IMG/VR virus record: IMGVR_UViG_3300020548_000306
Origin: a virus
DNA: 64,000 nt
Strand: one strand, 5' to 3'
Shown here: in pieces, positions 1-64,000 of the stretch
Position numbering within the stretch: position 1 is the first letter of the stretch
Layout: each line of letters begins with the position of its first letter
Program-made: the position numbers and the translations under genes
Notes under the pieces: model-generated
Database searches by the model: none
Told to the model about the DNA's origin: nothing
The model's input: only the letters and a program-made list of their open reading frames with translations

Positions 1-351
1 ACTTTTTATGTCTATGGATATGAAGGTGATGAGCGTCCTACAATAAAAGAAGTCGTTAAAAGACTTATGATTGGAGCTCATTCAAAAAAGATGGTTAAAC
101 AAGTATTGGTTGTTCATAATAAACTAATAATTTATAATGAAGACCAATTTGATATGGTTTTGTGCAAAAATTTAGAAGATGCTCAAAGGCTGCACCATAC
201 TTTAGCTAAAATAGTTAAAAAACAAAAAATTAAAAGTTTATTATTTATGGGTACAGCCACACCAGCCAATGTAGGTAGAATGTATGATATTATACATGAA
301 GAAACTGGTTGGCCATACACAAAAATAAGAAGAACTAGTACTAGACCTTAA
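1..351 (+). CDS. Hypothetical phage protein, 5'-truncated by the window edge
   Basis: Frame is open from position 1 (TFYVYGYEGDERPTIKEVVKRL then MIGAHSKK...), in frame with the ORF-track start at 67; ends with TAA, convergent with 348..539. Confidence 0.6.
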   Translation, partial: TFYVYGYEGDERPTIKEVVKRLMIGAHSKKMVKQVLVVHNKLIIYNEDQFDMVLCKNLEDAQRLHHTLAKIVKKQKIKSLLFMGTATPANVGRMYDIIHEETGWPYTKIRRTSTRP

Positions 352-539
352 TCTATATATAGTCTTTCTAAGCTCTTAACCAAAACATCTAACCTTGCAT
401 TGTTTCTATCAAGAATTACTTGCATGTTTTGTGGTACGTTGAATACATGCTCTGATTTTATTTTAGAGTTTTCTCTTTGTAATATATCACTTTCTCTTAC
501 GTATTCATCATACAATCTTGCTTTATCTTCTCTATTCAT
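348..539 (-). CDS. Hypothetical protein (63 aa, MNREDKARLYDEY...)
   Basis: Start moved from 590 to the ATG at 539, which overlaps the stop of 532..882 (ATGAATAG coupling). Confidence 0.55.
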   Translation of the reverse strand: MNREDKARLYDEYVRESDILQRENSKIKSEHVFNVPQNMQVILDRNNARLDVLVKSLERLYID

Positions 540-882
540 TACATTTACATTTACCGTCTGGGTTATTACCGCAATCACATGGTTTTTCATCTAATTCAAT
601 TTCTTCATGTTCAACTGTGATTTCTGCACCAATGTCAAAACTTTTTTTAATGTCTTCTATTAGTGTTGCAACCTTTTCCATGTCATCTTTAGGAACTACC
701 AAAGGGTTTATACATTCAACTCTTTCTTCACCATTTGTAGGTAAAAAGAATGCCATTGCATTAGCTTTTTTTTGATTTAACATAGTGTTAACTGATTCTG
801 TAAATGGTTGGATGATTTCTTTAACTTTCATCATTTCAGCGTCCAAATAGAACACTATAATTAATGGATAATTTTCATTCAT
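532..882 (-). CDS. Hypothetical protein with Cys-rich C-terminal tail (CDCGNNPDGKCKC)
   Basis: 116-aa ORF in a tightly packed minus-strand run. Confidence 0.7.
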   Translation of the reverse strand: MNENYPLIIVFYLDAEMMKVKEIIQPFTESVNTMLNQKKANAMAFFLPTNGEERVECINPLVVPKDDMEKVATLIEDIKKSFDIGAEITVEHEEIELDEKPCDCGNNPDGKCKCNE

Positions 883-885
883 TTT

Positions 886-1158
886 TTATTTGTTTTTTGT
901 GTATTCGGAGAAACTTATTTCTTCGATTATGCTTTCTTTATTGATTGCTTCTAAGCTGTCGTTGGTAACAAAATGTTCTACTATTAATTCATCAATTTTG
1001 GCTTCTTTGTTTTTATCACCAATTTCAGTAAACCCATTTAGTATTATGTCGCCATCACCTAAATTTATAATCAAATAGATTAGATATTCACTAATCGTTT
1101 TATTGTCAAAAGTAGAACTTTTTAATTTGTCAATTTCTTTTACTACAATTCTTTTCAT
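886..1158 (-). CDS. Hypothetical protein
   Basis: 90-aa ORF with A-rich leader; 3-nt gap to the next gene. Confidence 0.6.
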   Translation of the reverse strand: MKRIVVKEIDKLKSSTFDNKTISEYLIYLIINLGDGDIILNGFTEIGDKNKEAKIDELIVEHFVTNDSLEAINKESIIEEISFSEYTKNK

Positions 1159-1234
1159 TTATACTTTAAATATTAAACTATTATTATTTATTTAAGTTTA
1201 TCATTTTTTTTTCACATTGTAAAGTATAAAAAAC

Positions 1235-1263
1235 AAAAAAAGGACCCAAAATGAGCCCTTTTT
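1235..1263 (-). terminator. Intrinsic terminator
   Basis: Minus strand AAGGGCUC-AUUUU-GGGUCCUU (G-U pairs) followed by a U-tract. Confidence 0.7.
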
Positions 1264-1396
1264 AATTGGTGTTTGTAACAAAATGCGGTGGTAGTTTTAA
1301 TTCTAAACCTTATAAAGAATTTCCAGTTTTGGTGATGTGGTTTACAATTAAGCCACATCTGGTTTTGATAGACTGGAAACTATGCTGTCTGAACTG
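1264..1396 (-). ncRNA. Candidate structured small RNA downstream of the DUF2828 gene
   Basis: Lies between two minus-strand terminators behind an ATATTTATA motif (1397-1405); nested stems TTTCCAGT(1320-1327)/ACTGGAAA(1372-1379) and GATGTGG(1334-1340)/CCACATC(1353-1359), plus AATTCT/AGAATT; no ORF of 60 aa or more on the minus strand; strand not certain. Confidence 0.35.
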
Positions 1397-1397
1397 T

Positions 1398-1405
1398 ATA
1401 AATAT
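1398..1405 (-). promoter_or_regulatory. ATATTTAT phage promoter-like motif
   Basis: Same motif found upstream of many structural/lysis genes; here no protein gene follows before the next terminator. Confidence 0.45.
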
Positions 1406-1456
1406 ATGTTTTTTTTTTAAGTTGCAGAATGCATTTTTCTATACAAACATTTGAAG

Positions 1457-1480
1457 AAAATTGGGGCTTTTACGCCCCAA
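1457..1480 (-). terminator. Intrinsic terminator of the DUF2828 gene
   Basis: TTGGGGC-GTAAAA-GCCCCAA followed by TTTTC, directly after the stop. Confidence 0.75.
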
Positions 1481-1484
1481 CCTC

Positions 1485-2924
1485 TTAGATTGTTACTGGT
1501 GAGTAACGCTCAGAGTTGATAACACTCAACATCATCGATACTGGTGATAAATCACGACCAGCTAACAAGTTTGTTAACAAGGCTGGTGAGAAACCAGATA
1601 CCAACGCAGTACCATTTGTATCAAAGTGTACTGGTTTGTTGTTATCACCTCTTGATTGGATGTTCCAGTATACAACTTTTGGAGTTTTATATCCAGCTTC
1701 TGCATACATAGACTCAATCATTTTTTGAGCAGTTGGGTTCCAACCTCTACCTCTTACAGCAGAATTGAATTCCATGTCAGACAAGATTAAAATCATTGTT
1801 GGCATTTCGTTTTGTGGAACATTAGACTCTTTAGCTTTTTTAAGAATTAACTTAAACACAGCCTCTAAGTTTGTTGACATATCCCAATCAGCTCTTTGAA
1901 GTTGATTGTAACGCTCATTCAAACTACCTTTCAAGATTTGTAATTTTGGACTTTCAGAGAAAGTAACAAAAGCATCTTGGAAAGGACCTACGTTTCTTTC
2001 AGAAATGTATAATCCCAAAGAGATTGCTACATCCATACAAGTAACGTTAGGGTTACCACCAGCTGGGGTTGACATTGACCCAGAAACGTCAACTACTGGT
2101 AATACAAACTCTTCATTTGTAGTCATGTAGTTTGGTAAAGCTTTCCATTGCTCATTAGCACCTCTAGCATTACCTTGTTTTAAGGATTTTACAATGTCAT
2201 ATGGGTACACCGCACCAGCGTTGATTTTAGTTTCACCTTTTTCTAGAGAAGCTAAATACGCTTGGAATCTCTCTAAGTCGTTCTTAGAGAACGCTTTCAT
2301 GTAGTCACTCATTGCTTTTGAAGGCAATTTAGAGTACTCAATCTTAGAGTATTCTCTAGCACACATCAATTGCTCAACTGTGTTAGAGTTTTCAGTCAAT
2401 AACTTACGGTATTGTTTTGGTGTTAACCCCAAATGCTTTCTTAAAGCATTCGCCCATCTTTTTCTCTCACGGTTAGACACGTTTGGTCTTGGCATCCATT
2501 TAGATGCCAAACCATCTTTTCTATCTAACGCTGCTGAGATTAAGTTTAACGCATTAGTTTGTAATGGTGTACCAACAAGAGTTAGTAAATCATCCCAACG
2601 ACCAAACTCGTTAAACAAGTGTAAGTTTTTACTTAATGTCTCAGTACGGTTTTCCGCTAAGTAAGTAACAATATCTCTAAAGATTTGTCTTTCACCAGCT
2701 CCACCTCTTACGTCACGAGCCCAAAATAACAATTTCATTGCATGTAACGGATTTTCAGCAAACGCTTTAGTAAAAGCATTGATTAATCTTTGCTTATCTT
2801 GTCCTCTCATTGCACCGATTTGGAAGAATAAATCTACACAGTGGTTTAATGATGATGAGTTTGTCGCCATACCGTTTTCAGTTAACGAATCTGCTGTTTG
2901 CATTGCTTTTAAAAATGTGCTCAT
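1485..2924 (-). CDS. DUF2828-family TROVE-like helical + vWA domain protein
   Basis: TENG..., KLLFWARDVRGGAGER, FGRWDDL, ASKWMPR, KINAGAVYPYDIV, MIDAS VDVSGSM, ILSDMEF, VVYWNI, ALVSGFSP. Confidence 0.85.
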   Translation of the reverse strand: MSTFLKAMQTADSLTENGMATNSSSLNHCVDLFFQIGAMRGQDKQRLINAFTKAFAENPLHAMKLLFWARDVRGGAGERQIFRDIVTYLAENRTETLSKNLHLFNEFGRWDDLLTLVGTPLQTNALNLISAALDRKDGLASKWMPRPNVSNRERKRWANALRKHLGLTPKQYRKLLTENSNTVEQLMCAREYSKIEYSKLPSKAMSDYMKAFSKNDLERFQAYLASLEKGETKINAGAVYPYDIVKSLKQGNARGANEQWKALPNYMTTNEEFVLPVVDVSGSMSTPAGGNPNVTCMDVAISLGLYISERNVGPFQDAFVTFSESPKLQILKGSLNERYNQLQRADWDMSTNLEAVFKLILKKAKESNVPQNEMPTMILILSDMEFNSAVRGRGWNPTAQKMIESMYAEAGYKTPKVVYWNIQSRGDNNKPVHFDTNGTALVSGFSPALLTNLLAGRDLSPVSMMLSVINSERYSPVTI

Positions 2925-2958
2925 AATTTTATTTTTTAAGATTAATAATTAAGTGTTG

Positions 2959-2989
2959 CAAATGTACGAACATTTTTTACATATTGCAA
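2959..2989 (-). promoter_or_regulatory. Bacteroidota sigmaA-type promoter
   Basis: TTGCAA-N17-TACATTTG upstream of the DUF2828 start; matches the -33 TTTG / -7 TAnnTTTG consensus. Confidence 0.75.
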
Positions 2990-3019
2990 GTTTTTTTTAA
3001 ACTTTTTTTTATTTTTTTT

Positions 3020-3556
3020 TTATTTTATACGTTTAAACCACGCTTTTACTAACGATGTGGTGTTTTGAATGTTTTTAAATTCACAACTATTTATGATGCT
3101 ATCGCTAACAAAATAATACCCTACTTCACCACTATAATGACTTCCACCAAAAGGGAAAAAGTAATTTAAGGTTAATGTTTTGTTGGTTGATGCAACACCA
3201 GATGTTAAAGTATATGGTCTATAAGCAGAGTTATTACATCGATATTGATTATTTGTAACGAAATCAATTGTATCGTTTGGTGTTGTTGACGCAAAGTTAA
3301 TAATAACTTTTGTCAACACCCATTTCGTTCCTACCAATTCATTATTTGTAGACCCACCCCAATTAGGTATTGTCCCTTTATTTGTATACTTCCATTCCCA
3401 TGTAGTTGTATCCACGGCTTTTTGTTGATTCTGCGTATAATTACCTGGAGTTATTTTTTTACATGACGCAATAAAAGACAAAAATAAAAATAACCCAAAA
3501 CATAATAGTATTATAAACCCAATACTTTTAATTACATATAATATCTCTTTATTCAT
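3020..3556 (-). CDS. Predicted lipoprotein, possibly lipocalin-like
   Basis: Start reassigned to MNKEIL (ATG 3556), because the longer start overlaps the promoter; hydrophobic signal ends in lipobox IASC-KK; ELVGTKWVLTK beta-strand motif. Confidence 0.7.
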   Translation of the reverse strand: MNKEILYVIKSIGFIILLCFGLFLFLSFIASCKKITPGNYTQNQQKAVDTTTWEWKYTNKGTIPNWGGSTNNELVGTKWVLTKVIINFASTTPNDTIDFVTNNQYRCNNSAYRPYTLTSGVASTNKTLTLNYFFPFGGSHYSGEVGYYFVSDSIINSCEFKNIQNTTSLVKAWFKRIK

Positions 3557-3580
3557 ATTTTTTAATTTATAATTACATAA

Positions 3581-3611
3581 CAAATGTAAGTATTATTTTT
3601 CAATAAAACAA
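3581..3611 (-). promoter_or_regulatory. Bacteroidota sigmaA-type promoter
   Basis: TTGTTT-N17-TACATTTG. Confidence 0.7.
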
Positions 3612-3614
3612 ATT

Positions 3615-4214
3615 TTAAACAAAATTTCTTACATATTGTGTTCTATGGTATCTATTCGCACCATTTTCTTTCAACGCTTCTATGTGGTCTGGAGTTAAAT
3701 AACCTTTGTTTCCACACCAGTTATATTCTGGATATTGTAAATGTAGTTTGCACATATATTCATCACGTCTAACTTTAGCTACAATAGCAGCAGCTGCAAT
3801 ACATGTATATGTGTCATCACCTTTAGGTACTAGAGTTACTTCTGCATCTTTATCACGTTTTGTCCACACTGTACCATCAACTAGTATATGTTCTGGTGTT
3901 ACAGATAGTTCATCTAAACACTTATACATGGTATTGAATGTTGAAGGGTTGATACCTATTTCATTTATTTCGTTTACGGAGCCAGCTTTACATGAAACAG
4001 CAATAGCGTTGTCCATGATTAATTTATAAGCTTCATCTCTTTGTTTTGGGGATAGTTTCTTTGAATCTCTTATAAGTGGAGACTTGAATCCTTTTGGCAT
4101 TATTACTGCTGCTGTCACAACTGGCCCAGCACCGCAACCTCTACCAACTTCGTCTAAACCAGCAACCAACTCATAGTCACCGAAGTCTTCTAATAATTTT
4201 TTTTCTTTGGCCAT
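3615..4214 (-). CDS. rnhB: Ribonuclease HII
   Basis: AGLDEVGRGCGAGPVV, RDSKKL, LVDG, KGDD...IAAAAIVAKVRRD, NKGY...H, HR. Confidence 0.95.
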   Translation of the reverse strand: MAKEKKLLEDFGDYELVAGLDEVGRGCGAGPVVTAAVIMPKGFKSPLIRDSKKLSPKQRDEAYKLIMDNAIAVSCKAGSVNEINEIGINPSTFNTMYKCLDELSVTPEHILVDGTVWTKRDKDAEVTLVPKGDDTYTCIAAAAIVAKVRRDEYMCKLHLQYPEYNWCGNKGYLTPDHIEALKENGANRYHRTQYVRNFV

Positions 4215-4228
4215 AACTTAATTTTTAC

Positions 4229-4258
4229 CAAATGTACAAAAAATTATTTAATTACCAA
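4229..4258 (-). promoter_or_regulatory. Bacteroidota sigmaA-type promoter
   Basis: TTGGTA-N16-TACATTTG upstream of rnhB. Confidence 0.7.
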
Positions 4259-4259
4259 A

Positions 4260-4481
4260 TTATTTTTTAATAAATTTAACAAGCAATCCTTCTATCTCAA
4301 CTTCAAATTCTGTATTTTTGGCATAACCATCACCATTAGGATTAGACATATAATAAAGATGTTCATTCATTTTATTATGTTTGTCTTCATCTAAAAGGTA
4401 TGTAAGAATTAACCCATTTTTAGATATGTTTTCATTGTTAAGGATTTCTGAAACTGTTTGTATTAAATCTTCGTACTTCAT
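4260..4481 (-). CDS. Hypothetical protein
   Basis: 73-aa ORF, 1-nt gap to the upstream gene. Confidence 0.65.
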   Translation of the reverse strand: MKYEDLIQTVSEILNNENISKNGLILTYLLDEDKHNKMNEHLYYMSNPNGDGYAKNTEFEVEIEGLLVKFIKK

Positions 4482-4482
4482 A

Positions 4483-4701
4483 TTAAAACTTTGTAAATAT
4501 ACTTTTTATAATTTCTAAAAACCTTTCTTTTTTAGATTTTTTCACCACTTTAACTTTATTTGGGTTTTTCTTAATTTCAGAACCTAAATTAGTTTTTATC
4601 TCATTTATGAAATTTTTCTTTTTAATATCCGTGATGTATTTATCAGCGACCATTTCATTTTCAATCATGTTGATTTCACGGTTAATCATCTTATCGTTCA
4701 T
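4483..4701 (-). CDS. Hypothetical basic protein
   Basis: 72-aa ORF with A-rich leader. Confidence 0.65.
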   Translation of the reverse strand: MNDKMINREINMIENEMVADKYITDIKKKNFINEIKTNLGSEIKKNPNKVKVVKKSKKERFLEIIKSIFTKF

Positions 4702-4744
4702 ACTTTTTTTTAGTAAATATATGTATTATTTTTTACAATGTAAA

Positions 4745-5014
4745 TTATTTAACATAAGAAGATTCATTGTCATGGTCACATTTATGACAAATAAATAAGT
4801 CTGATTCATTTGATTGAGATGCCAGCCAATGCCAATCACATTTTTTACATGTGATTTCAAATTCTTTTGCGTCAATAATTTCCCAATGTTTGTCTTTTTT
4901 CTTTTTTCGGTAATAAACGTTGGCACCACCTATATCTCTCATTTGATATTGGTATTCTTCTTTTTTACCTTCAGTAAGTAAAACATTTAATCTATTTTTT
5001 ATAAATTTTTTCAT
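4745..5014 (-). CDS. Small Zn-ribbon protein with xxE-type leader
   Basis: CKKC...CHKC; N-terminus MKKFIKNRLNVLLTE; ATATTTAT motif 13 nt upstream. Confidence 0.7.
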   Translation of the reverse strand: MKKFIKNRLNVLLTEGKKEEYQYQMRDIGGANVYYRKKKKDKHWEIIDAKEFEITCKKCDWHWLASQSNESDLFICHKCDHDNESSYVK

Positions 5015-5027
5015 GTTCTTTTTTAAT

Positions 5028-5035
5028 ATAAATAT
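5028..5035 (-). promoter_or_regulatory. ATATTTAT phage promoter-like motif
   Basis: 13 nt upstream of the ATG at 5014. Confidence 0.55.
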
Positions 5036-5065
5036 TGACTATTTGTTCTATAATTACTATATTTA
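5035..5065 (+). promoter_or_regulatory. SigmaA-type promoter variant
   Basis: TTGACT-N17-TATATTTA upstream of the plus-strand gene at 5077. Confidence 0.55.
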
Positions 5066-5076
5066 AATAAAAACTT

Positions 5077-5415
5077 ATGACAACATTAATTTTTATTCTT
5101 ATTTGTTATGGGGCTTGTAACAATTTAATTTACGGTTCCGTTTTTGAAGGTTGGAGAAACTTTCTAGCAAAGATGGGTACTGGCGGTTACAGTATTCATA
5201 AACTATTCACGTGTTTTATGTGTTTGGGTACTTGGATGGGTTTTGCGGTTTCTGGGATATTATTATATTTCGGTTACAGTAAATTAACCCCTATGGGTAG
5301 CTTGGGTGTTAGTTCACCTATTTTAATCGTTTTTTTTAATGGATTAATTTCCGCTGCTGGAGTGTGGTTAACACACACAGTACAAGAAGCTTTTGAACGA
5401 GCTTTTGCAAAATGA
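5077..5415 (+). CDS. Membrane protein, DUF1360-like
   Basis: Three hydrophobic segments and a CFMCLGTW (CxxCxxxW) motif. Confidence 0.7.
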   Translation: MTTLIFILICYGACNNLIYGSVFEGWRNFLAKMGTGGYSIHKLFTCFMCLGTWMGFAVSGILLYFGYSKLTPMGSLGVSSPILIVFFNGLISAAGVWLTHTVQEAFERAFAK

Positions 5416-5441
5416 AAAAAGCCCCAATGGGGCTTTTTTTT
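5415..5441. terminator. Bidirectional intrinsic terminator
   Basis: A6-GCCCC-AAT-GGGGC-T8 between convergent genes. Confidence 0.85.
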
Positions 5442-5456
5442 GTTTGTTGTTGTTTA

Positions 5457-6149
5457 TTATCTAGGTGGTAATTCTACTTTACTAGATATGTTTTTTAGTT
5501 TATCACTTTGTTTTTTGTTTTTTAGCAATTCCATGTTTCGCAATGCTCTTTTTTCTTCTTCAATCATTTCCATTTCTTCTTCAGTTAACTCAATAGGGTT
5601 ACCATTTTCGTCTAAATAAGATGGAACTATTGTTTCTTCAAATTCTTTCTCACCAGATGTCGCATATTCTTCAACATTTTCTGGATAAAAATCAGATGGA
5701 TTGGTTGTTTGTGTTGGTTCATCAATTATATCTTCTTCGTTTAACGTTTCTTCTATTTCAGCGTCAAAATCATCTAACCTAGGAACTAAGTCTTCTTCGC
5801 TAAAGTTAAATTTAAGTCTTTTTAATTTTTCTAAACTAGTTTTCTTAAATATCTCTTTTAACTCATTAACTTTTTCTTTTAGTAAATCATGTTTCTTTTC
5901 ACGCTCAATATTTAAATCAATTGTTTTTTTAACGTAATCTAATAAATCGTCTAACCCAACACCATTAACTTCACTAAAAAGCATGTAATAATTCATTTCA
6001 TCATTACCTTTAACTTTTTTAACCTTATTATCGTCTGGTACAGTCCAACCTTCTTTGAACACAGCATCGACTAATGGTGTCCCTTCTAGATATCTTATAC
6101 CTATAACATATGGTTGTAAAGAATCTAATGTTTTTTGTATATTTGACAT
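5457..6149 (-). CDS. Hypothetical acidic/coiled-coil protein
   Basis: 230-aa ORF with a globular N-terminus and acidic low-complexity C-terminal half. Confidence 0.75.
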   Translation of the reverse strand: MSNIQKTLDSLQPYVIGIRYLEGTPLVDAVFKEGWTVPDDNKVKKVKGNDEMNYYMLFSEVNGVGLDDLLDYVKKTIDLNIEREKKHDLLKEKVNELKEIFKKTSLEKLKRLKFNFSEEDLVPRLDDFDAEIEETLNEEDIIDEPTQTTNPSDFYPENVEEYATSGEKEFEETIVPSYLDENGNPIELTEEEMEMIEEEKRALRNMELLKNKKQSDKLKNISSKVELPPR

Positions 6150-6158
6150 TTTAATTTT

Positions 6159-6371
6159 TTAAATTGTGATACCAGTTATAAGCACTGATAAAATATATGC
6201 AATAGATATACCTAATAAGTTTAATTGTAATTTAGGTATCTTATATTTCTTAGGTTCTTCTTCTGTTGAAGTGACAACTGCTTGTATGAAATAATAAGCA
6301 TGTCTAATTACGTTTATACATGATAACATGAATAAAACGACAAATAATTTATTAAGTATATCTATAAGCAT
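6159..6371 (-). CDS. Small two-TM membrane protein
   Basis: Hydrophobic segments LFVVLFMLSCINVI and LLGISIAYILSVLITGITI. Confidence 0.7.
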   Translation of the reverse strand: MLIDILNKLFVVLFMLSCINVIRHAYYFIQAVVTSTEEEPKKYKIPKLQLNLLGISIAYILSVLITGITI

Positions 6372-6383
6372 ATTTTTTATTTT

Positions 6384-6566
6384 TTAAGCTTTAACTGTTT
6401 TAGTTTTTGTTGAAACATCTAAACGAATGTTTTGTGCTAATGTTTTAACGTCTTGTAACGCTTTTCTAAATCTTACGCCAGCAGCTTTGTTACCTTTATC
6501 GTAAAATTTTGTTGCATCGTCTTCGATTGATGCTACCAAGTTTTTTAATTCTTCGTACTTTTCCAT
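6384..6566 (-). CDS. Hc1-family histone H1-like nucleoid protein
   Basis: GNKAAGVRFRKALQDVKTLAQNIR matches the Hc1 core GNKAAGxRxRK seen in Chlamydia and Bacteroidota. Confidence 0.85.
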   Translation of the reverse strand: MEKYEELKNLVASIEDDATKFYDKGNKAAGVRFRKALQDVKTLAQNIRLDVSTKTKTVKA

Positions 6567-6568
6567 TT

Positions 6569-6796
6569 TTAGTTTTCTTTTTCTTTTGTGTTATTATTAT
6601 TATTTAACATATTGCTAAACGTAGCAATACTATTTTCTGTTGTAGATAATCTATGAATTAGTAATTTCATTTTCACAGTTTTGTCATCAATAGAAATGTT
6701 GTTATCGTTGATGGTTCTTTCGATATCATCTTCAATTTTCATTTTCTCCATAGTCATGTCCATCATGACTATATTAAGTAGTCTTTCCGTATTCAT
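6569..6796 (-). CDS. Hypothetical helical protein
   Basis: 75-aa ORF, 2-nt gap to the Hc1 gene. Confidence 0.65.
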   Translation of the reverse strand: MNTERLLNIVMMDMTMEKMKIEDDIERTINDNNISIDDKTVKMKLLIHRLSTTENSIATFSNMLNNNNNTKEKEN

Positions 6797-6834
6797 ATTT
6801 TTAAAACTAAGGTATTTTTATTAAAAATAAATAG

Positions 6835-7305
6835 TTAAAACGTTTTTTTTAGCGAATTTTCAAATATTTTGTATAATTCTAATAAAGTATCAATGTCAGC
6901 ATTTGTCTTTTCTCTTTCATAATCAAAAATGTTGGCCCATATAACTGTTAAGCTTTTATTTAGATTTTCATCTTTTTTAGGGTCTAAATAAAATAACTCT
7001 AAAGTAAATTCTAAAAAATATTGATATAACTTATCACTGTTTATTGTTATTTCTTCTTTTTCAAAATTATCAATAGTTTTCTTCCAACACCAATCAAAAT
7101 GTTTAAATTGCTGCTCATTAGTTGTTAATTCATCACCCAGATAAGTTGTGAAAACTAAATCTAAAAGAGATAATGTAAAATCACCATATAACACACACTT
7201 ATCATTATATATATTATGTGTGCTATATATCTTTAACATAGTATCAATACTTACTGGGTTATGAATGTATGCCAATAAATTTAATTTATTGAAATTATTG
7301 CTCAT
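6835..7305 (-). CDS. Hypothetical protein
   Basis: 156-aa ORF, 2-nt gap after the YkuD-like gene (same operon). Confidence 0.75.
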   Translation of the reverse strand: MSNNFNKLNLLAYIHNPVSIDTMLKIYSTHNIYNDKCVLYGDFTLSLLDLVFTTYLGDELTTNEQQFKHFDWCWKKTIDNFEKEEITINSDKLYQYFLEFTLELFYLDPKKDENLNKSLTVIWANIFDYEREKTNADIDTLLELYKIFENSLKKTF

Positions 7306-7307
7306 TA

Positions 7308-7916
7308 TTATTTTATATCATTTGATTCTATAAGTGTATAAGTAAATGAGTTACCATGTATTTTAGAAGCTTTTTTAACAATCTTCATAAATTCATCAAA
7401 ATCTTTAACTCTTTTAAATACTTGACAACCAGCTGACCAGTTTTCTACCCATGTAGAATCTTGTCCAGCTTTATGGATATTGATACCGTAAACACCTTCA
7501 GTAATTGTTTTCTCATCATAAATTAAATCTTTGTTTGCGTCACGATAAACTTTAACTGGCTTTACTTGTCTTAAAGCTTCGTATTTACCTTGGTGAAGAC
7601 CTAATGCATGTGAACTTCTATATTGACCTTCAACTAATCTAGCAACACCACCTTTAATTCCCATTTTATCAAATTCTAAAACAGATTTTTTACCTGGTTC
7701 TGTTGTGTTCATCCATTCTTTATAAACCCATGCACCAGTTTCATCTTTGTAAGAAATTGTGATGATGTCATCAAACACGTTTGTTACTTTATTCCCAGTT
7801 GCTGAGTTTCTAACACCTACAATGTTAACATCGTATGTTTTATTTGCTGCGTCTTCGAAATAGACGTAATTTTTGGCTTTTAATGCCGCTTCAATTTTTT
7901 CTCTTGTGTAAACCAT
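7308..7916 (-). CDS. YkuD/L,D-transpeptidase-like cysteine enzyme (putative peptidoglycan modifier or hydrolase)
   Basis: GINIH-x9-WSAGCQV gives the H...SxGC catalytic motif; no signal peptide. Confidence 0.7.
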   Translation of the reverse strand: MVYTREKIEAALKAKNYVYFEDAANKTYDVNIVGVRNSATGNKVTNVFDDIITISYKDETGAWVYKEWMNTTEPGKKSVLEFDKMGIKGGVARLVEGQYRSSHALGLHQGKYEALRQVKPVKVYRDANKDLIYDEKTITEGVYGINIHKAGQDSTWVENWSAGCQVFKRVKDFDEFMKIVKKASKIHGNSFTYTLIESNDIK

Positions 7917-7921
7917 TTTTT

Positions 7922-8476
7922 TTATTTTTTATCGATTTTATCTGAGGCGTATTTAACCCCCATTATTGTTCCTATAATACTAAAACTGTTTGTTAATAAA
8001 ATACCAAACATATTCGACCATGATGATTCTATAATCTTTGAATCACCACCTATTGTTATTATGTAAATGTACATTGCTGTTGTTATTATACCAACACCAA
8101 TTATTACTGATAGTGCTATTTTAACAATTAACCCAATTAATTCAAATTGAGTTCTTTTTTGTAATAAATCTAAATCTCCTTCTGCTGATTTTTTAGCTTT
8201 CTCTGCTTGTTCTAATGCTAGTTTTAACTCTACATTTATTCTATCATTTTCTTCTTTTGCTTTTATTAATTGAGAGTTTTGAGCTTGAACTTGTTTTGTG
8301 ATGTTTAATCTTTTTCTTCGATTTTCATTATCATTTTCAACACACGTTTGTAAATATTTTTTAAAATCTTCATCATCAGTTTCAATAATTTTGGCAATAT
8401 TTCCCTCTAAACCTATTTTTCTAGATTCATATAGTTTTAAAAGTTGTTCTATTGTTTTCTTATCGAAACTTACCAT
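7922..8476 (-). CDS. Coiled-coil protein with two C-terminal TM helices
   Basis: Heptad-rich N-terminus; TMs LIGLIVKIALSVIIGVGIITTAMYIYII and MFGILLTNSFSIIGTIMGV; start overlaps the receiver stop (TAATG). Confidence 0.8.
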   Translation of the reverse strand: MVSFDKKTIEQLLKLYESRKIGLEGNIAKIIETDDEDFKKYLQTCVENDNENRRKRLNITKQVQAQNSQLIKAKEENDRINVELKLALEQAEKAKKSAEGDLDLLQKRTQFELIGLIVKIALSVIIGVGIITTAMYIYIITIGGDSKIIESSWSNMFGILLTNSFSIIGTIMGVKYASDKIDKK

Positions 8477-8913
8477 TATCTGTATACTTTAAATGCTGAT
8501 TTACCATGTTTATAATTCTCAAAATCTTTTCTGAAGTCTTCTAATCTAGGTTCTATGTCATCTGATTTTACAATCCAAAATTGAGCCCCAGCTTTTACTG
8601 CTTTTGCTTGTTCTTCTGGTTCATCACTAGATGATATTATTCCAATGATAACGTGGTTACCATATTCAAAATTTATTTTTCTAATCAACTCAATACCGTC
8701 AAAACTTGAACCGATAATATTTAAATCTACAAAAACACATTCTGGTCTTTCTTCTGTTTTATTGTTTTCATACCACGACTTAAACATTTTTTCAGCTTCA
8801 TCTGCTGAAGAAACGCTTTGCAGCGAAAGTGTTATATCTAGAAGACTACATGCATCTTCGAAAACTAAGTGGAATAAATCTTCATCATCCACTAATAATA
8901 TTGAATCTATCAT
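8476..8913 (-). CDS. Single-domain response regulator (REC only)
   Basis: ILLVDDED acidic pocket, VFVDLN phospho-Asp, ISSS, AGAQFWIVK conserved Lys; no output domain. Confidence 0.92.
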   Translation of the reverse strand: MIDSILLVDDEDLFHLVFEDACSLLDITLSLQSVSSADEAEKMFKSWYENNKTEERPECVFVDLNIIGSSFDGIELIRKINFEYGNHVIIGIISSSDEPEEQAKAVKAGAQFWIVKSDDIEPRLEDFRKDFENYKHGKSAFKVYR

Positions 8914-8919
8914 AACTAT

Positions 8920-10689
8920 TTAATTTTTATTTAACTTTATTTTCATTTTAGTTCCTATTTCATTTTTTTCACAATTAATTTTGAAACCATGCTCTTTTAA
9001 TATTGCAATACAAATATTTAAACCTAAACCAGTACCTGGCTCTTTTTGATTTTTGTTTCTAGTATACGGTTTTGAATATTCTTCAAATTCTTCTTGTGTT
9101 AATCCTCTACCATTATCTTGTACAACCAATGTTTCTTCATCTTCCATATAAATGTGGATTACTTTATTGTTTGAATCATTGTATTTTAAACCGTTTCTAA
9201 TCAAATTATCAATTGCTGTACAAAATAAAGATTCGTTCACCTCGTGATTAGGTAAATCATCAATTTTAATTTGACTAAAATATGCTGTTGATTTTAAGAA
9301 ATTAACCAATATTTCTTTAATGTTATGATAATCTTTTGATAAAACTGCGTCTTGTTTAACTAGGTTTGTAAATTCATAAACCCCTTTGTAAACTTTTTGT
9401 GTATGTTTTAAACCTTCTTTCAACATTCTTAAAGGTGCTTCTAATTTAGTTTCTTCTATAATTTCTGGTGATAATCTTCGTTCTAACGAACTAATACCCC
9501 TAGGGATATATGTATTTATACCAGAATGCATATCGTGTCTTAGAATCTTCGCAGCGTGCTCTAAATAGGTATTCTTTTTATTTAATTCATTTAACGATTC
9601 AAACAATTCGCTTACATCTTGTCTAATTGATGTGAAGCCCATTAGCTCACCAGTTTCATGATTAAAGTCAGCTTTAATATATGTGTCTACATAATATAGT
9701 TTACCGTTTTTGTTTTTATTAACCACTAATTCATGCCAAATCTTTTTATTCTTTACAGTAGTCTTATACATTTTAGTCCAGAATTCTTTTGATTGAACCC
9801 CAGAATTAACTATGCTGTGGTCTTTACCCAAAAGTTCTCTTTTACTGTAACCACAAACTTCAATAAACTTTTTATTAACATATGTTATTTTACCGTTTTT
9901 ATCCGCTTTTGAGACCAATGCGGTTTCGTTAATAAATTCCTCAAAATCAATCATATTTTGTTCAACAATTTTGTTTTCTTTAACGGAATACATAAACGAA
10001 AACAAAGATGATAACATCTCAGCAAAATTAACTTCAACCTTATGCCATTCTCTAGGTTTAAACGCTTCAATACAGATAACACCAATAACTTTACCTTTAT
10101 AAAATATTGGAACGTCTAACATAGAATTTATACCTAAAGGAATTAAATATGATTCCGTAAAACATCTTGTTGATTGATGCGTTCTAGCATCATTAGCTAC
10201 AATTATTGGGTCAACTATAAGGGCGTTGAAATAAGGCTCGTAATCCGTCTTATATAACGTAATATTGTTATACCATTTGTCTTCATGCTTTACATATAAT
10301 TGTTTACACGTAATAGCTGATTTATCTTCGTTATATAACCATATTGAACATCTGTCAGTATCAGTTGATAATGTAACTTCTTTTGTTAAATGTTTAGAAC
10401 CATCAATAATGTTACCATCATAAAATAATTGATTGTGTGATTGATGAATTAATGTTTCATTCAATTTTTTAGCATAATAATTTAACTTTGTGGATTCTTT
10501 ACCTTTTCTGATAAACCCTCTTACGAATAGAAAAGCTGGTATGCTAAATAGAATTATTGATACGTAATTGAAAATTGCAATTTCTTTGCATAACGGTATA
10601 AAATCTAGCATAATGAAAGTATGCATTAAAATATAAAAGACCATTATTGCAGTACCAATTCCAATATAAATTTTGTTAAGTTTATCCAT
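8920..10689 (-). CDS. Sensor histidine kinase, 2TM-GAF-PAS-HisKA-HATPase
   Basis: Two N-terminal TMs; GAF (DRCSIW...GINSMLDVPI...IGVICIE); PAS (ITYVNKKFIEVCGYSKRELLGKDH...RQDVS); H-box LRHDMH; N-box IDNLIRNGLKYN; G1 DNGRG; G2 GTGLGL. Confidence 0.93.
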   Translation of the reverse strand: MDKLNKIYIGIGTAIMVFYILMHTFIMLDFIPLCKEIAIFNYVSIILFSIPAFLFVRGFIRKGKESTKLNYYAKKLNETLIHQSHNQLFYDGNIIDGSKHLTKEVTLSTDTDRCSIWLYNEDKSAITCKQLYVKHEDKWYNNITLYKTDYEPYFNALIVDPIIVANDARTHQSTRCFTESYLIPLGINSMLDVPIFYKGKVIGVICIEAFKPREWHKVEVNFAEMLSSLFSFMYSVKENKIVEQNMIDFEEFINETALVSKADKNGKITYVNKKFIEVCGYSKRELLGKDHSIVNSGVQSKEFWTKMYKTTVKNKKIWHELVVNKNKNGKLYYVDTYIKADFNHETGELMGFTSIRQDVSELFESLNELNKKNTYLEHAAKILRHDMHSGINTYIPRGISSLERRLSPEIIEETKLEAPLRMLKEGLKHTQKVYKGVYEFTNLVKQDAVLSKDYHNIKEILVNFLKSTAYFSQIKIDDLPNHEVNESLFCTAIDNLIRNGLKYNDSNNKVIHIYMEDEETLVVQDNGRGLTQEEFEEYSKPYTRNKNQKEPGTGLGLNICIAILKEHGFKINCEKNEIGTKMKIKLNKN

Positions 10690-10704
10690 GTTGTAACTTT
10701 AATT

Positions 10705-10712
10705 ATAAATAT
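10705..10712 (-). promoter_or_regulatory. ATATTTAT phage promoter-like motif for the kinase operon
   Basis: 15 nt upstream of the kinase ATG, downstream of the lysozyme terminator. Confidence 0.6.
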
Positions 10713-10724
10713 TCAAAAAAAACC

Positions 10725-10752
10725 AAAAACCCCAGCCGTGGCCAGGGTTTTT
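10725..10752 (-). terminator. Intrinsic terminator of the lysozyme gene
   Basis: ACCCTGGC-CACG-GCTGGGGT plus U-tract on the minus strand. Confidence 0.75.
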
Positions 10753-10771
10753 GAATAATTTCTTCTTGTAT

Positions 10772-11233
10772 TTATTTAGTAAAATATAAATCAGCTTCAG
10801 CTGTTCTTCTAGTAACTAAACCTTTTAACGTTCTGCCGCCAGCTTTTGTCCATTTCATAAATTCAGCTCTGATTGTTTCATCGTTAGGGTTAGCATTAAC
10901 TTTTTTTAATAATGTTGAAGATTTTAAGTTAGCTGGTCCTAAATTGTAACAAAAAGAAACTAATGCATCAAATTGGTTTTGTGTGATAGTATCAATACAA
11001 TATGAATCTACATATTGTTCAAATTTTGATAACATAGATTTCAACAATTCAACACCTTCAGCTTCAGTTACAGCTTTGTCAGACATTGTTACTTTTTTAC
11101 CATTAGGGTAAAACGTTGCTCCATATGCTATTGTAGGAATCCCAGCTGGACACTTATAAGGTTTAGACATAAACCCTTCAAATTTTTTAATTAGTTCGAT
11201 ACCTTTTGTACCAGTTTTTGTAATCTTTTCCAT
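10772..11233 (-). CDS. GH24 phage lysozyme (endolysin)
   Basis: FEG...YKCPAGIPTIAYG gives the E-x8-C-x5-T triad; QNQFDALVSFCYNLG; W...GL..RRTAEADL. Confidence 0.95.
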   Translation of the reverse strand: MEKITKTGTKGIELIKKFEGFMSKPYKCPAGIPTIAYGATFYPNGKKVTMSDKAVTEAEGVELLKSMLSKFEQYVDSYCIDTITQNQFDALVSFCYNLGPANLKSSTLLKKVNANPNDETIRAEFMKWTKAGGRTLKGLVTRRTAEADLYFTK

Positions 11234-11245
11234 AACTTTTTATTC

Positions 11246-11253
11246 ATAAATAT
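11246..11253 (-). promoter_or_regulatory. ATATTTAT phage promoter-like motif
   Basis: 12 nt upstream of the lysozyme ATG. Confidence 0.6.
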
Positions 11254-11262
11254 TATACAAAT

Positions 11263-11294
11263 AAAAAAGGTACCCATTAGAGTACCTTTTTTTT
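11263..11294 (-). terminator. Intrinsic terminator
   Basis: AAAAAAGGTAC-CCATTAGA-GTACCTTTTTT inverted repeat with A/T tracts on both sides. Confidence 0.75.
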
Positions 11295-11312
11295 ATATAT
11301 TATATCGTATTA

Positions 11313-13490
11313 TTATTTAACACCATATTTGCCTTGTGCTCCATAATGGTGACCATTCTTTTTCCACCAAGCAGCATCTTTAAGTGCACTACCAGCTAAT
11401 GCTGCAACACCTAAACCTATTGCTAATGCTGGATGACCCATCATAGCCGCTGGGATAATACCAGCTAATGAACCTAAAGCACCACGCATTATAAGTTTAT
11501 CTAAAATTTGTCTTAATTTTAATTCACTTTGGCTCATACCATAATCACCTTCAGCTGGTGGTTCTGGTAAACCTTCATTAACTGATTGATTTAATGCATT
11601 AGCAACCATTTCTTTACCACCTTGTTGATAAGCTTGTACTAAAAAATTAACTTCTTCTGGTGATAATATTGATTCTATTTTATCAGCAACTTTTTCAGCA
11701 CCAACCTCAATTGATTGCACAGCATCTTCATTCATTGCCATTCCAGTGTCAGCACCCATATTTTGAGTACCCATATTTTGAGCAGCATCTGGTTGTTTTG
11801 AATTAATATCATTCATTACTTGTTTTAATTTATCAACAAGTACTCTCATTTTACCAGAATCTTGATTACCTGGGTTGTCAAACGTTGAAATTAAATCGTC
11901 AATAATTGAATATAATTCAGCTCTTTCATTTCCAGCTATTTTACCAAATGCTGTTCTAAGTTTATCGTTAATTAAACTTCTAAAATCATTAAAAGCAACT
12001 TTAATTTTACCCATACCTTCATTCATCATGTCTTCGTACATAGCTGCTTCATTCATTTCACCTTCTTCGTACATACCTTCTTCCATCCACGATTCGTTGA
12101 TTGGTTCAAATTTGATTCCACCTATAACAACACCTTCAGATAAACCTTCTTCATTTTCTTTAGCTTCAGTTTCAACTTTTGCAGTTGTTTCTTTACCCAT
12201 GTGAATGTGTTTTTTTGCGTCAGCAGCTTGAGGAACATTGATTTCATCCCAGTTACCTTCTTTAGCTGTTACATCTTCAATATTTTTACCACCTTTAGAT
12301 GTTGTTTCTGTTGATTTAGTAGTTTCTTCTTTTACTTCTTCCTCTTCTTTAACAACTTCTTCCTCTTCAACAGATTCTTTCATTGTCACATGTTTAGTCG
12401 CTTCTGCTGCATGTTTTTTAATTTTTTCAAACTCACCAGTTTTTGGATTTGGTGCTTCAGTTTTCTTTTCAGAAGCTACAGAACCTTCAACATGTTTTTT
12501 TGCATCAGCAGCTTGAGGAACATTAATTTCATCCCAGTTACCTTCTTTAGCGTCAGCATCTTCGATGTCTTCCATTTCCATTAACATTTTTGTTTTTTTC
12601 CAAATGTCATTGAATGTTGAGTTTTCATCTAATCTAGCTCTACCTTTAACAGTACCTAAAGTTTCTTGAGATTTGTAACCCATAAGGTGTTTCATCTTTT
12701 GCATATCTTCATTAACCATAGTTTTATCAGCTGCCATAAGTACAACTGCTTTACCTTCAGTTAATGAACCTTCCCAACGGATTTTGTAATTTTCTACACC
12801 GTCAGTCATTTCAAATACTTTATTATCTACTCTGTATGATTCTGGTATCATTTTAAGTGCATTTCCAACACCGTTAAACTCTTTTTTGAATTTAAGTCTT
12901 TTCATTCCTTCTTTTATTTGTGTTTTATTGTTATCTTTATTTTCCGCTAACGCTGAGTGAACACCCATAGGTTGGTTACCTTTTGGTACAACCTCTATGT
13001 CATCACCAAAACTCATAATACCAGTCTGAGCATCCATTCTCTTTTTAAATGAATCTTCTGCATTCTTAACTAAGTTTTTACCGAACTCTGGTCCAGTAAA
13101 TCCTTGTTGTGCTGGAATAACATTAGCCCAATCTGGATTGTTACCCATTCTACTTGAACCTTCGATTGCTTCTTTTGCTCTATCTTTGAATTCTTTGTTT
13201 GGGTCTCTGTCATATTGAATCATCTCTTGACCATTCATGATTTCCATTTGGTCGTGATATTCTTTTTCTTTATCACCGTTATAGTTAAATTTGTTGTTAA
13301 CATCAGTAGCTTCCATACCTTTGTTTAAATTTTTCTCATAACTAGCTAAATTTTTATCAACATCTTTAACAGCTTGTTTGTTTATTTTTTCTGATTCTTT
13401 TTTTGCAGCATTTGTTACCGCAATACCTGGAGTTTCAGCTTCATTAACAAATTTATTAACTAAATGTTTTTTAATTATATTTTTATCCAT
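11313..13490 (-). CDS. Large acidic protein, probable head-associated/internal virion protein
   Basis: Many xxE sites (VNE, LAE, IKE, LTE, INE, MNE); duplicated AKEGNWDEINVPQAADAKKH; Gly/Ala-rich hydrophobic C-terminal hairpin. Confidence 0.7.
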   Translation of the reverse strand: MDKNIIKKHLVNKFVNEAETPGIAVTNAAKKESEKINKQAVKDVDKNLASYEKNLNKGMEATDVNNKFNYNGDKEKEYHDQMEIMNGQEMIQYDRDPNKEFKDRAKEAIEGSSRMGNNPDWANVIPAQQGFTGPEFGKNLVKNAEDSFKKRMDAQTGIMSFGDDIEVVPKGNQPMGVHSALAENKDNNKTQIKEGMKRLKFKKEFNGVGNALKMIPESYRVDNKVFEMTDGVENYKIRWEGSLTEGKAVVLMAADKTMVNEDMQKMKHLMGYKSQETLGTVKGRARLDENSTFNDIWKKTKMLMEMEDIEDADAKEGNWDEINVPQAADAKKHVEGSVASEKKTEAPNPKTGEFEKIKKHAAEATKHVTMKESVEEEEVVKEEEEVKEETTKSTETTSKGGKNIEDVTAKEGNWDEINVPQAADAKKHIHMGKETTAKVETEAKENEEGLSEGVVIGGIKFEPINESWMEEGMYEEGEMNEAAMYEDMMNEGMGKIKVAFNDFRSLINDKLRTAFGKIAGNERAELYSIIDDLISTFDNPGNQDSGKMRVLVDKLKQVMNDINSKQPDAAQNMGTQNMGADTGMAMNEDAVQSIEVGAEKVADKIESILSPEEVNFLVQAYQQGGKEMVANALNQSVNEGLPEPPAEGDYGMSQSELKLRQILDKLIMRGALGSLAGIIPAAMMGHPALAIGLGVAALAGSALKDAAWWKKNGHHYGAQGKYGVK
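12208..12266. repeat. 59-bp direct repeat, copy 1 (codes AKEGNWDEINVPQAADAKKH)
   Basis: Matches 12493-12551 with two synonymous mismatches. Confidence 0.9.
12493..12551. repeat. 59-bp direct repeat, copy 2
   Basis: Matches 12208-12266. Confidence 0.9.
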
Positions 13491-13507
13491 TTTTAATTGA
13501 TTTTATT

Positions 13508-13515
13508 ATAAATAT
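13508..13515 (-). promoter_or_regulatory. ATATTTAT phage promoter-like motif
   Basis: 17 nt upstream of the ATG at 13490. Confidence 0.6.
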
Positions 13516-13536
13516 CTTAGTTTTAAGTAAAGTTTA

Positions 13537-15051
13537 CTACTTATTATTTTTAAATTCAATAATTCTCTTAACCTCGTCTAACGTTCTACCAGTTTGTTTA
13601 GCAATCGTTTCATAGATTTTATTTTCTTTAGCTAAAGTAGGTGCGTTTACACTTCCTTTACCTTTTTTAAGTTTAAGACTTGACGCACCAGAGTTACAAC
13701 CACCATTTTGAGCTTCTTTATTGTTGTTTGGTTTTGAACATTCTGGTTGTTGTGGGAAAGTTCCACCAGCCCATTGTGGTTCTTTAAAAGCTCTAGGTTG
13801 TTCACCTTTATTAAATTCACCGTTTCTACCAATAGATAAAGCGTTTGCATCGTATGCACCTATCGACCCTTCACCTTCTGTTGTTTCGTTTATACCTTCT
13901 TTAAAAGTTCTTTTAAGTGGTTTACCAAATTGTGGGACTGGAGTGTTTAATCTTGCACCAGCACCACCGCCACCAAAAACACTAACACCACCACCTATAG
14001 CACCAGCGGTTGTTGCTTCATCAAAAGGTAATCTTGTTTGTGTATACTCTGGGTTTTTTGATTGTGGTTGAACTTTAGGTAAAACTTTTTTCTTTTTATT
14101 TAAATAATTACCACCAAAACCACCAGTTTCGTGGTCACCAGTAATATTTTTTCTAGCGGCTAAAGCATCAGCTGATACATCAGTTTTTGGTTTATTAGTA
14201 CCAGTAAACCCTCGACCTAATTGTTGTTTTATTTTTTCTCTTTCCTCAGCGTCTGAACTACCATATTCATTTAATGGTTCTTCTTCTCCTTCGCCATTTA
14301 ATAAATTGTTTAATTCTTCATCTTCTGAATAAAAATCTAATAAATCATTTTTAACTTCATCAGTGATAGGTGTTAATTTATCATAATTTGAATCAATATA
14401 ATTTATTAAAACTTGTCTTATTTGGTCGTCATTGTTAGTCCAATAACCATCGTTACTATCTTCAGCATAACCTAATGAAACAGCAATGTTAGTTAATTTA
14501 GAATTTTCACTGTTAACAGCTTTCATAAATTCACTATTGTAATCATCTAAATCAATTGACAATAACCCGTCTTCAGAAGAAACTATTGCTATATCACCGT
14601 TGTAATATTTAATATCAATATCACTTTCTTGTGTTGTTGGTCTTGGATATTTTTGTGGTTCTTGGTTTATTGGGTTGTCTGGGTGATTATCAAACCAATC
14701 ACCTTCATTTATACCACCAACGATTTCATTTAACGTTTCTTCGTAAATTTTTAATGCGTCTTGTGGTGAACCTAATTTTTTTGATAGTTTATAACCATCT
14801 TTTTCTTTAACTAGGATATCTTTTAACCCTTCTAAAACAGCTTCATATTTTACATTGCTTTCGTTCCAGAATTCTGATAAATTTTTAGATTTGCCATAAA
14901 GATATTCTAAAAGGTTTTTATATTCTTCTTTTAAGTTATATTTTTTAGCCATATCAGAACCTTTATCTAACCCTCCTTTATCTGTAGGTTCTTGGTTTAA
15001 AGATTCTAATAATGTTTTGTATTGTTTTTTGCTTAAAATTATTTTTTTCAT
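13537..15051 (-). CDS. Hypothetical acidic/Gly-rich protein, probable head-associated protein
   Basis: 504 aa; leader MKKIILSKKQYKTLLE; recurring LNE/INE/FDE sites. Confidence 0.7.
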   Translation of the reverse strand: MKKIILSKKQYKTLLESLNQEPTDKGGLDKGSDMAKKYNLKEEYKNLLEYLYGKSKNLSEFWNESNVKYEAVLEGLKDILVKEKDGYKLSKKLGSPQDALKIYEETLNEIVGGINEGDWFDNHPDNPINQEPQKYPRPTTQESDIDIKYYNGDIAIVSSEDGLLSIDLDDYNSEFMKAVNSENSKLTNIAVSLGYAEDSNDGYWTNNDDQIRQVLINYIDSNYDKLTPITDEVKNDLLDFYSEDEELNNLLNGEGEEEPLNEYGSSDAEEREKIKQQLGRGFTGTNKPKTDVSADALAARKNITGDHETGGFGGNYLNKKKKVLPKVQPQSKNPEYTQTRLPFDEATTAGAIGGGVSVFGGGGAGARLNTPVPQFGKPLKRTFKEGINETTEGEGSIGAYDANALSIGRNGEFNKGEQPRAFKEPQWAGGTFPQQPECSKPNNNKEAQNGGCNSGASSLKLKKGKGSVNAPTLAKENKIYETIAKQTGRTLDEVKRIIEFKNNK

Positions 15052-15053
15052 TA

Positions 15054-15296
15054 TTAATTATTTTTATTTGAAAGGTTATCTATCCATGTATTTCTTTTTA
15101 GCCAAAGAGTTTTATAAAGCTGCGTCAAAACGTTTTTAGTTATTTCAACAATTTTATTTTCTAATTCCTTTTCGTTTTTAAGTTTTTCTTTAACTATCTT
15201 TTCGATTTTATTTTTAAAATCTGCACTATCAATATAACCTTTAATTTGTTTATTGACATCTGTTTTTGATAGCTCTTCTTTAATTATATTTCTCAT
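15054..15296 (-). CDS. Small hypothetical protein with xxE leader
   Basis: MRNIIKEE...; ATATTTAT motif upstream. Confidence 0.7.
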   Translation of the reverse strand: MRNIIKEELSKTDVNKQIKGYIDSADFKNKIEKIVKEKLKNEKELENKIVEITKNVLTQLYKTLWLKRNTWIDNLSNKNN

Positions 15297-15310
15297 TTAG
15301 ACTTTTTATT

Positions 15311-15318
15311 ATAAATAT
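15311..15318 (-). promoter_or_regulatory. ATATTTAT phage promoter-like motif
   Basis: 14 nt upstream of the ATG at 15296. Confidence 0.6.
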
Positions 15319-15329
15319 GGTTAATAAAC

Positions 15330-15355
15330 AAAAAAAGCCCTAAGATTAGGGCTTT
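15330..15355 (-). terminator. Intrinsic terminator
   Basis: AAAGCCCTAA-TC-TTAGGGCTTT plus U-tract. Confidence 0.75.
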
Positions 15356-15375
15356 ATTTAATTATTATAATATTA

Positions 15376-16077
15376 TTATTTAATCATGTAATCACTAGGT
15401 GATATTACAAGTTCACATTCTGAAAATGAATTATCAGTGTAGTCTAATGGACCAAAGTTAACCGATTTTAATAAACAACCAGTCATTACCCAACTTTCAT
15501 AAACAACACCAGTTGGTTCTAGTATTTCAACTTTCATTCCAAATCTTTTATGGTTGATACCCATATCCATTAATTTCTTGTTGATTTGGTTTTGTAGTGG
15601 GGATTTGAATTTTAAAACTATGTCTTCTATTTTATATTTTTTAATAAGCGTCTTAATACCTAAAACCATTACGTTTTCAAAATTTACTTTTGGGCCATTT
15701 ATTGATGAAATGAAAAAAGGTTCAATACCTAATTCTTTATCTAATATAACTAAAAATCTATTCTTTCTACCAAATTCTGGTATTTTAATATCTTTACCAA
15801 ATCTATGATTGTTTCCATTTTTTGTTCTAGTTATTGCATCATCTTCTTTTGCCAACAACGGATTCTTTTTACCAGTTAATTCTTCATAATAAGGATTGGC
15901 TTCACCAGTGAATGGGTCATACATTGGTATCTCATTTTTCCTTTGTTCTACATACTCTTTAGGTAGTGGTTTAGACATTATAGGATTTGGTGCAGCTGCT
16001 TTTCTCCTTGTTCTTGGTTTATAATTCTTTTTATTACTTTTTGTTGTTCCTTCTTGTATTGGTTTTGGTTCTTCCAT
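15376..16077 (-). CDS. Tail-tube (T4 gp19-like) paralogue with basic N-terminal extension
   Basis: RKNRFLV...FISSINGPK...LKFKSP...VEILEPTGVVYESW.MTGC...VNFGPLDY resembles myophage tail-tube proteins (pattern recognition only). Confidence 0.55.
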   Translation of the reverse strand: MEEPKPIQEGTTKSNKKNYKPRTRRKAAAPNPIMSKPLPKEYVEQRKNEIPMYDPFTGEANPYYEELTGKKNPLLAKEDDAITRTKNGNNHRFGKDIKIPEFGRKNRFLVILDKELGIEPFFISSINGPKVNFENVMVLGIKTLIKKYKIEDIVLKFKSPLQNQINKKLMDMGINHKRFGMKVEILEPTGVVYESWVMTGCLLKSVNFGPLDYTDNSFSECELVISPSDYMIK

Positions 16078-16081
16078 AAAA

Positions 16082-16645
16082 CTATTCTTTTATTTTTATA
16101 TTATTTATAACACTTATAGTATCTTTCATACATTCACTATAAATTTTGGAACTGTAATAAGGTTTAAATTTCAATAATCCCCATAAGTATTTATTTTCCC
16201 AATCTTTATATAGAAATGTTGTTAAATTATCTTTAAATTCTTTATTCGTAAATGATATTGAATCTTTTTTAATAAACCCAGAAAAAGTATAACACTTTTC
16301 TTTTAATGTGAAATAACTTTTTTCTGAAACACTATCTGTTTTTAAAACAGTAGATGTAACAACAGAATCTCTAAATCTATATTTAGTATCTATAATGTTT
16401 GTTATGTGTTTTGTTTTAATATTTAAAACTTTTGCTATTGAATCATATTTTGGGTATAAGTCTTTTAGTTCACCAGCAGTTAATTCTTGCTGCCTAGACT
16501 TATCTTTAACGATTGCAATAACGTTATTGCTAAATCTTTTTCGTTCTTCTTTTTCATTTTTATATAGCTTAAATAAAAAAGCTAGTGATGTAAATAATAC
16601 CACCACTAATAAAACTAATCCTATTAATATTTTATTTTTTAACAT
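16082..16645 (-). CDS. N-terminally membrane-anchored protein, spanin-like candidate
   Basis: Start reassigned to MLKNKIL; one N-terminal TM followed by a coiled-coil/beta region; lies in a cluster with an amidase. Confidence 0.6.
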   Translation of the reverse strand: MLKNKILIGLVLLVVVLFTSLAFLFKLYKNEKEERKRFSNNVIAIVKDKSRQQELTAGELKDLYPKYDSIAKVLNIKTKHITNIIDTKYRFRDSVVTSTVLKTDSVSEKSYFTLKEKCYTFSGFIKKDSISFTNKEFKDNLTTFLYKDWENKYLWGLLKFKPYYSSKIYSECMKDTISVINNIKIKE

Positions 16646-17183
16646 CATAAAAAAGGTCATCATCTGTTTTAGGGTCATTTTGTAAGTTGGTTAAATAACC
16701 ATTTAACCCAGTTTTAAGTTCTTCTTCATTTAAATCACCATCACTTGCTGAATTAGATTTCATACCTTGTGTATATGATATTGTGAACTCAAATTTATTA
16801 GCGTCATTAACTGTTTTTTCACCAGTAATTACTATGTCACCAGAAAAATTTTCTGTTTTAGGTTTAATGTAAATACTAGTTATTCTAATACCTAATTTTA
16901 ATCCTTCGATAGCAGTATTAACTTTTGTGAAACGTTCATCGTTCTTAGCTAATTTTTCATATGAATCATCTATAGGAAATAATGGTTGTGGACCTTCTGC
17001 TGGTGCTTCAGCCATTTTTTCTTCTTCTGGTTCATCTGGTAAATCATCACCTTTTTCAAATATTGGTTTAGGTACGGAAGCTGTTGCTGGTGCATCATCT
17101 TCTTTTATCAATGTTTTACCAAATTCTCTAATTACTGACATCATTTTTTTTGTCATGTCGTGTTCGTTAATGTTTTCTTTCAT
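16632..17183 (-). CDS. Hypothetical acidic protein with xxE leader
   Basis: MKENINE...IRE...LIKE; Pro/Glu-rich linker. Confidence 0.7.
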   Translation of the reverse strand: MKENINEHDMTKKMMSVIREFGKTLIKEDDAPATASVPKPIFEKGDDLPDEPEEEKMAEAPAEGPQPLFPIDDSYEKLAKNDERFTKVNTAIEGLKLGIRITSIYIKPKTENFSGDIVITGEKTVNDANKFEFTISYTQGMKSNSASDGDLNEEELKTGLNGYLTNLQNDPKTDDDLFYDVKK

Positions 17184-17187
17184 TCGT

Positions 17188-17796
17188 TTAATTTTTACTT
17201 TCTAGTTTATTTTTAAATTGTTCACAATCCCATGCTGGTGATACATCAAAATAGTGTTTGGATATGTTACTTTTATATAACACACCATTATAACTACTCG
17301 TATCCTCAATTTTTGTATTGTGTCCTATAGCGGTTTTAGGTATGAAAAATTCATCACATAAATAATCACATAATTCAACACATGAATCTAATTGTTCTTG
17401 TGTGTAAGTAGCCCATTTGTTGATTCCTTTCCACATTCTGCCAACCACTATTCCATTATAAATATCACCTTTCCAGTTATAAAAATTCTTATCTGGTGAT
17501 TTTCTAGTTAAATACCCTTCATTTTCTAGTAAAATAATAATGGATTTAGTGTTTTGTTCTAATTTAGAAAAGTATTTAGATTGAAATGTTGGTTCAAAAT
17601 GTTTATGAATAACACCATCTTTATCTATTGTGAATGCTGCCGTTTTTTTATTGTTTCCGTTTAATCTAGTTTTCCAACCTATAACATGTGTCATGTCTTT
17701 GCTATTAGTATTACCAATAACTATTTGTTTTTTAATACATTCAATAGGTACATAATTTTTTTCGTCTAAACTGTATTTTTTGTCTTCTATTATCAT
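17188..17796 (-). CDS. N-acetylmuramoyl-L-alanine amidase (Amidase_2/PGRP fold), first Zn ligand apparently substituted
   Basis: QIVIGNT, FTIDKDGVI, SIIILLENEG, YTQEQLDS, IGHN, FDVSP. Confidence 0.75.
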   Translation of the reverse strand: MIIEDKKYSLDEKNYVPIECIKKQIVIGNTNSKDMTHVIGWKTRLNGNNKKTAAFTIDKDGVIHKHFEPTFQSKYFSKLEQNTKSIIILLENEGYLTRKSPDKNFYNWKGDIYNGIVVGRMWKGINKWATYTQEQLDSCVELCDYLCDEFFIPKTAIGHNTKIEDTSSYNGVLYKSNISKHYFDVSPAWDCEQFKNKLESKN

Positions 17797-19121
17797 TAAC
17801 CACGTTTATAAAAAATCTTATTATCATCACCGTTTTTAATTATTTTATTTGAGCCGATTCTTTCTATTGTGTTACTAGTTTTAGGTTTTGGTACTTCAAC
17901 TGAAAATCCTCTACCTTCTTTAATTTCTCTTATGTCTTCTAAATTAACTTTTCCAGTTGGGATTACTGGTTCTTTTTTGTATACTGGAACTTCAACATTT
18001 TTTTCACTAACAGTTGTTGATGGTTCTTCCTCTGGCATAGGTCTGATATCCCATGGTTCTATATCATTTACAGTGTCATTTACAGTGTCATTTACAGTGT
18101 CATCAAGTTCTTCTTCAATTGGTATTATGATATCTTCTGTTTCCAAATCTTTAACCATTTGATTCATAACTTCACTCAATGCATGGTCTTCATCAAAGTT
18201 TACTCCCTCATTTACTCCCTCATTTACTCCCTCATTTACTCCCTCATTATTTGATTTAATTACTTCTACAATAGTTGTTGGAGTTTCGGCAGATGGGACA
18301 AAGTTAACTTTAGGTTCTAGTGGAGTTTGTTTACTTTCCAATTCAAACACTCTGTTGGTTGCCAATATTAATGCTATTGCCAATGGGTCAAACACAAATA
18401 TAAGAAGTAGAATCATATAATTAACTACATTCGCCATTGGTGTTCCAGTTAATTCAGAAACATATTTAAGTGGGCCAACTTCACCAGATACTTCACTTCC
18501 AGCTTTTAATTCAATAGCTTTTACGTTATAAACATTTACTGAATCAGACAACACAATATTTTTAGAGTTAAGTAAGTCTATTTCAGTATTTAATAGTTGA
18601 ATTTGTTTATCTGAACTTTCAATGTCACGTCTAGCGTTTCTTTGGTTTCTGTTGTTGGTTGAATTATCCAAACGTGATTCTTGATTACCTCTTAGGTTAT
18701 TCAATTGTTCAGCACGTTTAGTTTTAGTTTCAATAATCTTTGTATTGTCAGCTATTGTTTTTTCAAATACTTGTTTCTTGGCTTCTAACACACTTAACTC
18801 ACCTTCGTGCAACTCTAATTTGTTTGCTGTTGATTGGTAAGCGTTAGATAAAAAACCATAAATACCAGCAGATGTAATTAACATAAGCACACCAACACTT
18901 ATAGTTAAATAAATTTTTAAACCTCTGGCTAATTTATGCCAATATGTGTGTAAAGCAGTAGTTGTAACTACTTTACCAATTTCCAATACAGATGCCATTA
19001 TAATAACAGCAGTACTTGCACCAGCAAATAACTGACTTAAACCCCATACTGAGAAATATGCAGCACAACCAGCAACGGCTAGTGCTAAAATTAACATTAT
19101 GTAACTAAATTTTACTTTCAT
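17796..19121 (-). CDS. Multi-pass membrane protein with coiled coil and repeat-containing disordered tail
   Basis: Three to four N-terminal TMs, long coiled coil, TM LLIFVFDPLAIALILA, then GVNE and DTVN repeats. Confidence 0.8.
   Translation of the reverse strand: MKVKFSYIMLILALAVAGCAAYFSVWGLSQLFAGASTAVIIMASVLEIGKVVTTTALHTYWHKLARGLKIYLTISVGVLMLITSAGIYGFLSNAYQSTANKLELHEGELSVLEAKKQVFEKTIADNTKIIETKTKRAEQLNNLRGNQESRLDNSTNNRNQRNARRDIESSDKQIQLLNTEIDLLNSKNIVLSDSVNVYNVKAIELKAGSEVSGEVGPLKYVSELTGTPMANVVNYMILLLIFVFDPLAIALILATNRVFELESKQTPLEPKVNFVPSAETPTTIVEVIKSNNEGVNEGVNEGVNEGVNFDEDHALSEVMNQMVKDLETEDIIIPIEEELDDTVNDTVNDTVNDIEPWDIRPMPEEEPSTTVSEKNVEVPVYKKEPVIPTGKVNLEDIREIKEGRGFSVEVPKPKTSNTIERIGSNKIIKNGDDNKIFYKRG
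18064..18103. repeat. 12-bp tandem repeat (TCATTTACAGTG) x3.3, coding DTVN
   Basis: Read directly from the sequence. Confidence 0.95.
18199..18248. repeat. 12-bp tandem repeat (TTTACTCCCTCA) x4, coding EGVN
   Basis: Read directly from the sequence. Confidence 0.95.
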
Positions 19122-19134
19122 ATACTTTTATTTT

Positions 19135-19142
19135 ATAAATAT
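19135..19142 (-). promoter_or_regulatory. ATATTTAT phage promoter-like motif
   Basis: 13 nt upstream of the ATG at 19121. Confidence 0.6.
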
Positions 19143-19150
19143 TTAAAACT

Positions 19151-19172
19151 AAAAAAAGGGTCATAGACCCTT
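19151..19172 (-). terminator. Intrinsic terminator of the sigma gene
   Basis: AAGGGTC-TAT-GACCCTT plus U-tract. Confidence 0.75.
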
Positions 19173-19175
19173 AGT

Positions 19176-19997
19176 TTATCCATTTATCAAATCAAATAAA
19201 TCATGAGCATTATGTCTTAATTTTCTAATTGCTTTTTCTTTTATTTGTCTAATTCTTTCTTTTGTCAAACCATATCTATCACCTATTGCTTCTAGTGTCA
19301 TAGCTTCACATTTGGTGTCAATACCAAAATAACATTTTATTATTTCAATTTCTCTTTCACTTAAAACGGACAATGTTAAATCAATTTGTTTTTTAATTCT
19401 TTCGTCTATAATTAATTTATCTTCATCACTATTATCAAAAGGTATTAGTTCAATCAACTCATCACCTTCTTCGTTTATGTGTTCATTAAGCGAAACACAC
19501 TTTGGATAATTAATCAATCTTAAATCAAAATTTTCAATATCATTAACTGTAAAATCAGCATCATCTAATAATTCAACTTTTGAAATTTCTTTATTTAATT
19601 TAGAAATCTTATTAATAACATTAGATGGTAATCTAACCATTCTAGCGTTATCATTTAAACTTTGAATAATAGATTGTCTAATCCACCATACAGCGTAAGA
19701 GATGAATCTGAAACCTTTTTTGTAATCAAATCTTGTTGCAGCTTTAACTAAACCGTAATTACCTTCATTTATCAAGTCTTGTAATAACATTCCTTGTCCT
19801 TGATATTCTTTAGCTACAGAAACCACAAATTTTAAATTTGCTTTAACCAAAGTTTCAATTGCTTTGGTATCACCTTTTTTAATTCTTTTAGCTAAACTTA
19901 TTTCTTCGGTTTTAGTTAAAATTACTGATTTTCTTACTTCTTTAAAATACTTTGATATACTATCGTTGTTTTCAAAATTTACAAATTTTTTGTTCAT
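19176..19997 (-). CDS. rpoD: RpoD/SigA-family sigma factor, Bacteroidota type (no region 1.1)
   Basis: Region 1.2 ISKYFKEV; region 2 ANLKFVVSVAK..QDLINEGN.GL..A..RFD...GFRFISYAVWWIRQSI; region 4 TLEAIGDRYGLTKERIRQIKEKAIRKLR. Confidence 0.95.
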   Translation of the reverse strand: MNKKFVNFENNDSISKYFKEVRKSVILTKTEEISLAKRIKKGDTKAIETLVKANLKFVVSVAKEYQGQGMLLQDLINEGNYGLVKAATRFDYKKGFRFISYAVWWIRQSIIQSLNDNARMVRLPSNVINKISKLNKEISKVELLDDADFTVNDIENFDLRLINYPKCVSLNEHINEEGDELIELIPFDNSDEDKLIIDERIKKQIDLTLSVLSEREIEIIKCYFGIDTKCEAMTLEAIGDRYGLTKERIRQIKEKAIRKLRHNAHDLFDLING

Positions 19998-20030
19998 TAA
20001 TACTATTGTTACTCTTCATGTTATTCTTTC

Positions 20031-20060
20031 TAAATATAAGGATAAATTCGTAAAAGTCAA
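20031..20060 (-). promoter_or_regulatory. SigmaA-type promoter variant of the sigma gene
   Basis: TTGACT-N16-TATATTTA. Confidence 0.55.
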
Positions 20061-20074
20061 TACTTTACGTCCTT

Positions 20075-20611
20075 TTATTTAGCCAAAAGGCTTAACATTT
20101 TCTTATCATAATCTGTAAAGTTTTCAACTCCAGAATCTATGATTTTATTCATTGCTTCTTGCTTTTCAGCAAGAGTCATGTTTTCTATTTGTTCTTCAGT
20201 TATCCTTCTAGGTCTTATAACTGTTTTAACATCTATTGGTTTAGTAGTCTTTATCTTTTTGCTATTTTCTTTGATAATTTTAGCATCTTCTATAGCGTCT
20301 AGTAAATCATTCATTCTTTTACTTAAAAGAGAATCTGATTCCTTTATAAAACCAAATAAACCTTCGTGAATTTCTTCTTTTGTTATGTTATAACCAGAAT
20401 ACTTAGGGTTTAAATCAAAAACAAAAAAACTTCTATTTTGTAATTTAAACCATTCGTTAATTTCACCAACTGTAAGTGCTGATGATAATGTGGCAATTAT
20501 AATACCTTTAGCATCTAATATATTAGGCTTGTTATCACTAATTTTTTCAATCTCATCGATAACGTTTTTAGTGTCGCCCATAATTATTACGCAATAATTT
20601 TTAATCTCCAT
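20075..20611 (-). CDS. Hypothetical protein
   Basis: 178-aa ORF with its own promoter-like element; short C-terminal helical motif MNKIIDSG.ENFTDYDKKML. Confidence 0.75.
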   Translation of the reverse strand: MEIKNYCVIIMGDTKNVIDEIEKISDNKPNILDAKGIIIATLSSALTVGEINEWFKLQNRSFFVFDLNPKYSGYNITKEEIHEGLFGFIKESDSLLSKRMNDLLDAIEDAKIIKENSKKIKTTKPIDVKTVIRPRRITEEQIENMTLAEKQEAMNKIIDSGVENFTDYDKKMLSLLAK

Positions 20612-20626
20612 ACCCCTTTTTTTTAA

Positions 20627-20657
20627 CTAATATACAAAACTTTTATTAAATATGCAA
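20627..20657 (-). promoter_or_regulatory. SigmaA-type promoter variant
   Basis: TTGCAT-N17-TATATTAG. Confidence 0.5.
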
Positions 20658-23027
20658 TTATTTAATTGTTATTTTAGATACGTTATCAGTTTTGATTACT
20701 GTGATAACATTATCTCCCCAATCTTTAACAATGTCATTATGTGTTATAAAAAACACTATTTCGTACATTTCTTTTATTTTATCAAATAACGTTTTTAGTT
20801 TCTCAATGTTGTCTTGAGCAACTTTACCTAAGACTTCATCAAAAGTTATAAAATTAGGCATTGGTAAAGTAGATAGTTTTCCTAACACAGCTCTAAGTGC
20901 TAAACTTGCTGCTGTTTTCTCTAAACCAGACCCAGATTTTAATAGTTTTGACACACCATCTTTAACCAATAAAAACTGAACGTCATTCTTGTCATTAATA
21001 AATATCTCGACATCGAAATCTACAACATCATCTAACAATCTTTGTATTTCAGAATTTATAATTGGTAACACGGAACGCAGCACTAATTTACTAATACCTT
21101 TCTTGCCAACCAATTCAATATAGATTTTAAAGATTTTATCTATATCTTCTTCTTTCTTGATGGTTTCAATTAATTTGGTTTTAATTTCAATACCAGATTT
21201 ATGGTTTGTAATCTCTGTTTGAACCCTTTCTATTTTAGTAATCGTATCATCTTTAGTATGTTCACATACAGCTATTTTAGTCTTAATATTTGTAATTTCA
21301 ATATCAATCCTTTTGTTTAATTCAATTGCATCCAAATTAAGTTTATATTTTTTTAACTCATTTTTCTTTTCAACAATTTTATTTCTAAGAGAACCAATTT
21401 CAACTTCTAATCTGTCTTTTGCTAACTCTAATTTATTCTTGTCATCAACCGATTTTTTGATTTCATTTAACCTTGTTAATTCTTCAGTTAACATTTCTCT
21501 AGTGTTGCACAATTCATTAAGTTTGTCATTAATTTCTGACAGTTGTTTATTGTGTGCTGCTATGTGTTCTGTATTGTCAACATCATCTAATTTTCTATTA
21601 CATGATTGACAAATACCACCAGCAATTAAATCTTCAACTTGTTTAGTGATTCTTTCAGCATCAGCTTCTTTTAATGCTATATCAGTATTTAATTGATTTA
21701 ATTGTTTGGTCCAATCAAAATGCATATCCTCATCAAACACAACAACACCAATTTCATCAATCTTTGTTTGATGTTCTTTTACTTCTTTAGCTAAACCAGT
21801 ACCTTTTTCAGTTATTTTTTCAATTTCAGATTCTAATGATTCTGGGTTTAACTCAGATATTGTTACGTCAATTTTTTCTTTGCTATTGATTGAAGACTCT
21901 TTCTCATTTGTTAATGTTTTTATATCATTTTTTGCTTTAGTTAACCTTTCATTCAAAGTATTTTCAAGGTCAGCACATTCTTGTCCTTTTTCTTTATGGT
22001 CTTCGATTTCATCTGTCAAAGTAATAACATCGTATTCGTTAGATTTTTTCTTTCTAGCGAATTCATTATACATTTCCCTAACAGCTTTTTCTTTTAGTTC
22101 TAAAATCTCTAAACCAATAAGTCTAGTCAATACTTTTCCAGATTCACTTGTTGTTAACCCAATTAAATCATCTAAATTCTTCTCAGTAGCCAATACAAGC
22201 ATCTCAAAGTCTTTTTCGCTGCCAATAGTTTCTTTAATCTTTTTAGTTGTTCTAATGGCATCTTCTTCGTTTAACGCTTTTTCTTCACCATCTGGTAGTA
22301 ATTCATAATAATTAACTCTATTAACAATAGTCCAACCACCACCTTTTTTGGCAGTTCTTTTCATCTTACGTTCAATTATTATTTCTTCACCTTCAATATC
22401 AATCATACCACGAACAGTTAAATCGTTTTTATCACTATATTGGTTGAAAATTTGCTCGTTAGTATCTGTTTTTGTTGTATTACCATGTAATAAGAATTTC
22501 ATCGCATCAATAGTCATAGTAGTTTTACCACCTTGATTTGATGGGATTGAATTAACGATGTTTAATCCTCTTAATTTTGAGAAAGGAATGTAATTATCCT
22601 CACCAAATGATAATAGGTTATTTATCATTAACCATTTAACACTCCAAGTTCTGTGCTGCACTTCATTAACATCAACATTTAGTTCACCGTTAACTTTGTC
22701 GTCTAACGCAAGGATTCTGTTAAAGTCAACCTTCTTATCGTCTCTTTCAATTAACTCCTTCATAAGAGCTCTTTGATAGTTTACGTCCATGATATTCTCA
22801 ATACCAGCACCAGTAATTTCAATTAGGTCACCGTTTGCTGTTCTTTTAACTGGTCGATAGACAACATTAATGTTATTTTTATTCACACCATATTTGTTAG
22901 CAAAGTAATTTCTAATTTTATTCTTAGCTTCTCTACTATAATTGTGTGGTTTGTCGTCCCAATAAATTTTAATTTTAGCATAAGGTGATATCGATTTGAT
23001 ATCTAATACTTCTACACTATTCTCCAT
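20658..23027 (-). CDS. sbcC: SbcC/Rad50/T4 gp46-like ATPase
   Basis: Walker A NQGGKTT, coiled coil with Zn-hook CQSC, signature SGSGLEK, Walker B ITFDEV, H-loop ITHN; about 125 extra N-terminal residues. Confidence 0.9.
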   Translation of the reverse strand: MENSVEVLDIKSISPYAKIKIYWDDKPHNYSREAKNKIRNYFANKYGVNKNNINVVYRPVKRTANGDLIEITGAGIENIMDVNYQRALMKELIERDDKKVDFNRILALDDKVNGELNVDVNEVQHRTWSVKWLMINNLLSFGEDNYIPFSKLRGLNIVNSIPSNQGGKTTMTIDAMKFLLHGNTTKTDTNEQIFNQYSDKNDLTVRGMIDIEGEEIIIERKMKRTAKKGGGWTIVNRVNYYELLPDGEEKALNEEDAIRTTKKIKETIGSEKDFEMLVLATEKNLDDLIGLTTSESGKVLTRLIGLEILELKEKAVREMYNEFARKKKSNEYDVITLTDEIEDHKEKGQECADLENTLNERLTKAKNDIKTLTNEKESSINSKEKIDVTISELNPESLESEIEKITEKGTGLAKEVKEHQTKIDEIGVVVFDEDMHFDWTKQLNQLNTDIALKEADAERITKQVEDLIAGGICQSCNRKLDDVDNTEHIAAHNKQLSEINDKLNELCNTREMLTEELTRLNEIKKSVDDKNKLELAKDRLEVEIGSLRNKIVEKKNELKKYKLNLDAIELNKRIDIEITNIKTKIAVCEHTKDDTITKIERVQTEITNHKSGIEIKTKLIETIKKEEDIDKIFKIYIELVGKKGISKLVLRSVLPIINSEIQRLLDDVVDFDVEIFINDKNDVQFLLVKDGVSKLLKSGSGLEKTAASLALRAVLGKLSTLPMPNFITFDEVLGKVAQDNIEKLKTLFDKIKEMYEIVFFITHNDIVKDWGDNVITVIKTDNVSKITIK

Positions 23028-23403
23028 ATAAATCTGTTTTATTTTTGTTTTTTTCTATTTCTAATTGTTTTCTAAGAACATCACTTAAATCACTACATTC
23101 ACGTAGTTTTTTCTCGCCAAGTTCAGCCAGTTTAATGTAGTTTTTTATCTTTTCATCCATTTCCATATCAACCATATTGATAGGTACTTCTTTGATTACT
23201 TCGACAACCTTTTCTACTTCAACAATTTTTTCTACTTCGACAATCTTTTCTTTGACAGTTGGTACTGGCGTTGAACCGTACTTTTCAATAGTGAAACCTT
23301 GTTTAAGAACTTTAGTCATAAAGTCATCAATATTCGTAATATTATTGGCTCTGCAATAATCCCAAATTTCATCTTTTAATTGTTTAGATATCTCCAAGGT
23401 CAA
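23017..23403 (-). CDS. Hypothetical protein with EKIVEV repeats
   Basis: KEKIVEVEKIVEVEKVVEVIKEV; overlaps both neighbours. Confidence 0.7.
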   Translation of the reverse strand: MTLEISKQLKDEIWDYCRANNITNIDDFMTKVLKQGFTIEKYGSTPVPTVKEKIVEVEKIVEVEKVVEVIKEVPINMVDMEMDEKIKNYIKLAELGEKKLRECSDLSDVLRKQLEIEKNKNKTDLYGE

Positions 23404-23614
23404 CTTTTGTTAAATCTTCACGTGTTTGATGCAGCAAGACAACTTCCATATCTTTTTCATCAACGTTTATTGCCAATACTGGTTTATCGGCTCTATAAAT
23501 AAACCCTTGTTCGTTCTCTGGGTCAACAAACCCATATTCACCATTCACAACAGTGAAATCATTCATTTCTTCTGGTAATGAATTAATGAACTCTTTTAAT
23601 TCGCTCAATTTCAT
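23384..23614 (-). CDS. Hypothetical protein
   Basis: 76 aa; ATGA-type overlap with the sbcD stop. Confidence 0.7.
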   Translation of the reverse strand: MKLSELKEFINSLPEEMNDFTVVNGEYGFVDPENEQGFIYRADKPVLAINVDEKDMEVVLLHQTREDLTKVDLGDI

Positions 23615-24423
23615 AAGTTAGTAAGTTTTTCTTCTCCGTTCTCAATATCTTCTAATGAAGTGATTTTAAATTGATAAAACGAATATTTGTTATCTACATC
23701 ATGTTCTGTATATGTTTTAGTTTCAACATCCCATAATAAAAATCCATGTTTAGTAATATTCTCACCAAAGTTTTGTTGTATAAGCGATGATGGATAGGCT
23801 ATCATAATATCTTTATGGTTAAATATCTGACGTTTATGTATGTCACCTAACATTGCAATATCACAACCTTCAAATATATCTAATTCAGCACCATGGTCAA
23901 TTGAATAACCGATGTCAGTCTTAGCGTTCATTATTGGTGCATGAAATAACCCAATGTAAGTTTTATCATCACCAAACTCAATCCTAGCACCTTCAATATC
24001 TGGTCTTGCATTTTCTTCAAAGATTGAATAGGCACACCAAACAATATTGTCATCCAAATAACATTTAGATTCTTTAAAATAGTTTATATCTTTGTCACCC
24101 AAAAATTGTACCATTGGTGTTATACTGTCCATTCTGTTAGCATTGTTTTCTAACAAGTCATGGTTTCCAGCTATAAGAATAACTGGTGCTATTTCTTCTA
24201 GTTTTCTTAGCAACCATGTACCTAAAATTAACATCTCATTTGAGATAACAATTTTTTGGTGAACTAAATCACCAGCTATAACTATTCTAATTTCTTCTCT
24301 GCTGTAATCAACTAACAGTTCTCTTAAATCTTTCAACAGCGTTTTGAATACATCTTTATATTCATCATGCATTCTAAGAGTTCTGATATGTATATCAGCT
24401 AAGTGTACTACTTTTTTTATCAT
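23611..24423 (-). CDS. sbcD: SbcD/Mre11/T4 gp47-like metallophosphoesterase nuclease
   Basis: HLADIH, IAGDLVH, AGNHD, LFH, LGDIHK, YPSSLIQQNFGE. Confidence 0.9.
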   Translation of the reverse strand: MIKKVVHLADIHIRTLRMHDEYKDVFKTLLKDLRELLVDYSREEIRIVIAGDLVHQKIVISNEMLILGTWLLRKLEEIAPVILIAGNHDLLENNANRMDSITPMVQFLGDKDINYFKESKCYLDDNIVWCAYSIFEENARPDIEGARIEFGDDKTYIGLFHAPIMNAKTDIGYSIDHGAELDIFEGCDIAMLGDIHKRQIFNHKDIMIAYPSSLIQQNFGENITKHGFLLWDVETKTYTEHDVDNKYSFYQFKITSLEDIENGEEKLTNL

Positions 24424-24424
24424 A

Positions 24425-25207
24425 TTATGCGTTTTTCATTAAGTTATAATAATGCATCTCAACTAGCTTCTTAGCTTCGTTTTTCATATACATTATTTGT
24501 ATTTTTTCAAATGACATTTTTTCTTTGTCCCAATATCCAATTCTAATTTGTCTGCACTTTCTTTTAGGAAACTCTAATTCGTACATATAAGCGTACACAG
24601 ACAACTGTAATGTATAAACTGACCATTGGCATGACTGCATGTGGTCGAATGGCTTAAAAAGCGTCTTATAACCAAATGGGTCAAAGAAATTAAACTCACG
24701 GTTTGTCTTCCAGTCCCAAACATCAAAATATACATCATCAATGTCAATAATAAGGTCGGACATACCAGCCAACTCATATTGCTCAGCAAATAGAATTCTT
24801 TCTGGCCACATTGCAACACCTTCATCAATATTCAACGCTGTAAATCCTTCAATAACTCTTTGTTCAAACTGACCTTCTTCTGTGTCATCTGGAAAATACC
24901 ATTTATTAGCCAATAGATATCTTTCAACAATATCATGGACTTTAGAACCATATACGTTAGCTTCATCATTTAACATCTGCCAATATTCTAAAATTTGCAG
25001 CTGATTCATCCCAATATAACGTTCTTGTTTAACATTATCAGCTTGGTTAACAATAGCCATAGAAACCGCTTCAGAATCAAAGTGAGGTTCAATAGACGAT
25101 AATGTAGTTGTAACCGATTTATAAGTTTTACCAGTTACTCTATGATGATATTTATGTTCAATAGGTTCTAGAAATACTGGACCTTCCCATAATTTTGCTT
25201 TACTCAT
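24425..25207 (-). CDS. PD-(D/E)XK (RecB-like) exonuclease
   Basis: SVTT, GSKVHDIVE, AGMSDL, DWKT, YTLQLSVY. Confidence 0.85.
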   Translation of the reverse strand: MSKAKLWEGPVFLEPIEHKYHHRVTGKTYKSVTTTLSSIEPHFDSEAVSMAIVNQADNVKQERYIGMNQLQILEYWQMLNDEANVYGSKVHDIVERYLLANKWYFPDDTEEGQFEQRVIEGFTALNIDEGVAMWPERILFAEQYELAGMSDLIIDIDDVYFDVWDWKTNREFNFFDPFGYKTLFKPFDHMQSCQWSVYTLQLSVYAYMYELEFPKRKCRQIRIGYWDKEKMSFEKIQIMYMKNEAKKLVEMHYYNLMKNA

Positions 25208-25223
25208 AATTTTTAATTTAACA

Positions 25224-25254
25224 CAAATTTACACTAATTTTAGTTAAAATACAA
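25224..25254 (-). promoter_or_regulatory. Bacteroidota sigmaA-type promoter of the nuclease-sbcD-sbcC operon
   Basis: TTGTAT-N17-TAAATTTG. Confidence 0.65.
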
Positions 25255-25255
25255 G

Positions 25256-25263
25256 TATTTATA
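25256..25263 (+). promoter_or_regulatory. TATTTATA phage promoter-like motif (plus strand)
   Basis: 12 nt upstream of the plus-strand ATG at 25276; this fixes the orientation of the motif. Confidence 0.55.
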
Positions 25264-25275
25264 TTAAAAGTTATT

Positions 25276-25794
25276 ATGAAAGAATTTATAAAACGTAAAC
25301 TTAACGAATCATTAAAAAAAGAAATTTTAAAAGAATCACTTAGAACCCCAGAACCAGTTGAATTAATTGGTGATGAAGAAAGTTATAGAAATATAAACTA
25401 TAACGATATTGAACTAATTGATTTGGGTAATGACGGTGTTGATTTGATTTTTATTGGTATTAAATTACCAAATGAAAAACAAGTAAATGAAGGTATAGTT
25501 TTAGATGTTAAATTGGTAAATGATTTATATTTAATCATCAATCTTTTAATGGACTTTAATCTGCAAGGAAAAGGGTTAGGTTATAAAATTTATGAAAAAT
25601 TTATATTTGAGTTTGGTCACGCATTTTCTAGTTATGAAAAAAGAGCTAACCAAGAACAAATACCAGCAATTTGGAATAAATTAAAACAAAACTCTAGTTT
25701 TGAAGTTTATGATTCCAAAGTAGGTCAATTATGTGTGTTGAAAACAAATGAAGATAAATCAGAAATAATTCAAAAATTTAAAGAATTAGGTTAA
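25276..25794 (+). CDS. GNAT-like acetyltransferase with xxE leader
   Basis: LQGKGLGYKIY acetyl-CoA motif A (QxxGxG); ..AIWNKL; leader MKEFIKRKLNESLKKEILKE. Confidence 0.65.
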   Translation: MKEFIKRKLNESLKKEILKESLRTPEPVELIGDEESYRNINYNDIELIDLGNDGVDLIFIGIKLPNEKQVNEGIVLDVKLVNDLYLIINLLMDFNLQGKGLGYKIYEKFIFEFGHAFSSYEKRANQEQIPAIWNKLKQNSSFEVYDSKVGQLCVLKTNEDKSEIIQKFKELG

Positions 25795-26724
25795 TTTATA
25801 AGAACTTTGTAATAACTGTATCACGCCTTTATACCCCCATTTTTCAAATACTTTAGATGGGTCATAACCTTCTGGACATTTGACCACTTTTACTTTACCT
25901 CTTAACTCACCAAAGTTTATTTCATGGTATAATCTAACAGTGTCATCATACGCATCATCATCCATAACAATAACAACATAAGCTTTTGCTTTTTCTTGCA
26001 GCAAGTCCAACAATTGTTCTGGTAAGAATTTACCTAATAACGGAATTGAATTAGGTGTAACAATATGGTCTGTCGCACCTTCAACCAGATAGATTGTTGA
26101 ATCCCAATTTATTTTACCTTCATTGAAGACTATTTCTTGTTTCTCAACATCTGGATTTAGATATTTTAGTTTTGTAAAATCTTTTGGGAACCATCTAGCA
26201 ATAAAATAATTTAAATCACCATCTGAATTATATGATGGTATAATTACCCTATTAAAAAATTTACCAGTAGTTGTAAAACCTATTTTATAATCTTTGATTA
26301 TTTCATCTGTAATACCTCTTTCACGTAAATAATTAATGGCTTGCTTATAACGATATTCATCGCCTTTGCATTTAGACAATTCTTTATAACTTTCTGGTAA
26401 TGTAAGAACAATGTTCTTTTTTTCTTTTTCGGATATGTTTATGTCTGGTTTGATTAATACGTAATCTCGTAAGTTTTTAGGTGTACCGTATCGTTTAAGT
26501 AATTTAAAAACAGAACCATACATGTTGTTTTTTTCTTTACAAGCCCAACATTTATAAACTGATTCTTCGTAGTTAACTTCTAAGTTACCTTTACCATCAC
26601 CCTCTGGCATGTCCTTGTCTTCACCGCATGCTGGACAATCAAAGGCAATTTGCCCCGTTTCCTCATTATATTTTCTATGAGGACCTAAAAAACTTTCTAA
26701 AATATATACTAAATATTCATTCAC
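25786..26724 (-). CDS. dnaG: DNA primase (Zn finger + TOPRIM)
   Basis: FDCPAC...CWAC, YLRERG, RVIIP, EGATD, MDDDA, YDP; GTG start. Confidence 0.9.
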   Translation of the reverse strand: MNEYLVYILESFLGPHRKYNEETGQIAFDCPACGEDKDMPEGDGKGNLEVNYEESVYKCWACKEKNNMYGSVFKLLKRYGTPKNLRDYVLIKPDINISEKEKKNIVLTLPESYKELSKCKGDEYRYKQAINYLRERGITDEIIKDYKIGFTTTGKFFNRVIIPSYNSDGDLNYFIARWFPKDFTKLKYLNPDVEKQEIVFNEGKINWDSTIYLVEGATDHIVTPNSIPLLGKFLPEQLLDLLQEKAKAYVVIVMDDDAYDDTVRLYHEINFGELRGKVKVVKCPEGYDPSKVFEKWGYKGVIQLLQSSYKLT

Positions 26725-26728
26725 GGTT

Positions 26729-26759
26729 CAAAATTACAAAATTTATAAACCAATTACAA
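26729..26759 (-). promoter_or_regulatory. Bacteroidota sigmaA-type promoter
   Basis: TTGTAA-N17-TAATTTTG, ending 4 nt before the primase GTG. Confidence 0.55.
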
Positions 26760-26776
26760 ATATTTTACAAAATTTA

Positions 26777-27424
26777 TTATCTATCCCAAAGATTATTTTT
26801 ATACATGAACCCTATTCCAGCAACATAAGCATCGGATGTGTCAAATGTTTCTTTTTTAAGTTTGTTGTTTTTGTCATAGAACCAAGTTACTTGTGGTTCT
26901 AATTCAGCAACCTTTTCCCAAAGCACATATTTCTTATCAACGTCAAAAGGATATCCACCAAACAACACTGGTTTATTTTTAGCTATTTGTTTTTCGTTTA
27001 ATGCTGTTCCGTCTTTCTTAAAAGTTCTAATAGCCATTAATTCTGGGAATGAATATTGTCTAGCGTCATAAGATGAAATAAATTCTGGTACAATCCCTAA
27101 TGTGTCGTATACTGACTTAGAAATCATACCGTTAAATCTTAATAATGTAGCAATTGTATATACGTTGTTTGATTGTAGTAAAGGTTCTTCTATTACTACT
27201 CGGTCAATACCTATTTCTCTATATTTAAATAAAAATTCTTTTTCAAATATTTCAATTTTTTTGAATAACTCTTCCATCTTATTTGATGGTTTTGGTTTAA
27301 CAATAGGTGAAACATGGTGTAACAATTTAAGTTCACCTTTTTTACCTAAGTCTTCAAATAATGCAATACCTATTGTAGATGTCGAAACATCTAACGCTAA
27401 TAAAAAACTTTGTTTTTCTTTCAT
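26777..27424 (-). CDS. ruvC: RuvC-like Holliday junction resolvase
   Basis: LALDVSTSTIG, VVIEEP, FDTSDAYVAG acidic triad pattern. Confidence 0.75.
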   Translation of the reverse strand: MKEKQSFLLALDVSTSTIGIALFEDLGKKGELKLLHHVSPIVKPKPSNKMEELFKKIEIFEKEFLFKYREIGIDRVVIEEPLLQSNNVYTIATLLRFNGMISKSVYDTLGIVPEFISSYDARQYSFPELMAIRTFKKDGTALNEKQIAKNKPVLFGGYPFDVDKKYVLWEKVAELEPQVTWFYDKNNKLKKETFDTSDAYVAGIGFMYKNNLWDR

Positions 27425-27472
27425 GATTTTAATTTTAAATGAATATAAAATTAAAATGAAAAAAATAAAGAG

Positions 27473-28690
27473 TTATATGGTAATTTTTATTGATAAAGCT
27501 AAAAATTGATTAACATTTTTAGTGATTTGTCTATCTGTTTTACCATAAGCAATCAAATTTCCAAAATCATCATATAATCCAACTTCAGTTACTTTTGCAA
27601 TGTCATCATCAGCAAAATAAATGCTAGTTGACGCACCAAATTCACCTCTTTCAGCTATACATGTGATTATTTGACTTACATTTGTTGATATACTATCAAA
27701 TGTTAAAGTAGTAGCTGTTATTCCAGAAAATAATGTAGTTCCAGTTGAAGTGATAGCATCAATAATAACTGGGTTAGTAATTGCAATAAACCCTTTATCT
27801 AAATAAGCCATACCAACAGCAGTATCTGCTGTCAACGCTATGTTACTATTTGTTTGTAAACTATATGCTCTCTTACCATTATTACTAAATGGTTTATCTA
27901 AACCGTAACCAGTAGCCCAACTTAATGATGCATCACTATTAGGTTTTTTAATCGTGTCACTAAATAATGGAGCAACATTTAAACCAAATAAAACAACATT
28001 ATTTGCGATATCTCTATAACTAGCATCTAATTCATTTACAGTACCATTACCAGATTGTAAAGTACTATATAAAGTATATGTTCCAGCACTAGTAGGTAAT
28101 ACTAATTTAACTGTTTTACCGTCAATTACTTCACCATATGATGCATTGTTGATTCCGATGAATAACACTTTGTTAGTAGCAAAACCACTAAAACAAGTGT
28201 CTGAATAACCACCATTTGCTGCTGTAACACCAGTATAATTAATATCCGATGTTGAGTCTAATGGTAAATTAAAAGAACCAAATAAATTAACTAATGGGTC
28301 TGAATTAACATTATTTCTATTTACTAAGTTATATGTTAAGTTATTACCACTTATTGTAACTGAACCGTTATTTGCTGTTTCAGTTAAAATATTTATAGAT
28401 TCTGGTGAAACTGGTTTAGTTAAATCACCATTTTGATTTACAACTAAAAAGCTTTTTATCCCTACAAATTGAGGGGTACTGTTGCTAATTGTATTCGCAA
28501 AACCTATCTCACCGTTTATTGAAGGTACTTGACCAGATGATAAAGTTAAACTACTATAGTAATTAGCGTCAGAGTCACCTAAACTGAAAAACTTAATTAA
28601 ATTATTGTTAGTAGACACTAATTTTTGTCTACCTATTGGCGTTAACTTAGCTGTTAATGTTACCGATGTTGCTGAACTGTTAAATCCCAT
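27473..28690 (-). CDS. Virion structural protein (tail collar/baseplate-associated)
   Basis: N-terminal AKLTPIGRQKL..FSLGDSDANY and C-terminal KVTEVGLYDDFGNLIAYGK; paralogous to 28693..30885. Confidence 0.7.
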   Translation of the reverse strand: MGFNSSATSVTLTAKLTPIGRQKLVSTNNNLIKFFSLGDSDANYYSSLTLSSGQVPSINGEIGFANTISNSTPQFVGIKSFLVVNQNGDLTKPVSPESINILTETANNGSVTISGNNLTYNLVNRNNVNSDPLVNLFGSFNLPLDSTSDINYTGVTAANGGYSDTCFSGFATNKVLFIGINNASYGEVIDGKTVKLVLPTSAGTYTLYSTLQSGNGTVNELDASYRDIANNVVLFGLNVAPLFSDTIKKPNSDASLSWATGYGLDKPFSNNGKRAYSLQTNSNIALTADTAVGMAYLDKGFIAITNPVIIDAITSTGTTLFSGITATTLTFDSISTNVSQIITCIAERGEFGASTSIYFADDDIAKVTEVGLYDDFGNLIAYGKTDRQITKNVNQFLALSIKITI

Positions 28691-28692
28691 TT

Positions 28693-30885
28693 TTAGAAGT
28701 CAATTGATAATTCTAATGTTATTGTATTGTTATTGGCTAAAGCAACTGGTGTGCTTAATTTACCAATACAAACTAGATTCTTATCTGAATCATAAATACC
28801 CACTTCACTTACTTTAATATTTGATGGGTTTGTAGTTACATCACTACTTCTTGTTATATTTGTTGTTGAATTAAATTGGCTAGAATTAACTCTTATGTCA
28901 AAAATAGTTTTAAATATAGTAGCACCAATATGTGTGTTCAAATTACCGTAGAAAAATCTTTCATCACCAAATTGTAAATTATTTGGTGTTATGTTTGGAA
29001 CATAACTAATTAAATTATCCAATACAAATGTAGTTGATGATGCGTCTTTAATTAAGTCTAATACAAACCCATTTGTTAATGGAGTTTGAGTTTCTAATAA
29101 AGTTGGGCTAATTGTTTGTCCAGAAACACCAGTAATTGCTGTTGATGTGTAATCTAATTGTTTCCATAATGCTGGGTCTGGTCTATCTGTGATGTTTGTT
29201 ACTTTTTGATATAATAATTTAAAATTATATGCGTAGAAACCATAACCATCATAACCAACACTTTCAATTTTTCTCATGTAAGGTAAAAAATCTGTATTGT
29301 TGATGATAAATTGAATATCTTTTGCTGCTGATGTCGTATTTGTTATTTTAATGTATTTTTGACATGGTAACGCTGAAGTGAAACCAGATGTTACACCTAG
29401 ATTATCTAACGTATAAGTTAAATACATTGTTTCATTAACACCTAACACACCAGTAGATGTACCACCAGATGGTGCTGATAATGTTGCTTTTAATTCTGGT
29501 AATGTCCAGTTTCTGTTTGATTTATAAGACATAGCAGCAACTATTTCATCGTCATGGATTACAACTGTTTTAAGTTGTGGGAAAATCTTACCAACAACCA
29601 AAGGTGTTTCAGCTGAAGGGATTCTTGTCGGGTCTTCAATTAAATCAATATATTGTAAATCAGTATCCATTACTTTTGTTGAACCGCTAGCAATAAATCT
29701 CATACCCATTTCAGTTCCAAAACCAGAAGCAAAATCTCTTCTATGATACATTAAATCTGGTAAATCTATATAAAGGTATTTGTTGTTTGCTGTATCAGTA
29801 TAGAAGAATTCACCATAAATACTAGATACCATGTTGTTTGTATAATGAAGTATTGATATAGATTTAACTACATCGTCAACTGAACTTAAACCTGGGGTAT
29901 CACATGCTTGAGTTGTTAATTGTGATGCTGAAGCGTTAGAAACACAAGCCAAACCAAAATAAGGATATTTACTACCTAAGTATGGATAAGAACCATATTT
30001 AGTATAATCTTCATATAATTTAGTTGTTGTTAAACCAGTAACACCAGCTAACGTTTCACACCATACATTGTTCATATTCCAAACTGGAACTTCTTCACAA
30101 TTAATTGGACATAAAGAATCAAATGATAATGTATTTGAATCCCAATATGCTGTTTGTGAATCAGCACCAAATGTGTTGTTAACTTCACCGCCACCATAAA
30201 CAAAAACTTGTGAATAACCACTAAAGTTACTTAAATTAAAGTTTGGTAATTTTCTATCTAAATCAACATAATATCCAGTTGATGAAGCGGACATACTTTG
30301 AATCTTGTACCATAAGTTTTGTAATGGTTTGTCGTTACTATTTGCTGTTAACGTACCACCAGATAAAGATGCTTTATATGAACTATATTTAATCAAAACA
30401 TAATCACCAGTAGTTATTCCAGTTGTGTTGATAAATAATTTAGTTGTTCCACTAAATATAGAACTACCAACTGCGGTAGGTGAATTATATGAAGTATATT
30501 TAACATATGTCGAACCAGTTTTGGTGTTAAAAGTACCTCCAGTGTAATCAAAGAAACCTTTTGTATCTGCTTGGTTATTAACAACTGACCTAACAACACT
30601 AATTATTGAACTATCAACAACTTGTAAAGGGTCTGTTGTGGTTGAAGGTAGAACAAACGATTTCAAATTAGGTTGTTTATCAAATGGTCTAAAAATAACA
30701 CTAGTTGCTGATAACGTTACATTTGTTGGGTTAGCATCAACTATGGCTTCTCTAGCGTAATTTATTTCTGAATCACCTATAGCCCAATAAGAAAAATTAA
30801 GTTTACCTAATGCTAGTTGTGTTCTCCCTATTTCAGTTAATTTGATTGAAACGAATGGACTTGTACTTTTTATAATATATGACAT
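28693..30885 (-). CDS. Virion structural protein (tail collar/baseplate-associated)
   Basis: N-terminal IKLTEIGRTQL..WAIGDSEINY and C-terminal KVSEVGIYDSDKNLVCIGK; S/T/G-rich. Confidence 0.7.
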   Translation of the reverse strand: MSYIIKSTSPFVSIKLTEIGRTQLALGKLNFSYWAIGDSEINYAREAIVDANPTNVTLSATSVIFRPFDKQPNLKSFVLPSTTTDPLQVVDSSIISVVRSVVNNQADTKGFFDYTGGTFNTKTGSTYVKYTSYNSPTAVGSSIFSGTTKLFINTTGITTGDYVLIKYSSYKASLSGGTLTANSNDKPLQNLWYKIQSMSASSTGYYVDLDRKLPNFNLSNFSGYSQVFVYGGGEVNNTFGADSQTAYWDSNTLSFDSLCPINCEEVPVWNMNNVWCETLAGVTGLTTTKLYEDYTKYGSYPYLGSKYPYFGLACVSNASASQLTTQACDTPGLSSVDDVVKSISILHYTNNMVSSIYGEFFYTDTANNKYLYIDLPDLMYHRRDFASGFGTEMGMRFIASGSTKVMDTDLQYIDLIEDPTRIPSAETPLVVGKIFPQLKTVVIHDDEIVAAMSYKSNRNWTLPELKATLSAPSGGTSTGVLGVNETMYLTYTLDNLGVTSGFTSALPCQKYIKITNTTSAAKDIQFIINNTDFLPYMRKIESVGYDGYGFYAYNFKLLYQKVTNITDRPDPALWKQLDYTSTAITGVSGQTISPTLLETQTPLTNGFVLDLIKDASSTTFVLDNLISYVPNITPNNLQFGDERFFYGNLNTHIGATIFKTIFDIRVNSSQFNSTTNITRSSDVTTNPSNIKVSEVGIYDSDKNLVCIGKLSTPVALANNNTITLELSIDF

Positions 30886-30931
30886 ATTATTTTATATTTT
30901 GTTTTTTATTATATCTTCTTTTATTTTAATT

Positions 30932-30939
30932 ATAAATAT
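30932..30939 (-). promoter_or_regulatory. ATATTTAT phage promoter-like motif
   Basis: Intergenic, 46 nt upstream of the ATG at 30885. Confidence 0.5.
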
Positions 30940-30955
30940 TCAATAGTAAATAATA

Positions 30956-32383
30956 TTAATACGAATTTACAGAATTAGTTGTTATTTTTATAGGAATTGT
31001 ATCACTATAAGCAACATCATTTACTTCTGTACCACATATGGTAACATATTTCTTATTATTTTTGACTCTATAAAAATATTGTGTTCCAACACTACCAGTA
31101 ACTGTAAAGCTATTTGAATACACTCCTACATTTTGAATATAGTTAGTAGTTCCAGTAAAGTATAAAGAACTAAATCCACTATCATTACCTACTTCTAATG
31201 TAAAATTACCATTATTTGTTTGTGGTGTTGGTGATACTGTCCAATTTACCGTTACTAAATTAGTATTTATACCATTTGAATATTGCAGCAATGGAAAATA
31301 AACCAATGTTATTATATCATCTTCATAGATATCACCTTCTAATATTATACGTTTAGGGTTACTAGTTGATTTATAATAATCAACATTATCAGCTAATGTC
31401 GCACCATTTATCATTACAATTATTTTTGATAATGAATCTGGGTTAACTGATGTATAAACTTCGTATTTGCTTGTTGTTGTGTTGTAATAATATTTGTTAC
31501 TACCTTCACCATTTGTAGGACCACTAGGTATAGTCCCAACAACATCAATATAATCAATAGTTAACGCAGCTGATGATGTAGGTACATATATTAATGTTAC
31601 AATATCATCAACAACCGTTGCTGCACTTAAAGTGATAACATTTGCACTATATATGTAATCATAATCCCTAGCTAAACTTAAACCATTTAAAGTAACAACA
31701 AAATCACCATTAGGATTATTAGGTAATAATATTTGTGTTGTATTTGGTTCTGGTAATATTACAGACTGGTATAATGAATTAACTGGGATACCTTGTCCAG
31801 CATTAAATAATGTTGGTGTAGCTGCTGATGTAAATGCTAAGAAATAATAATCTAAATTATTGTAAATACCATATTCATTACCAAACAAATAAAAAGATGT
31901 GTCTATTTTCTTACCTAATCTTTTTAAATAATCTGTGCATGCACTATATTCAAAAAATCCTTTTACTAAGTATTCACCATCCAATGTTAGACCACTAGTT
32001 GGTACATATTGTGTTGTTGTATTTGTCGCACTAAAAGCTGAATAATTAATAAGTTCTGATGAAAATATTGGTGTTGTTGTAAACCCAGAAAACACATCTT
32101 CATACTTGTAAATTGAAAACTTAAATAAAGCATCAGTATCAATAAAAGTTTGTGTGTTTCCAGTAAACCCAAATGTTAAAGTTATAGGTTGTGTTGAACC
32201 AGTGATTATTTGAGTACTAGCAGACATAGTTGTTCCAGTACAATCAATTTTTGTTGCACCAGTCATATTAAATAAAGGTGTTTGAAAAATACAGATATCT
32301 GAACTCATGTTGACATTATAGTCTTTTTTGTTTCTTAGTCCAGAATGTGGTGTCTGTGAATATATTCTTTCTTGGTATCTCAT
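30956..32383 (-). CDS. Virion structural protein with two NG.L...DY...D.(I/V)TL.Y repeats and an FN3-like C-terminus
   Basis: LNGLSLARDYDY...DDIVTLIY; INGATLADNVDY...DDIITLVY; YFYRVKN. Confidence 0.7.
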   Translation of the reverse strand: MRYQERIYSQTPHSGLRNKKDYNVNMSSDICIFQTPLFNMTGATKIDCTGTTMSASTQIITGSTQPITLTFGFTGNTQTFIDTDALFKFSIYKYEDVFSGFTTTPIFSSELINYSAFSATNTTTQYVPTSGLTLDGEYLVKGFFEYSACTDYLKRLGKKIDTSFYLFGNEYGIYNNLDYYFLAFTSAATPTLFNAGQGIPVNSLYQSVILPEPNTTQILLPNNPNGDFVVTLNGLSLARDYDYIYSANVITLSAATVVDDIVTLIYVPTSSAALTIDYIDVVGTIPSGPTNGEGSNKYYYNTTTSKYEVYTSVNPDSLSKIIVMINGATLADNVDYYKSTSNPKRIILEGDIYEDDIITLVYFPLLQYSNGINTNLVTVNWTVSPTPQTNNGNFTLEVGNDSGFSSLYFTGTTNYIQNVGVYSNSFTVTGSVGTQYFYRVKNNKKYVTICGTEVNDVAYSDTIPIKITTNSVNSY

Positions 32384-32625
32384 TAGTAACTTATTTCAAT
32401 ATCTTTAATTTCAACATCATACTGGTTTTTTAACCCATATATGTTAGGGGTGTTAGCTCTACTAGTATTTTGAATTTTAGAGAAATTTTGTAAAAAAGCT
32501 GTAAATCCATATATACTCACAAAATCTTCACCTTGAATGTCACATACAATATTTTTAACTAAACTAACCGAACCAGTATATTCAGTTACAACTTCACCAA
32601 CTATATTTTTTAATAATATCAACAT
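32383..32625 (-). CDS. Small hypothetical protein in the structural cluster
   Basis: 80 aa; TAATG overlap with the downstream gene. Confidence 0.6.
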   Translation of the reverse strand: MLILLKNIVGEVVTEYTGSVSLVKNIVCDIQGEDFVSIYGFTAFLQNFSKIQNTSRANTPNIYGLKNQYDVEIKDIEISY

Positions 32626-32629
32626 AACT

Positions 32630-32637
32630 ATAAATAT
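32630..32637 (-). promoter_or_regulatory. ATATTTAT phage promoter-like motif
   Basis: 4 nt upstream of the ATG at 32625 (unusually close). Confidence 0.4.
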
Positions 32638-32653
32638 TCTTTATTAATAAAAA

Positions 32654-33244
32654 CTAAGACCTATTATAAAAATAATCCCAACTCACACCATTATTATTGG
32701 TATTACTATCTTTTACAGTACCTCTAAACTCAGAACCAATATCGATTCTTTTCATATAAATACCACAACATTTAGTTGTCACTTGTTTTTCATTGGTTAT
32801 TGTTGTGATATCTGAACACGTATCAAAATCGTATGCTTGTACTTCACAATTTGTATCTAAAAGAAAAACAATTTCTTTTTGTAATTCTTTATTTTTTTTA
32901 AATGCATCCATATAAGCATTCCATTCAGAATGACCGCATTGGTCAAAACTTCCGTTTCTCAATGCTGTTTCTAAATCAGCTAATGCTTGTCTTAATGGTC
33001 CTAATGGTTCGTAATCGATAAATACAAACCATTCATCATATAAAGCAGTTATTCTATCTTTACATTCTGACGCTGCAAAATTTCCAATTTTACTCAAATA
33101 ATATTCATTAAACATTTTACTATTATAGTCAATTATTGCCCTAAATGTTGTGAAAACATCTTCCCATTGTGTAGGTGTTGTTTTTGTCATGTTTGAACCA
33201 CAAACACCAGCATTGTATAAATCTTCTATATCAAAAAAGTACAT
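32654..33244 (-). CDS. MYFFD-family protein 3
   Basis: Begins MYFFDIEDLY. Confidence 0.75.
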   Translation of the reverse strand: MYFFDIEDLYNAGVCGSNMTKTTPTQWEDVFTTFRAIIDYNSKMFNEYYLSKIGNFAASECKDRITALYDEWFVFIDYEPLGPLRQALADLETALRNGSFDQCGHSEWNAYMDAFKKNKELQKEIVFLLDTNCEVQAYDFDTCSDITTITNEKQVTTKCCGIYMKRIDIGSEFRGTVKDSNTNNNGVSWDYFYNRS

Positions 33245-33258
33245 AATTATAAATTTAT

Positions 33259-34038
33259 TTAATTAATGTTATAATCTTTAAATAACTCATCATCAAAATT
33301 ACCGTTTTCATCAAAAGCGTCTGTTATAGGTCCTTGAGTTAAGACAATGAAATTTTTAAAACTACACATTGCAATTTTCATTTTTTCTTCAAAATTGTTA
33401 ACTTTTTGTGTTAAATCAGCTATTTCAAAACTAGTACCATAATTAGCTGTAAATGTAATTCCAGAAACTGCTTCTGTGTATGGATTAAAAATACCCCAAG
33501 TTTCAACACTAGTACCAGTTCTACAATCGTTACCACCACTCCAAGTAGTTATTAGATAATCTTTATATTGCTCGTATGTTCCACCCCATGCAAGTGATGG
33601 GTTAACCCCTTCGTTACTAAATGGCTCTTCAGAATATAGAATTTCTTGCCAATTTAATGTTTTACCATAATCATAATAATACCTACATAATTTATAAGTA
33701 TAATATAATTCAATACTGCTTTTGACCCAGTCTGTAATTTTTAATTGAAAATCTAAATAAGCAACTTTAAAATCTGGTGTGCAACCAAAATCTGGTTCTG
33801 TAGGGTTTACTCCATCTTGAGGTGCTTCAGCGGCCATTGTCGCTAAATACATTTCACTAGCAGCTTTTAAAAAAGCATCACGGGTTGCCCTATAAGTTGC
33901 AAAAGAATCATCCATAAAGAAGCCTGGTCCTCCACCACAACCGTGTTGATTTCTGGAAGCTCCATAATTATACCATGTTTGAGAAGAATCTTGAAACAGA
34001 TTCTTGCTGTAATAATCTACTAAATCAAAAAAATACAT
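33259..34038 (-). CDS. MYFFD-family protein 2
   Basis: Begins MYFFDLVDYY; contains TYRATRDAFLKA. Confidence 0.75.
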   Translation of the reverse strand: MYFFDLVDYYSKNLFQDSSQTWYNYGASRNQHGCGGGPGFFMDDSFATYRATRDAFLKAASEMYLATMAAEAPQDGVNPTEPDFGCTPDFKVAYLDFQLKITDWVKSSIELYYTYKLCRYYYDYGKTLNWQEILYSEEPFSNEGVNPSLAWGGTYEQYKDYLITTWSGGNDCRTGTSVETWGIFNPYTEAVSGITFTANYGTSFEIADLTQKVNNFEEKMKIAMCSFKNFIVLTQGPITDAFDENGNFDDELFKDYNIN

Positions 34039-34054
34039 AATTGTTTGTTTTTAT

Positions 34055-34062
34055 ATAAATAT
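34055..34062 (-). promoter_or_regulatory. ATATTTAT phage promoter-like motif
   Basis: 16 nt upstream of the ATG at 34038. Confidence 0.5.
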
Positions 34063-34727
34063 TATATTGTATACTCTTCAAATGTGTCGTTATCTATTGC
34101 CTTCATTAACGCTTTAAGGCTACCCATATATTTTCTTAATGAATTGTTTTGATTATAATAATATGAATCATTCCAATCATTATATTGTGGGTGTACTATT
34201 GTGAAATTAACACTTGTATTAATATTTGTTGATGGGTTAGCTGAAAAACAACTATATGTTGTTGCACCAGTATAAGGTGATTCCGATTGAGAAGTAATTA
34301 AAGACCCATCTGTAGCATAACTAGACCACGCATCTTTATAACTAGTACATGTAAAATTACCTTCTGTTTTATTATCTACACATCTAGATTCCCATACTTT
34401 TTCAGTAAAACATGATTGATTAGCATATTTTACCCAATCAATTCTGTATTGCAACCAATTTGGTAGTAACTGATTATAATAAATGTTTCTAGCTAAAGTA
34501 TTTGTTGAATTACCAATATTAACGGTTGTTGCTGTAAACCATCTATGCACATAATTTATGTGTGCATCTGCTGTAGCGTTTGCAGTGCTTGCCATATCCC
34601 CATAAGCAGTAAAATGTTGTGGTCTACCACAATAGTTTATACCACCGCCACCACTACCACCTTTCAAATCAGCGTTAAACTGATTTATAGTCGTACCAGC
34701 ATAATCTTCTATGTCAAAAAAATACAT
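34062..34727 (-). CDS. MYFFD-family protein 1
   Basis: Begins MYFFDIEDYA. Confidence 0.75.
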   Translation of the reverse strand: MYFFDIEDYAGTTINQFNADLKGGSGGGGINYCGRPQHFTAYGDMASTANATADAHINYVHRWFTATTVNIGNSTNTLARNIYYNQLLPNWLQYRIDWVKYANQSCFTEKVWESRCVDNKTEGNFTCTSYKDAWSSYATDGSLITSQSESPYTGATTYSCFSANPSTNINTSVNFTIVHPQYNDWNDSYYYNQNNSLRKYMGSLKALMKAIDNDTFEEYTI

Positions 34728-34742
34728 ATCTTATAAATTTTA

Positions 34743-37700
34743 TTAATATATTATTGTTGTTGCAGTAAACCCAGATAACGTATGGGTACTTGCAGTTATT
34801 GTATATTTAGGTGGTAAATTAGCACCGTTTGTTGCAATTAACTCTGTAATTGTATTAACCGTATTGGCAGAAACATCACTCATTGACCAGTTTCTAGTAC
34901 CATCACTAAATAAATACTCATTAGCCCATAACATTGGTTTTATAGATAAAACCAAGTTTCTTTTTTTAGCCATTGAATTTTGTTTTTGTAGTCTTCTTTG
35001 GATGAAAATTTGGTCTTCAATAAAATCATGTAATCCAGTACTCCAACTGTTTAATATTGGGTCCCACGCATAATCTACATGTGATGAAGAGGTACCAACA
35101 CATATTAAATCACCTTTAGTTGCACCAGTTGGTAATTCACTAACAGTTGATACTGCACTTAAATATTTTACATCACTAACACCACTTAATAAACTACTTA
35201 AAGGGATTCCATGTGTTGGGTAATTAACCGTATTCCACTCTGTATATGCTGAAGCTCTAGACCACCATGTGTATTTAATACGTCTCATAGTACCCTTTGA
35301 ATAGTATTTACTAAGATTAGTGATAGGTTGTATTGGTTGATTATAATCAACAGATGGGAAATCTGATTTTTTAAACCCTAAATACATACCATCAATTATG
35401 TCACTTATTTTACCTTCTTGCTCTTCATAATACTCTCTATATTCTTGACTAGTATAGCCAAAGTCAATTCCGTTTGGTCCATTATTTGGGGTTAATGAAT
35501 TAATTGATGAAAAATTACATGTTGTTGCCGTGTAATATAATAAATCAATATCTGAACCGCTTGGCATATTATTTAAATCATCCATTAAATCTAAATTCCT
35601 AAAGTTTATATATGCTGGTGCTGGTGGTTCAGCGTCACAACTAAATTCACTAAATTGGTTTCTCTTAGTTAAACATAAATCATTTGTAGTTTCACAATCA
35701 ACTGTTATTTTATAATCACAAGGTAAACATTTACCATTTGTTTCTATAATTTGTTTACCAGTTACTGGTGTTGCATTTTGCATAACCCATTTTTTAAATG
35801 GATGTAGTAGTAAATAATTACTAGCCCATGTAAATGGTTTTAAAGATAATCTAAGTTCGTTCCATGCTTTTAACCAAGCGTCACGGTTTGCTCTATAGGT
35901 GGTTTTATAATCTTCAAAATCACCACTCCATCCAGTCACCCATTGTTGTGTTTGTGGGTCCCAGATATAATCTAAATCATCTGATTCTGAATAATGTACG
36001 TCTCCAGGTTGACCAATTAAAGGTAATTCAGCTGGGCTTGACACAGCTTTCCTCCAAGTAAGCTGGTCAGTATATGCTGAAAGAACCATACCCATAGAAA
36101 TTGGTGTGCCTGGACTTCCATACCATAATGTGTTTAAAGATATTTTAGCTGGGTAATATGTGTGTGTTTTTTTAGGTACACCTTTATCGAAGAAGTTCCA
36201 TGGCCATGTGTGTGGTTGATTAAATCTTGGTGATGTAGGTAGTACCATTTTTTTAAATGTGTCTTTGTTTGGTCCTTCGGCTATGCCATTGATGTTTAAT
36301 TCGTCTGCAACTTCATCATAACAATACCCTAAACTCATTTCTTCTTGGAAAGTAGTTCCAGTATTGTAAAATGTATCATATGTATCCCTAACATCAGCCA
36401 TATAATTATCTAAATCACTAGGGTAATCTATATATGAATCAATAACAGATTGTAAACTAGAATAATTACAAAAATTACAAATTGAGTCTGAGCTACCCCA
36501 AGAATTAAGTTCTGATGATGTAGGTATACCTCTGATATCATCCATTAAATCAAATCTTGTTATTGTTGTTATCCCTTCATTACAATCACCAGATTCACAT
36601 TCGCTACCACAAGTTGAATAGAATTTTTCGATTTGTGCATAAACACATTCATTTAAGAAATCCCATGAAGTATTACTAGGGTCTTTAAAACCATCAATGC
36701 ATGTCGTTAAATTACCAGTTTTGTATTGGAATTTTTGTTGGTCAAATAATGTATTACCATAAATAATTGTGTTACCCCATATTGTTGTTGACGGAATGAC
36801 TTGTTCAACAATATCTGTCCAGTAATTACCGACCATATCTGTTAAACTTCTCATCTTGTCATATGTATACGCTAAACTTAGATTTGTTGTGTATAATGAT
36901 GAATGTAAGTATTTGTCATAGAATGCTCTTAACGTTGCATATTTTGAAATAGTTTTTCTATTCTTAACATCAATCATTTCAGATGAAATAATTTCCTTAA
37001 AATTAACATCAGATGAAATGTTAGCTAAATTAGTTGATGTCAATGAGTCATATGAAACACAGTCAGAACCACAACCACATGTGTCAATTGTTGTACCAGT
37101 CGTTGCTGAAATAACATTTCTACTAATAGATGTACATACTGGTGTTCCACCACTACAATTATTTAATGAATAACCAGATGGACATGAATAACCATTTGAA
37201 ACGCTTAATAAGAATTGACTACCAATCATTTGTTTAGTAGAGAAAATTAAACCAGTTGTTCCAGTTGTTGTTGACGCAGTTAATGTATCTAAACTATCTG
37301 GGTTATAAATTTCGGCAACAAATGCTGCTTGACTACCAGCGTTATATCCTTCAACTTCTATTATTGTAGGACCAGAAGGTATACTAATAGGAAATACATG
37401 TAAATAATTAAAGTTTCTTGCGTTAGTTTGGTTAAAATTAACAATTAATTCACCGTTTATTTTAAATCTAAGCCAGTTATCTGAAGCCAACCCTAAATAA
37501 TAAACTTTTGGTTCTAGTATATCAATACAAACAGTAAACCCTATCCATTCATATTCTGGATAGTTTGTACTACTACCACTAGGATTAGCTAAGTATGTTC
37601 CCCATACACCAGCATCATTTAATCTACCATCGGAATAGTTACCAGCATTATTAGACCAAAATGTATTTCCAGTACTAACTAATTTTTGTACTGATACAGT

Positions 37701-40679
37701 AGTACCAGAACTATCAGTAACTGTACTAGATGGTAAGGTTAATGGATATATAAAGTTATCAATGTTTTCATAAAATCTAGCACCAAAATTATTATATGAT
37801 GTAACTTTTTGTCCAGTATAAGCAGTAAACATTGTTCCACTAAATGTTGCAGCAATTGTTGATGATGAATAACAACTATCATTTGAAGGTGATGTATTAT
37901 AACCATTAGGACAACTAAATGCTATTACATTTTGATTACATAAACCACTATAAACATTTAATATATCATTATTATCATTAATATAACACCATACATCAGT
38001 TTCTATTGCTGATGCAATGTTCATGTTTAAGTCAATCTCTTTTGTGTTGATTACTAATCTTTCATCTAATACTTCATAATCAGTATTTCTAATTGACGTA
38101 CCACCAGTTGGATTTGAAATAACAAATTCTCTATTTACATATGTTGTGTTGCTAACCCAAGATTTTTTATTATCAACAATTCTTGTTAAATTAAAACCTG
38201 GTGATTGCGTCAATGTAACAAAACCTTCAGTACCGTTAACACATTCCTTATTAAGTTTAATGTTATCTAACATCACACAAATATCACTACATGTATTGTT
38301 AACTTTAAGTGATATTTTTATCTTTTTGTTTTTGATTGATTCTAATATGTTCTCATCATCAATTACTTCGCTATAATTTAACCAATTAGATGACATTATC
38401 TTTTGAGATAATGAACCTTTAAACGTTTCTATTTCAGCTTTTTCGTAACCAGATTGATTATATAAACTTTTTAGAATCATATCTCTAGTAAACCTACATG
38501 ACGAAACATTACATAAATCACCATTTGGTGTTGTTCTACCTTCACATTCAAACATATAGAAACCTAGTGGTGCTGAAGGACCATATAAATTGTATTTTTC
38601 AAATATCAATGGTACACATTCATCTTTTTCAGCCCAAACCAATTCATCTTCATCTGGTTTACCACAAACATAAAAACCACTATCGTTTTGTTTTTCTAAT
38701 AAATATTCATATAAATTACCAGTACCAATAGTTGGGAATAATGGGAATTCATATACTGTTGTTAGTGAACCATCAGATTCAACTACGTCTAATGTAAAAC
38801 TAACGTCTAACGTTTCTAAGACATCAGTTATTGTTTTACATGTCGTAGTTTCAGTTGTTGTCTGTTGTGCTAGTAGAGTTGTTAATTGAGCATTTAAAAG
38901 TTCTAATTGTGTGTTACAATTAGTTTGTTCTGTAATTTTGGTGTCAAGTCTTTGTTTAATTATAGATTTTGTTGTAAAAGCTGTTGTACATTCAGTTAAA
39001 TATATTTGTCCGTTTGTTTCTTGTAATTTATACAATGTTGCAACTTGTTGACAAGTATATGATGTAGAATCACCTCTTGTGAATTTTTCATAGTTAACTG
39101 GTCCTAATATTTTTTGCCATTCAGCTAAACCGTTTGGTTCTGAAATACAAAAAGTTTTTGAACTAGTATTTGCTGCTGTTCTACCATATTGATAAAAAGC
39201 AAAAGGAGTTGTACTAGAAATGTCACCAAACCCAGTATTGTTAAAGTTATTTGAAACAACTTTAACTGGTGTTATTGGATTCCTATAAGGTTTGTTCGCA
39301 AAATTATATGTTGTAGTTCTAGTGTAAGGGTCACTAAACCAAATTGGGGTTTCTCCCCAGTCTGGTAAATATGGTGAAGGTATGTACCCTCCGTCTACTA
39401 CTTCTGGGTAATATCCACCTCTTCCACCTCTTCCGCTGCCAGTAGTTGTAGTTGTTCCACCTCCAGTTGTCCCACCATTAGTTGTAGTTGTTGTAGTGGT
39501 TGTTGTGGTTGTTGTCGTTTCGGTATTAAGTGGACAATTTAAGGTTATTGATTTTGATAACGAAAGGCCTTTTGAATCTGTTACAGTAAACCACGCTATT
39601 TGTGATAATGTATAATTAAAATTAGGTTCGCCTTGAGAACCACTAGTATAATTGTTACCACCAAAGTTTTCGGTATCTAAAGGATAATTAAATATATTAA
39701 GAGTATTATTTGGTATATTTACTTCAAATACTTTTCCAATAATCGAATCTTCTTTGGTTAAAGCTGGACGAATATTATATTTGTAAGGTGGTGTACCACC
39801 TTGTATGTTACTAATTAGAGTTCTATAACCTTTTTTACCAACACCTTCATTTACGCATGTATATGACACATTAAAACTTAATGGTGAAACATTATTAGTC
39901 TGTGGGGTTATGTAACTATTAAAATTTTCGCAAGTCACTGAATAAGAAGTGTTGCTAAATTCAGTAGTTAACGTAGTAATTTCTTGTCTAATAGTTTCAC
40001 ATTTAGTTTCTTGTACTGCTATTTCTTGTCTTAATATATTAATTTCACTTGTTGAATCACCTTGTGGGTCAAATGCGTTTACCATTAATTGTTGTAACTT
40101 AGCACAATCTAATTTAAATAAATAATCAAATTCTACATTTAACGTACAATCAATATCATTAGTACCCACATTAAAAATGTTACCATCATTCCCTTTAGGG
40201 TTAAGTACTATTTTAAATGTTGTTGCACATGAATCTGTTGGCGGTGCTACTGGTTTAGTTCTACATGTTTGTGTATTATCATCCCATGTTGCTTTTGTAC
40301 CAGCTGGTAAATTGAAATAACTTTTACCAGTTTTTTCAACACTCATTTTTTCAATTTGAGGTACTATATATTGAGTAAATTGCTGCTCACAACAAAACTT
40401 ACCTAAATAGTTTGTTGAATAATTAAGAATTTTCTTTTCTTCTCTAGTATATAAAGAATTAATAAAAATTTGAATTTCACCTTCTGGTGTTATATCGATT
40501 ATTTCGTGTTTAAGCGTTAACCCATCATAAGTATTATTTTTTAAAAAATAATCATGTTGTTGTTTGTTAAAATTTACTGCTACATTTTTTAATAAAGTAT
40601 CACGATTAGCTCTACATGTAGATGAACCATCTTCCCTATCATAACCAATTGGTTGTGCTATCTCAAATAAATATCCCAT
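34743..40679 (-). CDS. Giant (1978 aa) modular baseplate/tail-appendage protein
   Basis: SprB-like repeat (QGGTPPYKY...TVTDSKG), poly-Thr linker, coiled coils, PA14-like segment (ASDNWLRFKING...GPTIIEVEGYN), VEQVIPSTTIW, duplicated C-terminal modules. Confidence 0.75.
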   Translation of the reverse strand: MGYLFEIAQPIGYDREDGSSTCRANRDTLLKNVAVNFNKQQHDYFLKNNTYDGLTLKHEIIDITPEGEIQIFINSLYTREEKKILNYSTNYLGKFCCEQQFTQYIVPQIEKMSVEKTGKSYFNLPAGTKATWDDNTQTCRTKPVAPPTDSCATTFKIVLNPKGNDGNIFNVGTNDIDCTLNVEFDYLFKLDCAKLQQLMVNAFDPQGDSTSEINILRQEIAVQETKCETIRQEITTLTTEFSNTSYSVTCENFNSYITPQTNNVSPLSFNVSYTCVNEGVGKKGYRTLISNIQGGTPPYKYNIRPALTKEDSIIGKVFEVNIPNNTLNIFNYPLDTENFGGNNYTSGSQGEPNFNYTLSQIAWFTVTDSKGLSLSKSITLNCPLNTETTTTTTTTTTTTTNGGTTGGGTTTTTGSGRGGRGGYYPEVVDGGYIPSPYLPDWGETPIWFSDPYTRTTTYNFANKPYRNPITPVKVVSNNFNNTGFGDISSTTPFAFYQYGRTAANTSSKTFCISEPNGLAEWQKILGPVNYEKFTRGDSTSYTCQQVATLYKLQETNGQIYLTECTTAFTTKSIIKQRLDTKITEQTNCNTQLELLNAQLTTLLAQQTTTETTTCKTITDVLETLDVSFTLDVVESDGSLTTVYEFPLFPTIGTGNLYEYLLEKQNDSGFYVCGKPDEDELVWAEKDECVPLIFEKYNLYGPSAPLGFYMFECEGRTTPNGDLCNVSSCRFTRDMILKSLYNQSGYEKAEIETFKGSLSQKIMSSNWLNYSEVIDDENILESIKNKKIKISLKVNNTCSDICVMLDNIKLNKECVNGTEGFVTLTQSPGFNLTRIVDNKKSWVSNTTYVNREFVISNPTGGTSIRNTDYEVLDERLVINTKEIDLNMNIASAIETDVWCYINDNNDILNVYSGLCNQNVIAFSCPNGYNTSPSNDSCYSSSTIAATFSGTMFTAYTGQKVTSYNNFGARFYENIDNFIYPLTLPSSTVTDSSGTTVSVQKLVSTGNTFWSNNAGNYSDGRLNDAGVWGTYLANPSGSSTNYPEYEWIGFTVCIDILEPKVYYLGLASDNWLRFKINGELIVNFNQTNARNFNYLHVFPISIPSGPTIIEVEGYNAGSQAAFVAEIYNPDSLDTLTASTTTGTTGLIFSTKQMIGSQFLLSVSNGYSCPSGYSLNNCSGGTPVCTSISRNVISATTGTTIDTCGCGSDCVSYDSLTSTNLANISSDVNFKEIISSEMIDVKNRKTISKYATLRAFYDKYLHSSLYTTNLSLAYTYDKMRSLTDMVGNYWTDIVEQVIPSTTIWGNTIIYGNTLFDQQKFQYKTGNLTTCIDGFKDPSNTSWDFLNECVYAQIEKFYSTCGSECESGDCNEGITTITRFDLMDDIRGIPTSSELNSWGSSDSICNFCNYSSLQSVIDSYIDYPSDLDNYMADVRDTYDTFYNTGTTFQEEMSLGYCYDEVADELNINGIAEGPNKDTFKKMVLPTSPRFNQPHTWPWNFFDKGVPKKTHTYYPAKISLNTLWYGSPGTPISMGMVLSAYTDQLTWRKAVSSPAELPLIGQPGDVHYSESDDLDYIWDPQTQQWVTGWSGDFEDYKTTYRANRDAWLKAWNELRLSLKPFTWASNYLLLHPFKKWVMQNATPVTGKQIIETNGKCLPCDYKITVDCETTNDLCLTKRNQFSEFSCDAEPPAPAYINFRNLDLMDDLNNMPSGSDIDLLYYTATTCNFSSINSLTPNNGPNGIDFGYTSQEYREYYEEQEGKISDIIDGMYLGFKKSDFPSVDYNQPIQPITNLSKYYSKGTMRRIKYTWWSRASAYTEWNTVNYPTHGIPLSSLLSGVSDVKYLSAVSTVSELPTGATKGDLICVGTSSSHVDYAWDPILNSWSTGLHDFIEDQIFIQRRLQKQNSMAKKRNLVLSIKPMLWANEYLFSDGTRNWSMSDVSANTVNTITELIATNGANLPPKYTITASTHTLSGFTATTIIY
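39410..39522. repeat. Low-complexity Thr/Gly tract (T13, GGTTGGGTTTTTGSGRGGRGG)
   Basis: GTT/GTA/GTG triplet runs on the plus strand. Confidence 0.85.
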
Positions 40680-40684
40680 TTTAA

Positions 40685-43390
40685 TTATTCATATAAACTT
40701 TTTGTTAGTGTTAAAGGTTCGCAACAACCTATTTCACCTTTAATTTTTCCCTCTATATACTGATACATATAACCTTCTAAACCTAAATTTAAATCTGCTA
40801 TACCAGCATTTGTTAATTTACACCCAAACCCTTCAATGTTAGTGTAAGGGTCTTTTATTTTTGTTGATATTGTATAATATGTTGGACAATGTGACCCATC
40901 TGGGGTTACTAATGCTAATCTACCATCACCATAAAAACTTTTAAATGTTAAAAATTTATTGGTAGACCCAATTGGAACTATAGTTGGTTGCAATATATCG
41001 CCTCTAGAGTAAGAATCACCAACTCTATCATATATAACTTCCCTCATACTCCATTTACATGCTGCTGTACACCCACATTTATTATTACCACAACAAATAT
41101 TACCACTAGTCATCATGTTTAAAGATGTTGGTGAATCTATACCTTCTTCATATTGACTTTCAAAGAACATTGATGTACCACCAATAGTTTTACAACATTC
41201 TTTATCAATAAAAATGCTGCTATAATTAGCACTAGTATCATTTTTTATTGGTACACCTTTTGCGTCTCTTTCATACAATTCAAACACATAAATACCAGTT
41301 GGTGCGTCAAGTTGTTTACTTATTATATTATCACAAGTTAAAGTGGTTGAACCAGCTTTAGTTACACAAACATTCAAAGCATCATCATCCCCTTCACATG
41401 GACATCCACAAACACTAACTGTTTGTGTTGGCATTGGGTCTGGAATAACCTCGGCAGTGTAAACATAACAGCTATCTAAATCGTTACCAGCATCATCAAC
41501 TATATCAATATATGTTTGACCATTATAACCATTAATAAGTCCTAAATTGTAATTTGTAAATAGATTACTAGTATTACTAACTCTAGCTGTTGTACTAACA
41601 GTTACTGTTGAAAAATTAGGTATTAGTGTTCTGAATTGGTTAATGTATTTAGAACCTCCATCGTATGGTCCTACGTGAGGGTTATTACCTAATAATATAT
41701 CTATGTCGGCCATTTGACCACCAGTCTGTCTATACCATAACCCATAATTTTGGTAATACATTTCATCAGAGTTAGGTAAAGGTTTTGGATACCCATCAGT
41801 GTCAACTGGATATAAACTAGGGTCAGTATCTAATCCATTTGCATCTAAAACTTCCAAAAATAAATCAATATCAATTGGACCATCAGCTAAATAAATGTAT
41901 TCGTTAAATGTTATTAAACCATTAGGTATACCTAAAAACTTTAATAAAAATTCAACTGACTTTCTAGCACCTTTTGCTTTCCATATCCATGGTGAGTTTA
42001 ATATTAATCTTCTCCATAGTTCAATATCAACTTCAGAAGGAGTCATACCAATTGATTGACCAGCGTAGCTAGACTTTTCACTTTTAGTGAAAGTTTCTAA
42101 TAAGTCATCACCTAAGACAGATGTTATTAATTCCCACCCTAAAACTCTTGCCAAATCTTTTAAATATTTATCTGGCATGTTGTTCTTTTTGTTGTATGTA
42201 ACAACATGTGCAAATGAGATACCTTTGATGAATTTATTTATATCATCAAAAGACCTACCATAAATGTTTAAAGTTTTTGTTACTTTTTGTCCAGTAGTTG
42301 TGTCTTGATGTAATTCATCTAAACGTACTGGTAAAGTATCAAAACTAGAAATTGATTCAGAAACTAAAAATCTAGTCATTAAACTTGTTTCATTTGCGTC
42401 AAATTCATTAACCATTTCTAATATGTCTGTGACATAATTTTCATAATCAACACTGTTAAATTCTAAATTATAACCATCTTTTACTGGCCATGTTAAAGTT
42501 TTAGTTTGTGTTATTAAATTACCAGTTTCTGATTTTTGTGGATATTCAAATGTTATTGTGTATTTTGGTATTGTTGTTAAGTTTAATAAAACTTTTTTTA
42601 ATCCGTCTAATGTATTGAAAAATAAATTTGTTGCAGCACTTTTTGGTTTAATGTGATAAGTTAGCGTTTGACTTACACTATTACCAAATGGGTCACCAAC
42701 AACTGTTAAATAAATATAATCATTCTCAACATCATTAGAACCAATAAATTCTACTAAATTGTATTCAGTGTCATTAATGAATACACAATATTCTAAATAA
42801 TTAATGACTAAATCTCTAAGTTTATTACTTTCGTTGTATGTATTAAGCAATGTTCCAGTTTGAACATAATTAATATCATATTTATTTATTAACGCACCAG
42901 TACTTACTTTAAAAGTTGCTAAATTTGTTAATATATCGTATGAATAATCTTCATAAGTATTTGTTAAAATACTAATAGAAGGATTAATAGCGTTTACGTA
43001 GATTGACGCTGGCCATGAAGTTATTATATCTTCTAAAGTAACCCTAAAATATTCACTCATTGACCCAAATAACGCATGATTTTTAAGGTTCGTAGAATCT
43101 AGTCTTAAAATTGTTTTTGCGTTAGCTTTAACGATTTCTTGGAATTGAGTATCGTTAGGAGTTAATTCATCAATAGAATAAAACTTTGAGAAATTATTTG
43201 TGATGTAGTTTTTTGTTACTTTAGGGTCTAAGTTTGTTGTCACACTAAAGTTACCCATAGTGAATAAAGTGTTACCCCCATTATTGGTTAACTGTAAACC
43301 AACTAGGTCTGGACTGAATTCAGTGTATTCTATATTTCTATTATAGATTGTTTTTTTAGAATACCCAGGTACTTTAATTTTTTTAGCCAT
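40685..43390 (-). CDS. Baseplate protein with a P2 gpI (tail protein I)-like domain
   Basis: MPDKYLKDLARVLGW...LWRRLILNSPWIWKAKGARKSVEFLLKFLG. Confidence 0.7.
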   Translation of the reverse strand: MAKKIKVPGYSKKTIYNRNIEYTEFSPDLVGLQLTNNGGNTLFTMGNFSVTTNLDPKVTKNYITNNFSKFYSIDELTPNDTQFQEIVKANAKTILRLDSTNLKNHALFGSMSEYFRVTLEDIITSWPASIYVNAINPSISILTNTYEDYSYDILTNLATFKVSTGALINKYDINYVQTGTLLNTYNESNKLRDLVINYLEYCVFINDTEYNLVEFIGSNDVENDYIYLTVVGDPFGNSVSQTLTYHIKPKSAATNLFFNTLDGLKKVLLNLTTIPKYTITFEYPQKSETGNLITQTKTLTWPVKDGYNLEFNSVDYENYVTDILEMVNEFDANETSLMTRFLVSESISSFDTLPVRLDELHQDTTTGQKVTKTLNIYGRSFDDINKFIKGISFAHVVTYNKKNNMPDKYLKDLARVLGWELITSVLGDDLLETFTKSEKSSYAGQSIGMTPSEVDIELWRRLILNSPWIWKAKGARKSVEFLLKFLGIPNGLITFNEYIYLADGPIDIDLFLEVLDANGLDTDPSLYPVDTDGYPKPLPNSDEMYYQNYGLWYRQTGGQMADIDILLGNNPHVGPYDGGSKYINQFRTLIPNFSTVTVSTTARVSNTSNLFTNYNLGLINGYNGQTYIDIVDDAGNDLDSCYVYTAEVIPDPMPTQTVSVCGCPCEGDDDALNVCVTKAGSTTLTCDNIISKQLDAPTGIYVFELYERDAKGVPIKNDTSANYSSIFIDKECCKTIGGTSMFFESQYEEGIDSPTSLNMMTSGNICCGNNKCGCTAACKWSMREVIYDRVGDSYSRGDILQPTIVPIGSTNKFLTFKSFYGDGRLALVTPDGSHCPTYYTISTKIKDPYTNIEGFGCKLTNAGIADLNLGLEGYMYQYIEGKIKGEIGCCEPLTLTKSLYE

Positions 43391-43405
43391 TTATCAATTT
43401 AATTT

Positions 43406-44329
43406 TTAAATAGTTGTAATATTTGAAAATGCTTTTGAAAAATCAATAACATTTCGTTGCTCTCTAACTTCAAACAATTGTTTACCACTAAATTGGTCTT
43501 TAATTTCATACAAGTTGTATTGTTTATAAATATTGTTACTAAAGTTATATATAGTATAAATACCATCTTCAAGACTTTTTGTTTGATTACCATATAGTGC
43601 ATATGCTAAAGTTTCAAAATCGTGTTCAACCATTTCAACTTCAATCATAATAGGGTTAAAAAACGTATTAGTTATAATAACTTGTTGATTAGGCTGCCCT
43701 ATAAATGGTGTTGCATTAGGCTTAACATTTGGTGCTGATGAAGGTGTTAAAGTACAAAACGTTAAACTAGAATTATCATTTAAACGATATCTAATCGCTT
43801 TTTGATTTGAGTTAGTTAAATTTTGGTTAACTGGTTCAGCTCTGTTATTAGATGTAATAACTCTATAAAAATTATTTATTTTAGCGTCAGTTGTTGATGA
43901 TGTAGTATTTAAATATTCGATTCTATAACCACTTAAACCGTTGTTCTCAAATTTATTAGCAAATTCAGTTGGTACACTAGAAAGGTCAAATAAAACACCT
44001 TTAATGTCTGGGTATGCTGATAGTACACCTACATCAACTATTTTAACTCTAATCTCAGCTGGTTTAATTACAATAGTGTAAAAACCTTTTGCTGAAAAAT
44101 CAGATACTGGTAATTTTAATGTATACACCCCACCAAAAATTTCAAAAGATGTTACATCTGACAATCCTTTGTTAGGGTTGTCAACTTTTTGTAAAACGTC
44201 AACTGAATTTAATTTAGTAAATGTAGGGTCATCATTTTTATCTCTGCTTGGAGTGAAATGATAAAATATTTCAACATCTTCTGGTGAAATATCAGCTGGT
44301 CTTATTGTTCCGTATGTTCCAGTAGCCAT
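43406..44329 (-). CDS. Probable virion structural protein
   Basis: 307 aa, beta-rich, inside the baseplate cluster. Confidence 0.7.
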   Translation of the reverse strand: MATGTYGTIRPADISPEDVEIFYHFTPSRDKNDDPTFTKLNSVDVLQKVDNPNKGLSDVTSFEIFGGVYTLKLPVSDFSAKGFYTIVIKPAEIRVKIVDVGVLSAYPDIKGVLFDLSSVPTEFANKFENNGLSGYRIEYLNTTSSTTDAKINNFYRVITSNNRAEPVNQNLTNSNQKAIRYRLNDNSSLTFCTLTPSSAPNVKPNATPFIGQPNQQVIITNTFFNPIMIEVEMVEHDFETLAYALYGNQTKSLEDGIYTIYNFSNNIYKQYNLYEIKDQFSGKQLFEVREQRNVIDFSKAFSNITTI

Positions 44330-44474
44330 ATTACTTTTTTATTTGTTTTTTTATTTCTTTAACCATAAAATTAATTTCATAGTTAGATAATTTATTTATT
44401 TCATATAAAGGTAACAACAAATGGTATGAAAGTAACCATTTATCATTAATTTCTTTTTTTTTTTGTGTTATATT

Positions 44475-45356
44475 TTATTGTCTTGTAACTTTAAAATAAC
44501 CTCCATTATAAGTTGCAACATCACCTAATGATTTTATTTCAGCCAATCTTAAATGATTCTCAAAGACATTATTAATACCTCTTTCTATAAATACATCGTC
44601 ATACACTTCTGGAACAGAAATAATGCCTAATAAATATTCTTCTTTTGTTAAACCACTAAATGAAATATTAGTTGTGTTGAATCCTTCACCAATATAGTTA
44701 ACAATTGTTAACGGTATTGTCATTGGTTTATCATCTATTGTAACAAACCTAGTTTGACCAGTGTATTCAACATATCTTAACCCAGTTGTTTGTGTTTGGG
44801 TTCCTAAATTAGCATCATTAACAGTATCTAACACATATATTTTTGGTTCTGCATAACTTTTAATTCTGTCAACACCAATTACTTGGTCGCCTTTATAATT
44901 TGTATAGGTTTCTTTATTTATATCGAAACCAGTTCTATAAGGTAAATTTCTATCGTATGATTTTAAATCTTCAACTTTACTTTCTGTCATACCAGTAATA
45001 GCAGCGTTGACGTAATTATAATAATCTTTTTCAGTACTTGTTGGGTATCTTAAAACGTATGATAAATTATATGGCGTATTTAAATTATTAAATATAGGGT
45101 TAGGTTTATTTTTCATAAACGGAAACGATATGTTTAACTTACTTAATTTATCTTTCAAAATAGTGTAATCAACTGATGAATTAGTTTTATCATATGTCAC
45201 AAAATCAATATCTGTGAATAATCCCATATCATCCATTGTTTGTGTTAAAATTATTTTAACAAAAAATGTTGATGCAGTCATTGCACCCCATGTTTTAGAT
45301 TTATCAGCTCTATCAGTATACTCTTCTAAATTTATTGTTCTTTTAATAACTTCCAT
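44475..45356 (-). CDS. Probable virion structural protein
   Basis: 293 aa; TAATG-coupled to the upstream gene. Confidence 0.7.
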   Translation of the reverse strand: MEVIKRTINLEEYTDRADKSKTWGAMTASTFFVKIILTQTMDDMGLFTDIDFVTYDKTNSSVDYTILKDKLSKLNISFPFMKNKPNPIFNNLNTPYNLSYVLRYPTSTEKDYYNYVNAAITGMTESKVEDLKSYDRNLPYRTGFDINKETYTNYKGDQVIGVDRIKSYAEPKIYVLDTVNDANLGTQTQTTGLRYVEYTGQTRFVTIDDKPMTIPLTIVNYIGEGFNTTNISFSGLTKEEYLLGIISVPEVYDDVFIERGINNVFENHLRLAEIKSLGDVATYNGGYFKVTRQ

Positions 45357-46183
45357 TACAATGCGTTTATTTGATATAAATTAACAATTACGGTTTCATT
45401 GTTATAACTTACATTATTGTTAGGTAAAGCTGTTCCATTCCCTTGATAAGTTGAATCAATATAATACTTAAAACCAGTGTTGGTTCTTATTATTTTATAT
45501 TTAGTATATAATTCTTTAACTAACTTATCTATATATTGTGGTGAGTTTTTAACCATCATATTCAAAGTTTTACCGTTTTTAGCATTTTTAAAAACAGCTT
45601 TCATATATAAATCTTTTGATTCATTGATGGCAATTTGATTTTTAAAATCATAAATAAAATAACCATTTGATATACCGTTTTTAACAACCAATGGATTTGT
45701 TAAAATAAACTTAACTTGTATTTGATTTGCTGGTTTAACTCTACCATCTTTATCAAAATCAATACTATTTAAAAGACAATTAATATTTATTTTATTTACT
45801 AATCTTTGCGTCAACGGATTGTCTGTGTCATAAAATAATAAATCAACAGAACTATAAATAAAACTATTTTTTCTATTACTTAATTCTTCGTTTGTAAAAT
45901 TAATATCGCTATAAAAACTAGAATAAGAATTGCTGCTATTTAAAAAGTTAAAATTATAAATTACTGTATTTATTGGGTTACCATTACTATTAACTGGTGA
46001 AAATCTAGTTTTTTCGTAATCAGAAATTGGGTTGATGGAAGTTTCTACTTGTTCTTTAACAAATATTTCTTCAATTACCTCGTAATTATCAACTATTTGA
46101 AATTCGGTTTGAGCTGGTATAGGTAAATAAAAATAATTAGAACCTAAACTCTTACTGTTTATTGTAAATTTTTTAACATACAT
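45356..46183 (-). CDS. Probable virion structural protein
   Basis: 275 aa; overlaps the upstream stop. Confidence 0.7.
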   Translation of the reverse strand: MYVKKFTINSKSLGSNYFYLPIPAQTEFQIVDNYEVIEEIFVKEQVETSINPISDYEKTRFSPVNSNGNPINTVIYNFNFLNSSNSYSSFYSDINFTNEELSNRKNSFIYSSVDLLFYDTDNPLTQRLVNKININCLLNSIDFDKDGRVKPANQIQVKFILTNPLVVKNGISNGYFIYDFKNQIAINESKDLYMKAVFKNAKNGKTLNMMVKNSPQYIDKLVKELYTKYKIIRTNTGFKYYIDSTYQGNGTALPNNNVSYNNETVIVNLYQINAL

Positions 46184-47978
46184 CTTCTGTTGGTGTGGTA
46201 TTATATTTATCTGTTATTCTATTACCTAAATAGTCTGAAGGAAATTTTGTCCATAATAATTTCCATATACCAAAAGGGTCTTGTCTTTTTACTTTAAACA
46301 TATAATTGTTATACAAGTAATGAGAACCGTTTAAAAATGGATAATCAATTGCTATTTCGTCACTATCGTTTTGGCCAATATCTAACATGTCTCTCCATAT
46401 AATTCTACCATCACCTAAATTTATTGCGTAACTTGGTATATCAACTGTAAATTCATCACCTTGTTCAACATAATTAGAAAAACGTCTAATCACAGTTTGA
46501 TAGTGGGCTCTATAGTAATAACCTTCATGTCTTGGCCCTAAATCAATTGTAGTTGTTGCTTGTCCAGATGTTTTTGTTGTTTTTTCATTTATATAACTTA
46601 AAGTAGAAGGGGTTTCTCTATTTAACGTGTTGAATCGATAAAATACTTCTTCTAAACGTGTTTCATTCAATGTTTTTTTATTGTATTCAACTAAATCACC
46701 ATAATACTCATTGTTACCTTGTGAAGAATTGTTGTTATCTATTTGTACAGTCGATTCTAAGGGCTTAAATGAAGTAAATGGTATGGTAACACCATTATGA
46801 ATTTTTTGTATCACTGGAACGTTTAAAATGTGTTGTTGAATATTATTTGAATCGTAAATAGAAAAGTAAGGTAATTCCAATCCAGATGAAACTCTAGAAA
46901 ATAAATTGTTGCTGCTAGTTTTAACTATTGTTAAAAATAACTCGCTTAATGGTCTACCTAGATTATCTTTTAATTCTGCAACATCAATATCTTCATTAAA
47001 AATAAATTGTTGTAATCTGTCATTAAATAAGTTTTGAGAAAAACTAGCATTATATATATCGTAATCATCTGTTTCAATAGTGATTGTTGATTTAGTTTTT
47101 ATCTTTTTAAATTTCCTAAAATAATAAACACATTCTTCATCATCCATAATTTTTTTAAACCTAGAGTTAGGTGTTAATGTTCCAGTTGACGCAACTTCTA
47201 ACACAAAACAATAATCTTTTAAATTATTTGTTGTGTCACCTAATGAATATACTGTATAATCACCATTAAATCCATTTGTGTTAACGATTCTTACTGTATC
47301 ACCAATATTTAAATTATGTCTACATGGTACTTTAAATATCGTCATTTGTTTATCTGATATTGTTACCGATTCTGTGTCAATTATTAATAAGCCTCCATTT
47401 ACTAAAGAATGTTTATCATCAATAGAACTAGGGTAGGTAATTGTTAATTCCCAGTTTTTAACACTTTTTAAATTATTAGTATTATGGAATGGTTCGTAAT
47501 CTGGTAAAAAACTAAATCTACTTCTGATTGGTTCCATATCGTAATATTTACAATTTTCAGTTACATCTGAACTATAATAACCGAACCAACCATCTCTTTC
47601 AGTTAAAAAATTATCAATAGCTGTAGGGAATGTATTGTCAGTATCATCAGCATTATTATTATCTTTTGGATATGATAAATCTAAAAAATCTGGCATAGAG
47701 TTAAACCCAGCTAATGTAAATTTGTCTGATTTTAATGAATCAGACAAATTAAATAATACATTACTTACTAATGGGTTTATTGTACCAAGAATTCTATATG
47801 TTTTGCTACCTTGTCTTTCTTTATCAAAACGCTCATCAACATTAACTATTTTATAAATTTCATTATTTGGCATTAACCTACTAGTGTTTTGTAAGTTAAC
47901 CTTTATAAAATTATCAACATTCATTGATTCTTTTGATGTTTGACTATTTAGTCTTTGTCTTATTCTATCATCACTCAT
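46173..47978 (-). CDS. Probable baseplate structural protein
   Basis: Start reassigned to MSDDRIRQ (ATG 47978), 2 nt after the upstream stop; HxLxxGDxVxI beta-barrel motif (HNLNIGDTVRI). Confidence 0.7.
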   Translation of the reverse strand: MSDDRIRQRLNSQTSKESMNVDNFIKVNLQNTSRLMPNNEIYKIVNVDERFDKERQGSKTYRILGTINPLVSNVLFNLSDSLKSDKFTLAGFNSMPDFLDLSYPKDNNNADDTDNTFPTAIDNFLTERDGWFGYYSSDVTENCKYYDMEPIRSRFSFLPDYEPFHNTNNLKSVKNWELTITYPSSIDDKHSLVNGGLLIIDTESVTISDKQMTIFKVPCRHNLNIGDTVRIVNTNGFNGDYTVYSLGDTTNNLKDYCFVLEVASTGTLTPNSRFKKIMDDEECVYYFRKFKKIKTKSTITIETDDYDIYNASFSQNLFNDRLQQFIFNEDIDVAELKDNLGRPLSELFLTIVKTSSNNLFSRVSSGLELPYFSIYDSNNIQQHILNVPVIQKIHNGVTIPFTSFKPLESTVQIDNNNSSQGNNEYYGDLVEYNKKTLNETRLEEVFYRFNTLNRETPSTLSYINEKTTKTSGQATTTIDLGPRHEGYYYRAHYQTVIRRFSNYVEQGDEFTVDIPSYAINLGDGRIIWRDMLDIGQNDSDEIAIDYPFLNGSHYLYNNYMFKVKRQDPFGIWKLLWTKFPSDYLGNRITDKYNTTPTEDVC

Positions 47979-47980
47979 AA

Positions 47981-50900
47981 TTAACCTTTTATTACAATTG
48001 AACAACCAACACTATCCGATACTGAAATACTTACTGATGAAGGTGAAGGACATGATTGACCACTACCAGCTTGGTAAGGAGTGTTTAATGAATATGGTGC
48101 TGCTGGTGTTATCGTACCAATACCACCGTTAGCTGATATTTTATATTCACAATACTTAATGTTATTAGTCACTGTGCTAGTTCTATTAATAGAACCATTT
48201 AACTCAACAGCTGGTACTATTATATTAAGTTCCTTAGCTGTCTCACAACCAACTTTATCAATTAATGTTAAATTTACTTTAACGTTAGTACCAGTAAATG
48301 TCGTACCTAAACTTTCAACAAAACTATATGTTAAATCACCATTAAATAATGAGAGTTGAGTTATATTACTTATTGTTACGGTTTTTTCAGCACCATTATT
48401 TATTTTATATTTTAATGTGTATGGGAATCTTTTAGTATATGCACCTAAAAGACCACCACTGTCAACATGTGAAATACCAAATTTAACAGTAACTGTTTGT
48501 CTGCTACATTGTTGTAAATTACTTCTGTCTTTTATTTCTAACGCAACATTAGGTAGTTCAATTTCACTTTTATTTATGTTTACCCATGTGCTAATTTCTT
48601 GAATACATCTTAATTTAGGGTCGCCATTAAATTGGTCATTAGCTAAATAAACTGTCATTTTAGTGTTATTAGCTAATGCAGAACTTGGTAAGTCAAAATA
48701 CGTTTGTTGATTGGTAACATAAGGTTTAATTATTACATTATCATTACCAGCAATTGAATAAACTATGTAAACGTTATTATTTATCACACCACTAGCTATA
48801 TCTATTGGTATTATATATTTATTTGGGTCACATTGTTTTGCTAATAATGCTGCTGATGGTTTTGTTGCTTTTAATTCTGGCGTTAAATGTTTAATTATTG
48901 CTGAAGTATTTGATGAAGAATTAAAAGCATCTGTTACTGTTATATTGTATTGACCAGCAAATAGTTCAACAAATGTTGTATTAGAACCATCTGTACTTAT
49001 TATTGAATTTGAGTAACCTTTTGGTCCAGTAACGTTTACTGTATAAGGTAATTTTCCACCACTAACAGTAACAGCGATACCTTCACTAGTTGATGATTTA
49101 CCACCAAAACATTGTATGTCAACATGTTTTTCAGTTATCACCAATGGAGTCGGACCAGTAACTTTTAAATCTTTAATTTCAACAATAGCGTTGCAAGAAT
49201 CTTTAATCACTAATCTATAACCACTACCTTTATTATCTGATAATAAATTTTTAATTTCAAAAGGTATTTGAGTTACAGCAACAGAACCAGTAGTGATTGA
49301 TTTATTATCACTATTGAATAGTTCGTAAGTATATCCACCACAACCACCATTAACACCAGTTATTAATATAATACCGTCACCAACTGTTGCATTTGTTGCA
49401 TTTTTACTAACACTTGCTGATGCTGATAATTTAGGTGGTCCAGCAATTGTTGCTGTTTGTTTAGTTGAATTACCATTTTTATCTACAACAATTATTGTAT
49501 AAGTACCAACACTTAAATTTGGAATTGAAAGATTAGTATTACTAGAGTTAATTGTTCCTTTTTTAAGATAACCGTTTGGTCCACTTATAGAATAAGCATA
49601 TGGTGCAGTTCCAAATTGTACGCTAAATATTATTGAACCAGTTGGGTTAGTAATTGACGCACCAACAGAAGCAGCTTTAATTGATAGAGCGTCTGTTGTT
49701 ATTATAGGACAAATACCAAAGTACCTTTGATTTAATTTTTCAATAGCCGAAGCACCAGGTTTTGTACCAAAATAGAAAAAATATGAATGTTGTGGTTGTG
49801 AAAACATATTTTTACCACCATAACCTCTAAAATTAGCATATTCTAGTCCATTTTGAGTTTTACTGTTGTAATCATACGTTGGTAAATTTTGTGTGTTAAA
49901 ATTAGTATTGTATGGTGTTGTTGGAAATTTATATCTTGGTGCAGATGGACTAAGATATGTTAAATCTTTATTTAATGAATAAAAAATATCTCTAAAAAAC
50001 ACGCCAGTGTCATCATCAATATCTCTATAATCTAAATAACCATTTGGTCTAATTGTAACACCATTGACTGTTATAGCGTCATCTGTAGTTGCACCGAATT
50101 CACAAATATGTCTTACATTTAAACATTGTTTATAATCCATTGCTATACCTAAACAATTTATTGAAAAGAAAAGTCCTGGGGTTTTAGAGTTTAGTTCAAC
50201 CATACCAGTTGTTAATACACTGCTTTTATCGTTAGGGTCTTCATATTCAACAGTTGTAGATGGTAATTTATATGATGTTGTTTGTAATAATTTATATAAA
50301 CTAGGCATACCTTGCCAGTCACATGATTCTGTTGAACCTAGTAGAACAATATCAGTTGCAAATAACTTATATTTAGCGTCATGCATTGATGATGCATAAT
50401 ATAGAACATCTTCAACTTTAGTTTCTTTAAAGAAAACTTCAACATTTTTTAATACACCGTCTTTTATACCACCACTATCAAAAGTTTTATCTTCTGAACC
50501 ATTCATTGTAAAAATATCAGTTGGGTCACCATCATAACAAGAATCTAATAAATAGTTGGTAAAACATCTATTATCTGGACCGTTTTCTCTATCGGTATCT
50601 ACACCACTATAACCTTCTGAACCTTGGAAATCTTCACAATCATATTCACAAAATTTTGTTCTTCCATTTCTTTTTTTCTTATATTGAATTAAAAATGCAT
50701 ATAATGCACCATTAATCCAATCGTTATAAAAATCAAATCTAAAAACATTTAATGCTTCAGCTAAAGAAGCTTGTAAACAATCATCAGCACCAGCTAAAGC
50801 ATCAAATTCATCATTAACTCCATCACCTGGGTAAAAAACTGTTTTACTTCCATCATATTTTTGTTTAAGTTTTGATAAACTTGTACCAAAATCTAATGAT

Positions 50901-52579
50901 TTTTTATAACAACCTGGAGCATAAACATTACCATCAGTACTTGGACATAGTATTGATAAACAAGGTGCATAAGGTAAAATTTCAAAACAGTCACAACATG
51001 TTCCTTTAGCAATACAAAAGTCACATTTATTAACATCTAAAAGCCAACTTGGAAACGCCCCTAATAGGGCTCCAATACCATATATTATACTACAAATAAT
51101 ACCTAAAATACCATTAAGTAATAAAACAATAAAGTTTATAATAGGTATTAACACCGCATTTATTGCCACTAATATAAATAACATTATCGTTAATAATGTA
51201 CATAGAAACGCATATAATGGGTCGCCAGATGAATCTACTCTATTGTAAGGGAAAGGGTTTTTATCTCCAGTACATGCGTTTACATCTTTAACACCAACAA
51301 AGTTTCTAACATTAAGACTACTTGCTTGAAATCTAGAAATAAACGAACTTACAGTATATATTTTATTCCAATATAATGACCTAAAACTAGTTGCTTTTGT
51401 GTTTGAACCAAATTCATAGTCAATTTCACTCTGATTACTAGGGTTATTAGGTACTAAAAAGTTAGCTCTAGTTCTTTTATCTAAATCACCAGCTGAGCTC
51501 ATACCTATCCTAAACCTAACGTTAGCTCTAGTTGCTATACCTATACTAGGGTTATCAGAAGGTACCAACTGACCAAATTCATCAGTTACCACGTAGTCTA
51601 AATTCATAGGTAATTGATAAGCCCATGTACCGTCTTCATCGATTAATTCACCCCCATCAACATCAAATCTTTCAATATTACCGTCTGGTGTTTCTCGAAT
51701 CATTTCAATTCTTCCAGATGTTGTTATTTGTTCACATAATGAACCCATAATTCTTCTAGGTCTACAACGATTACTAACACCGTCAGTATCAGAGTCACCA
51801 AAAATAGAACCAATAAAGATTGCATTTGATTTGATGTTTAAGTTCATATCTAAATCAACTCTAGTAATACCAATTTCACATGTTTCAGTATCACCCCAAA
51901 ATGGTTGTACGTTAACACTTGTGTTTAATGATTTAACTTGAACTAAACTATCTAAGTTTTTACTATATTTGAATTTTTGTGCTGAATCAAAGAATTTTTC
52001 TGGTGTTCCAGCAGCAATTAAATCATAAGGTTTTTGAGAAGCCATACCAATGTCTGAAATGTCTACATCGGAATGTATTGTGTGTGTACCAACTGGTACG
52101 CCAAATAACATAAAATCCCCAGAGGCATTTGTAGTTGCAGTAAATTTATAATATTTTGTAAAAATATATTCTAATTCTGGATTATCTAAAATTTCTCGTT
52201 TACTAGGCATCGTACCTATTGGAGTAAAACAAGCGTCATTCTTCTCATTATTTTTAGGAAATAGATTGTATCTAATACCATCTAAATCTCTATCTGTCAC
52301 TATTTCATAAGGGTATAATGATTTAATTAGTGGGTTCTCTTTGTCTTCATCATCAATAGGTACAAAAATACTTACTTTAGCATTTGGAACACCAAAACCA
52401 TTATTAACTATAACTCGACCAATTACAACACCGTAATCAGAACAAAAATTTCTATAAGCTTCTTCTTGTGAAATTTTTAAACTAAGTGTTTCTAAGTAAT
52501 CAAACTCTTGGTCTATTTTTACTTTTAAATAGTTATCACCACCGTTAGGTGTTGTTCTTATTCTAATAGTTTTTGACAT
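47981..52579 (-). CDS. Large (1532 aa) baseplate hub/adhesin-like protein with SprB-like Ig repeats and an internal hydrophobic hairpin
   Basis: GRV..NNGFGVPNAKVSIF (transthyretin-like), long hydrophobic segment, Cys-rich region, repeats GTAPYAYSISGPNG...GTYTIIVVDKNG and GGKLPYTV...GQYNITVTDA. Confidence 0.7.
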   Translation of the reverse strand: MSKTIRIRTTPNGGDNYLKVKIDQEFDYLETLSLKISQEEAYRNFCSDYGVVIGRVIVNNGFGVPNAKVSIFVPIDDEDKENPLIKSLYPYEIVTDRDLDGIRYNLFPKNNEKNDACFTPIGTMPSKREILDNPELEYIFTKYYKFTATTNASGDFMLFGVPVGTHTIHSDVDISDIGMASQKPYDLIAAGTPEKFFDSAQKFKYSKNLDSLVQVKSLNTSVNVQPFWGDTETCEIGITRVDLDMNLNIKSNAIFIGSIFGDSDTDGVSNRCRPRRIMGSLCEQITTSGRIEMIRETPDGNIERFDVDGGELIDEDGTWAYQLPMNLDYVVTDEFGQLVPSDNPSIGIATRANVRFRIGMSSAGDLDKRTRANFLVPNNPSNQSEIDYEFGSNTKATSFRSLYWNKIYTVSSFISRFQASSLNVRNFVGVKDVNACTGDKNPFPYNRVDSSGDPLYAFLCTLLTIMLFILVAINAVLIPIINFIVLLLNGILGIICSIIYGIGALLGAFPSWLLDVNKCDFCIAKGTCCDCFEILPYAPCLSILCPSTDGNVYAPGCYKKSLDFGTSLSKLKQKYDGSKTVFYPGDGVNDEFDALAGADDCLQASLAEALNVFRFDFYNDWINGALYAFLIQYKKKRNGRTKFCEYDCEDFQGSEGYSGVDTDRENGPDNRCFTNYLLDSCYDGDPTDIFTMNGSEDKTFDSGGIKDGVLKNVEVFFKETKVEDVLYYASSMHDAKYKLFATDIVLLGSTESCDWQGMPSLYKLLQTTSYKLPSTTVEYEDPNDKSSVLTTGMVELNSKTPGLFFSINCLGIAMDYKQCLNVRHICEFGATTDDAITVNGVTIRPNGYLDYRDIDDDTGVFFRDIFYSLNKDLTYLSPSAPRYKFPTTPYNTNFNTQNLPTYDYNSKTQNGLEYANFRGYGGKNMFSQPQHSYFFYFGTKPGASAIEKLNQRYFGICPIITTDALSIKAASVGASITNPTGSIIFSVQFGTAPYAYSISGPNGYLKKGTINSSNTNLSIPNLSVGTYTIIVVDKNGNSTKQTATIAGPPKLSASASVSKNATNATVGDGIILITGVNGGCGGYTYELFNSDNKSITTGSVAVTQIPFEIKNLLSDNKGSGYRLVIKDSCNAIVEIKDLKVTGPTPLVITEKHVDIQCFGGKSSTSEGIAVTVSGGKLPYTVNVTGPKGYSNSIISTDGSNTTFVELFAGQYNITVTDAFNSSSNTSAIIKHLTPELKATKPSAALLAKQCDPNKYIIPIDIASGVINNNVYIVYSIAGNDNVIIKPYVTNQQTYFDLPSSALANNTKMTVYLANDQFNGDPKLRCIQEISTWVNINKSEIELPNVALEIKDRSNLQQCSRQTVTVKFGISHVDSGGLLGAYTKRFPYTLKYKINNGAEKTVTISNITQLSLFNGDLTYSFVESLGTTFTGTNVKVNLTLIDKVGCETAKELNIIVPAVELNGSINRTSTVTNNIKYCEYKISANGGIGTITPAAPYSLNTPYQAGSGQSCPSPSSVSISVSDSVGCSIVIKG

Positions 52580-52587
52580 ATATAACT

Positions 52588-52971
52588 TTATTCAATCGTA
52601 GATTTTATTTTGTTAACTGGGTATAAGTATTTGTTTTCAGCTTCTTCAAAATCTTTATATTCTTTTTCTTCTTTTTCCTTCTCTTCTAGTTCTCTCATTT
52701 TTTTCCATCTAGTTAATGTTTTTGTTAGACTTAGTACATTAACTTTTTTGTTTAAAACTAATGTTTTAAATAAAAACCAAATAGCTACTATATTAATTAT
52801 CGGAATCAATAATAATGAAAGTATAAAACCAAAGGTTCTAACACCATAATAAATTACCTTATACGGTAAACTTAAATTTTTTATTTCTTCATCGTGATTA
52901 ATATCATTACCATTTAATTCATCTTGCTTATTAAGCATGTTGTTTTTGTCATTTTTACAATTACATCCCAT
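52588..52971 (-). CDS. Small membrane protein with N-terminal MGCNCK
   Basis: Single TM FGFILSLLLIPIINIVAIWFLF. Confidence 0.7.
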   Translation of the reverse strand: MGCNCKNDKNNMLNKQDELNGNDINHDEEIKNLSLPYKVIYYGVRTFGFILSLLLIPIINIVAIWFLFKTLVLNKKVNVLSLTKTLTRWKKMRELEEKEKEEKEYKDFEEAENKYLYPVNKIKSTIE

Positions 52972-53038
52972 TTTTTCTATTTTTTAAAACTTATTATTTG
53001 AAATTAAAAATATCATTTATTTTAATATAAGTAAACAA

Positions 53039-54850
53039 TTATTTAACCCTTACTCTAATATCTGTTGGGAATTTAATTTCAAACATTGATGTAGGTTCAC
53101 CAAACAAAGTGTAATCTGCACTTACGTCAATTAATCTTGTTTCATCATCTAAATAAGGCTGCGAAATTTCATTTAAACTATATTTATTTTCACCAACTTT
53201 ATTATAAATTGAAACGTTTGTTACGTTTAGTACACCACCAATATTATTTATAACTTCAATCAATGGAGATAAATAAATATTATCACCCATATCAAATTTA
53301 TTAATATCCATATACTCCTTAGTCTTATTAATAATTTCAGATATAATTTGTGATTGTGGTACTTTGGCATCAATCATGACATCGTAATCAATTGCTAAAT
53401 TAATAATCCTACCGTCTTTTATATGAACATAATCATTTAACATTCTGTAGTCAGCTAAATAATTAGATATATTTTCTTTTAATGTAGTGTTTGATTCGTT
53501 AGACAACCTACCATTTCTATCTAATGTTAAAATATAAACAGCAATTTTATTTCTATCTTCAAAAATACCATTTCTAAATGGAGTACCAAAATTACCTGGC
53601 ATTTGTGCAATCCTAGTTTGATAGTCTTTAATTGTTACAGCTCTATTTTGTGAGGCAAAGTTATATTTAACCATGTATCTTATTTCTTCGACTGTAGGTG
53701 CGTCTTTACCACCGACAGCTGGTAAAATATTATTTACTTTTAATGTCTTTTTAACACTTTGATTAATTGTAGCAGAAGGTCCATTAATTACCATATCTAA
53801 AAGTCCTAAATTAGTAATTGTATTTGGACCTACATTAGTATCACTACCACCACCAACACGATATTTTATGAATAATGTTGTATTTGCTGTGTGTATTTCA
53901 CCTAATGCCATGTTGTTTATAAAGTTTCCTATTTGATTAACTAAACTAGGGTCAACGTTAAAATCACATAAACTACTTATATTTTGTGAACCAGCACCAA
54001 AAGTTATTTTTGTAAAACCTAAATCAGTATATTCTTTAATAAATTTTTTAGATGTAGACATCCATTTACCTGGCGTAACTGTAGTATTTTGAGTCACTCT
54101 ATTGTTATCAGTGATAAAAACTTTATCTTCAGATAATGATGACATTTCATACCATCTAATATTACTATTGTTGAATTGTGAATTTGTTGGTTGACCTTGT
54201 AAATTTGTACCTGGTAATGTAATACATGATAATACTTCAGTAACGTTATTATCTGGTAATATAATTTCTAAAAAAGGAATAACATCTTGTGTTGTTAAGA
54301 CTCTTTTAAATATTTTTGTCGCCCCATTAACAACCATTTCTCTTTTTGTTAACGTATAGTTTAATACTGTACCGTTAGCATTGATATTAGGTATTACTAT
54401 TCTATTAGGGATACCATTTTTATTAAATGGGCTTGAAAAGTCTGTATCATAAAGCAATTCAAATACTTTACCAGCACCATTAAATTGTGACCCAGCTCTA
54501 AGCAATGGAGCATATGATACATCAAAAGTATCACCAAATACTGGTATTGTAATACTTACATCTACAATTGTTGAACTAGCACGCTTATTTGGAATGTTTA
54601 ATCCAAATGTTCTAGCTAATGATAACAACGAATGTCTTTCTTGTGCATAATCTATTTGTGTTTCAGCAAACATTCTGTCTGTATTATGGGATAACATATC
54701 CCCAACAGCAGCGTTTAAATCTATTAACATCTGACCTACAGATGCATCATTATAGTCAGCATAGATATCTGGATAATATTGTTTTACATAATTAATTAGG
54801 TCTGTTCTAATATCGACAAAGTTCCTAGAGTCGTAATTTACATTTGGCAT
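53039..54850 (-). CDS. Baseplate wedge protein (T4 gp6 / baseplate J-like)
   Basis: YDSRNFVDIRTDL..Y.KQYYP..Y.DYN.ASVG.ML.DL.A.VGD; YRVGGG; GGKDAPTVEEIR; QNRAVTIKDY. Confidence 0.9.
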   Translation of the reverse strand: MPNVNYDSRNFVDIRTDLINYVKQYYPDIYADYNDASVGQMLIDLNAAVGDMLSHNTDRMFAETQIDYAQERHSLLSLARTFGLNIPNKRASSTIVDVSITIPVFGDTFDVSYAPLLRAGSQFNGAGKVFELLYDTDFSSPFNKNGIPNRIVIPNINANGTVLNYTLTKREMVVNGATKIFKRVLTTQDVIPFLEIILPDNNVTEVLSCITLPGTNLQGQPTNSQFNNSNIRWYEMSSLSEDKVFITDNNRVTQNTTVTPGKWMSTSKKFIKEYTDLGFTKITFGAGSQNISSLCDFNVDPSLVNQIGNFINNMALGEIHTANTTLFIKYRVGGGSDTNVGPNTITNLGLLDMVINGPSATINQSVKKTLKVNNILPAVGGKDAPTVEEIRYMVKYNFASQNRAVTIKDYQTRIAQMPGNFGTPFRNGIFEDRNKIAVYILTLDRNGRLSNESNTTLKENISNYLADYRMLNDYVHIKDGRIINLAIDYDVMIDAKVPQSQIISEIINKTKEYMDINKFDMGDNIYLSPLIEVINNIGGVLNVTNVSIYNKVGENKYSLNEISQPYLDDETRLIDVSADYTLFGEPTSMFEIKFPTDIRVRVK

Positions 54851-54854
54851 AAAA

Positions 54855-55235
54855 TTATAATTTAATTACTATTATATCGGTTGTTTCAAAAACACCTTCA
54901 GTTATTACATATTGCATTGTTACAACAGCAGCATATTCACTTTCATCAGATTGTTCAATTTTTAATTCAGTGAAAGTTAATTTTGGCATGAATTTTTTTG
55001 TAACTGTTCTTATTTCTTCCAGAATACCAGCGTAAGTTAATTCATCATTTGGTTCATATATAAATTTTAATAAATTTGTCCCAAAATCTGGCATGTATAG
55101 TCTTTGCCCTCTTTGAGTTAATAGTAAATGTAGCAAATCAGCTTTTAAAGCTTGATTTGGGTCTTCATTCAAATCTAACAAAAAACCTTTTTTACTGTCT
55201 TTGAATGGATAATTTATGTTGATATACTTAGCCAT
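54855..55235 (-). CDS. Baseplate wedge gp25/gpW-like protein
   Basis: LL.LLLTQRGQRLYMPDFGTNL..FIYEP. Confidence 0.9.
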   Translation of the reverse strand: MAKYININYPFKDSKKGFLLDLNEDPNQALKADLLHLLLTQRGQRLYMPDFGTNLLKFIYEPNDELTYAGILEEIRTVTKKFMPKLTFTELKIEQSDESEYAAVVTMQYVITEGVFETTDIIVIKL

Positions 55236-55265
55236 CTTTATATATTTTTAATGCATTATTTATAG

Positions 55266-55273
55266 ATAAATAT
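55266..55273 (-). promoter_or_regulatory. ATATTTAT phage promoter-like motif heading the baseplate cluster
   Basis: 30 nt upstream of the gp25-like ATG, downstream of the nrdA terminator. Confidence 0.6.
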
Positions 55274-55309
55274 AATAACTAAAAATTTTTATAAGTAAAT
55301 ATGGTAAAT

Positions 55310-55336
55310 AAAAAAAAGGGACCGTAATAGCCCCTT
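55310..55336 (-). terminator. Intrinsic terminator of nrdA
   Basis: AAGGGGC-TATTACG-GTCCCTT plus U-tract. Confidence 0.75.
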
Positions 55337-55360
55337 ATTTTTTTTAATGTTTATTTTATT

Positions 55361-57517
55361 TTAAGCTGAACACCCAAAACACTCGAATTGACTGTCTTTT
55401 GGTTTATCAGCATTTTGTATAATTTGATTAGACGCTAATTTTGAATTTGCTTCTAATTTAGATTTAGTTCTAGTGTAATAAACACCAGTTTTTAATCCAC
55501 CTTTCCACGCATACATAAGTGCACTAGCAATCTTACCATATTTAGCGTCAGAGTGATATAAGTTCAACGACTGTGATTGGTCAACAAATTTGTTTCTGAT
55601 TATCGCTAAATCTAATAATACTCTTTGAGGGATTTCCCAAACATCTTTGTATCTGTATCTAACGTCTTCTGGTATCTCAACAATATTTTGAACACTACCT
55701 TGGTTGGCAATTAATTTATCAATTATTTCTGGCGACCATAAGTTTAATGAAATTAATTCATTTACCAAATATTTGTTTACAACCAAAAATTCTCCTTGAC
55801 CTACACGTCTAGTAAATAAGTTAGCAGTTGCTGGTTCAAATGATTCAAACACACTCAATAATATTGCAGAAGACGCTGTTGGCATAAATCCTAAACCTAA
55901 ACTGTTTAACATTGGAATTGGCTGCCCTTCTGGTAGTGGTGACCAACCTTCGATGTAAGTTTCACCTTTTGAATACGGACTATCTTCCCATGATGGATAG
56001 TTTTTATCTTTTACAATAGCCAATCTCATTGACTCTTCAACGAATGCTTTATACATTGTTTCAGTGATATCTTTGTTCCATTGTTTAGCTTCTTCACTCT
56101 CATAAGAAATTTTTCTTTTAGCAAAGAAGTCAGCCATACCAGCAACACCAATAGCCAATGCTCTTTGGTCCATACCAGCAGCTTCACTCCAATCATCAGA
56201 CCATTTGTTTTTATCAACAACTTTGTTCAATGCTTTAACCAAAATTTTGGTTGATTTAGCAATTGATTCCAAAGAATCTTGTTCAGCCAAATTGATTGAT
56301 GCCAATGTACATTGTGGTGTATACTTAGGTCTAGACGCTTGGAAAATCTCAATACATAAATTAGATTGTTTGATAATACCAATGTTTCTTTGCATGTTGC
56401 GTTTGTTCGCATTATCTTTGAACATAACGTATGGTTTTCCACTTTCTACTTGTGATTTGATAAGTGAGTCAAAGATGTCTTTAGGGTTAACTTTTTTACC
56501 CAATCCTAATTCAACAGCTTTATAATATTCAGCTTCAAATGCCTCTCCATGCAACTCATAAAGTGGTGTTAATCCAGCTTTTTTAATGTCATTTGGACAG
56601 AACAAATACCAATCTTCATTATTTTGTAGTTTTTCCATGAATAAATCATTGATTACTACAGAAGTAAATAAATCTCTAGTTCTTAATTGCTCATCACCAA
56701 TAGGCAACGTTAAATCTAAGAAATCAAAGATATCTCTGTGCCATACTGATAAGTATAATGCACAACTTCCAGAACGAGAACCTTGTTTATAGAATCTCAT
56801 TTTAGCTTGTACCATATCGGCTAATCTTACGACACCACCAGCGTTACCTTTAAACGATTCTACGATACTATCCTTGCTTCTAAGAGGGTCAATTAGTAAT
56901 CCGATACCAGAACCTTCTTTAGATGCAGAAGCTATCTTAGTAAGCGTATTTTCGATTCCTTCAAATGAATCATCTTCCAAGTGTGTTAGGTTGCATGAAA
57001 TCATACCGTTTCTTTCTGGTACACCAGCGTTTGTATAAGTCGGTGTAGCAAAGTTTGCTTTTTTGGTTGTAATTTCATTTAATAACTCTAAATAATCCTC
57101 TTCGTTGTCATTATGTAAATAACCAGCTACACGATTATACATGCATGATGGTAATTCAACTGGTGTTTTATTTTCATCTTTGATTGAATACTTTGTCAAG
57201 AAAGTAGTTGCAGCAAAGAAGTCATAAGTTAAATCAACTGGTTGTAATTCTTTACCAATCAATTTAGATTGTCTAGACAACAAAATTCGACCACCCAATA
57301 ATGAGTAGTCGGAATGTTGTATAATTTTATCAGCAGCTTTGAAAGCAATAATCTCATCAATCTCAGTGGTTGTGATATTATCGTTTATCAAAGGAATCAC
57401 TTCTTGGAATAAAATATCTGAATCAACTTTTAACCCTTTGGCTTGTGTTTTGATTCTAGCTAAAATCTTATTCGGTGTGAACGCTTGTGTTGTTTTATCT
57501 CTTTTTGTTATTCTCAT
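55361..57517 (-). CDS. nrdA: Ribonucleotide reductase class Ia alpha subunit
   Basis: ATP cone, MISCNL, QSNLCIE, CTLASINL, MPTASS, GLKTGVYYTR, C-terminal CFGC. Confidence 0.97.
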   Translation of the reverse strand: MRITKRDKTTQAFTPNKILARIKTQAKGLKVDSDILFQEVIPLINDNITTTEIDEIIAFKAADKIIQHSDYSLLGGRILLSRQSKLIGKELQPVDLTYDFFAATTFLTKYSIKDENKTPVELPSCMYNRVAGYLHNDNEEDYLELLNEITTKKANFATPTYTNAGVPERNGMISCNLTHLEDDSFEGIENTLTKIASASKEGSGIGLLIDPLRSKDSIVESFKGNAGGVVRLADMVQAKMRFYKQGSRSGSCALYLSVWHRDIFDFLDLTLPIGDEQLRTRDLFTSVVINDLFMEKLQNNEDWYLFCPNDIKKAGLTPLYELHGEAFEAEYYKAVELGLGKKVNPKDIFDSLIKSQVESGKPYVMFKDNANKRNMQRNIGIIKQSNLCIEIFQASRPKYTPQCTLASINLAEQDSLESIAKSTKILVKALNKVVDKNKWSDDWSEAAGMDQRALAIGVAGMADFFAKRKISYESEEAKQWNKDITETMYKAFVEESMRLAIVKDKNYPSWEDSPYSKGETYIEGWSPLPEGQPIPMLNSLGLGFMPTASSAILLSVFESFEPATANLFTRRVGQGEFLVVNKYLVNELISLNLWSPEIIDKLIANQGSVQNIVEIPEDVRYRYKDVWEIPQRVLLDLAIIRNKFVDQSQSLNLYHSDAKYGKIASALMYAWKGGLKTGVYYTRTKSKLEANSKLASNQIIQNADKPKDSQFECFGCSA

Positions 57518-57528
57518 AGTAATTTATA

Positions 57529-58482
57529 TTAAAAATCTTCATTAAACATTCCATCTATCGTTGTTGGTATCTCAACTCTAGTATATTCACCCTCTCTTTT
57601 CTCAAAGAAATTATTTTTAGATGATAAACCAATTCTAGACATATATTCTAATGGGTTTCTAGCATTGAACTCAGTTTTGCAACCAAAATCATTCAAAACG
57701 ATATCAGTAACATACTGTACGTATTTAACCATATCTTGCTTTGTAAGACCTTGTAAACCATCTGGCATACTTTGTTCAACAAATAGTTTTTCTGCTTCGT
57801 AGCAGCTTAAAATAATGTTTCTAAGTTCATCTTTTGATAGCTTATATTCATCTTTTAAGTAGTTTTTATACAAGTTAAGTGCAAATTCATAATGGAATGT
57901 TTCATCACGTAGAATCAATTCATTCATTGCACCTAAACCTGGCATTTTGTTACGACTTCTGTACCAGAAAACCCCAGAGAAAACACTAGCAAAAGATATT
58001 CCTTCTACACAAGCAAAAGCAATAAGTCTGTGACCAAATGATGGATGACTAATCCAATTTTCAGCCCATGCTGCTTTTTTAGCAACTGCTGGATTTGTTT
58101 CCATTGAATTAAATAGTTCTTCTCTTTCGGTTAAGTTCTTGATATAAGTCTCAATCAATAAAGAGTAACCATTAGCATGTACTTGCTCAATAAATGCTTG
58201 GTGACCATAGAAGTATTGTGCTTCTAGGATTTCAACTTCATTTAAAAAGTTTGTTGCTAAATTATCAATTACTAACCCATCTGAAATTGCGAAGAAAGCT
58301 AATATATTTTTTAAGTATATTTTTTCTTCTTCTTTCAATTCATCAAATCTATCTTTAGATAAATCTGGTTCTTCAGCCACCCATGTTTGTGCTTCAGCTT
58401 TTTTGTACATCTCCCATAAATCATTGTGTATGATTGGGAAAATGGAATACCTTTTTTTTAATGTCTTGTCTTTTAAATACAT
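57529..58482 (-). CDS. nrdB: Ribonucleotide reductase class Ia beta subunit
   Basis: FFAISDG, EQVHANGY (radical Tyr), VEGISF, RDETFH. Confidence 0.97.
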   Translation of the reverse strand: MYLKDKTLKKRYSIFPIIHNDLWEMYKKAEAQTWVAEEPDLSKDRFDELKEEEKIYLKNILAFFAISDGLVIDNLATNFLNEVEILEAQYFYGHQAFIEQVHANGYSLLIETYIKNLTEREELFNSMETNPAVAKKAAWAENWISHPSFGHRLIAFACVEGISFASVFSGVFWYRSRNKMPGLGAMNELILRDETFHYEFALNLYKNYLKDEYKLSKDELRNIILSCYEAEKLFVEQSMPDGLQGLTKQDMVKYVQYVTDIVLNDFGCKTEFNARNPLEYMSRIGLSSKNNFFEKREGEYTRVEIPTTIDGMFNEDF

Positions 58483-58504
58483 TCTTTTTTTTGTTTTTTA
58501 ATTA

Positions 58505-59923
58505 TTATTCTTCTTTTGGAACATTTAAAGCATTTAACACATTGTCTCTAGTTTTACTAGCATCAAAAACAGATGCAACTCTTTTAGTTTCGTTGACAGT
58601 TTTATCGTTTTTGTGTTGTGTTTGTGTTTTAGCACCACTACTTTGACCCATATCTATTTGTATCTTAGCATTGTCAAATCTAATATTTTCAAAGATAATA
58701 CCAGATTTACCAAAACGTGATTTCAAAACAGCCATAGTTGCAGTGTTATCATTCTTTTGGTCTAATGTTTTTGCAATAGAAACAACAAAGTGTGCAATTT
58801 GTGCTTTCTTAATTGAACCACCCATTTGGTCAGCCTCAACAACATCAGCTTTGATTGAACTTCTGTTACCTTGAATTGCTGTCCATCCAGCTATGTCTAA
58901 TTCAGAGAGCATTGCTTCAAATTGTCTCATAACGCTGCCTTCACCAGCATTAACATCATCAAACTTTCTAGATGGTTCAACACAATCTATGTAATCTAAT
59001 AATATAATATCTGGATACCAACCTTGTGCTATTAGTTTCCTAACATATTGTCTAATGACTGGAATAGTAGTACCATCACTTGAAAACTTTTTAAGTTTCA
59101 ATTGACCTTTACCATTTGTCATCTCTTCAACCATTTTCATAAGGTCTTCTTTGTGAAACGATAATGAATTTAAGTCAAAACCAGACCAACATGATAAATG
59201 CTTTCTTTGGATAACTTTTGGGTTATCTTCAAAGAATATTTGTAAAACTTTCAGCCCTTGATTCATAGCTGAATTTGCAATTTTTGTAATCATTGTTGTT
59301 TTACCAACACCGAAAGGAGCTAATATGGTAGCTAATTCTGTTTTAGCTAAACCACCGTCCATAATCTCGTCTAAACCTTTAATACCAGTTGGTATTGGTT
59401 TTCTAAAATCTTCTTCTAAAACTGTATCTATACTATCAAAAACGTTCATACCATCGTCTTTATTGTCACCATGCTCTAAAGCTTTTCTTAAAATAGCTTC
59501 ACATTGTTCATAATCTTCGATGTTACCTTTGCTTATGATTTTATTAATCTCAGTAATAGATTTTTTCATTTCTTGCTGCTTACAAAATTTCATAGCTATA
59601 TCTTTGATTTTATAACTATCATTTAAATCAGCTTCTTGTATTTTTCTAAGTTGAGATATTAAGTACTTTCTTTGCTGCTCGTTATCAACATCCTCTAATA
59701 ATCTAATTTGTAAACTACTAAAATCTGGGATAACGTCATCTTTGTCTTTAGCTTCTTTCAACGTGGCAACTACGATACGTAAATACGCATCTTCAAAATA
59801 ATTTGGGTCTACTATGTCTAAAATGTTATTAGCGAATCGTCTATCTGTTAACATTTGTGCTATGAATCTTAACTGATAATCATAACCCAAATAAGCCAAA
59901 CTATTTTTATCTATTTTTGCCAT
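58505..59923 (-). CDS. dnaB: Replicative helicase (DnaB / T4 gp41-like)
   Basis: IPTGIKGLD, Walker A APFGVGKT, LDYID, WTAIQGNR, KSRFG. Confidence 0.93.
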   Translation of the reverse strand: MAKIDKNSLAYLGYDYQLRFIAQMLTDRRFANNILDIVDPNYFEDAYLRIVVATLKEAKDKDDVIPDFSSLQIRLLEDVDNEQQRKYLISQLRKIQEADLNDSYKIKDIAMKFCKQQEMKKSITEINKIISKGNIEDYEQCEAILRKALEHGDNKDDGMNVFDSIDTVLEEDFRKPIPTGIKGLDEIMDGGLAKTELATILAPFGVGKTTMITKIANSAMNQGLKVLQIFFEDNPKVIQRKHLSCWSGFDLNSLSFHKEDLMKMVEEMTNGKGQLKLKKFSSDGTTIPVIRQYVRKLIAQGWYPDIILLDYIDCVEPSRKFDDVNAGEGSVMRQFEAMLSELDIAGWTAIQGNRSSIKADVVEADQMGGSIKKAQIAHFVVSIAKTLDQKNDNTATMAVLKSRFGKSGIIFENIRFDNAKIQIDMGQSSGAKTQTQHKNDKTVNETKRVASVFDASKTRDNVLNALNVPKEE

Positions 59924-59950
59924 TATTTTATTTTTTAAAAACTTGTTATT

Positions 59951-59958
59951 ATAAATAT
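59951..59958 (-). promoter_or_regulatory. ATATTTAT phage promoter-like motif
   Basis: 27 nt upstream of the helicase ATG. Confidence 0.45.
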
Positions 59959-59970
59959 ATGATGGTTGGC

Positions 59971-60459
59971 CTAAGCACCAACCATCGTATATGATTTTTG
60001 ACTAAAGTAACCTCTTATCTCATTCATGATTGATGGGATAATCTCTCTAACATCTACAGAATACCTAACTTTAGGTGGAAATAAGTTGCCGCTGAACTCA
60101 CTTTTTATAACTGATTTTTTATCAACTTTAATTTCGAATTGGAAATTATCTACTTTATCAGTTGTTGGTTTTGCTACCTCTTCACTAGGTACCATGTATG
60201 GGTTAAAATTACCCCATAAATATTCCATAGATTTCTTTTGAAGATACTTAGGTATAATACCTAAACTACCAAAATCACCGTTACTAAGGCCAGTAATTCT
60301 ATCTACTAACTCTTTTAATTCAAAAGACTTTAATATTTCTTCGTTGTAATCACGAATGTTAAAATATCTCTGACAAATTATATTGTTATTAATGTACAAT
60401 ACAAATTCAAATCTTTGTTCTTCAAACTTTTTTGAAGTGTTTTCTCTTTCTGTGCTCAT
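59971..60459 (-). CDS. Hypothetical protein in the replication cluster
   Basis: 162-aa ORF between the exonuclease and helicase. Confidence 0.75.
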   Translation of the reverse strand: MSTERENTSKKFEEQRFEFVLYINNNIICQRYFNIRDYNEEILKSFELKELVDRITGLSNGDFGSLGIIPKYLQKKSMEYLWGNFNPYMVPSEEVAKPTTDKVDNFQFEIKVDKKSVIKSEFSGNLFPPKVRYSVDVREIIPSIMNEIRGYFSQKSYTMVGA

Positions 60460-60469
60460 ATATTCTATT

Positions 60470-61522
60470 TTAAATTAAGTTTTTTTCTCTTTCTATTAAT
60501 TTTTTAAAAGGTACTAAGTAATCTTCATTTCTTACTTCACCTATTATCTTGTCAATTCCGTCTTCATGCATGTATTGTGCTATTTTCTTTATGTTTCTAC
60601 CAGTACCATCCAAAGTACCGTTTTTTAATCTTTCTAACTCAATTATTGCATTTTCTGAAATCATTGGATGCTTTAAATTTACAAGTCTATTGTTAATCTC
60701 ATAAATCTTTTCGCCTTGTACACCATCAGTAACTCCGTTAATGATGTTGTTTAGAACCGTTAAAGGTTTCTTTTTTTCTGTTAATCTTTGTTCTTGCAAT
60801 TTTTTTGCTTCATCTATTATTTCATTTAAAGTTAATACTCCTTCTTTTAACTGTGGGAAGTGTTGCAGCAATGTTTTTAACCCTAACCCTTTAATCCCTT
60901 TTATCACATCTGATGTGTCGCCAATCATTGTTTTTATTAGGGCAGCATTTTCGACATGATAACTAAAGTACGAAGAAAAGTTGTTAATATCAACATAATT
61001 CTTAATATGTAGAAAATAAATTTTAATATCTTCGTTGATTAGTTGAGCCATATCTGTATCGTTCGTACAAATAGTGATTTTTTCATTTGGTTCTTTATTA
61101 AGACAATAATATGCTATTAGGTCATCACCTTCAATATAGTCATAGTTAAATTGCCTCACATAAAATTCATTTAAGTAAGACCAGATTTTTTGTAATTGTA
61201 TTGCTTGTTCTTCGTCAATAGACTCTGTTAGATTAACGAAATCTTTGTTTCTGTTACTCTTGTATGGCTCGTATATTTTAAACCTTTCTAAGCCGCTTAA
61301 TTTACCATCCCAAAATATATAGACTTGATGGTATAAATCTTCCACTAGCATTTTTCTAACTAGTGTGATAAACTGGTATAAAGCTCCAACAAATTCTCCT
61401 TTGTCGTTGTATTCATCTTTGGCACCAGCAAATGCTCTTTTGAAAAGAGCATTGCCATCTACCAATAATGTATTTTTTATTTTTTTTAACGCTTCACCAT
61501 TTCTTGGTGGTCTTTTATTCAC
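60470..61522 (-). CDS. 5'-3' exonuclease / flap endonuclease (T4 RNase H / Pol I N-terminal family)
   Basis: LLVDGN, FWDG, YKSNR, EGDD, NDTD, GDTSD..KGIKGLGLKT; GTG start. Confidence 0.92.
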   Translation of the reverse strand: MNKRPPRNGEALKKIKNTLLVDGNALFKRAFAGAKDEYNDKGEFVGALYQFITLVRKMLVEDLYHQVYIFWDGKLSGLERFKIYEPYKSNRNKDFVNLTESIDEEQAIQLQKIWSYLNEFYVRQFNYDYIEGDDLIAYYCLNKEPNEKITICTNDTDMAQLINEDIKIYFLHIKNYVDINNFSSYFSYHVENAALIKTMIGDTSDVIKGIKGLGLKTLLQHFPQLKEGVLTLNEIIDEAKKLQEQRLTEKKKPLTVLNNIINGVTDGVQGEKIYEINNRLVNLKHPMISENAIIELERLKNGTLDGTGRNIKKIAQYMHEDGIDKIIGEVRNEDYLVPFKKLIEREKNLI

Positions 61523-61551
61523 AGCATAAATTTTAATTGTTAAACAATTGA

Positions 61552-62649
61552 TTAAGCAGACATATCTTCTCTGCTCAACCCTATCTCTTCGGTTTGGATT
61601 TCAAAATCACCATAACCCATATCTAAATGACTACCCAAGAAATCTTTGTATTCTTTTTTGTATTCATCAATTTTATTTGGGTTCCAATAACCGTGTGGTG
61701 TTGACGCAATAGTTCCTTTTTGTTCCACACCATTAACTTGGTTTTTCTCACATCTGATTCTAGTTACAACACCAAACTGATATTCACTACCTTTGTTTAC
61801 TGCTTTTAATTTATCTGTTGAGTGAGTTAAGATACCACCAAAATGGAATATCATTCTAGGTGAGTAGAAAAACGCTTCACCACCTTTGTGTTTAATAACT
61901 TTATTTTCGTTATCTAACCAAATTTGCTGCACAACAGCAAAACTTGCTGTGTAGGTTGAATCTTCACGTCTAGAAGCTGGAATTCTATAGTTTATTAACG
62001 ATTTGAAACATGTCGCTAATGCACCAGCTGTCCATTGGTTGTTAGTAGTTTTAGATGTCGCACCTTTGAAACAGTTAATTGAACCAACTGAATCCCAAAA
62101 GAAAGCTACGTTTCTAGGTAGTGTACCTTCTTGTTGTGCATCCATCATAGTATTCATGTGAAATGAAATGTCTTCAACCACTGGTTCATACCTTAATGGT
62201 TTAGTCATCATTTTACTATGTTGGTGGTCGTAAGTAGAATACATTCTTAATAAGTCTGGTCCTTGTAAAAATATGAAGTCACCAACATAATTTACTTCAC
62301 CAGTTTCTTCATCAACTGTTTCTTCAAATTCAACACCAATGTTTTTAGCGTGTGTCCAGTTCCAGTTACCTTCAGTTTCATAAATAATAGGTAAAATACC
62401 TAATTTTTGACAACCAGCGATAGCTTCATATATAGCAGTTGATTTACCAGTATTTGAATAACCTCTAAAACTAGTAAAATAACCGATTGGAATCCCAGGT
62501 ACCTTAACAGCATCATGAAAAGCTTCAGACAATGGAATCCATGCCAATTCTTTTTCTCTTATTTGAAAATCTAATCCTTGTGATTTTTTAAATGCACTTA
62601 AATCAAATTCTTTTTTTTCTATAGGACTTTTTGTAGGTTTTTTAGCCAT
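61552..62649 (-). CDS. recA: RecA/UvsX-like recombinase
   Basis: Walker A GYSNTGKS, YETEG, FFWDSVGS, KGG, EKNQVNG. Confidence 0.85.
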   Translation of the reverse strand: MAKKPTKSPIEKKEFDLSAFKKSQGLDFQIREKELAWIPLSEAFHDAVKVPGIPIGYFTSFRGYSNTGKSTAIYEAIAGCQKLGILPIIYETEGNWNWTHAKNIGVEFEETVDEETGEVNYVGDFIFLQGPDLLRMYSTYDHQHSKMMTKPLRYEPVVEDISFHMNTMMDAQQEGTLPRNVAFFWDSVGSINCFKGATSKTTNNQWTAGALATCFKSLINYRIPASRREDSTYTASFAVVQQIWLDNENKVIKHKGGEAFFYSPRMIFHFGGILTHSTDKLKAVNKGSEYQFGVVTRIRCEKNQVNGVEQKGTIASTPHGYWNPNKIDEYKKEYKDFLGSHLDMGYGDFEIQTEEIGLSREDMSA

Positions 62650-62684
62650 TACTTTTAATTTTTAATACTTTATTATTTTAGAAC

Positions 62685-62711
62685 AAAAAAGAGGTTCGAA
62701 AACCTCTTTTT
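62685..62711 (-). terminator. Intrinsic terminator of the SSB gene
   Basis: AAAAAGAGGTT-TTCG-AACCTCTTTTT. Confidence 0.85.
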
Positions 62712-62726
62712 AATTCTTTGTTTACC

Positions 62727-63653
62727 TTAGAAAGGTAAATCATAATCATCTTCTTCAGATGTTGCAGCAGTTTCATTAACAACTGGTTCAGCTTTAGTTG
62801 TAGAAGCACTTTGGATATTAGCTTTTACATTTTCAACTCCCATTGTTAATTCTTGTTCCATTTTTGAATCTTCAGAGGATGCATTGTTTTTCAAAGTTTC
62901 TTTGTCAACAAATTTTTTCTCATCTTTATCCCATACTGGAATACCACCTTTAACAATGATTTCTAAATATTCATAAGATTTTACTGAATATACATCTTCC
63001 CAAGTTCTTGAGTCAGATAACCATTCTTCTTTGATTTCATTATCAGTGTGTAATGGTGTTGCATCCATTGAAACGATTGCTGATACTACTGGAATGTTGT
63101 TTTGATTTCTATTAATTGTAATAGCTAAATCTCTACCATTTTCTGGGTCTGTAAAATTACGGTTAGTTTTTAACGCTGTTAAAACTCCATGAATTTTATC
63201 ATAAACACCCTCTTTACGATAATCATGATTAAATCTCCAGAACTTAACTCCTTCGTCTTCACGTTCTCTGTCAATTACTTTAACAACATACATTTGACGT
63301 GCTTTGTATTTTTTAGCTAATTCTTTGTCAGATTCTTTACCAGTTGCTCTTAACGCATCGTAAGCTTCGCAAAATGGACATGGTTCGTTTTTCTCATGTT
63401 TTAAACATGCAAAAGTTTTGTACTCACCGTCAATTAAGACTTTGTGACCATGTACTTCTACGAATGGAGAAGAACCATCTTGTGTAGGTAAAATTCTGAT
63501 TTCTTTAACTGCACTTTTTACACCTTCTTTGATGTAAGTGTTGAAATAATTTTTAAGGTCGTAAACCTTTTCAGCCTTTTTTTCGAACTTAGGCGAATTG
63601 TTCTTTTCGTACTGTGCTAACATTTCTGATAGCGTGTCTTTTTGATTACTCAT
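62727..63653 (-). CDS. T4 gp32-like single-stranded DNA-binding protein
   Basis: IRILP, FVEVHGH, CL..EKNEPCPFC, DPENGRDL, acidic tail EEDDYDLPF. Confidence 0.88.
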   Translation of the reverse strand: MSNQKDTLSEMLAQYEKNNSPKFEKKAEKVYDLKNYFNTYIKEGVKSAVKEIRILPTQDGSSPFVEVHGHKVLIDGEYKTFACLKHEKNEPCPFCEAYDALRATGKESDKELAKKYKARQMYVVKVIDREREDEGVKFWRFNHDYRKEGVYDKIHGVLTALKTNRNFTDPENGRDLAITINRNQNNIPVVSAIVSMDATPLHTDNEIKEEWLSDSRTWEDVYSVKSYEYLEIIVKGGIPVWDKDEKKFVDKETLKNNASSEDSKMEQELTMGVENVKANIQSASTTKAEPVVNETAATSEEDDYDLPF

Positions 63654-63710
63654 TTTTACTCTTTTTTTTTTACTGTTATTACTTATTTATTTTACTTTTA
63701 AAATCTAAAT

Positions 63711-63740
63711 TAAATATACTTCAAAATTTGAAAAAGTCAA
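63711..63740 (-). promoter_or_regulatory. SigmaA-type promoter variant (proximal) with a palindrome in the spacer
   Basis: TTGACT-N16-TATATTTA; spacer contains TTCAAA-N-TTTGAA. Confidence 0.55.
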
Positions 63741-63767
63741 GTATCTGAAACATAAATTTTATTGTTT

Positions 63768-63798
63768 CTAATATACTACACTAATTAACTAAATGCAA
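63768..63798 (-). promoter_or_regulatory. SigmaA-type promoter variant (distal)
   Basis: TTGCAT-N17-TATATTAG. Confidence 0.5.
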
Positions 63799-63812
63799 AT
63801 TTTTTTAAAACA

Positions 63813-63843
63813 AAATAAAAAAAAATCCTCAGTTAAGAGGATT
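63813..63843 (-). terminator. Intrinsic terminator
   Basis: AATCCTC-TTAACT-GAGGATT plus long U-tract. Confidence 0.75.
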
Positions 63844-63847
63844 TAAT

Positions 63848-64000
63848 TTATTTAATATCTTCTTCATCGTAGTCGTTAAAACTATTTTTGATGTCTTCAT
63901 CACTGAATTCATCAACATCTTTTTGTGTTAAAACGTATTCTTTTTCTTTTTCATCTTGTTCGTCTTTATCTTCCCAATATTCACTTATAGGTATATTGAA
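63848..64000 (-). CDS. C-terminal end of an acidic hypothetical protein, truncated by the window edge
   Basis: Open frame FNIPISEYWEDKDEQDEKEKEYVLTQKDVDEFSDEDIKNSFNDYDEEDIK* followed by a terminator. Confidence 0.65.
   Translation of the reverse strand, partial: FNIPISEYWEDKDEQDEKEKEYVLTQKDVDEFSDEDIKNSFNDYDEEDIK

Follow-up and report, generated by a model that had tools for sequence, protein, structure and literature searches.

Genes and features of the locus

The window analysed here is the whole 64,000-nucleotide stretch of IMG/VR virus record IMGVR_UViG_3300020548_000306, from a large, uncultured phage of fresh water. The locus lies on the minus strand, and a terminator-like hairpin follows the 725-aa gene upstream of it (11263..11292; a 13-pair stem, then a T run). 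The first gene encodes a GH24 phage lysozyme of 153 aa (10772..11233), which matched PF00959 (2e-41) and the endolysin family phrog_7 (6e-52) and whose sequence has no N-terminal transmembrane (TM) or signal segment. The promoter-like motif ATATTTAT is located 12 nt 5' of the lysozyme start (11246..11253). A second terminator-like hairpin (10723..10754; a 14-pair stem with 6 GC pairs, then T8) separates the lysozyme gene from a kinase gene, and the motif ATATTTATA is located 15 nt 5' of the kinase start (10704..10712). The following genes encode a sensor histidine kinase of 589 aa (HK; 8920..10689), a stand-alone receiver of 145 aa without an output domain (REC; 8476..8913), a 184-aa protein with a coiled coil and a two-TM hairpin (TM2; 7922..8476), a 202-aa phrog_3000 protein (7308..7916) and a 156-aa protein (6835..7305). 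Near this cassette in the window, neither a small holin nor a spanin pair was recognised.

Most of the layout given in an earlier note on this DNA was confirmed. The positions and minus-strand orientation of the open reading frames agreed with the ORF coordinates, the intergenic gaps of 6, -1, 5 and 2 nt from HK to the 156-aa gene were correct, and the terminator placed after the lysozyme and before HK was recovered by computation at 10754-10723. The HK operon is also headed by a motif, as claimed, with ATATTTAT located 5' of both the lysozyme start and the HK start. The five genes from HK onward do not form a self-contained operon, however, since the tight array continues past the 156-aa gene, where the following gaps measure 38, 2, 12 and 9 nt.

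The ATATTTATA motif is enriched in the window, with 13 matches against 5.4 +/- 1.7 expected and 12 of them on the coding strand. It is also found upstream of a DnaB-helicase gene and others, indicating that the motif is uninformative on late timing. The use of ATATTTAT(A) as a late-promoter marker was rejected because replication genes carry the same motif upstream, and the suggestion that the circuit acts late in infection was therefore not sustained. In a riverine RNA library, one 271-nt contig was near-identical to TM2 (8058-8295) and diverged pieces covered the 202-aa gene. These pieces were not counted as proof of transcription because DNA carry-over is possible.

The 202-aa protein had been described as a YkuD-like wall enzyme. 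It matched no Pfam family, YkuD included, at E<=10, and sequence and profile searches of the PDB gave no meaningful match. The only YkuD-resembling motif is H148-x15-S-x-G-C164; H108, H148 and C164 are invariant in the alignment of homologues. When compared by hhalign with four genuine YkuD domains, only the H148...C164 region aligned (P 0.004, probability 8%), and the AF2 model, built from a shallow alignment, had a pLDDT of 46. The YkuD fold assignment is thus unsupported. The phrog_3000 protein, which is also found in crAss-like phages, is a candidate wall hydrolase and a candidate new endolysin family. The 156-aa gene is located 3' of the 202-aa gene whether or not a relative carries the cassette. 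In a 365-kb relative the backbone is shared, and exactly the block of lysozyme, HK, REC and TM2 is missing from this position. The retention of the 202-aa and 156-aa genes in a relative without this block indicates that they are backbone genes outside the signalling cassette.

Kinase, receiver and membrane protein

HK contains two TM helices at its N-terminus (hydropathy scan), followed by GAF (100-230) and PAS (262-361) domains, a putative DHp domain with H385, and a HATPase_c domain (488-587; E 3e-14, 53.7 bits against a Pfam cut-off of 26.4). The H-box R-H385-D forms an invariant stretch in a helical segment ahead of the ATPase domain. The N box (D494-N..N499), G1 box (D525xG527xG529), F535 and G2 box (G552xG554xG556) are likewise invariant, by inspection, across the alignment of related kinases. 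The description of a kinase with all catalytic boxes thus holds for the N, G1, F and G2 boxes; for the H-box, read by inspection, the Pfam HisKA model did not match the window HK at E<=0.01. Among relatives, HK ranges from 295 to 743 aa as GAF and PAS inserts are exchanged; conservation is much higher in the DHp/CA domains and in REC than in the sensors. The 2-TM anchor is family-specific and conserved, and in the minimal kinases of 295-320 aa it is the only possible input. In the search for cultured phages, matches to the kinase were limited to PAS or ATPase pieces. The HK PAS domain resembles those of aerotaxis receptors (Aer) at ~31% identity.

REC matched the Pfam Response_reg model with 39.3 bits (cut-off 30.2). 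Its residues D9/D10, D63, S94 and K116 have CheY-like spacing and are invariant in the alignment, which bears out the reading of a receiver-only regulator with an intact Asp/Ser/Lys set. The identity of REC among relatives is 72-96%. On these sequence features, HK and REC would form a phosphotransfer pair.

The REC stop and TM2 start overlap (TAATG in the window). This overlap was present in every junction read across clades: five were TAATG, one was TAGTG, and in L012 the ORF coordinates gave an overlap of 4 nt. TM2 has a small conserved N-domain (~ residues 1-35), and the hydropathy scan placed two TM helices at its C-terminus. In the AF2 model (pLDDT 86.6), one continuous helix (36-142) runs from the cytoplasmic coil into the first TM helix and is followed by a hairpin, in agreement with the earlier description of a coiled-coil 2TM membrane protein. 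The hairpin has a short outer loop, a near-invariant second TM helix that contains GxxxG, and a basic tail; conservation is highest in the second TM helix (W153, F165, S166, I167, T170, G173, K175). At 184 aa (fusions up to 371 aa) with a cytoplasmic part of >110 aa, TM2 is larger than typical holins.

TM2 had no match, to a holin family or otherwise, in Pfam at E<=10, in PHROGs at E<=0.001 or among named Atlas clusters. In cultured phages, TM2 was not found by tblastn, and megablast of the region gave no match. The fold search against the PDB and AlphaFold clusters returned no row with E<1, as expected from a long helix plus hairpin. One weak row, at E 3.3, was a SMODS/SLOG-associated 2TM effector.

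For REC paired with TM2 residues 1-100, complex prediction returned a median score of 0.49 (best control, 0.00), in the range <=0.60 that contained 7 of the 80 solved complexes as well as both mismatched pairs that passed. The mark itself was reached by 58 of the 80 solved complexes and 2 of the 110 mismatched pairs. The runs shared >=96% of contacts, and the partner pLDDT was >=86. The prediction, proposed in the earlier note as a check on REC with the cytoplasmic part of TM2, weakly supports a contact.

Distribution, lysis genes and gene fusions

At least 507 IMG/VR loci carry the HK-REC-TM2 trio, and 4,685 TM2 clusters were found in a large protein database on contigs of up to 255 kb, including phage contigs of 245-255 kb. 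The three genes are adjacent in every related locus whose flanks are long enough, including those at 41-48% identity, and the synteny expected across related phages was thereby observed. Many lake and freshwater samples contained the phage of the window itself. Among 185,579 species genomes, the trio was present in 3, all on MAG contigs, and both of the two contigs scanned carry PHROG phage genes. This near absence from bacterial genomes indicates that the trio is not a recent bacterial insertion, the circumstance named at the outset as speaking against a phage circuit. HK, REC and TM2 are apparently a conserved, phage-restricted three-gene signalling unit.

Lysis genes were found within 3 kb of the trio in ~20 of the 33 well-flanked loci (18 by the seed set of lysis-like genes, plus L160 and L162), a count over related phages and thus not over independent events. 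These genes encode at least four unrelated enzyme types and holin-like and spanin-like proteins. In the window clade, the GH24 gene is directly upstream of the trio. In L005 a holin-like gene (81 aa) and a GH19 gene are directly upstream, and in L006 a holin-like gene (102 aa) and a PG_binding-GH19 gene are directly downstream. An M15 peptidase gene follows 17 nt downstream in L175, and a Phage_holin_4_1 gene is upstream in L160. The L147 class has the order TM2, 47-aa TM protein, i-spanin-like protein, lipoprotein, 202-aa protein and holin-like protein. Lysis genes of several unrelated kinds adjoin the trio far above chance. The proposed tie to a lysis locus holds for this majority, but in ~13 of the 33 loci no lysis neighbour was recognised, and YceI, an Endonuclease_NS nuclease and genes of unknown function are among the neighbours there. 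Virion genes are also found among the contexts of the trio.

Beside the endolysin gene, TM2 occupies a holin-type position in the window clade and across many further arrangements, though not in all loci. In several cassettes small holin-like genes coexist with TM2, which is therefore unlikely to be the only holin. The holin-like neighbours are mutually non-homologous and the TM2 hairpin is near-invariant, which argues against a simple holin-binding antiholin.

Fusion genes showed alternative wirings of the same parts. P0270 consists of GAF, coiled coil and hairpin, and its GAF domain is 59% identical to that of the window kinase (E 1e-75). P0299 and P0304 consist of PAS(-PAS), coiled coil and hairpin, with a PAS domain 53% identical to that of the L005-type kinase. 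Each of the three was seen in at least two samples. No kinase or receiver gene is adjacent to them, and none was found anywhere on the two longer contigs. These direct sensor-hairpin fusions have neither receiver nor TM2 N-domain. In P0362, the TM2 N-domain and coiled coil are joined to HisKA-HATPase in place of the hairpin, and the gene is preceded, with a 1-nt overlap, by a 143-aa receiver gene. These domain arrangements suggest the TM2 hairpin as the output and the TM2 N-domain as the docking site of the receiver. A hairpin fused to GAF or PAS without an adjacent kinase further indicates that it can act downstream of a sensor independently of a kinase. Fusion genes are located inside lysis cassettes: in L015, an i-spanin-like gene and a lipoprotein gene flank the fusion gene ahead of an endolysin gene, and in L105 the flanking genes encode a holin-like protein and an M15_3 endolysin, with overlapping codons.

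Proposed relay and alternative readings

On balance, the trio probably constitutes a phage-specific relay in which the signal passes from HK to REC to the TM2 hairpin and gates lysis. The membrane HK, with its conserved 2-TM anchor, exchangeable sensors (here GAF and PAS) and invariant transmitter, would phosphorylate the stand-alone REC, which would dock on TM2, its translationally coupled partner, at the small N-terminal domain. The signal would then pass along the long helix, continuous with the first membrane helix, and the near-invariant C-terminal hairpin would change its state. As the effector in the cytoplasmic membrane, the hairpin may act under regulation in a holin-like or holin-controlling way, for example by oligomerisation or depolarisation, so that a cytoplasmic cue would bring about earlier or later release of the neighbouring muralytic enzymes. 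We infer the phosphotransfer, the binding of REC to the N-domain, the membrane activity of the hairpin and the effect on lysis timing. The recurrence of the trio in hundreds of viral contigs, often in lysis cassettes, suggests that host bursting in these phages may be timed by an internal signal. In the idea of a sensory circuit that gates lysis, as first put forward, the synteny, phage restriction and lysis-gene linkage stood, but the late timing and the YkuD enzyme did not, nor did the linkage extend to the ~13 of 33 loci. It is possible, though somewhat short of probable, that the trio and fusions represent a signal-gated lysis regulator of an undescribed class, with a two-helix effector set by PAS/GAF either directly or through a kinase-receiver phosphorelay.

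The relay may instead control another membrane process, such as superinfection exclusion, takeover of the host envelope or energy supply, or counter-defence, and its proximity to lysis genes would then reflect clustering of membrane and envelope accessory genes. This is rather unlikely. The ~40% of well-flanked loci without a recognisable lysis neighbour, the YceI, nuclease and virion genes among the contexts and the lack of a holin family match for TM2 are consistent with such a role, as is the combination of a sensor with two TM helices, which is typical of abortive-infection effectors and recalls the weak SMODS/SLOG-associated row. Loose clustering is hard to invoke, however, for at least six different arrangements involving four muralytic enzyme types unrelated to one another and for fusion genes that sit inside holin/spanin/endolysin cassettes with overlapping codons. 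PADLOC, moreover, gave no match for HK, REC, TM2, the 202-aa and 156-aa proteins or two fusion proteins.

It is improbable that TM2 serves an intramembrane-sensing kinase as accessory co-sensor, contacting the 2-TM anchor as LiaF or BceB does for LiaS or BceS, with REC acting on another phage or host target. The minimal kinases, with the anchor as their only possible input, would fit such a role, and both anchor and TM2 hairpin are family-specific and conserved in three genes that always co-occur. However, the hairpin also exists fused to GAF or PAS without an adjacent kinase or receiver gene, the receiver is still coupled to the N-domain where a kinase replaces the hairpin, and the complex prediction weakly supports contact of REC with that domain. 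Recent capture of a bacterial two-component system as a moron without a phage-specific role could be read from the bacterial-type HK and REC domains and the Aer-like PAS, but is very improbable given the conservation of the trio across phage lineages to ~41-48% identity in thousands of variants, the three MAG-contig occurrences (both scanned ones with phage genes) and the base composition of the region, which is the same as in the rest of the window.

With regard to the favoured relay from HK to the TM2 hairpin, phage lysis timing is known as an intrinsic holin clock, in few cases modulated by antiholins. Holin/antiholin timing systems include lambda S105/S107, the phage 21 pinholin S21 68/71, and T4 T with RI/RIII. 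TM2 resembles class II holins in its predicted N-in/C-in two-helix topology and basic C-terminal tail, and holin systems in its GxxxG-type motif in the second helix and its place beside, sometimes overlapping, endolysin genes. It differs in having a >110-residue cytoplasmic N-domain and coiled coil, in matching no holin family model, and in its input, which would be a kinase/receiver or fused PAS/GAF instead of a dual start or an antiholin in the periplasm. CheY (on FliM), DivK, CpdR and Spo0F are single-domain response regulators that signal through contact with another protein. The phage REC shares with them the lack of an output domain, the intact phospho-acceptor pocket and predicted partner binding, but its proposed partner is a phage membrane protein and the whole pathway is virus-encoded. 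The CBASS/Pycsar 2TM effectors and SLATT/S-2TMe are sensor-fused transmembrane abortive-infection effectors. The GAF- and PAS-hairpin fusions are similarly composed of a ligand-binding domain, a helical linker and two TM helices, but they have no sequence or PADLOC match to these effectors and are phage-encoded in lysis cassettes, not in host defence islands.

In Firmicutes, the LytSR two-component system controls the holin/antiholin-like CidAB/LrgAB (PMC5717393). The likeness lies in a GAF-containing, membrane-anchored kinase tied to holin/antiholin-type membrane proteins and murein hydrolase activity and, in concept, in a phosphorelay that governs membrane-lesion proteins. However, LytSR is bacterial and acts transcriptionally through a LytTR DNA-binding regulator, whereas the phage regulator is receiver-only with direct contact to a membrane protein as its proposed output. 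Pfam found no 5TMR-LYT or LytTR domain in the cassette proteins, and TM2 is unrelated in sequence to LrgA/CidA. The Clostridioides difficile phage phiCDHM1 also has a histidine kinase gene (agrC), carried with agrD and agrB. These genes were proposed to be acquired horizontally from the host (PMC3901668) and have no regulator or membrane output of their own, whereas the trio is self-contained and phage-restricted. No publication describing a phage kinase/receiver pathway connected to lysis came up in the literature search, and the only related mention in a jumbo-phage survey is of a divergent receiver linked to NAD systems (PMC7824862).

If the proposed relay is correct, virus-encoded sensory input would add signal-dependent control of burst timing, with the moment of lysis chosen by an intracellular cue such as the energy/redox state or a nucleotide signal. 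Two-component signalling would likewise gain a new type of output, in which a receiver acts on a membrane hairpin. The TM2 family is large, with thousands of variants, and the natural sensor-hairpin "short-circuit" fusions are compact constructs for laboratory tests.

Conservation of the trio in phages

The histidine kinase (minus strand, 8920-10689; Pfam GAF, PAS and HATPase_c), the stand-alone receiver (minus strand, 8476-8913; Pfam Response_reg) and TM2, an ORF for a coiled-coil/2-TM protein (minus strand, 7922-8476), stay adjacent in close and distant relatives (41-94% identity), bearing out the synteny across related phages that the earlier note called for. Of at least 507 IMG/VR loci, 80 were surveyed, and the three genes occurred together in these wherever the contig was long enough. 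The stop codon of the receiver overlapped the start of TM2 at every junction read across clades. TM2 formed 4,685 clusters at 90% identity, on contigs of up to 255 kb, and 252 clusters at 50% identity, for which no link to any named family was found; it was not found in cultured-phage records.

The trio was present in only 3 of 185,579 species genomes, each time on a MAG contig, and both of the contigs that were scanned (two of the three) carried phage structural or PHROG genes. Kinase, receiver and TM2 form a conserved unit that occurs almost exclusively in phages. This conserved adjacency and the near-absence from species genomes refute a recent bacterial insertion, which the earlier note had named among the findings that would count against its reading. 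The trio was also observed in MAGs of Gemmatimonadota and Bdellovibrionota, on binned phage-like contigs of high GC (L012, a high-GC MAG contig, and L011), indicating that the module is not confined to AT-rich Bacteroidota phages.

Modular build and natural rewirings

Conservation is high in the transmitter part of the kinase and in the receiver. Kinase size ranges from 295 to 743 aa across the family: minimal kinases consist of a family-specific 2-TM anchor and DHp-CA and nothing more, and others have GAF-PAS, PAS-PAS or other segments inserted. Within TM2, the second membrane helix is the most strongly conserved part, with another peak at a short L-E-G-N motif near the N-terminus. The length of the TM2 coiled coil differs by about 35 residues. 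In the AF2 model of TM2 (pLDDT 86.6), residues 36-142 form one helix, in which the cytoplasmic coil continues without a break into TM1; a short loop and the second membrane helix follow.

The representative search returned four alternative architectures, each in at least two samples. Three of them join a sensor to a coiled coil and the hairpin, the sensor being GAF (59% identical to the GAF of the window kinase), PAS-PAS or PAS; the PAS of the hairpin fusions is 53% identical to that of the L005-clade kinases. These three forms have no TM2 N-domain and no adjacent kinase or receiver gene, and neither gene was found anywhere on two longer contigs. In the fourth, P0362, the TM2 N-domain and coiled coil are fused to HisKA-HATPase, and a receiver gene still precedes with a 1-nt overlap. 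P0362 is a soluble kinase with the TM2-type N-domain and coiled coil as its input, an arrangement suggestive of a receiver-to-kinase cascade that uses the same components. The simplest reading of the four architectures is that the hairpin is an effector under sensor control, direct or via a phosphorelay, and that the TM2 N-domain is the docking module of the receiver.

The predicted complex of the receiver with TM2 residues 1-100 had a median score of 0.49, and the best control scored 0.00. At least 96% of contacts agreed between runs, with a partner pLDDT of at least 86. Among 80 solved complexes, 58 attained this mark, as did 2 of 110 mismatched pairs; of those that attained it, only 7 solved complexes but both mismatches scored 0.60 or under. 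The prediction weakly supports binding of the receiver to this part of TM2.

Lysis genes around the trio and a proposed mechanism

In the window clade, the trio lies directly between a GH24 lysozyme upstream (minus strand, 10772-11233; Pfam Phage_lysozyme) and a 202-aa protein downstream (ORF, minus strand, 7308-7916; phrog_3000), and a 156-aa ORF follows (minus strand, 6835-7305). All minus-strand genes of the earlier note were recovered with the spacing it described, but its five-gene operon is not closed: the tight array runs past the 156-aa gene into a co-directional Hc1 histone H1-like gene (6384-6566; PF07432, E 3e-22) and further. The Hc1 gene is kept in relatives whether or not they carry the cassette. 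One relative, of 365 kb, retains the backbone (504-aa and 725-aa homologues, the 202-aa, 156-aa and Hc1 genes and so on), and the genes missing from it are precisely those for the lysozyme, kinase, receiver and TM2. The mobile unit in the window clade is therefore lysozyme plus trio, with the 202-aa and 156-aa genes belonging to the backbone.

Elsewhere, the genes directly upstream of the trio encode a holin-like 2-TM protein of 81 aa and a GH19 enzyme (L004/L005), TM2 is followed by genes for a holin-like protein of 102 aa and a PG_binding-GH19 enzyme (L006), an M15 peptidase lies 17 nt downstream (L175), or a Phage_holin_4_1 gene is found upstream (L160). In the largest class of arrangements (L147 type), TM2 is followed by a 47-aa TM protein, an i-spanin-like protein, a lipoprotein, the 202-aa protein, a holin-like protein and the portal. 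Of the fusion genes, that of L015 is placed ahead of an endolysin, between i-spanin-like and lipoprotein genes, that of L014 precedes holin-like, spanin-like, GH19 and glucosaminidase genes, and that of L105 has overlapping codons with both of its neighbours, a holin-like gene and an M15_3 endolysin.

Flanks of 3 kb or more on either side were available for 33 loci. In 18 of these, a lysis-like gene from a limited seed set was found within 3 kb, and two more had a Pfam holin; about 13 had no lysis neighbour. We estimate the chance level at a few percent, for one lysis cassette per 100-250 kb genome. Because the loci belong to related phages, the distinct arrangements count rather than the raw tally, and at least six, with four unrelated enzyme types, include lysis genes. 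In a 255-kb relative (L008:2743-4710), the lysozyme gene lies between two GIY-YIG-like homing-endonuclease genes and its end fragments (aa 1-36 and 134-153) are duplicated, which looks like homing-endonuclease invasion.

The 202-aa protein has a match to an "endolysin" PHROG with a lysozyme domain at its start; the match lies in the C-terminal half of that PHROG. The protein has homologues in crAss-like, Bacteroides DAC, Pseudoalteromonas, Leptospira and Bdellovibrio phages (members at L147:7495-8073 and L016:2944-3558, crAss002 gp5). In the L147 class its gene takes the place of the endolysin, flanked by spanin-like and holin-like genes. These findings make a role as a wall hydrolase plausible, and the family, with invariant H108, H148 and C164, is a candidate new endolysin family. 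Its proposed YkuD identity found no support beyond the His...Cys motif and a weak profile alignment.

For every step beyond domain architecture, we infer a mechanism as follows. The kinase would sense a cytoplasmic or membrane cue via GAF and PAS and/or its 2-TM anchor and phosphorylate D63 of the receiver, which would then bind the TM2 N-domain. The change would pass along the continuous helix to TM1 and affect how the invariant second helix, which bears the GxxxG motif, packs or oligomerises, and this membrane event would promote or restrain release of the neighbouring muralytic enzymes.

Phage holin/antiholin systems resemble TM2 in topology and genomic position but are not known to have sensory input of this kind. 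The closest concept is bacterial LytSR, which acts on LrgAB/CidAB through a regulator that binds DNA (PMC5717393). The AgrC kinase of phiCDHM1 is encoded by a host-derived gene and, unlike the trio, comes without a pathway of its own (PMC3901668). A literature search found no paper on this kinase/receiver/TM2 module.

The window phage and its other genes

The window contig carries phage genes for ribonucleotide reductase (RNR), a DnaB-type helicase, an SbcC-like nuclease and a baseplate wedge protein, and encodes the phage's own sigma factor. Its closest RNR relatives are Cellulophaga and Tenacibaculum phages, and the same DNA is present in many lake/freshwater metagenomes from 2016 to 2024. 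Together with the Hc1 gene, this makes a Bacteroidota host likely.

ATATTTAT was found ahead of the lysozyme and the kinase. ATATTTATA is strand-biased and enriched in the window (13 matches versus 5.4 expected). It also precedes the helicase and other genes and is therefore uninformative on timing; the late timing inferred in the earlier note was not borne out. Two terminator-like hairpins follow the lysozyme and the 725-aa backbone gene directly upstream of it (11313-13490). The 725-aa protein had no match in Pfam or PHROG; its C-terminus has a glycine-rich hydrophobic segment and then a basic tail.

A 271-nt riverine metatranscriptome contig matches the TM2 gene (8058-8295) with no base differences and one gap, which may reflect expression or, possibly, DNA carry-over. 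A third muralytic-type gene, Amidase_2 (17188-17796; 35 bits, cut-off 26), lies two genes from the gene for a 198-aa protein, which has a single TM helix at its N-terminus and matches DUF6549 weakly. The region 16082-17796, some 6 kb away from the lysozyme, possibly forms a second group of lysis-related genes.

What the first reader, a model, noticed from the sequence alone, without database searches (positions are those of the whole stretch)
32654..34727. MYFFD family: three tandem genes with a near-invariant N-terminal peptide and divergent bodies, linked to the giant tail protein
Seen: MYFFDIEDLY, MYFFDLVDYY and MYFFDIEDYA, each with an ATATTTAT or AATTTATA motif; otherwise low similarity, though two end F(K/E)(D/E)Y(N/T)I. 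A helix TYRATRDAFLKA (33861-33900) recurs in the upstream 1978-aa protein as TCRANRDTLLK (40591-40620) and TYRANRDAWLKA (35866-35909), with clear DNA similarity, and that protein starts MGYLFEI. The start codons run into T6-T7 tracts. Inference: a conserved docking or loading peptide attaches interchangeable modules (receptor binders or injected effectors) to the baseplate, like a polymorphic cargo system.
Basis: partly seen in the sequence, partly recalled or inferred. Interest (0 to 1): 0.72.

Follow-up and report, generated by a model that had tools for sequence, protein, structure and literature searches.

The report
Shared head motif on phage tail proteins
Four consecutive genes in the tail-fibre region of an uncultured freshwater phage start with the same short peptide, part of an undescribed 30-residue motif that heads many different protein bodies in related phages and in secreted protein arrays of some bacteria; it most likely mounts interchangeable parts on the phage tail, but that is not proven.

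Summary
Three tandem minus-strand genes (34062-34727, 33259-34038, 32654-33244) start MYFFD[IL]xD[YL].

The N-terminal peptide and the "RAxRD helix" are two parts of one ~30-residue motif, roughly FDLEDY-xTT-xRATRDA-xxKA. In the window it occurs only in these genes and in the 1978-aa gene upstream, at its N-terminus and at residues 1586-1616.

- The 259-aa and 221-aa proteins are full-length paralogs (hhalign E 2.9e-22).
- The 196-aa protein shares only the first ~70 residues.

Across 1.84 billion representatives the head domain hits 67 clusters. Nearly all are uncultured phage proteins with the motif at residue 1.

In related phages the locus holds 1-4 headed genes with bodies of 133-516 aa, between conserved flanks. 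Some bodies are modules that belong to the giant protein here. Where a 464-aa protein is split, the downstream half carries the head.

Unexpectedly, bacterial contigs carry arrays of secreted paralogs with the motif directly after the signal peptide and again near the C-terminus.

No Pfam, PHROG, PDB or fold match exists.

Best reading (about 50%): a new assembly or docking motif for modular distal-tail proteins. Virion association is untested.

The parts
34062..34727 (-). Headed gene 1 (221 aa, P0003). Head plus a degenerate first motif copy at residues 1-23 (34659-34727), second copy at residues 44-66 (34530-34598), C-terminal ...DNDTFEEYTI.
33259..34038 (-). Headed gene 2 (259 aa, P0002). 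Head at residues 1-10 (34009-34038), full motif copy at residues 38-66 (33841-33927), predicted helical bundle with one beta hairpin. Full-length paralog of gene 1.
32654..33244 (-). Headed gene 3 (196 aa, P0001). Shares only the first ~70 residues: head at 33215-33244 and a weak motif copy at residues 27-52 (33089-33166). It has a different Cys-rich body and ends in the recurrent tail WDYFYNRS (32657-32680).
34743..40679 (-). Giant 1978-aa protein. Degenerate head plus motif at residues 1-33 (40581-40679), strong internal motif copy at residues 1586-1616 (35832-35924), and two ~290-aa C-terminal modules 27% identical to each other: A at 35667-36641 and B at 34746-35612.
40685..43390 (-). Conserved 901-aa upstream flank of the variable cassette. 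In this phage it ends TKSLYE (40688-40705), a C-terminal tail that also marks fission points in relatives.
32383..32625 (-). Conserved 80-aa downstream flank of the variable cassette, present in L001, L003, L013, L014 and L017.
34732..34739 (-). AATTTATA word 5 nt upstream of gene 1. Similar words lie at 34054-34062 (gene 2) and 33248-33255 (gene 3). This is a promoter-like element used across the phage.

Best explanation
The three genes and the giant gene before them belong to one undescribed protein family. The family is defined by a head domain of about 70 residues. The head starts at residue 1-4 with (Y)FFD[LI]xDY, a truncated first copy of a ~30-residue motif. After a variable loop it continues with a full copy, (D/E)D-x3-T-x-RATRDA-xxKA-xxE(W/Y)(F/Y)L, which forms the first long helix of a helical-bundle core. 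Many members close the core with a C-terminal helix plus a DGDTF(D/E)EY-like ending.

I read the family as non-enzymatic structural or accessory subunits of the distal baseplate and tail-fibre complex. In this reading the head is the assembly interface, whether docking or hetero-oligomerisation. It would let bodies of different kinds be mounted on the same site. The bodies seen are bare 130-aa cores, 220-260-aa cores with inserts, cores fused to ~290-aa distal modules, and SprB-like repeat bodies.

Shown: the family, the motif, its protein-level constraint, its position in the tail module, the variable cassette, and the fusions and fission.

Inferred: that the proteins are in the virion, that the head binds a partner, and which partner. 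Candidates are the giant protein's own motif copies and modules A/B, or the aromatic C-terminal tails of neighbouring proteins.
For: 1. Family and constraint. All 25, 18 and 11 orthologues of the three genes start with MY(F/L)(F/L)D at residues 1-5, with Asp at residue 8, though bodies fall to 33-53% identity. Mean pairwise column identity for residues 1-9 is 0.81-0.91 against 0.46-0.66 for the rest. Codons for Tyr2, Phe4, Asp5 and Asp8 vary synonymously, and the upstream 25 nt are only 53% alike.

2. One motif. The bacterial consensus FDLEDYATTYRATRDAYLKA aligns with the N-terminus of the 221-aa family and with the helix of the 259-aa family. An HMM of the motif hits only the four consecutive genes in the window.

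3. Tail-module context. gp25-like and gp6-like baseplate genes lie upstream. The cassette sits between conserved flanks, before the replication genes. In an unrelated 28% GC phage contig, headed proteins follow an 830-aa protein whose serine-rich repetitive sequence I judged fibre-like by eye only.

4. Modularity. The head profile finds 67 clusters in 1.84 billion representatives, almost all with the match starting at residue 1-3, in proteins of 96-529 aa and at the N-termini of 1202- and 1436-aa proteins. Loci carry 1-4 headed genes with bodies of 133-516 aa.

5. Fusions linking head to fibre modules. The 516-aa protein of L003 is a full 259-type core (hhalign E 1e-18) followed by a module 74% identical to the giant's module B. 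The 448-aa protein of L006 is a head domain followed by a module that by eye resembles the giant's module A.

6. Fission. An unsplit 464/473-aa protein (L006, L015) is two genes in L005, L007 and L016. The only inserted sequence at the split is a C-terminal tail ((N/G)WDYFYNR(H/S) or RSLYE), a stop, and the head MYFFDL(E/G)DY.

7. The AF2 model of the 259-aa protein is a helical bundle. Residues 1-7 have pLDDT below 50, so they are not placed within the monomer.
Against: There is no direct evidence that any of these proteins is in the virion or binds anything.

Within the window's lineage (L001, L013, L014) the trio is a fixed syntenic set, so exchange is slow here.

The 259-aa body is a helical bundle with only generic fold matches (best Z 9.8, below the noise level the tool states for helical bundles). 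This is unlike typical beta-rich receptor binders.

The motif also occurs internally and near C-termini, in the giant, the bacterial proteins and L007's 408-aa protein. A free N-terminus is therefore not obligatory, and the motif helix is predicted to be part of the bundle, which fits a purely intramolecular role.

No T4 gp10-like branching domain, or any other known docking socket, was detected in the neighbours.
Confidence: 0.5

Rival explanations
1. The small headed proteins are fibre assembly factors (chaperones in the sense of lambda or Mu Tfa, or T4 gp38/gp57A). They would help the giant protein's C-terminal modules fold or trimerise and would be absent, or only partly retained, in the virion. 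The conserved head would then bind a common feature of the nascent fibre.
For: They are small genes immediately downstream of a giant fibre-like gene. The predicted fold is helical rather than beta-rich. They co-vary with the neighbouring modules across loci.
Against: There is no Pfam or PHROG match to any chaperone family. In L003 and L006 the core is covalently fused upstream of a distal module and is kept as one protein. Giant proteins themselves carry the head. The bacterial homologues are secreted and have no fibre gene next to them. As I recall from North et al. 2019 (not checked here), Tfa proteins have a variable N-terminal and a conserved C-terminal domain, which is the opposite polarity.
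Confidence: 0.17
2. The motif is only an intramolecular fold element: the cap and first helix of a helical bundle. The family would then be an ordinary set of diverged paralogs whose N-terminus is conserved for folding and docks nothing.
For: The motif helix (residues 43-69) is modelled inside the bundle at pLDDT 67-82. Bacterial members carry two copies, at the first and last long helices of their predicted bundle. The 259-aa and 221-aa proteins are full-length paralogs.
Against: The first 9 residues are the most conserved part, yet the monomer model does not place them. The head alone, without the rest of the core, is grafted onto an unrelated SprB-like body at a fission point. It also heads giant proteins. 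In both phage and bacterial members the motif sits at the very start of the mature chain.
Confidence: 0.12
3. The conserved start is a DNA- or RNA-level device. It would be either a copied gene-start cassette that gives efficient initiation in a host with little or no Shine-Dalgarno use, or a recombination linker at module boundaries.
For: A new gene start created by fission carries the same first nine codons. The start is very AT-rich, and the upstream 25 nt of headed genes are somewhat more alike than those of other genes (0.535 against 0.40).
Against: There is synonymous variation at invariant residues, and the upstream sequences are clearly different. The same peptide follows signal peptides in 38-45% GC bacterial genes with unrelated DNA.
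Confidence: 0.05
4. The head is a capsid-targeting or loading leader like the T4 internal-protein CTS, marking polymorphic proteins for packaging and injection.
For: The pattern alone: several neighbouring small genes share an invariant ~10-residue N-terminus, as in the T4 CTS (described in PMC3012670).
Against: The genes lie in the baseplate/fibre block, not near head genes. 1200-1978-aa fibre-like proteins carry the same head. The motif recurs internally and in bacterial secreted proteins. No conserved (L/I)-x-E protease site follows the head; for example, the 259-aa protein reads DLVDYY.
Confidence: 0.04

Closest known systems
Anchor-branch receptor-binding-protein systems with a conserved N-terminal docking peptide (Klebsiella KP32/KP34/Menlow/PhiK64-1 groups; K1-5/K1E/SP6; G7C). 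Latka et al. 2019, PMC6872550; docking validated in PMC13352976 according to its abstract.
   Same: Several neighbouring tail genes share a short group-specific N-terminal peptide while their bodies differ. Those peptides can be as short as 7-11 residues (PMC6872550). Copy number varies between related phages.
   Different: Those peptides dock onto a T4 gp10-like branching domain of a primary RBP, and none was detected here. Their bodies are beta-helical depolymerases or tailspikes, whereas two bodies here are helical bundles. The present motif is about 30 residues, is duplicated, also occurs internally, and has bacterial secreted homologues.
T4-type internal proteins with the capsid targeting sequence (PMC3012670)
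   Same: A polymorphic set of small neighbouring genes with an almost invariant ~10-residue N-terminus.
   Different: The T4 proteins are head-internal cargo whose leader is cleaved. Here the context is the tail module, giant fibre-like proteins share the head, and no protease site is evident.
Chain-like 'rope and bead' fibres of podophages such as A1002 (PMC13730344, abstract)
   Same: One long protein offers repeated sites to which separately encoded small fibre proteins attach. Here the giant protein carries two to three motif copies and is followed by three small headed proteins.
   Different: There is no sequence or fold relation. A1002 has 11 sites for dimers of two proteins, and whether the giant here binds the small proteins is unknown.
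Tail fibre assembly proteins / adhesins encoded downstream of fibre genes (Tfa of Mu and lambda, T4/T2 gp38)
   Same: They are small genes immediately downstream of a large fibre gene, and some stay on the fibre tip.
   Different: There is no sequence match. The conserved end is N-terminal here, the proteins occur as several paralogs, and some are fused to fibre modules.

Membership tests
Any Pfam / PHROG / NCBIfam / PDB-sequence family | Significant profile or sequence match | tested here: not met
   There were no hits for the three proteins or the giant in Pfam or PHROGs. NCBIfam gave none for the 259-aa and 221-aa proteins, and PDB sequences gave none for the 259-aa family profile or the giant. 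No match was found in 50,697 GenBank phage records.
Anchor-branch RBP systems (conserved-peptide docking) | Short conserved N-terminal peptide on secondary tail proteins with differing bodies | tested here: met
Anchor-branch RBP systems (conserved-peptide docking) | T4 gp10-like branching domain in a primary RBP that receives the peptide | tested here: inconclusive
   No gp10-like hit by Pfam or PHROGs in the 901-, 1978-, 1532-, 610-, 307-, 293- or 275-aa neighbours. No structure-based search of these neighbours was run.
Anchor-branch RBP systems (conserved-peptide docking) | Bodies are receptor-binding or depolymerase domains (beta-helix, beta-sandwich) | tested here: inconclusive
   The 259-aa body models as a helical bundle with one hairpin (pLDDT 72). 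The folds of modules A and B and of the 196-aa body were not predicted.
Anchor-branch RBP systems (conserved-peptide docking) | Proteins are virion components | not testable with these tools
   There is no cultured relative and no proteomics.
T4 internal proteins with CTS | Leader ends in a prohead-protease site (L/I-x-E) and is removed | tested here: not met
   By inspection no conserved L/I-x-E follows the head. The 259-aa family reads D-L-x-D-Y-Y.
T4 internal proteins with CTS | Small head-internal proteins encoded outside the tail module | tested here: not met
   The genes lie between baseplate genes and the conserved 80/475/730-aa flank, and giants carry the head.
Tail fibre assembly proteins (Caudo_TAP / gp38 type) | Sequence membership | tested here: not met
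Tail fibre assembly proteins (Caudo_TAP / gp38 type) | Encoded directly downstream of the fibre gene | tested here: met

The most novel reading that the evidence does not exclude
The FDLEDY-TTxRATRDA unit, possibly together with the recurrent aromatic C-terminal tails (WDYFYNRS, KSLYE), is a portable protein-joining element. It would hold separately encoded pieces of a fibre together head-to-tail, and evolution could add it wherever a tail protein is split or a new module is recruited. The same element would build extracellular assemblies from the tandem secreted paralogs of Bacteriovorax-like bacteria. That would make it a connector system shared between phages and bacteria, with no described counterpart.
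Probability: 0.18. Interest if true: 0.8.

Novelty: new variant of a known kind. Interest (0 to 1): 0.55.

Why it matters
Conserved N-terminal docking peptides are what make phage receptor-binding systems modular and engineerable, but the known examples come from a few cultured phage groups.

This is an undescribed and unusually well-defined motif, invariant at about 10 positions across proteins that otherwise share 20-30% identity. It sits in the hypervariable distal-tail cassette of a whole lineage of uncultured freshwater phages that probably infect Bacteroidota.

Natural experiments (fusions, a fission, and copy number of 1-4) point to a joining role.

The same motif appears at the mature N-terminus of tandem secreted paralogs in bacterial contigs, one from a genome bin (MAG) labelled Bacteriovorax stolpii. 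This gives a second, tractable system for finding out what the motif binds. If it is a self-contained connector, it would be useful for phage host-range engineering and as a protein-assembly tag.

Tried and rejected
- **Complex prediction.** Giant module B (5-row alignment) with the 259-aa protein (25 rows) scored 0.29 against a mark of 0.32, so there is no verdict either way. Only this pair was tried. The trimeric state, the split pair of L016 and the paralog pair were not.
- **Fold searches with the 259-aa model.** PDB and BFVD Foldseek gave nothing at E <= 0.001. The VIA-align wide search gave a best Z of 9.8 (SipB coiled-coil region), among generic helical bundles and below the tool's stated noise for helical proteins. 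AFDB clusters and ESM Atlas gave nothing meaningful.
- **Bacterial model.** pLDDT was 69, with only coiled-coil look-alikes.
- **GenBank phages.** There was no DNA or protein match for the region, the 259-aa protein, a 136-aa family member or the bacterial motif segment. The nearest cultured relatives of the gp6-like gene are Microcystis phage Mel-JY01 and the Flavobacterium 'immuto' phages, at 27-29%.
- **Other searches.** No whole genome is held for the window. A literature search for the motif strings found nothing relevant. A first IMG/VR scan with the single protein found nothing; the profile scan found 6 loci.
- **Rejected ideas.** The T6-T7 tract as a slippery or frameshift site: it is just the TAT TTT TTT codons, and relatives carry TTC, TAC or TTA there. 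The upstream ATATTTATA-type word as a family-specific signal: it is used across the phage and is not conserved upstream of the orthologues.
Full report
**What is there.** All genes of this 30% GC window run on the minus strand. A gp25-like gene (54855-55235) and a gp6-like baseplate wedge gene (53039-54850) come first. They are followed by proteins of 127, 1532, 610, 275, 293, 307 and 901 aa with no known family. Next come a 1978-aa protein (34743-40679), the three genes of the finding, and then proteins of 80, 475, 730 and 405 aa. After these come replication and recombination genes: RuvC-like, primase, exonuclease, SbcCD.

The region has no match in GenBank phages, and no genome is held for the window. 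The nearest cultured relatives of the gp6-like gene are Microcystis phage Mel-JY01 and Flavobacterium 'immuto' phages, at 27-29% identity. This is an uncultured myovirus-like phage, and the finding lies in its distal baseplate and fibre block.

**The observation.** MYFFD occurs nowhere else in six frames. The helix and its two copies in the giant protein are at the stated places.

**Each gene is an orthologue family with an invariant head.** Searches of 5.8 billion proteins returned 25, 19 (18 aligned) and 11 members for the 259-, 221- and 196-aa proteins. All are metagenomic and unnamed.
- In every member residues 1-9 read MY(F/L)(F/L)D[LIFT]xD[YFL].
- Bodies fall to 33%, 53% and 52% identity.
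- Mean pairwise column identity is 0.81-0.91 for residues 1-9 and 0.46-0.66 for the rest.
- In 16 headed gene starts for which DNA is held, the invariant residues use alternative codons: Tyr2 TAT 13 / TAC 3; Asp5 GAT 12 / GAC 4; Asp8 GAT 14 / GAC 2. The 25 nt upstream are only 53% alike.

The constraint is therefore on the peptide, not on the DNA.

**The bodies are less divergent than they looked.** Profile-profile comparison shows the 259- and 221-aa families are homologous over their whole length (99.5%, E 2.9e-22, 211 columns). The 196-aa family shares only the first ~70 residues (96%, E 3.9e-9; and 80%). It has a different Cys-rich body.

**One motif, not two features.** A 70-column profile of the head domain was run against 1.84 billion representatives and found only 67 clusters at E <= 1e-3. 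In most of them the match starts at residue 1-3. Starts read MYFFD, MYFYD, MLFD, MLLFD or MFFD, in proteins of 96-529 aa. The head also begins proteins of 1202 and 1436 aa.

About fifteen hits are of another kind. They are proteins with a signal peptide by inspection (basic start, hydrophobic run, small residues before the cut) that is directly followed by FDLEDYATTYRATRDAYLKA. hhalign aligns this stretch with the helix of the 259-aa family (E 3.2e-9) and with the very N-terminus of the 221-aa family.

The phage head domain is thus two tandem copies of one ~30-residue unit. The first copy is truncated to FFD[LI]xDY in most members, and the second is complete. The giant's internal copy (DFEDYKTTYRANRDAWLKAWNELRLSLKPF) is contiguous and nearly matches a bacterial one.

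An HMM built from 48 motif instances hits only the four consecutive genes in the window. Some seed instances came from the window itself.

**Comparative anatomy of the locus.** I read eleven related phage loci: L001, L003, L005-L007, L011-L016 and L017.
- The window's own lineage (L001, L013, L014) keeps the same order: giant, 221-type, 259-type, 196-type.
- L003 has a fourth headed gene of 516 aa.
- A 324-kb contig (L017), syntenic on both sides, has a 1202-aa protein with a canonical head, a 331-aa headed gene, an unheaded 728-aa gene and a 191-aa headed gene.
- A more distant lineage carries one to three headed genes of 133, 229-252, 346-357, 375-408 or 448 aa.

Copy number (1-4, plus the giant) and bodies do vary between conserved flanks. 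Within a lineage, however, the genes are stable orthologues.

**Fusions.**
- The 516-aa protein of L003 is a complete 259-type core (hhalign 99.1%, E 1e-18) followed by a ~290-aa module. That module is 74% identical to the last 289 residues of the window's giant (module B) and 27% identical to the preceding module A.
- The 448-aa protein of L006 begins with the head domain (hhalign E 2.3e-11 over the first 52 residues) and continues into a module that by eye resembles the giant's module A.

So modules that are part of the giant here hang behind a headed core elsewhere. By the usual fused-elsewhere logic, this suggests the small cores and the giant's C-terminal modules work together.

**A fission.** A 464/473-aa protein with SprB-like repeats is one gene in L006 and L015 and two genes in L005, L007 and L016. 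The alignment shows the split forms differ by a ~20-residue insertion at the break. The insertion is a new C-terminal tail on the first half ((N/G)WDYFYNR(H/S) or RSLYE), then a stop and spacer, then a new head on the second half. In L016 that head reads MYFFDLEDYATT.

The head alone, without the rest of the core, has therefore been put on an unrelated body exactly where a covalent link was lost. This is the strongest single argument that it joins proteins.

The same tails occur in the window. The 196-aa protein ends WDYFYNRS. The 901-aa protein ends TKSLYE immediately before the giant's MGYLFE.

**Structure.** AF2 with the 25-sequence alignment gives a helical bundle for the 259-aa protein (pLDDT 72, pTM 0.70):
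- helices at 43-69, 90-123, 155-169 and 206-235;
- a hairpin at 175-201;
- residues 1-7 below pLDDT 50.

Fold searches give only generic helical-bundle or coiled-coil neighbours. A bacterial member models similarly, with its two motif copies on the first and last long helices (pLDDT 69). I could not inspect contacts.

**Bacterial relatives.** One 43% GC contig carries panBCD, coaX and dfp together with eight tandem paralogs of 230-290 aa. Each has a signal peptide followed by the motif, most have a second copy about 60 residues from the C-terminus, and the array lies next to a subtilisin-like protease with a P-domain. Similar arrays sit in two other chromosomal contexts. A species-representative scan found relatives in MAGs labelled Bacteriovorax stolpii and 'Nitrosovibrio sp.'. 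The latter contig carries the same proteins as the 43% GC contig, so its binning is doubtful. No family or paper describes these proteins.

**Interpretation.** The data establish a new family and a new motif under strong protein-level constraint. The motif sits at the start of the mature chain in phage and bacterial members alike. In phages it is tied to the variable distal part of the tail module.

The most economical mechanism is an assembly interface that mounts different bodies on a common site. It works like the conserved N-terminal peptides of secondary receptor-binding proteins in Klebsiella, K1-5 and G7C-type phages (PMC6872550). It is not a member of that system: no gp10-like socket is detectable, and the bodies differ.

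The rivals are fibre chaperones, a purely intramolecular fold element, a DNA-level start cassette, and a T4-like capsid-targeting leader. Each is weighed in its own section, and none is excluded by experiment.

**Limits.**
- All relatives are metagenomic.
- Virion association, oligomeric state and partner are unknown.
- Signal peptides and protease sites were judged by eye.
- The module boundaries in the giant are approximate and come from BLAST.

Noticed in passing
L008:9476-17783 (bacterial contig, 43% GC); also L009 and L010: Eight tandem secreted paralogs of 230-290 aa. Each has the sequence FD[LI][EG]DYxTTxRATRDA directly after the signal peptide, and usually a second copy near the C-terminus. 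They are interleaved with two lipoprotein-like 355-360-aa genes and followed by a Peptidase_S8 + P_proprotein gene. Relatives occur in MAGs labelled Bacteriovorax stolpii and 'Nitrosovibrio sp.'. No family or publication was found.
   Followed up: partly
L005:11756-13359, L007:11753-13377, L016:12080-13614 versus L006:11822-13216 and L015:11445-12866: Gene fission of a SprB-like 464/473-aa tail protein. The split adds a C-terminal tail (WDYFYNR[HS] or RSLYE) to the first half and the MYFFD head to the second. The two tails are swapped between the halves in L007 relative to L005 and L016.
   Followed up: partly
window 40688-40705 and 32657-32680: Recurrent short C-terminal tails. The 901-aa protein ends TKSLYE here but ...CCDPLNRR in L001, L003 and L014. 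The 196-aa protein ends WDYFYNRS here but ...ISIVNN in L001, L003, L013 and L014. The tails look as exchangeable as the heads and may be the other half of a connector system.
   Followed up: no
L007:12151-13377 (408-aa protein, near its C-terminus): An internal perfect FDLEDYATTYR inside a Cys-rich loop. The L005 homologue reads TYGKKAYATYI at the same place, so the motif seems able to arise or be grafted within loops.
   Followed up: no
window, upstream of 13 of 59 minus-strand genes (e.g. 4745-5014, 8920-10689, 11313-13490, 15054-15296, 17796-19121, 33259-34038): ATATTTATA-type word, mostly 20-25 nt before the start codon and about eight times more frequent there than expected. This is probably a phage promoter element.
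   Followed up: partly
window 34743-40679 (giant protein, residues ~395-420): A run of about 13 threonines followed by Gly/Thr/Arg-rich low complexity, then Cys-rich and coiled-coil-like segments. The two C-terminal ~290-aa modules are an internal duplication (27% identity).
   Followed up: partly
L005:6475-9975, L006:5713-8598, L007:6979-9978: The large proteins just upstream of the headed genes in the distant lineage have weak Pfam SprB-repeat hits, consistent with a Bacteroidota host.
   Followed up: no
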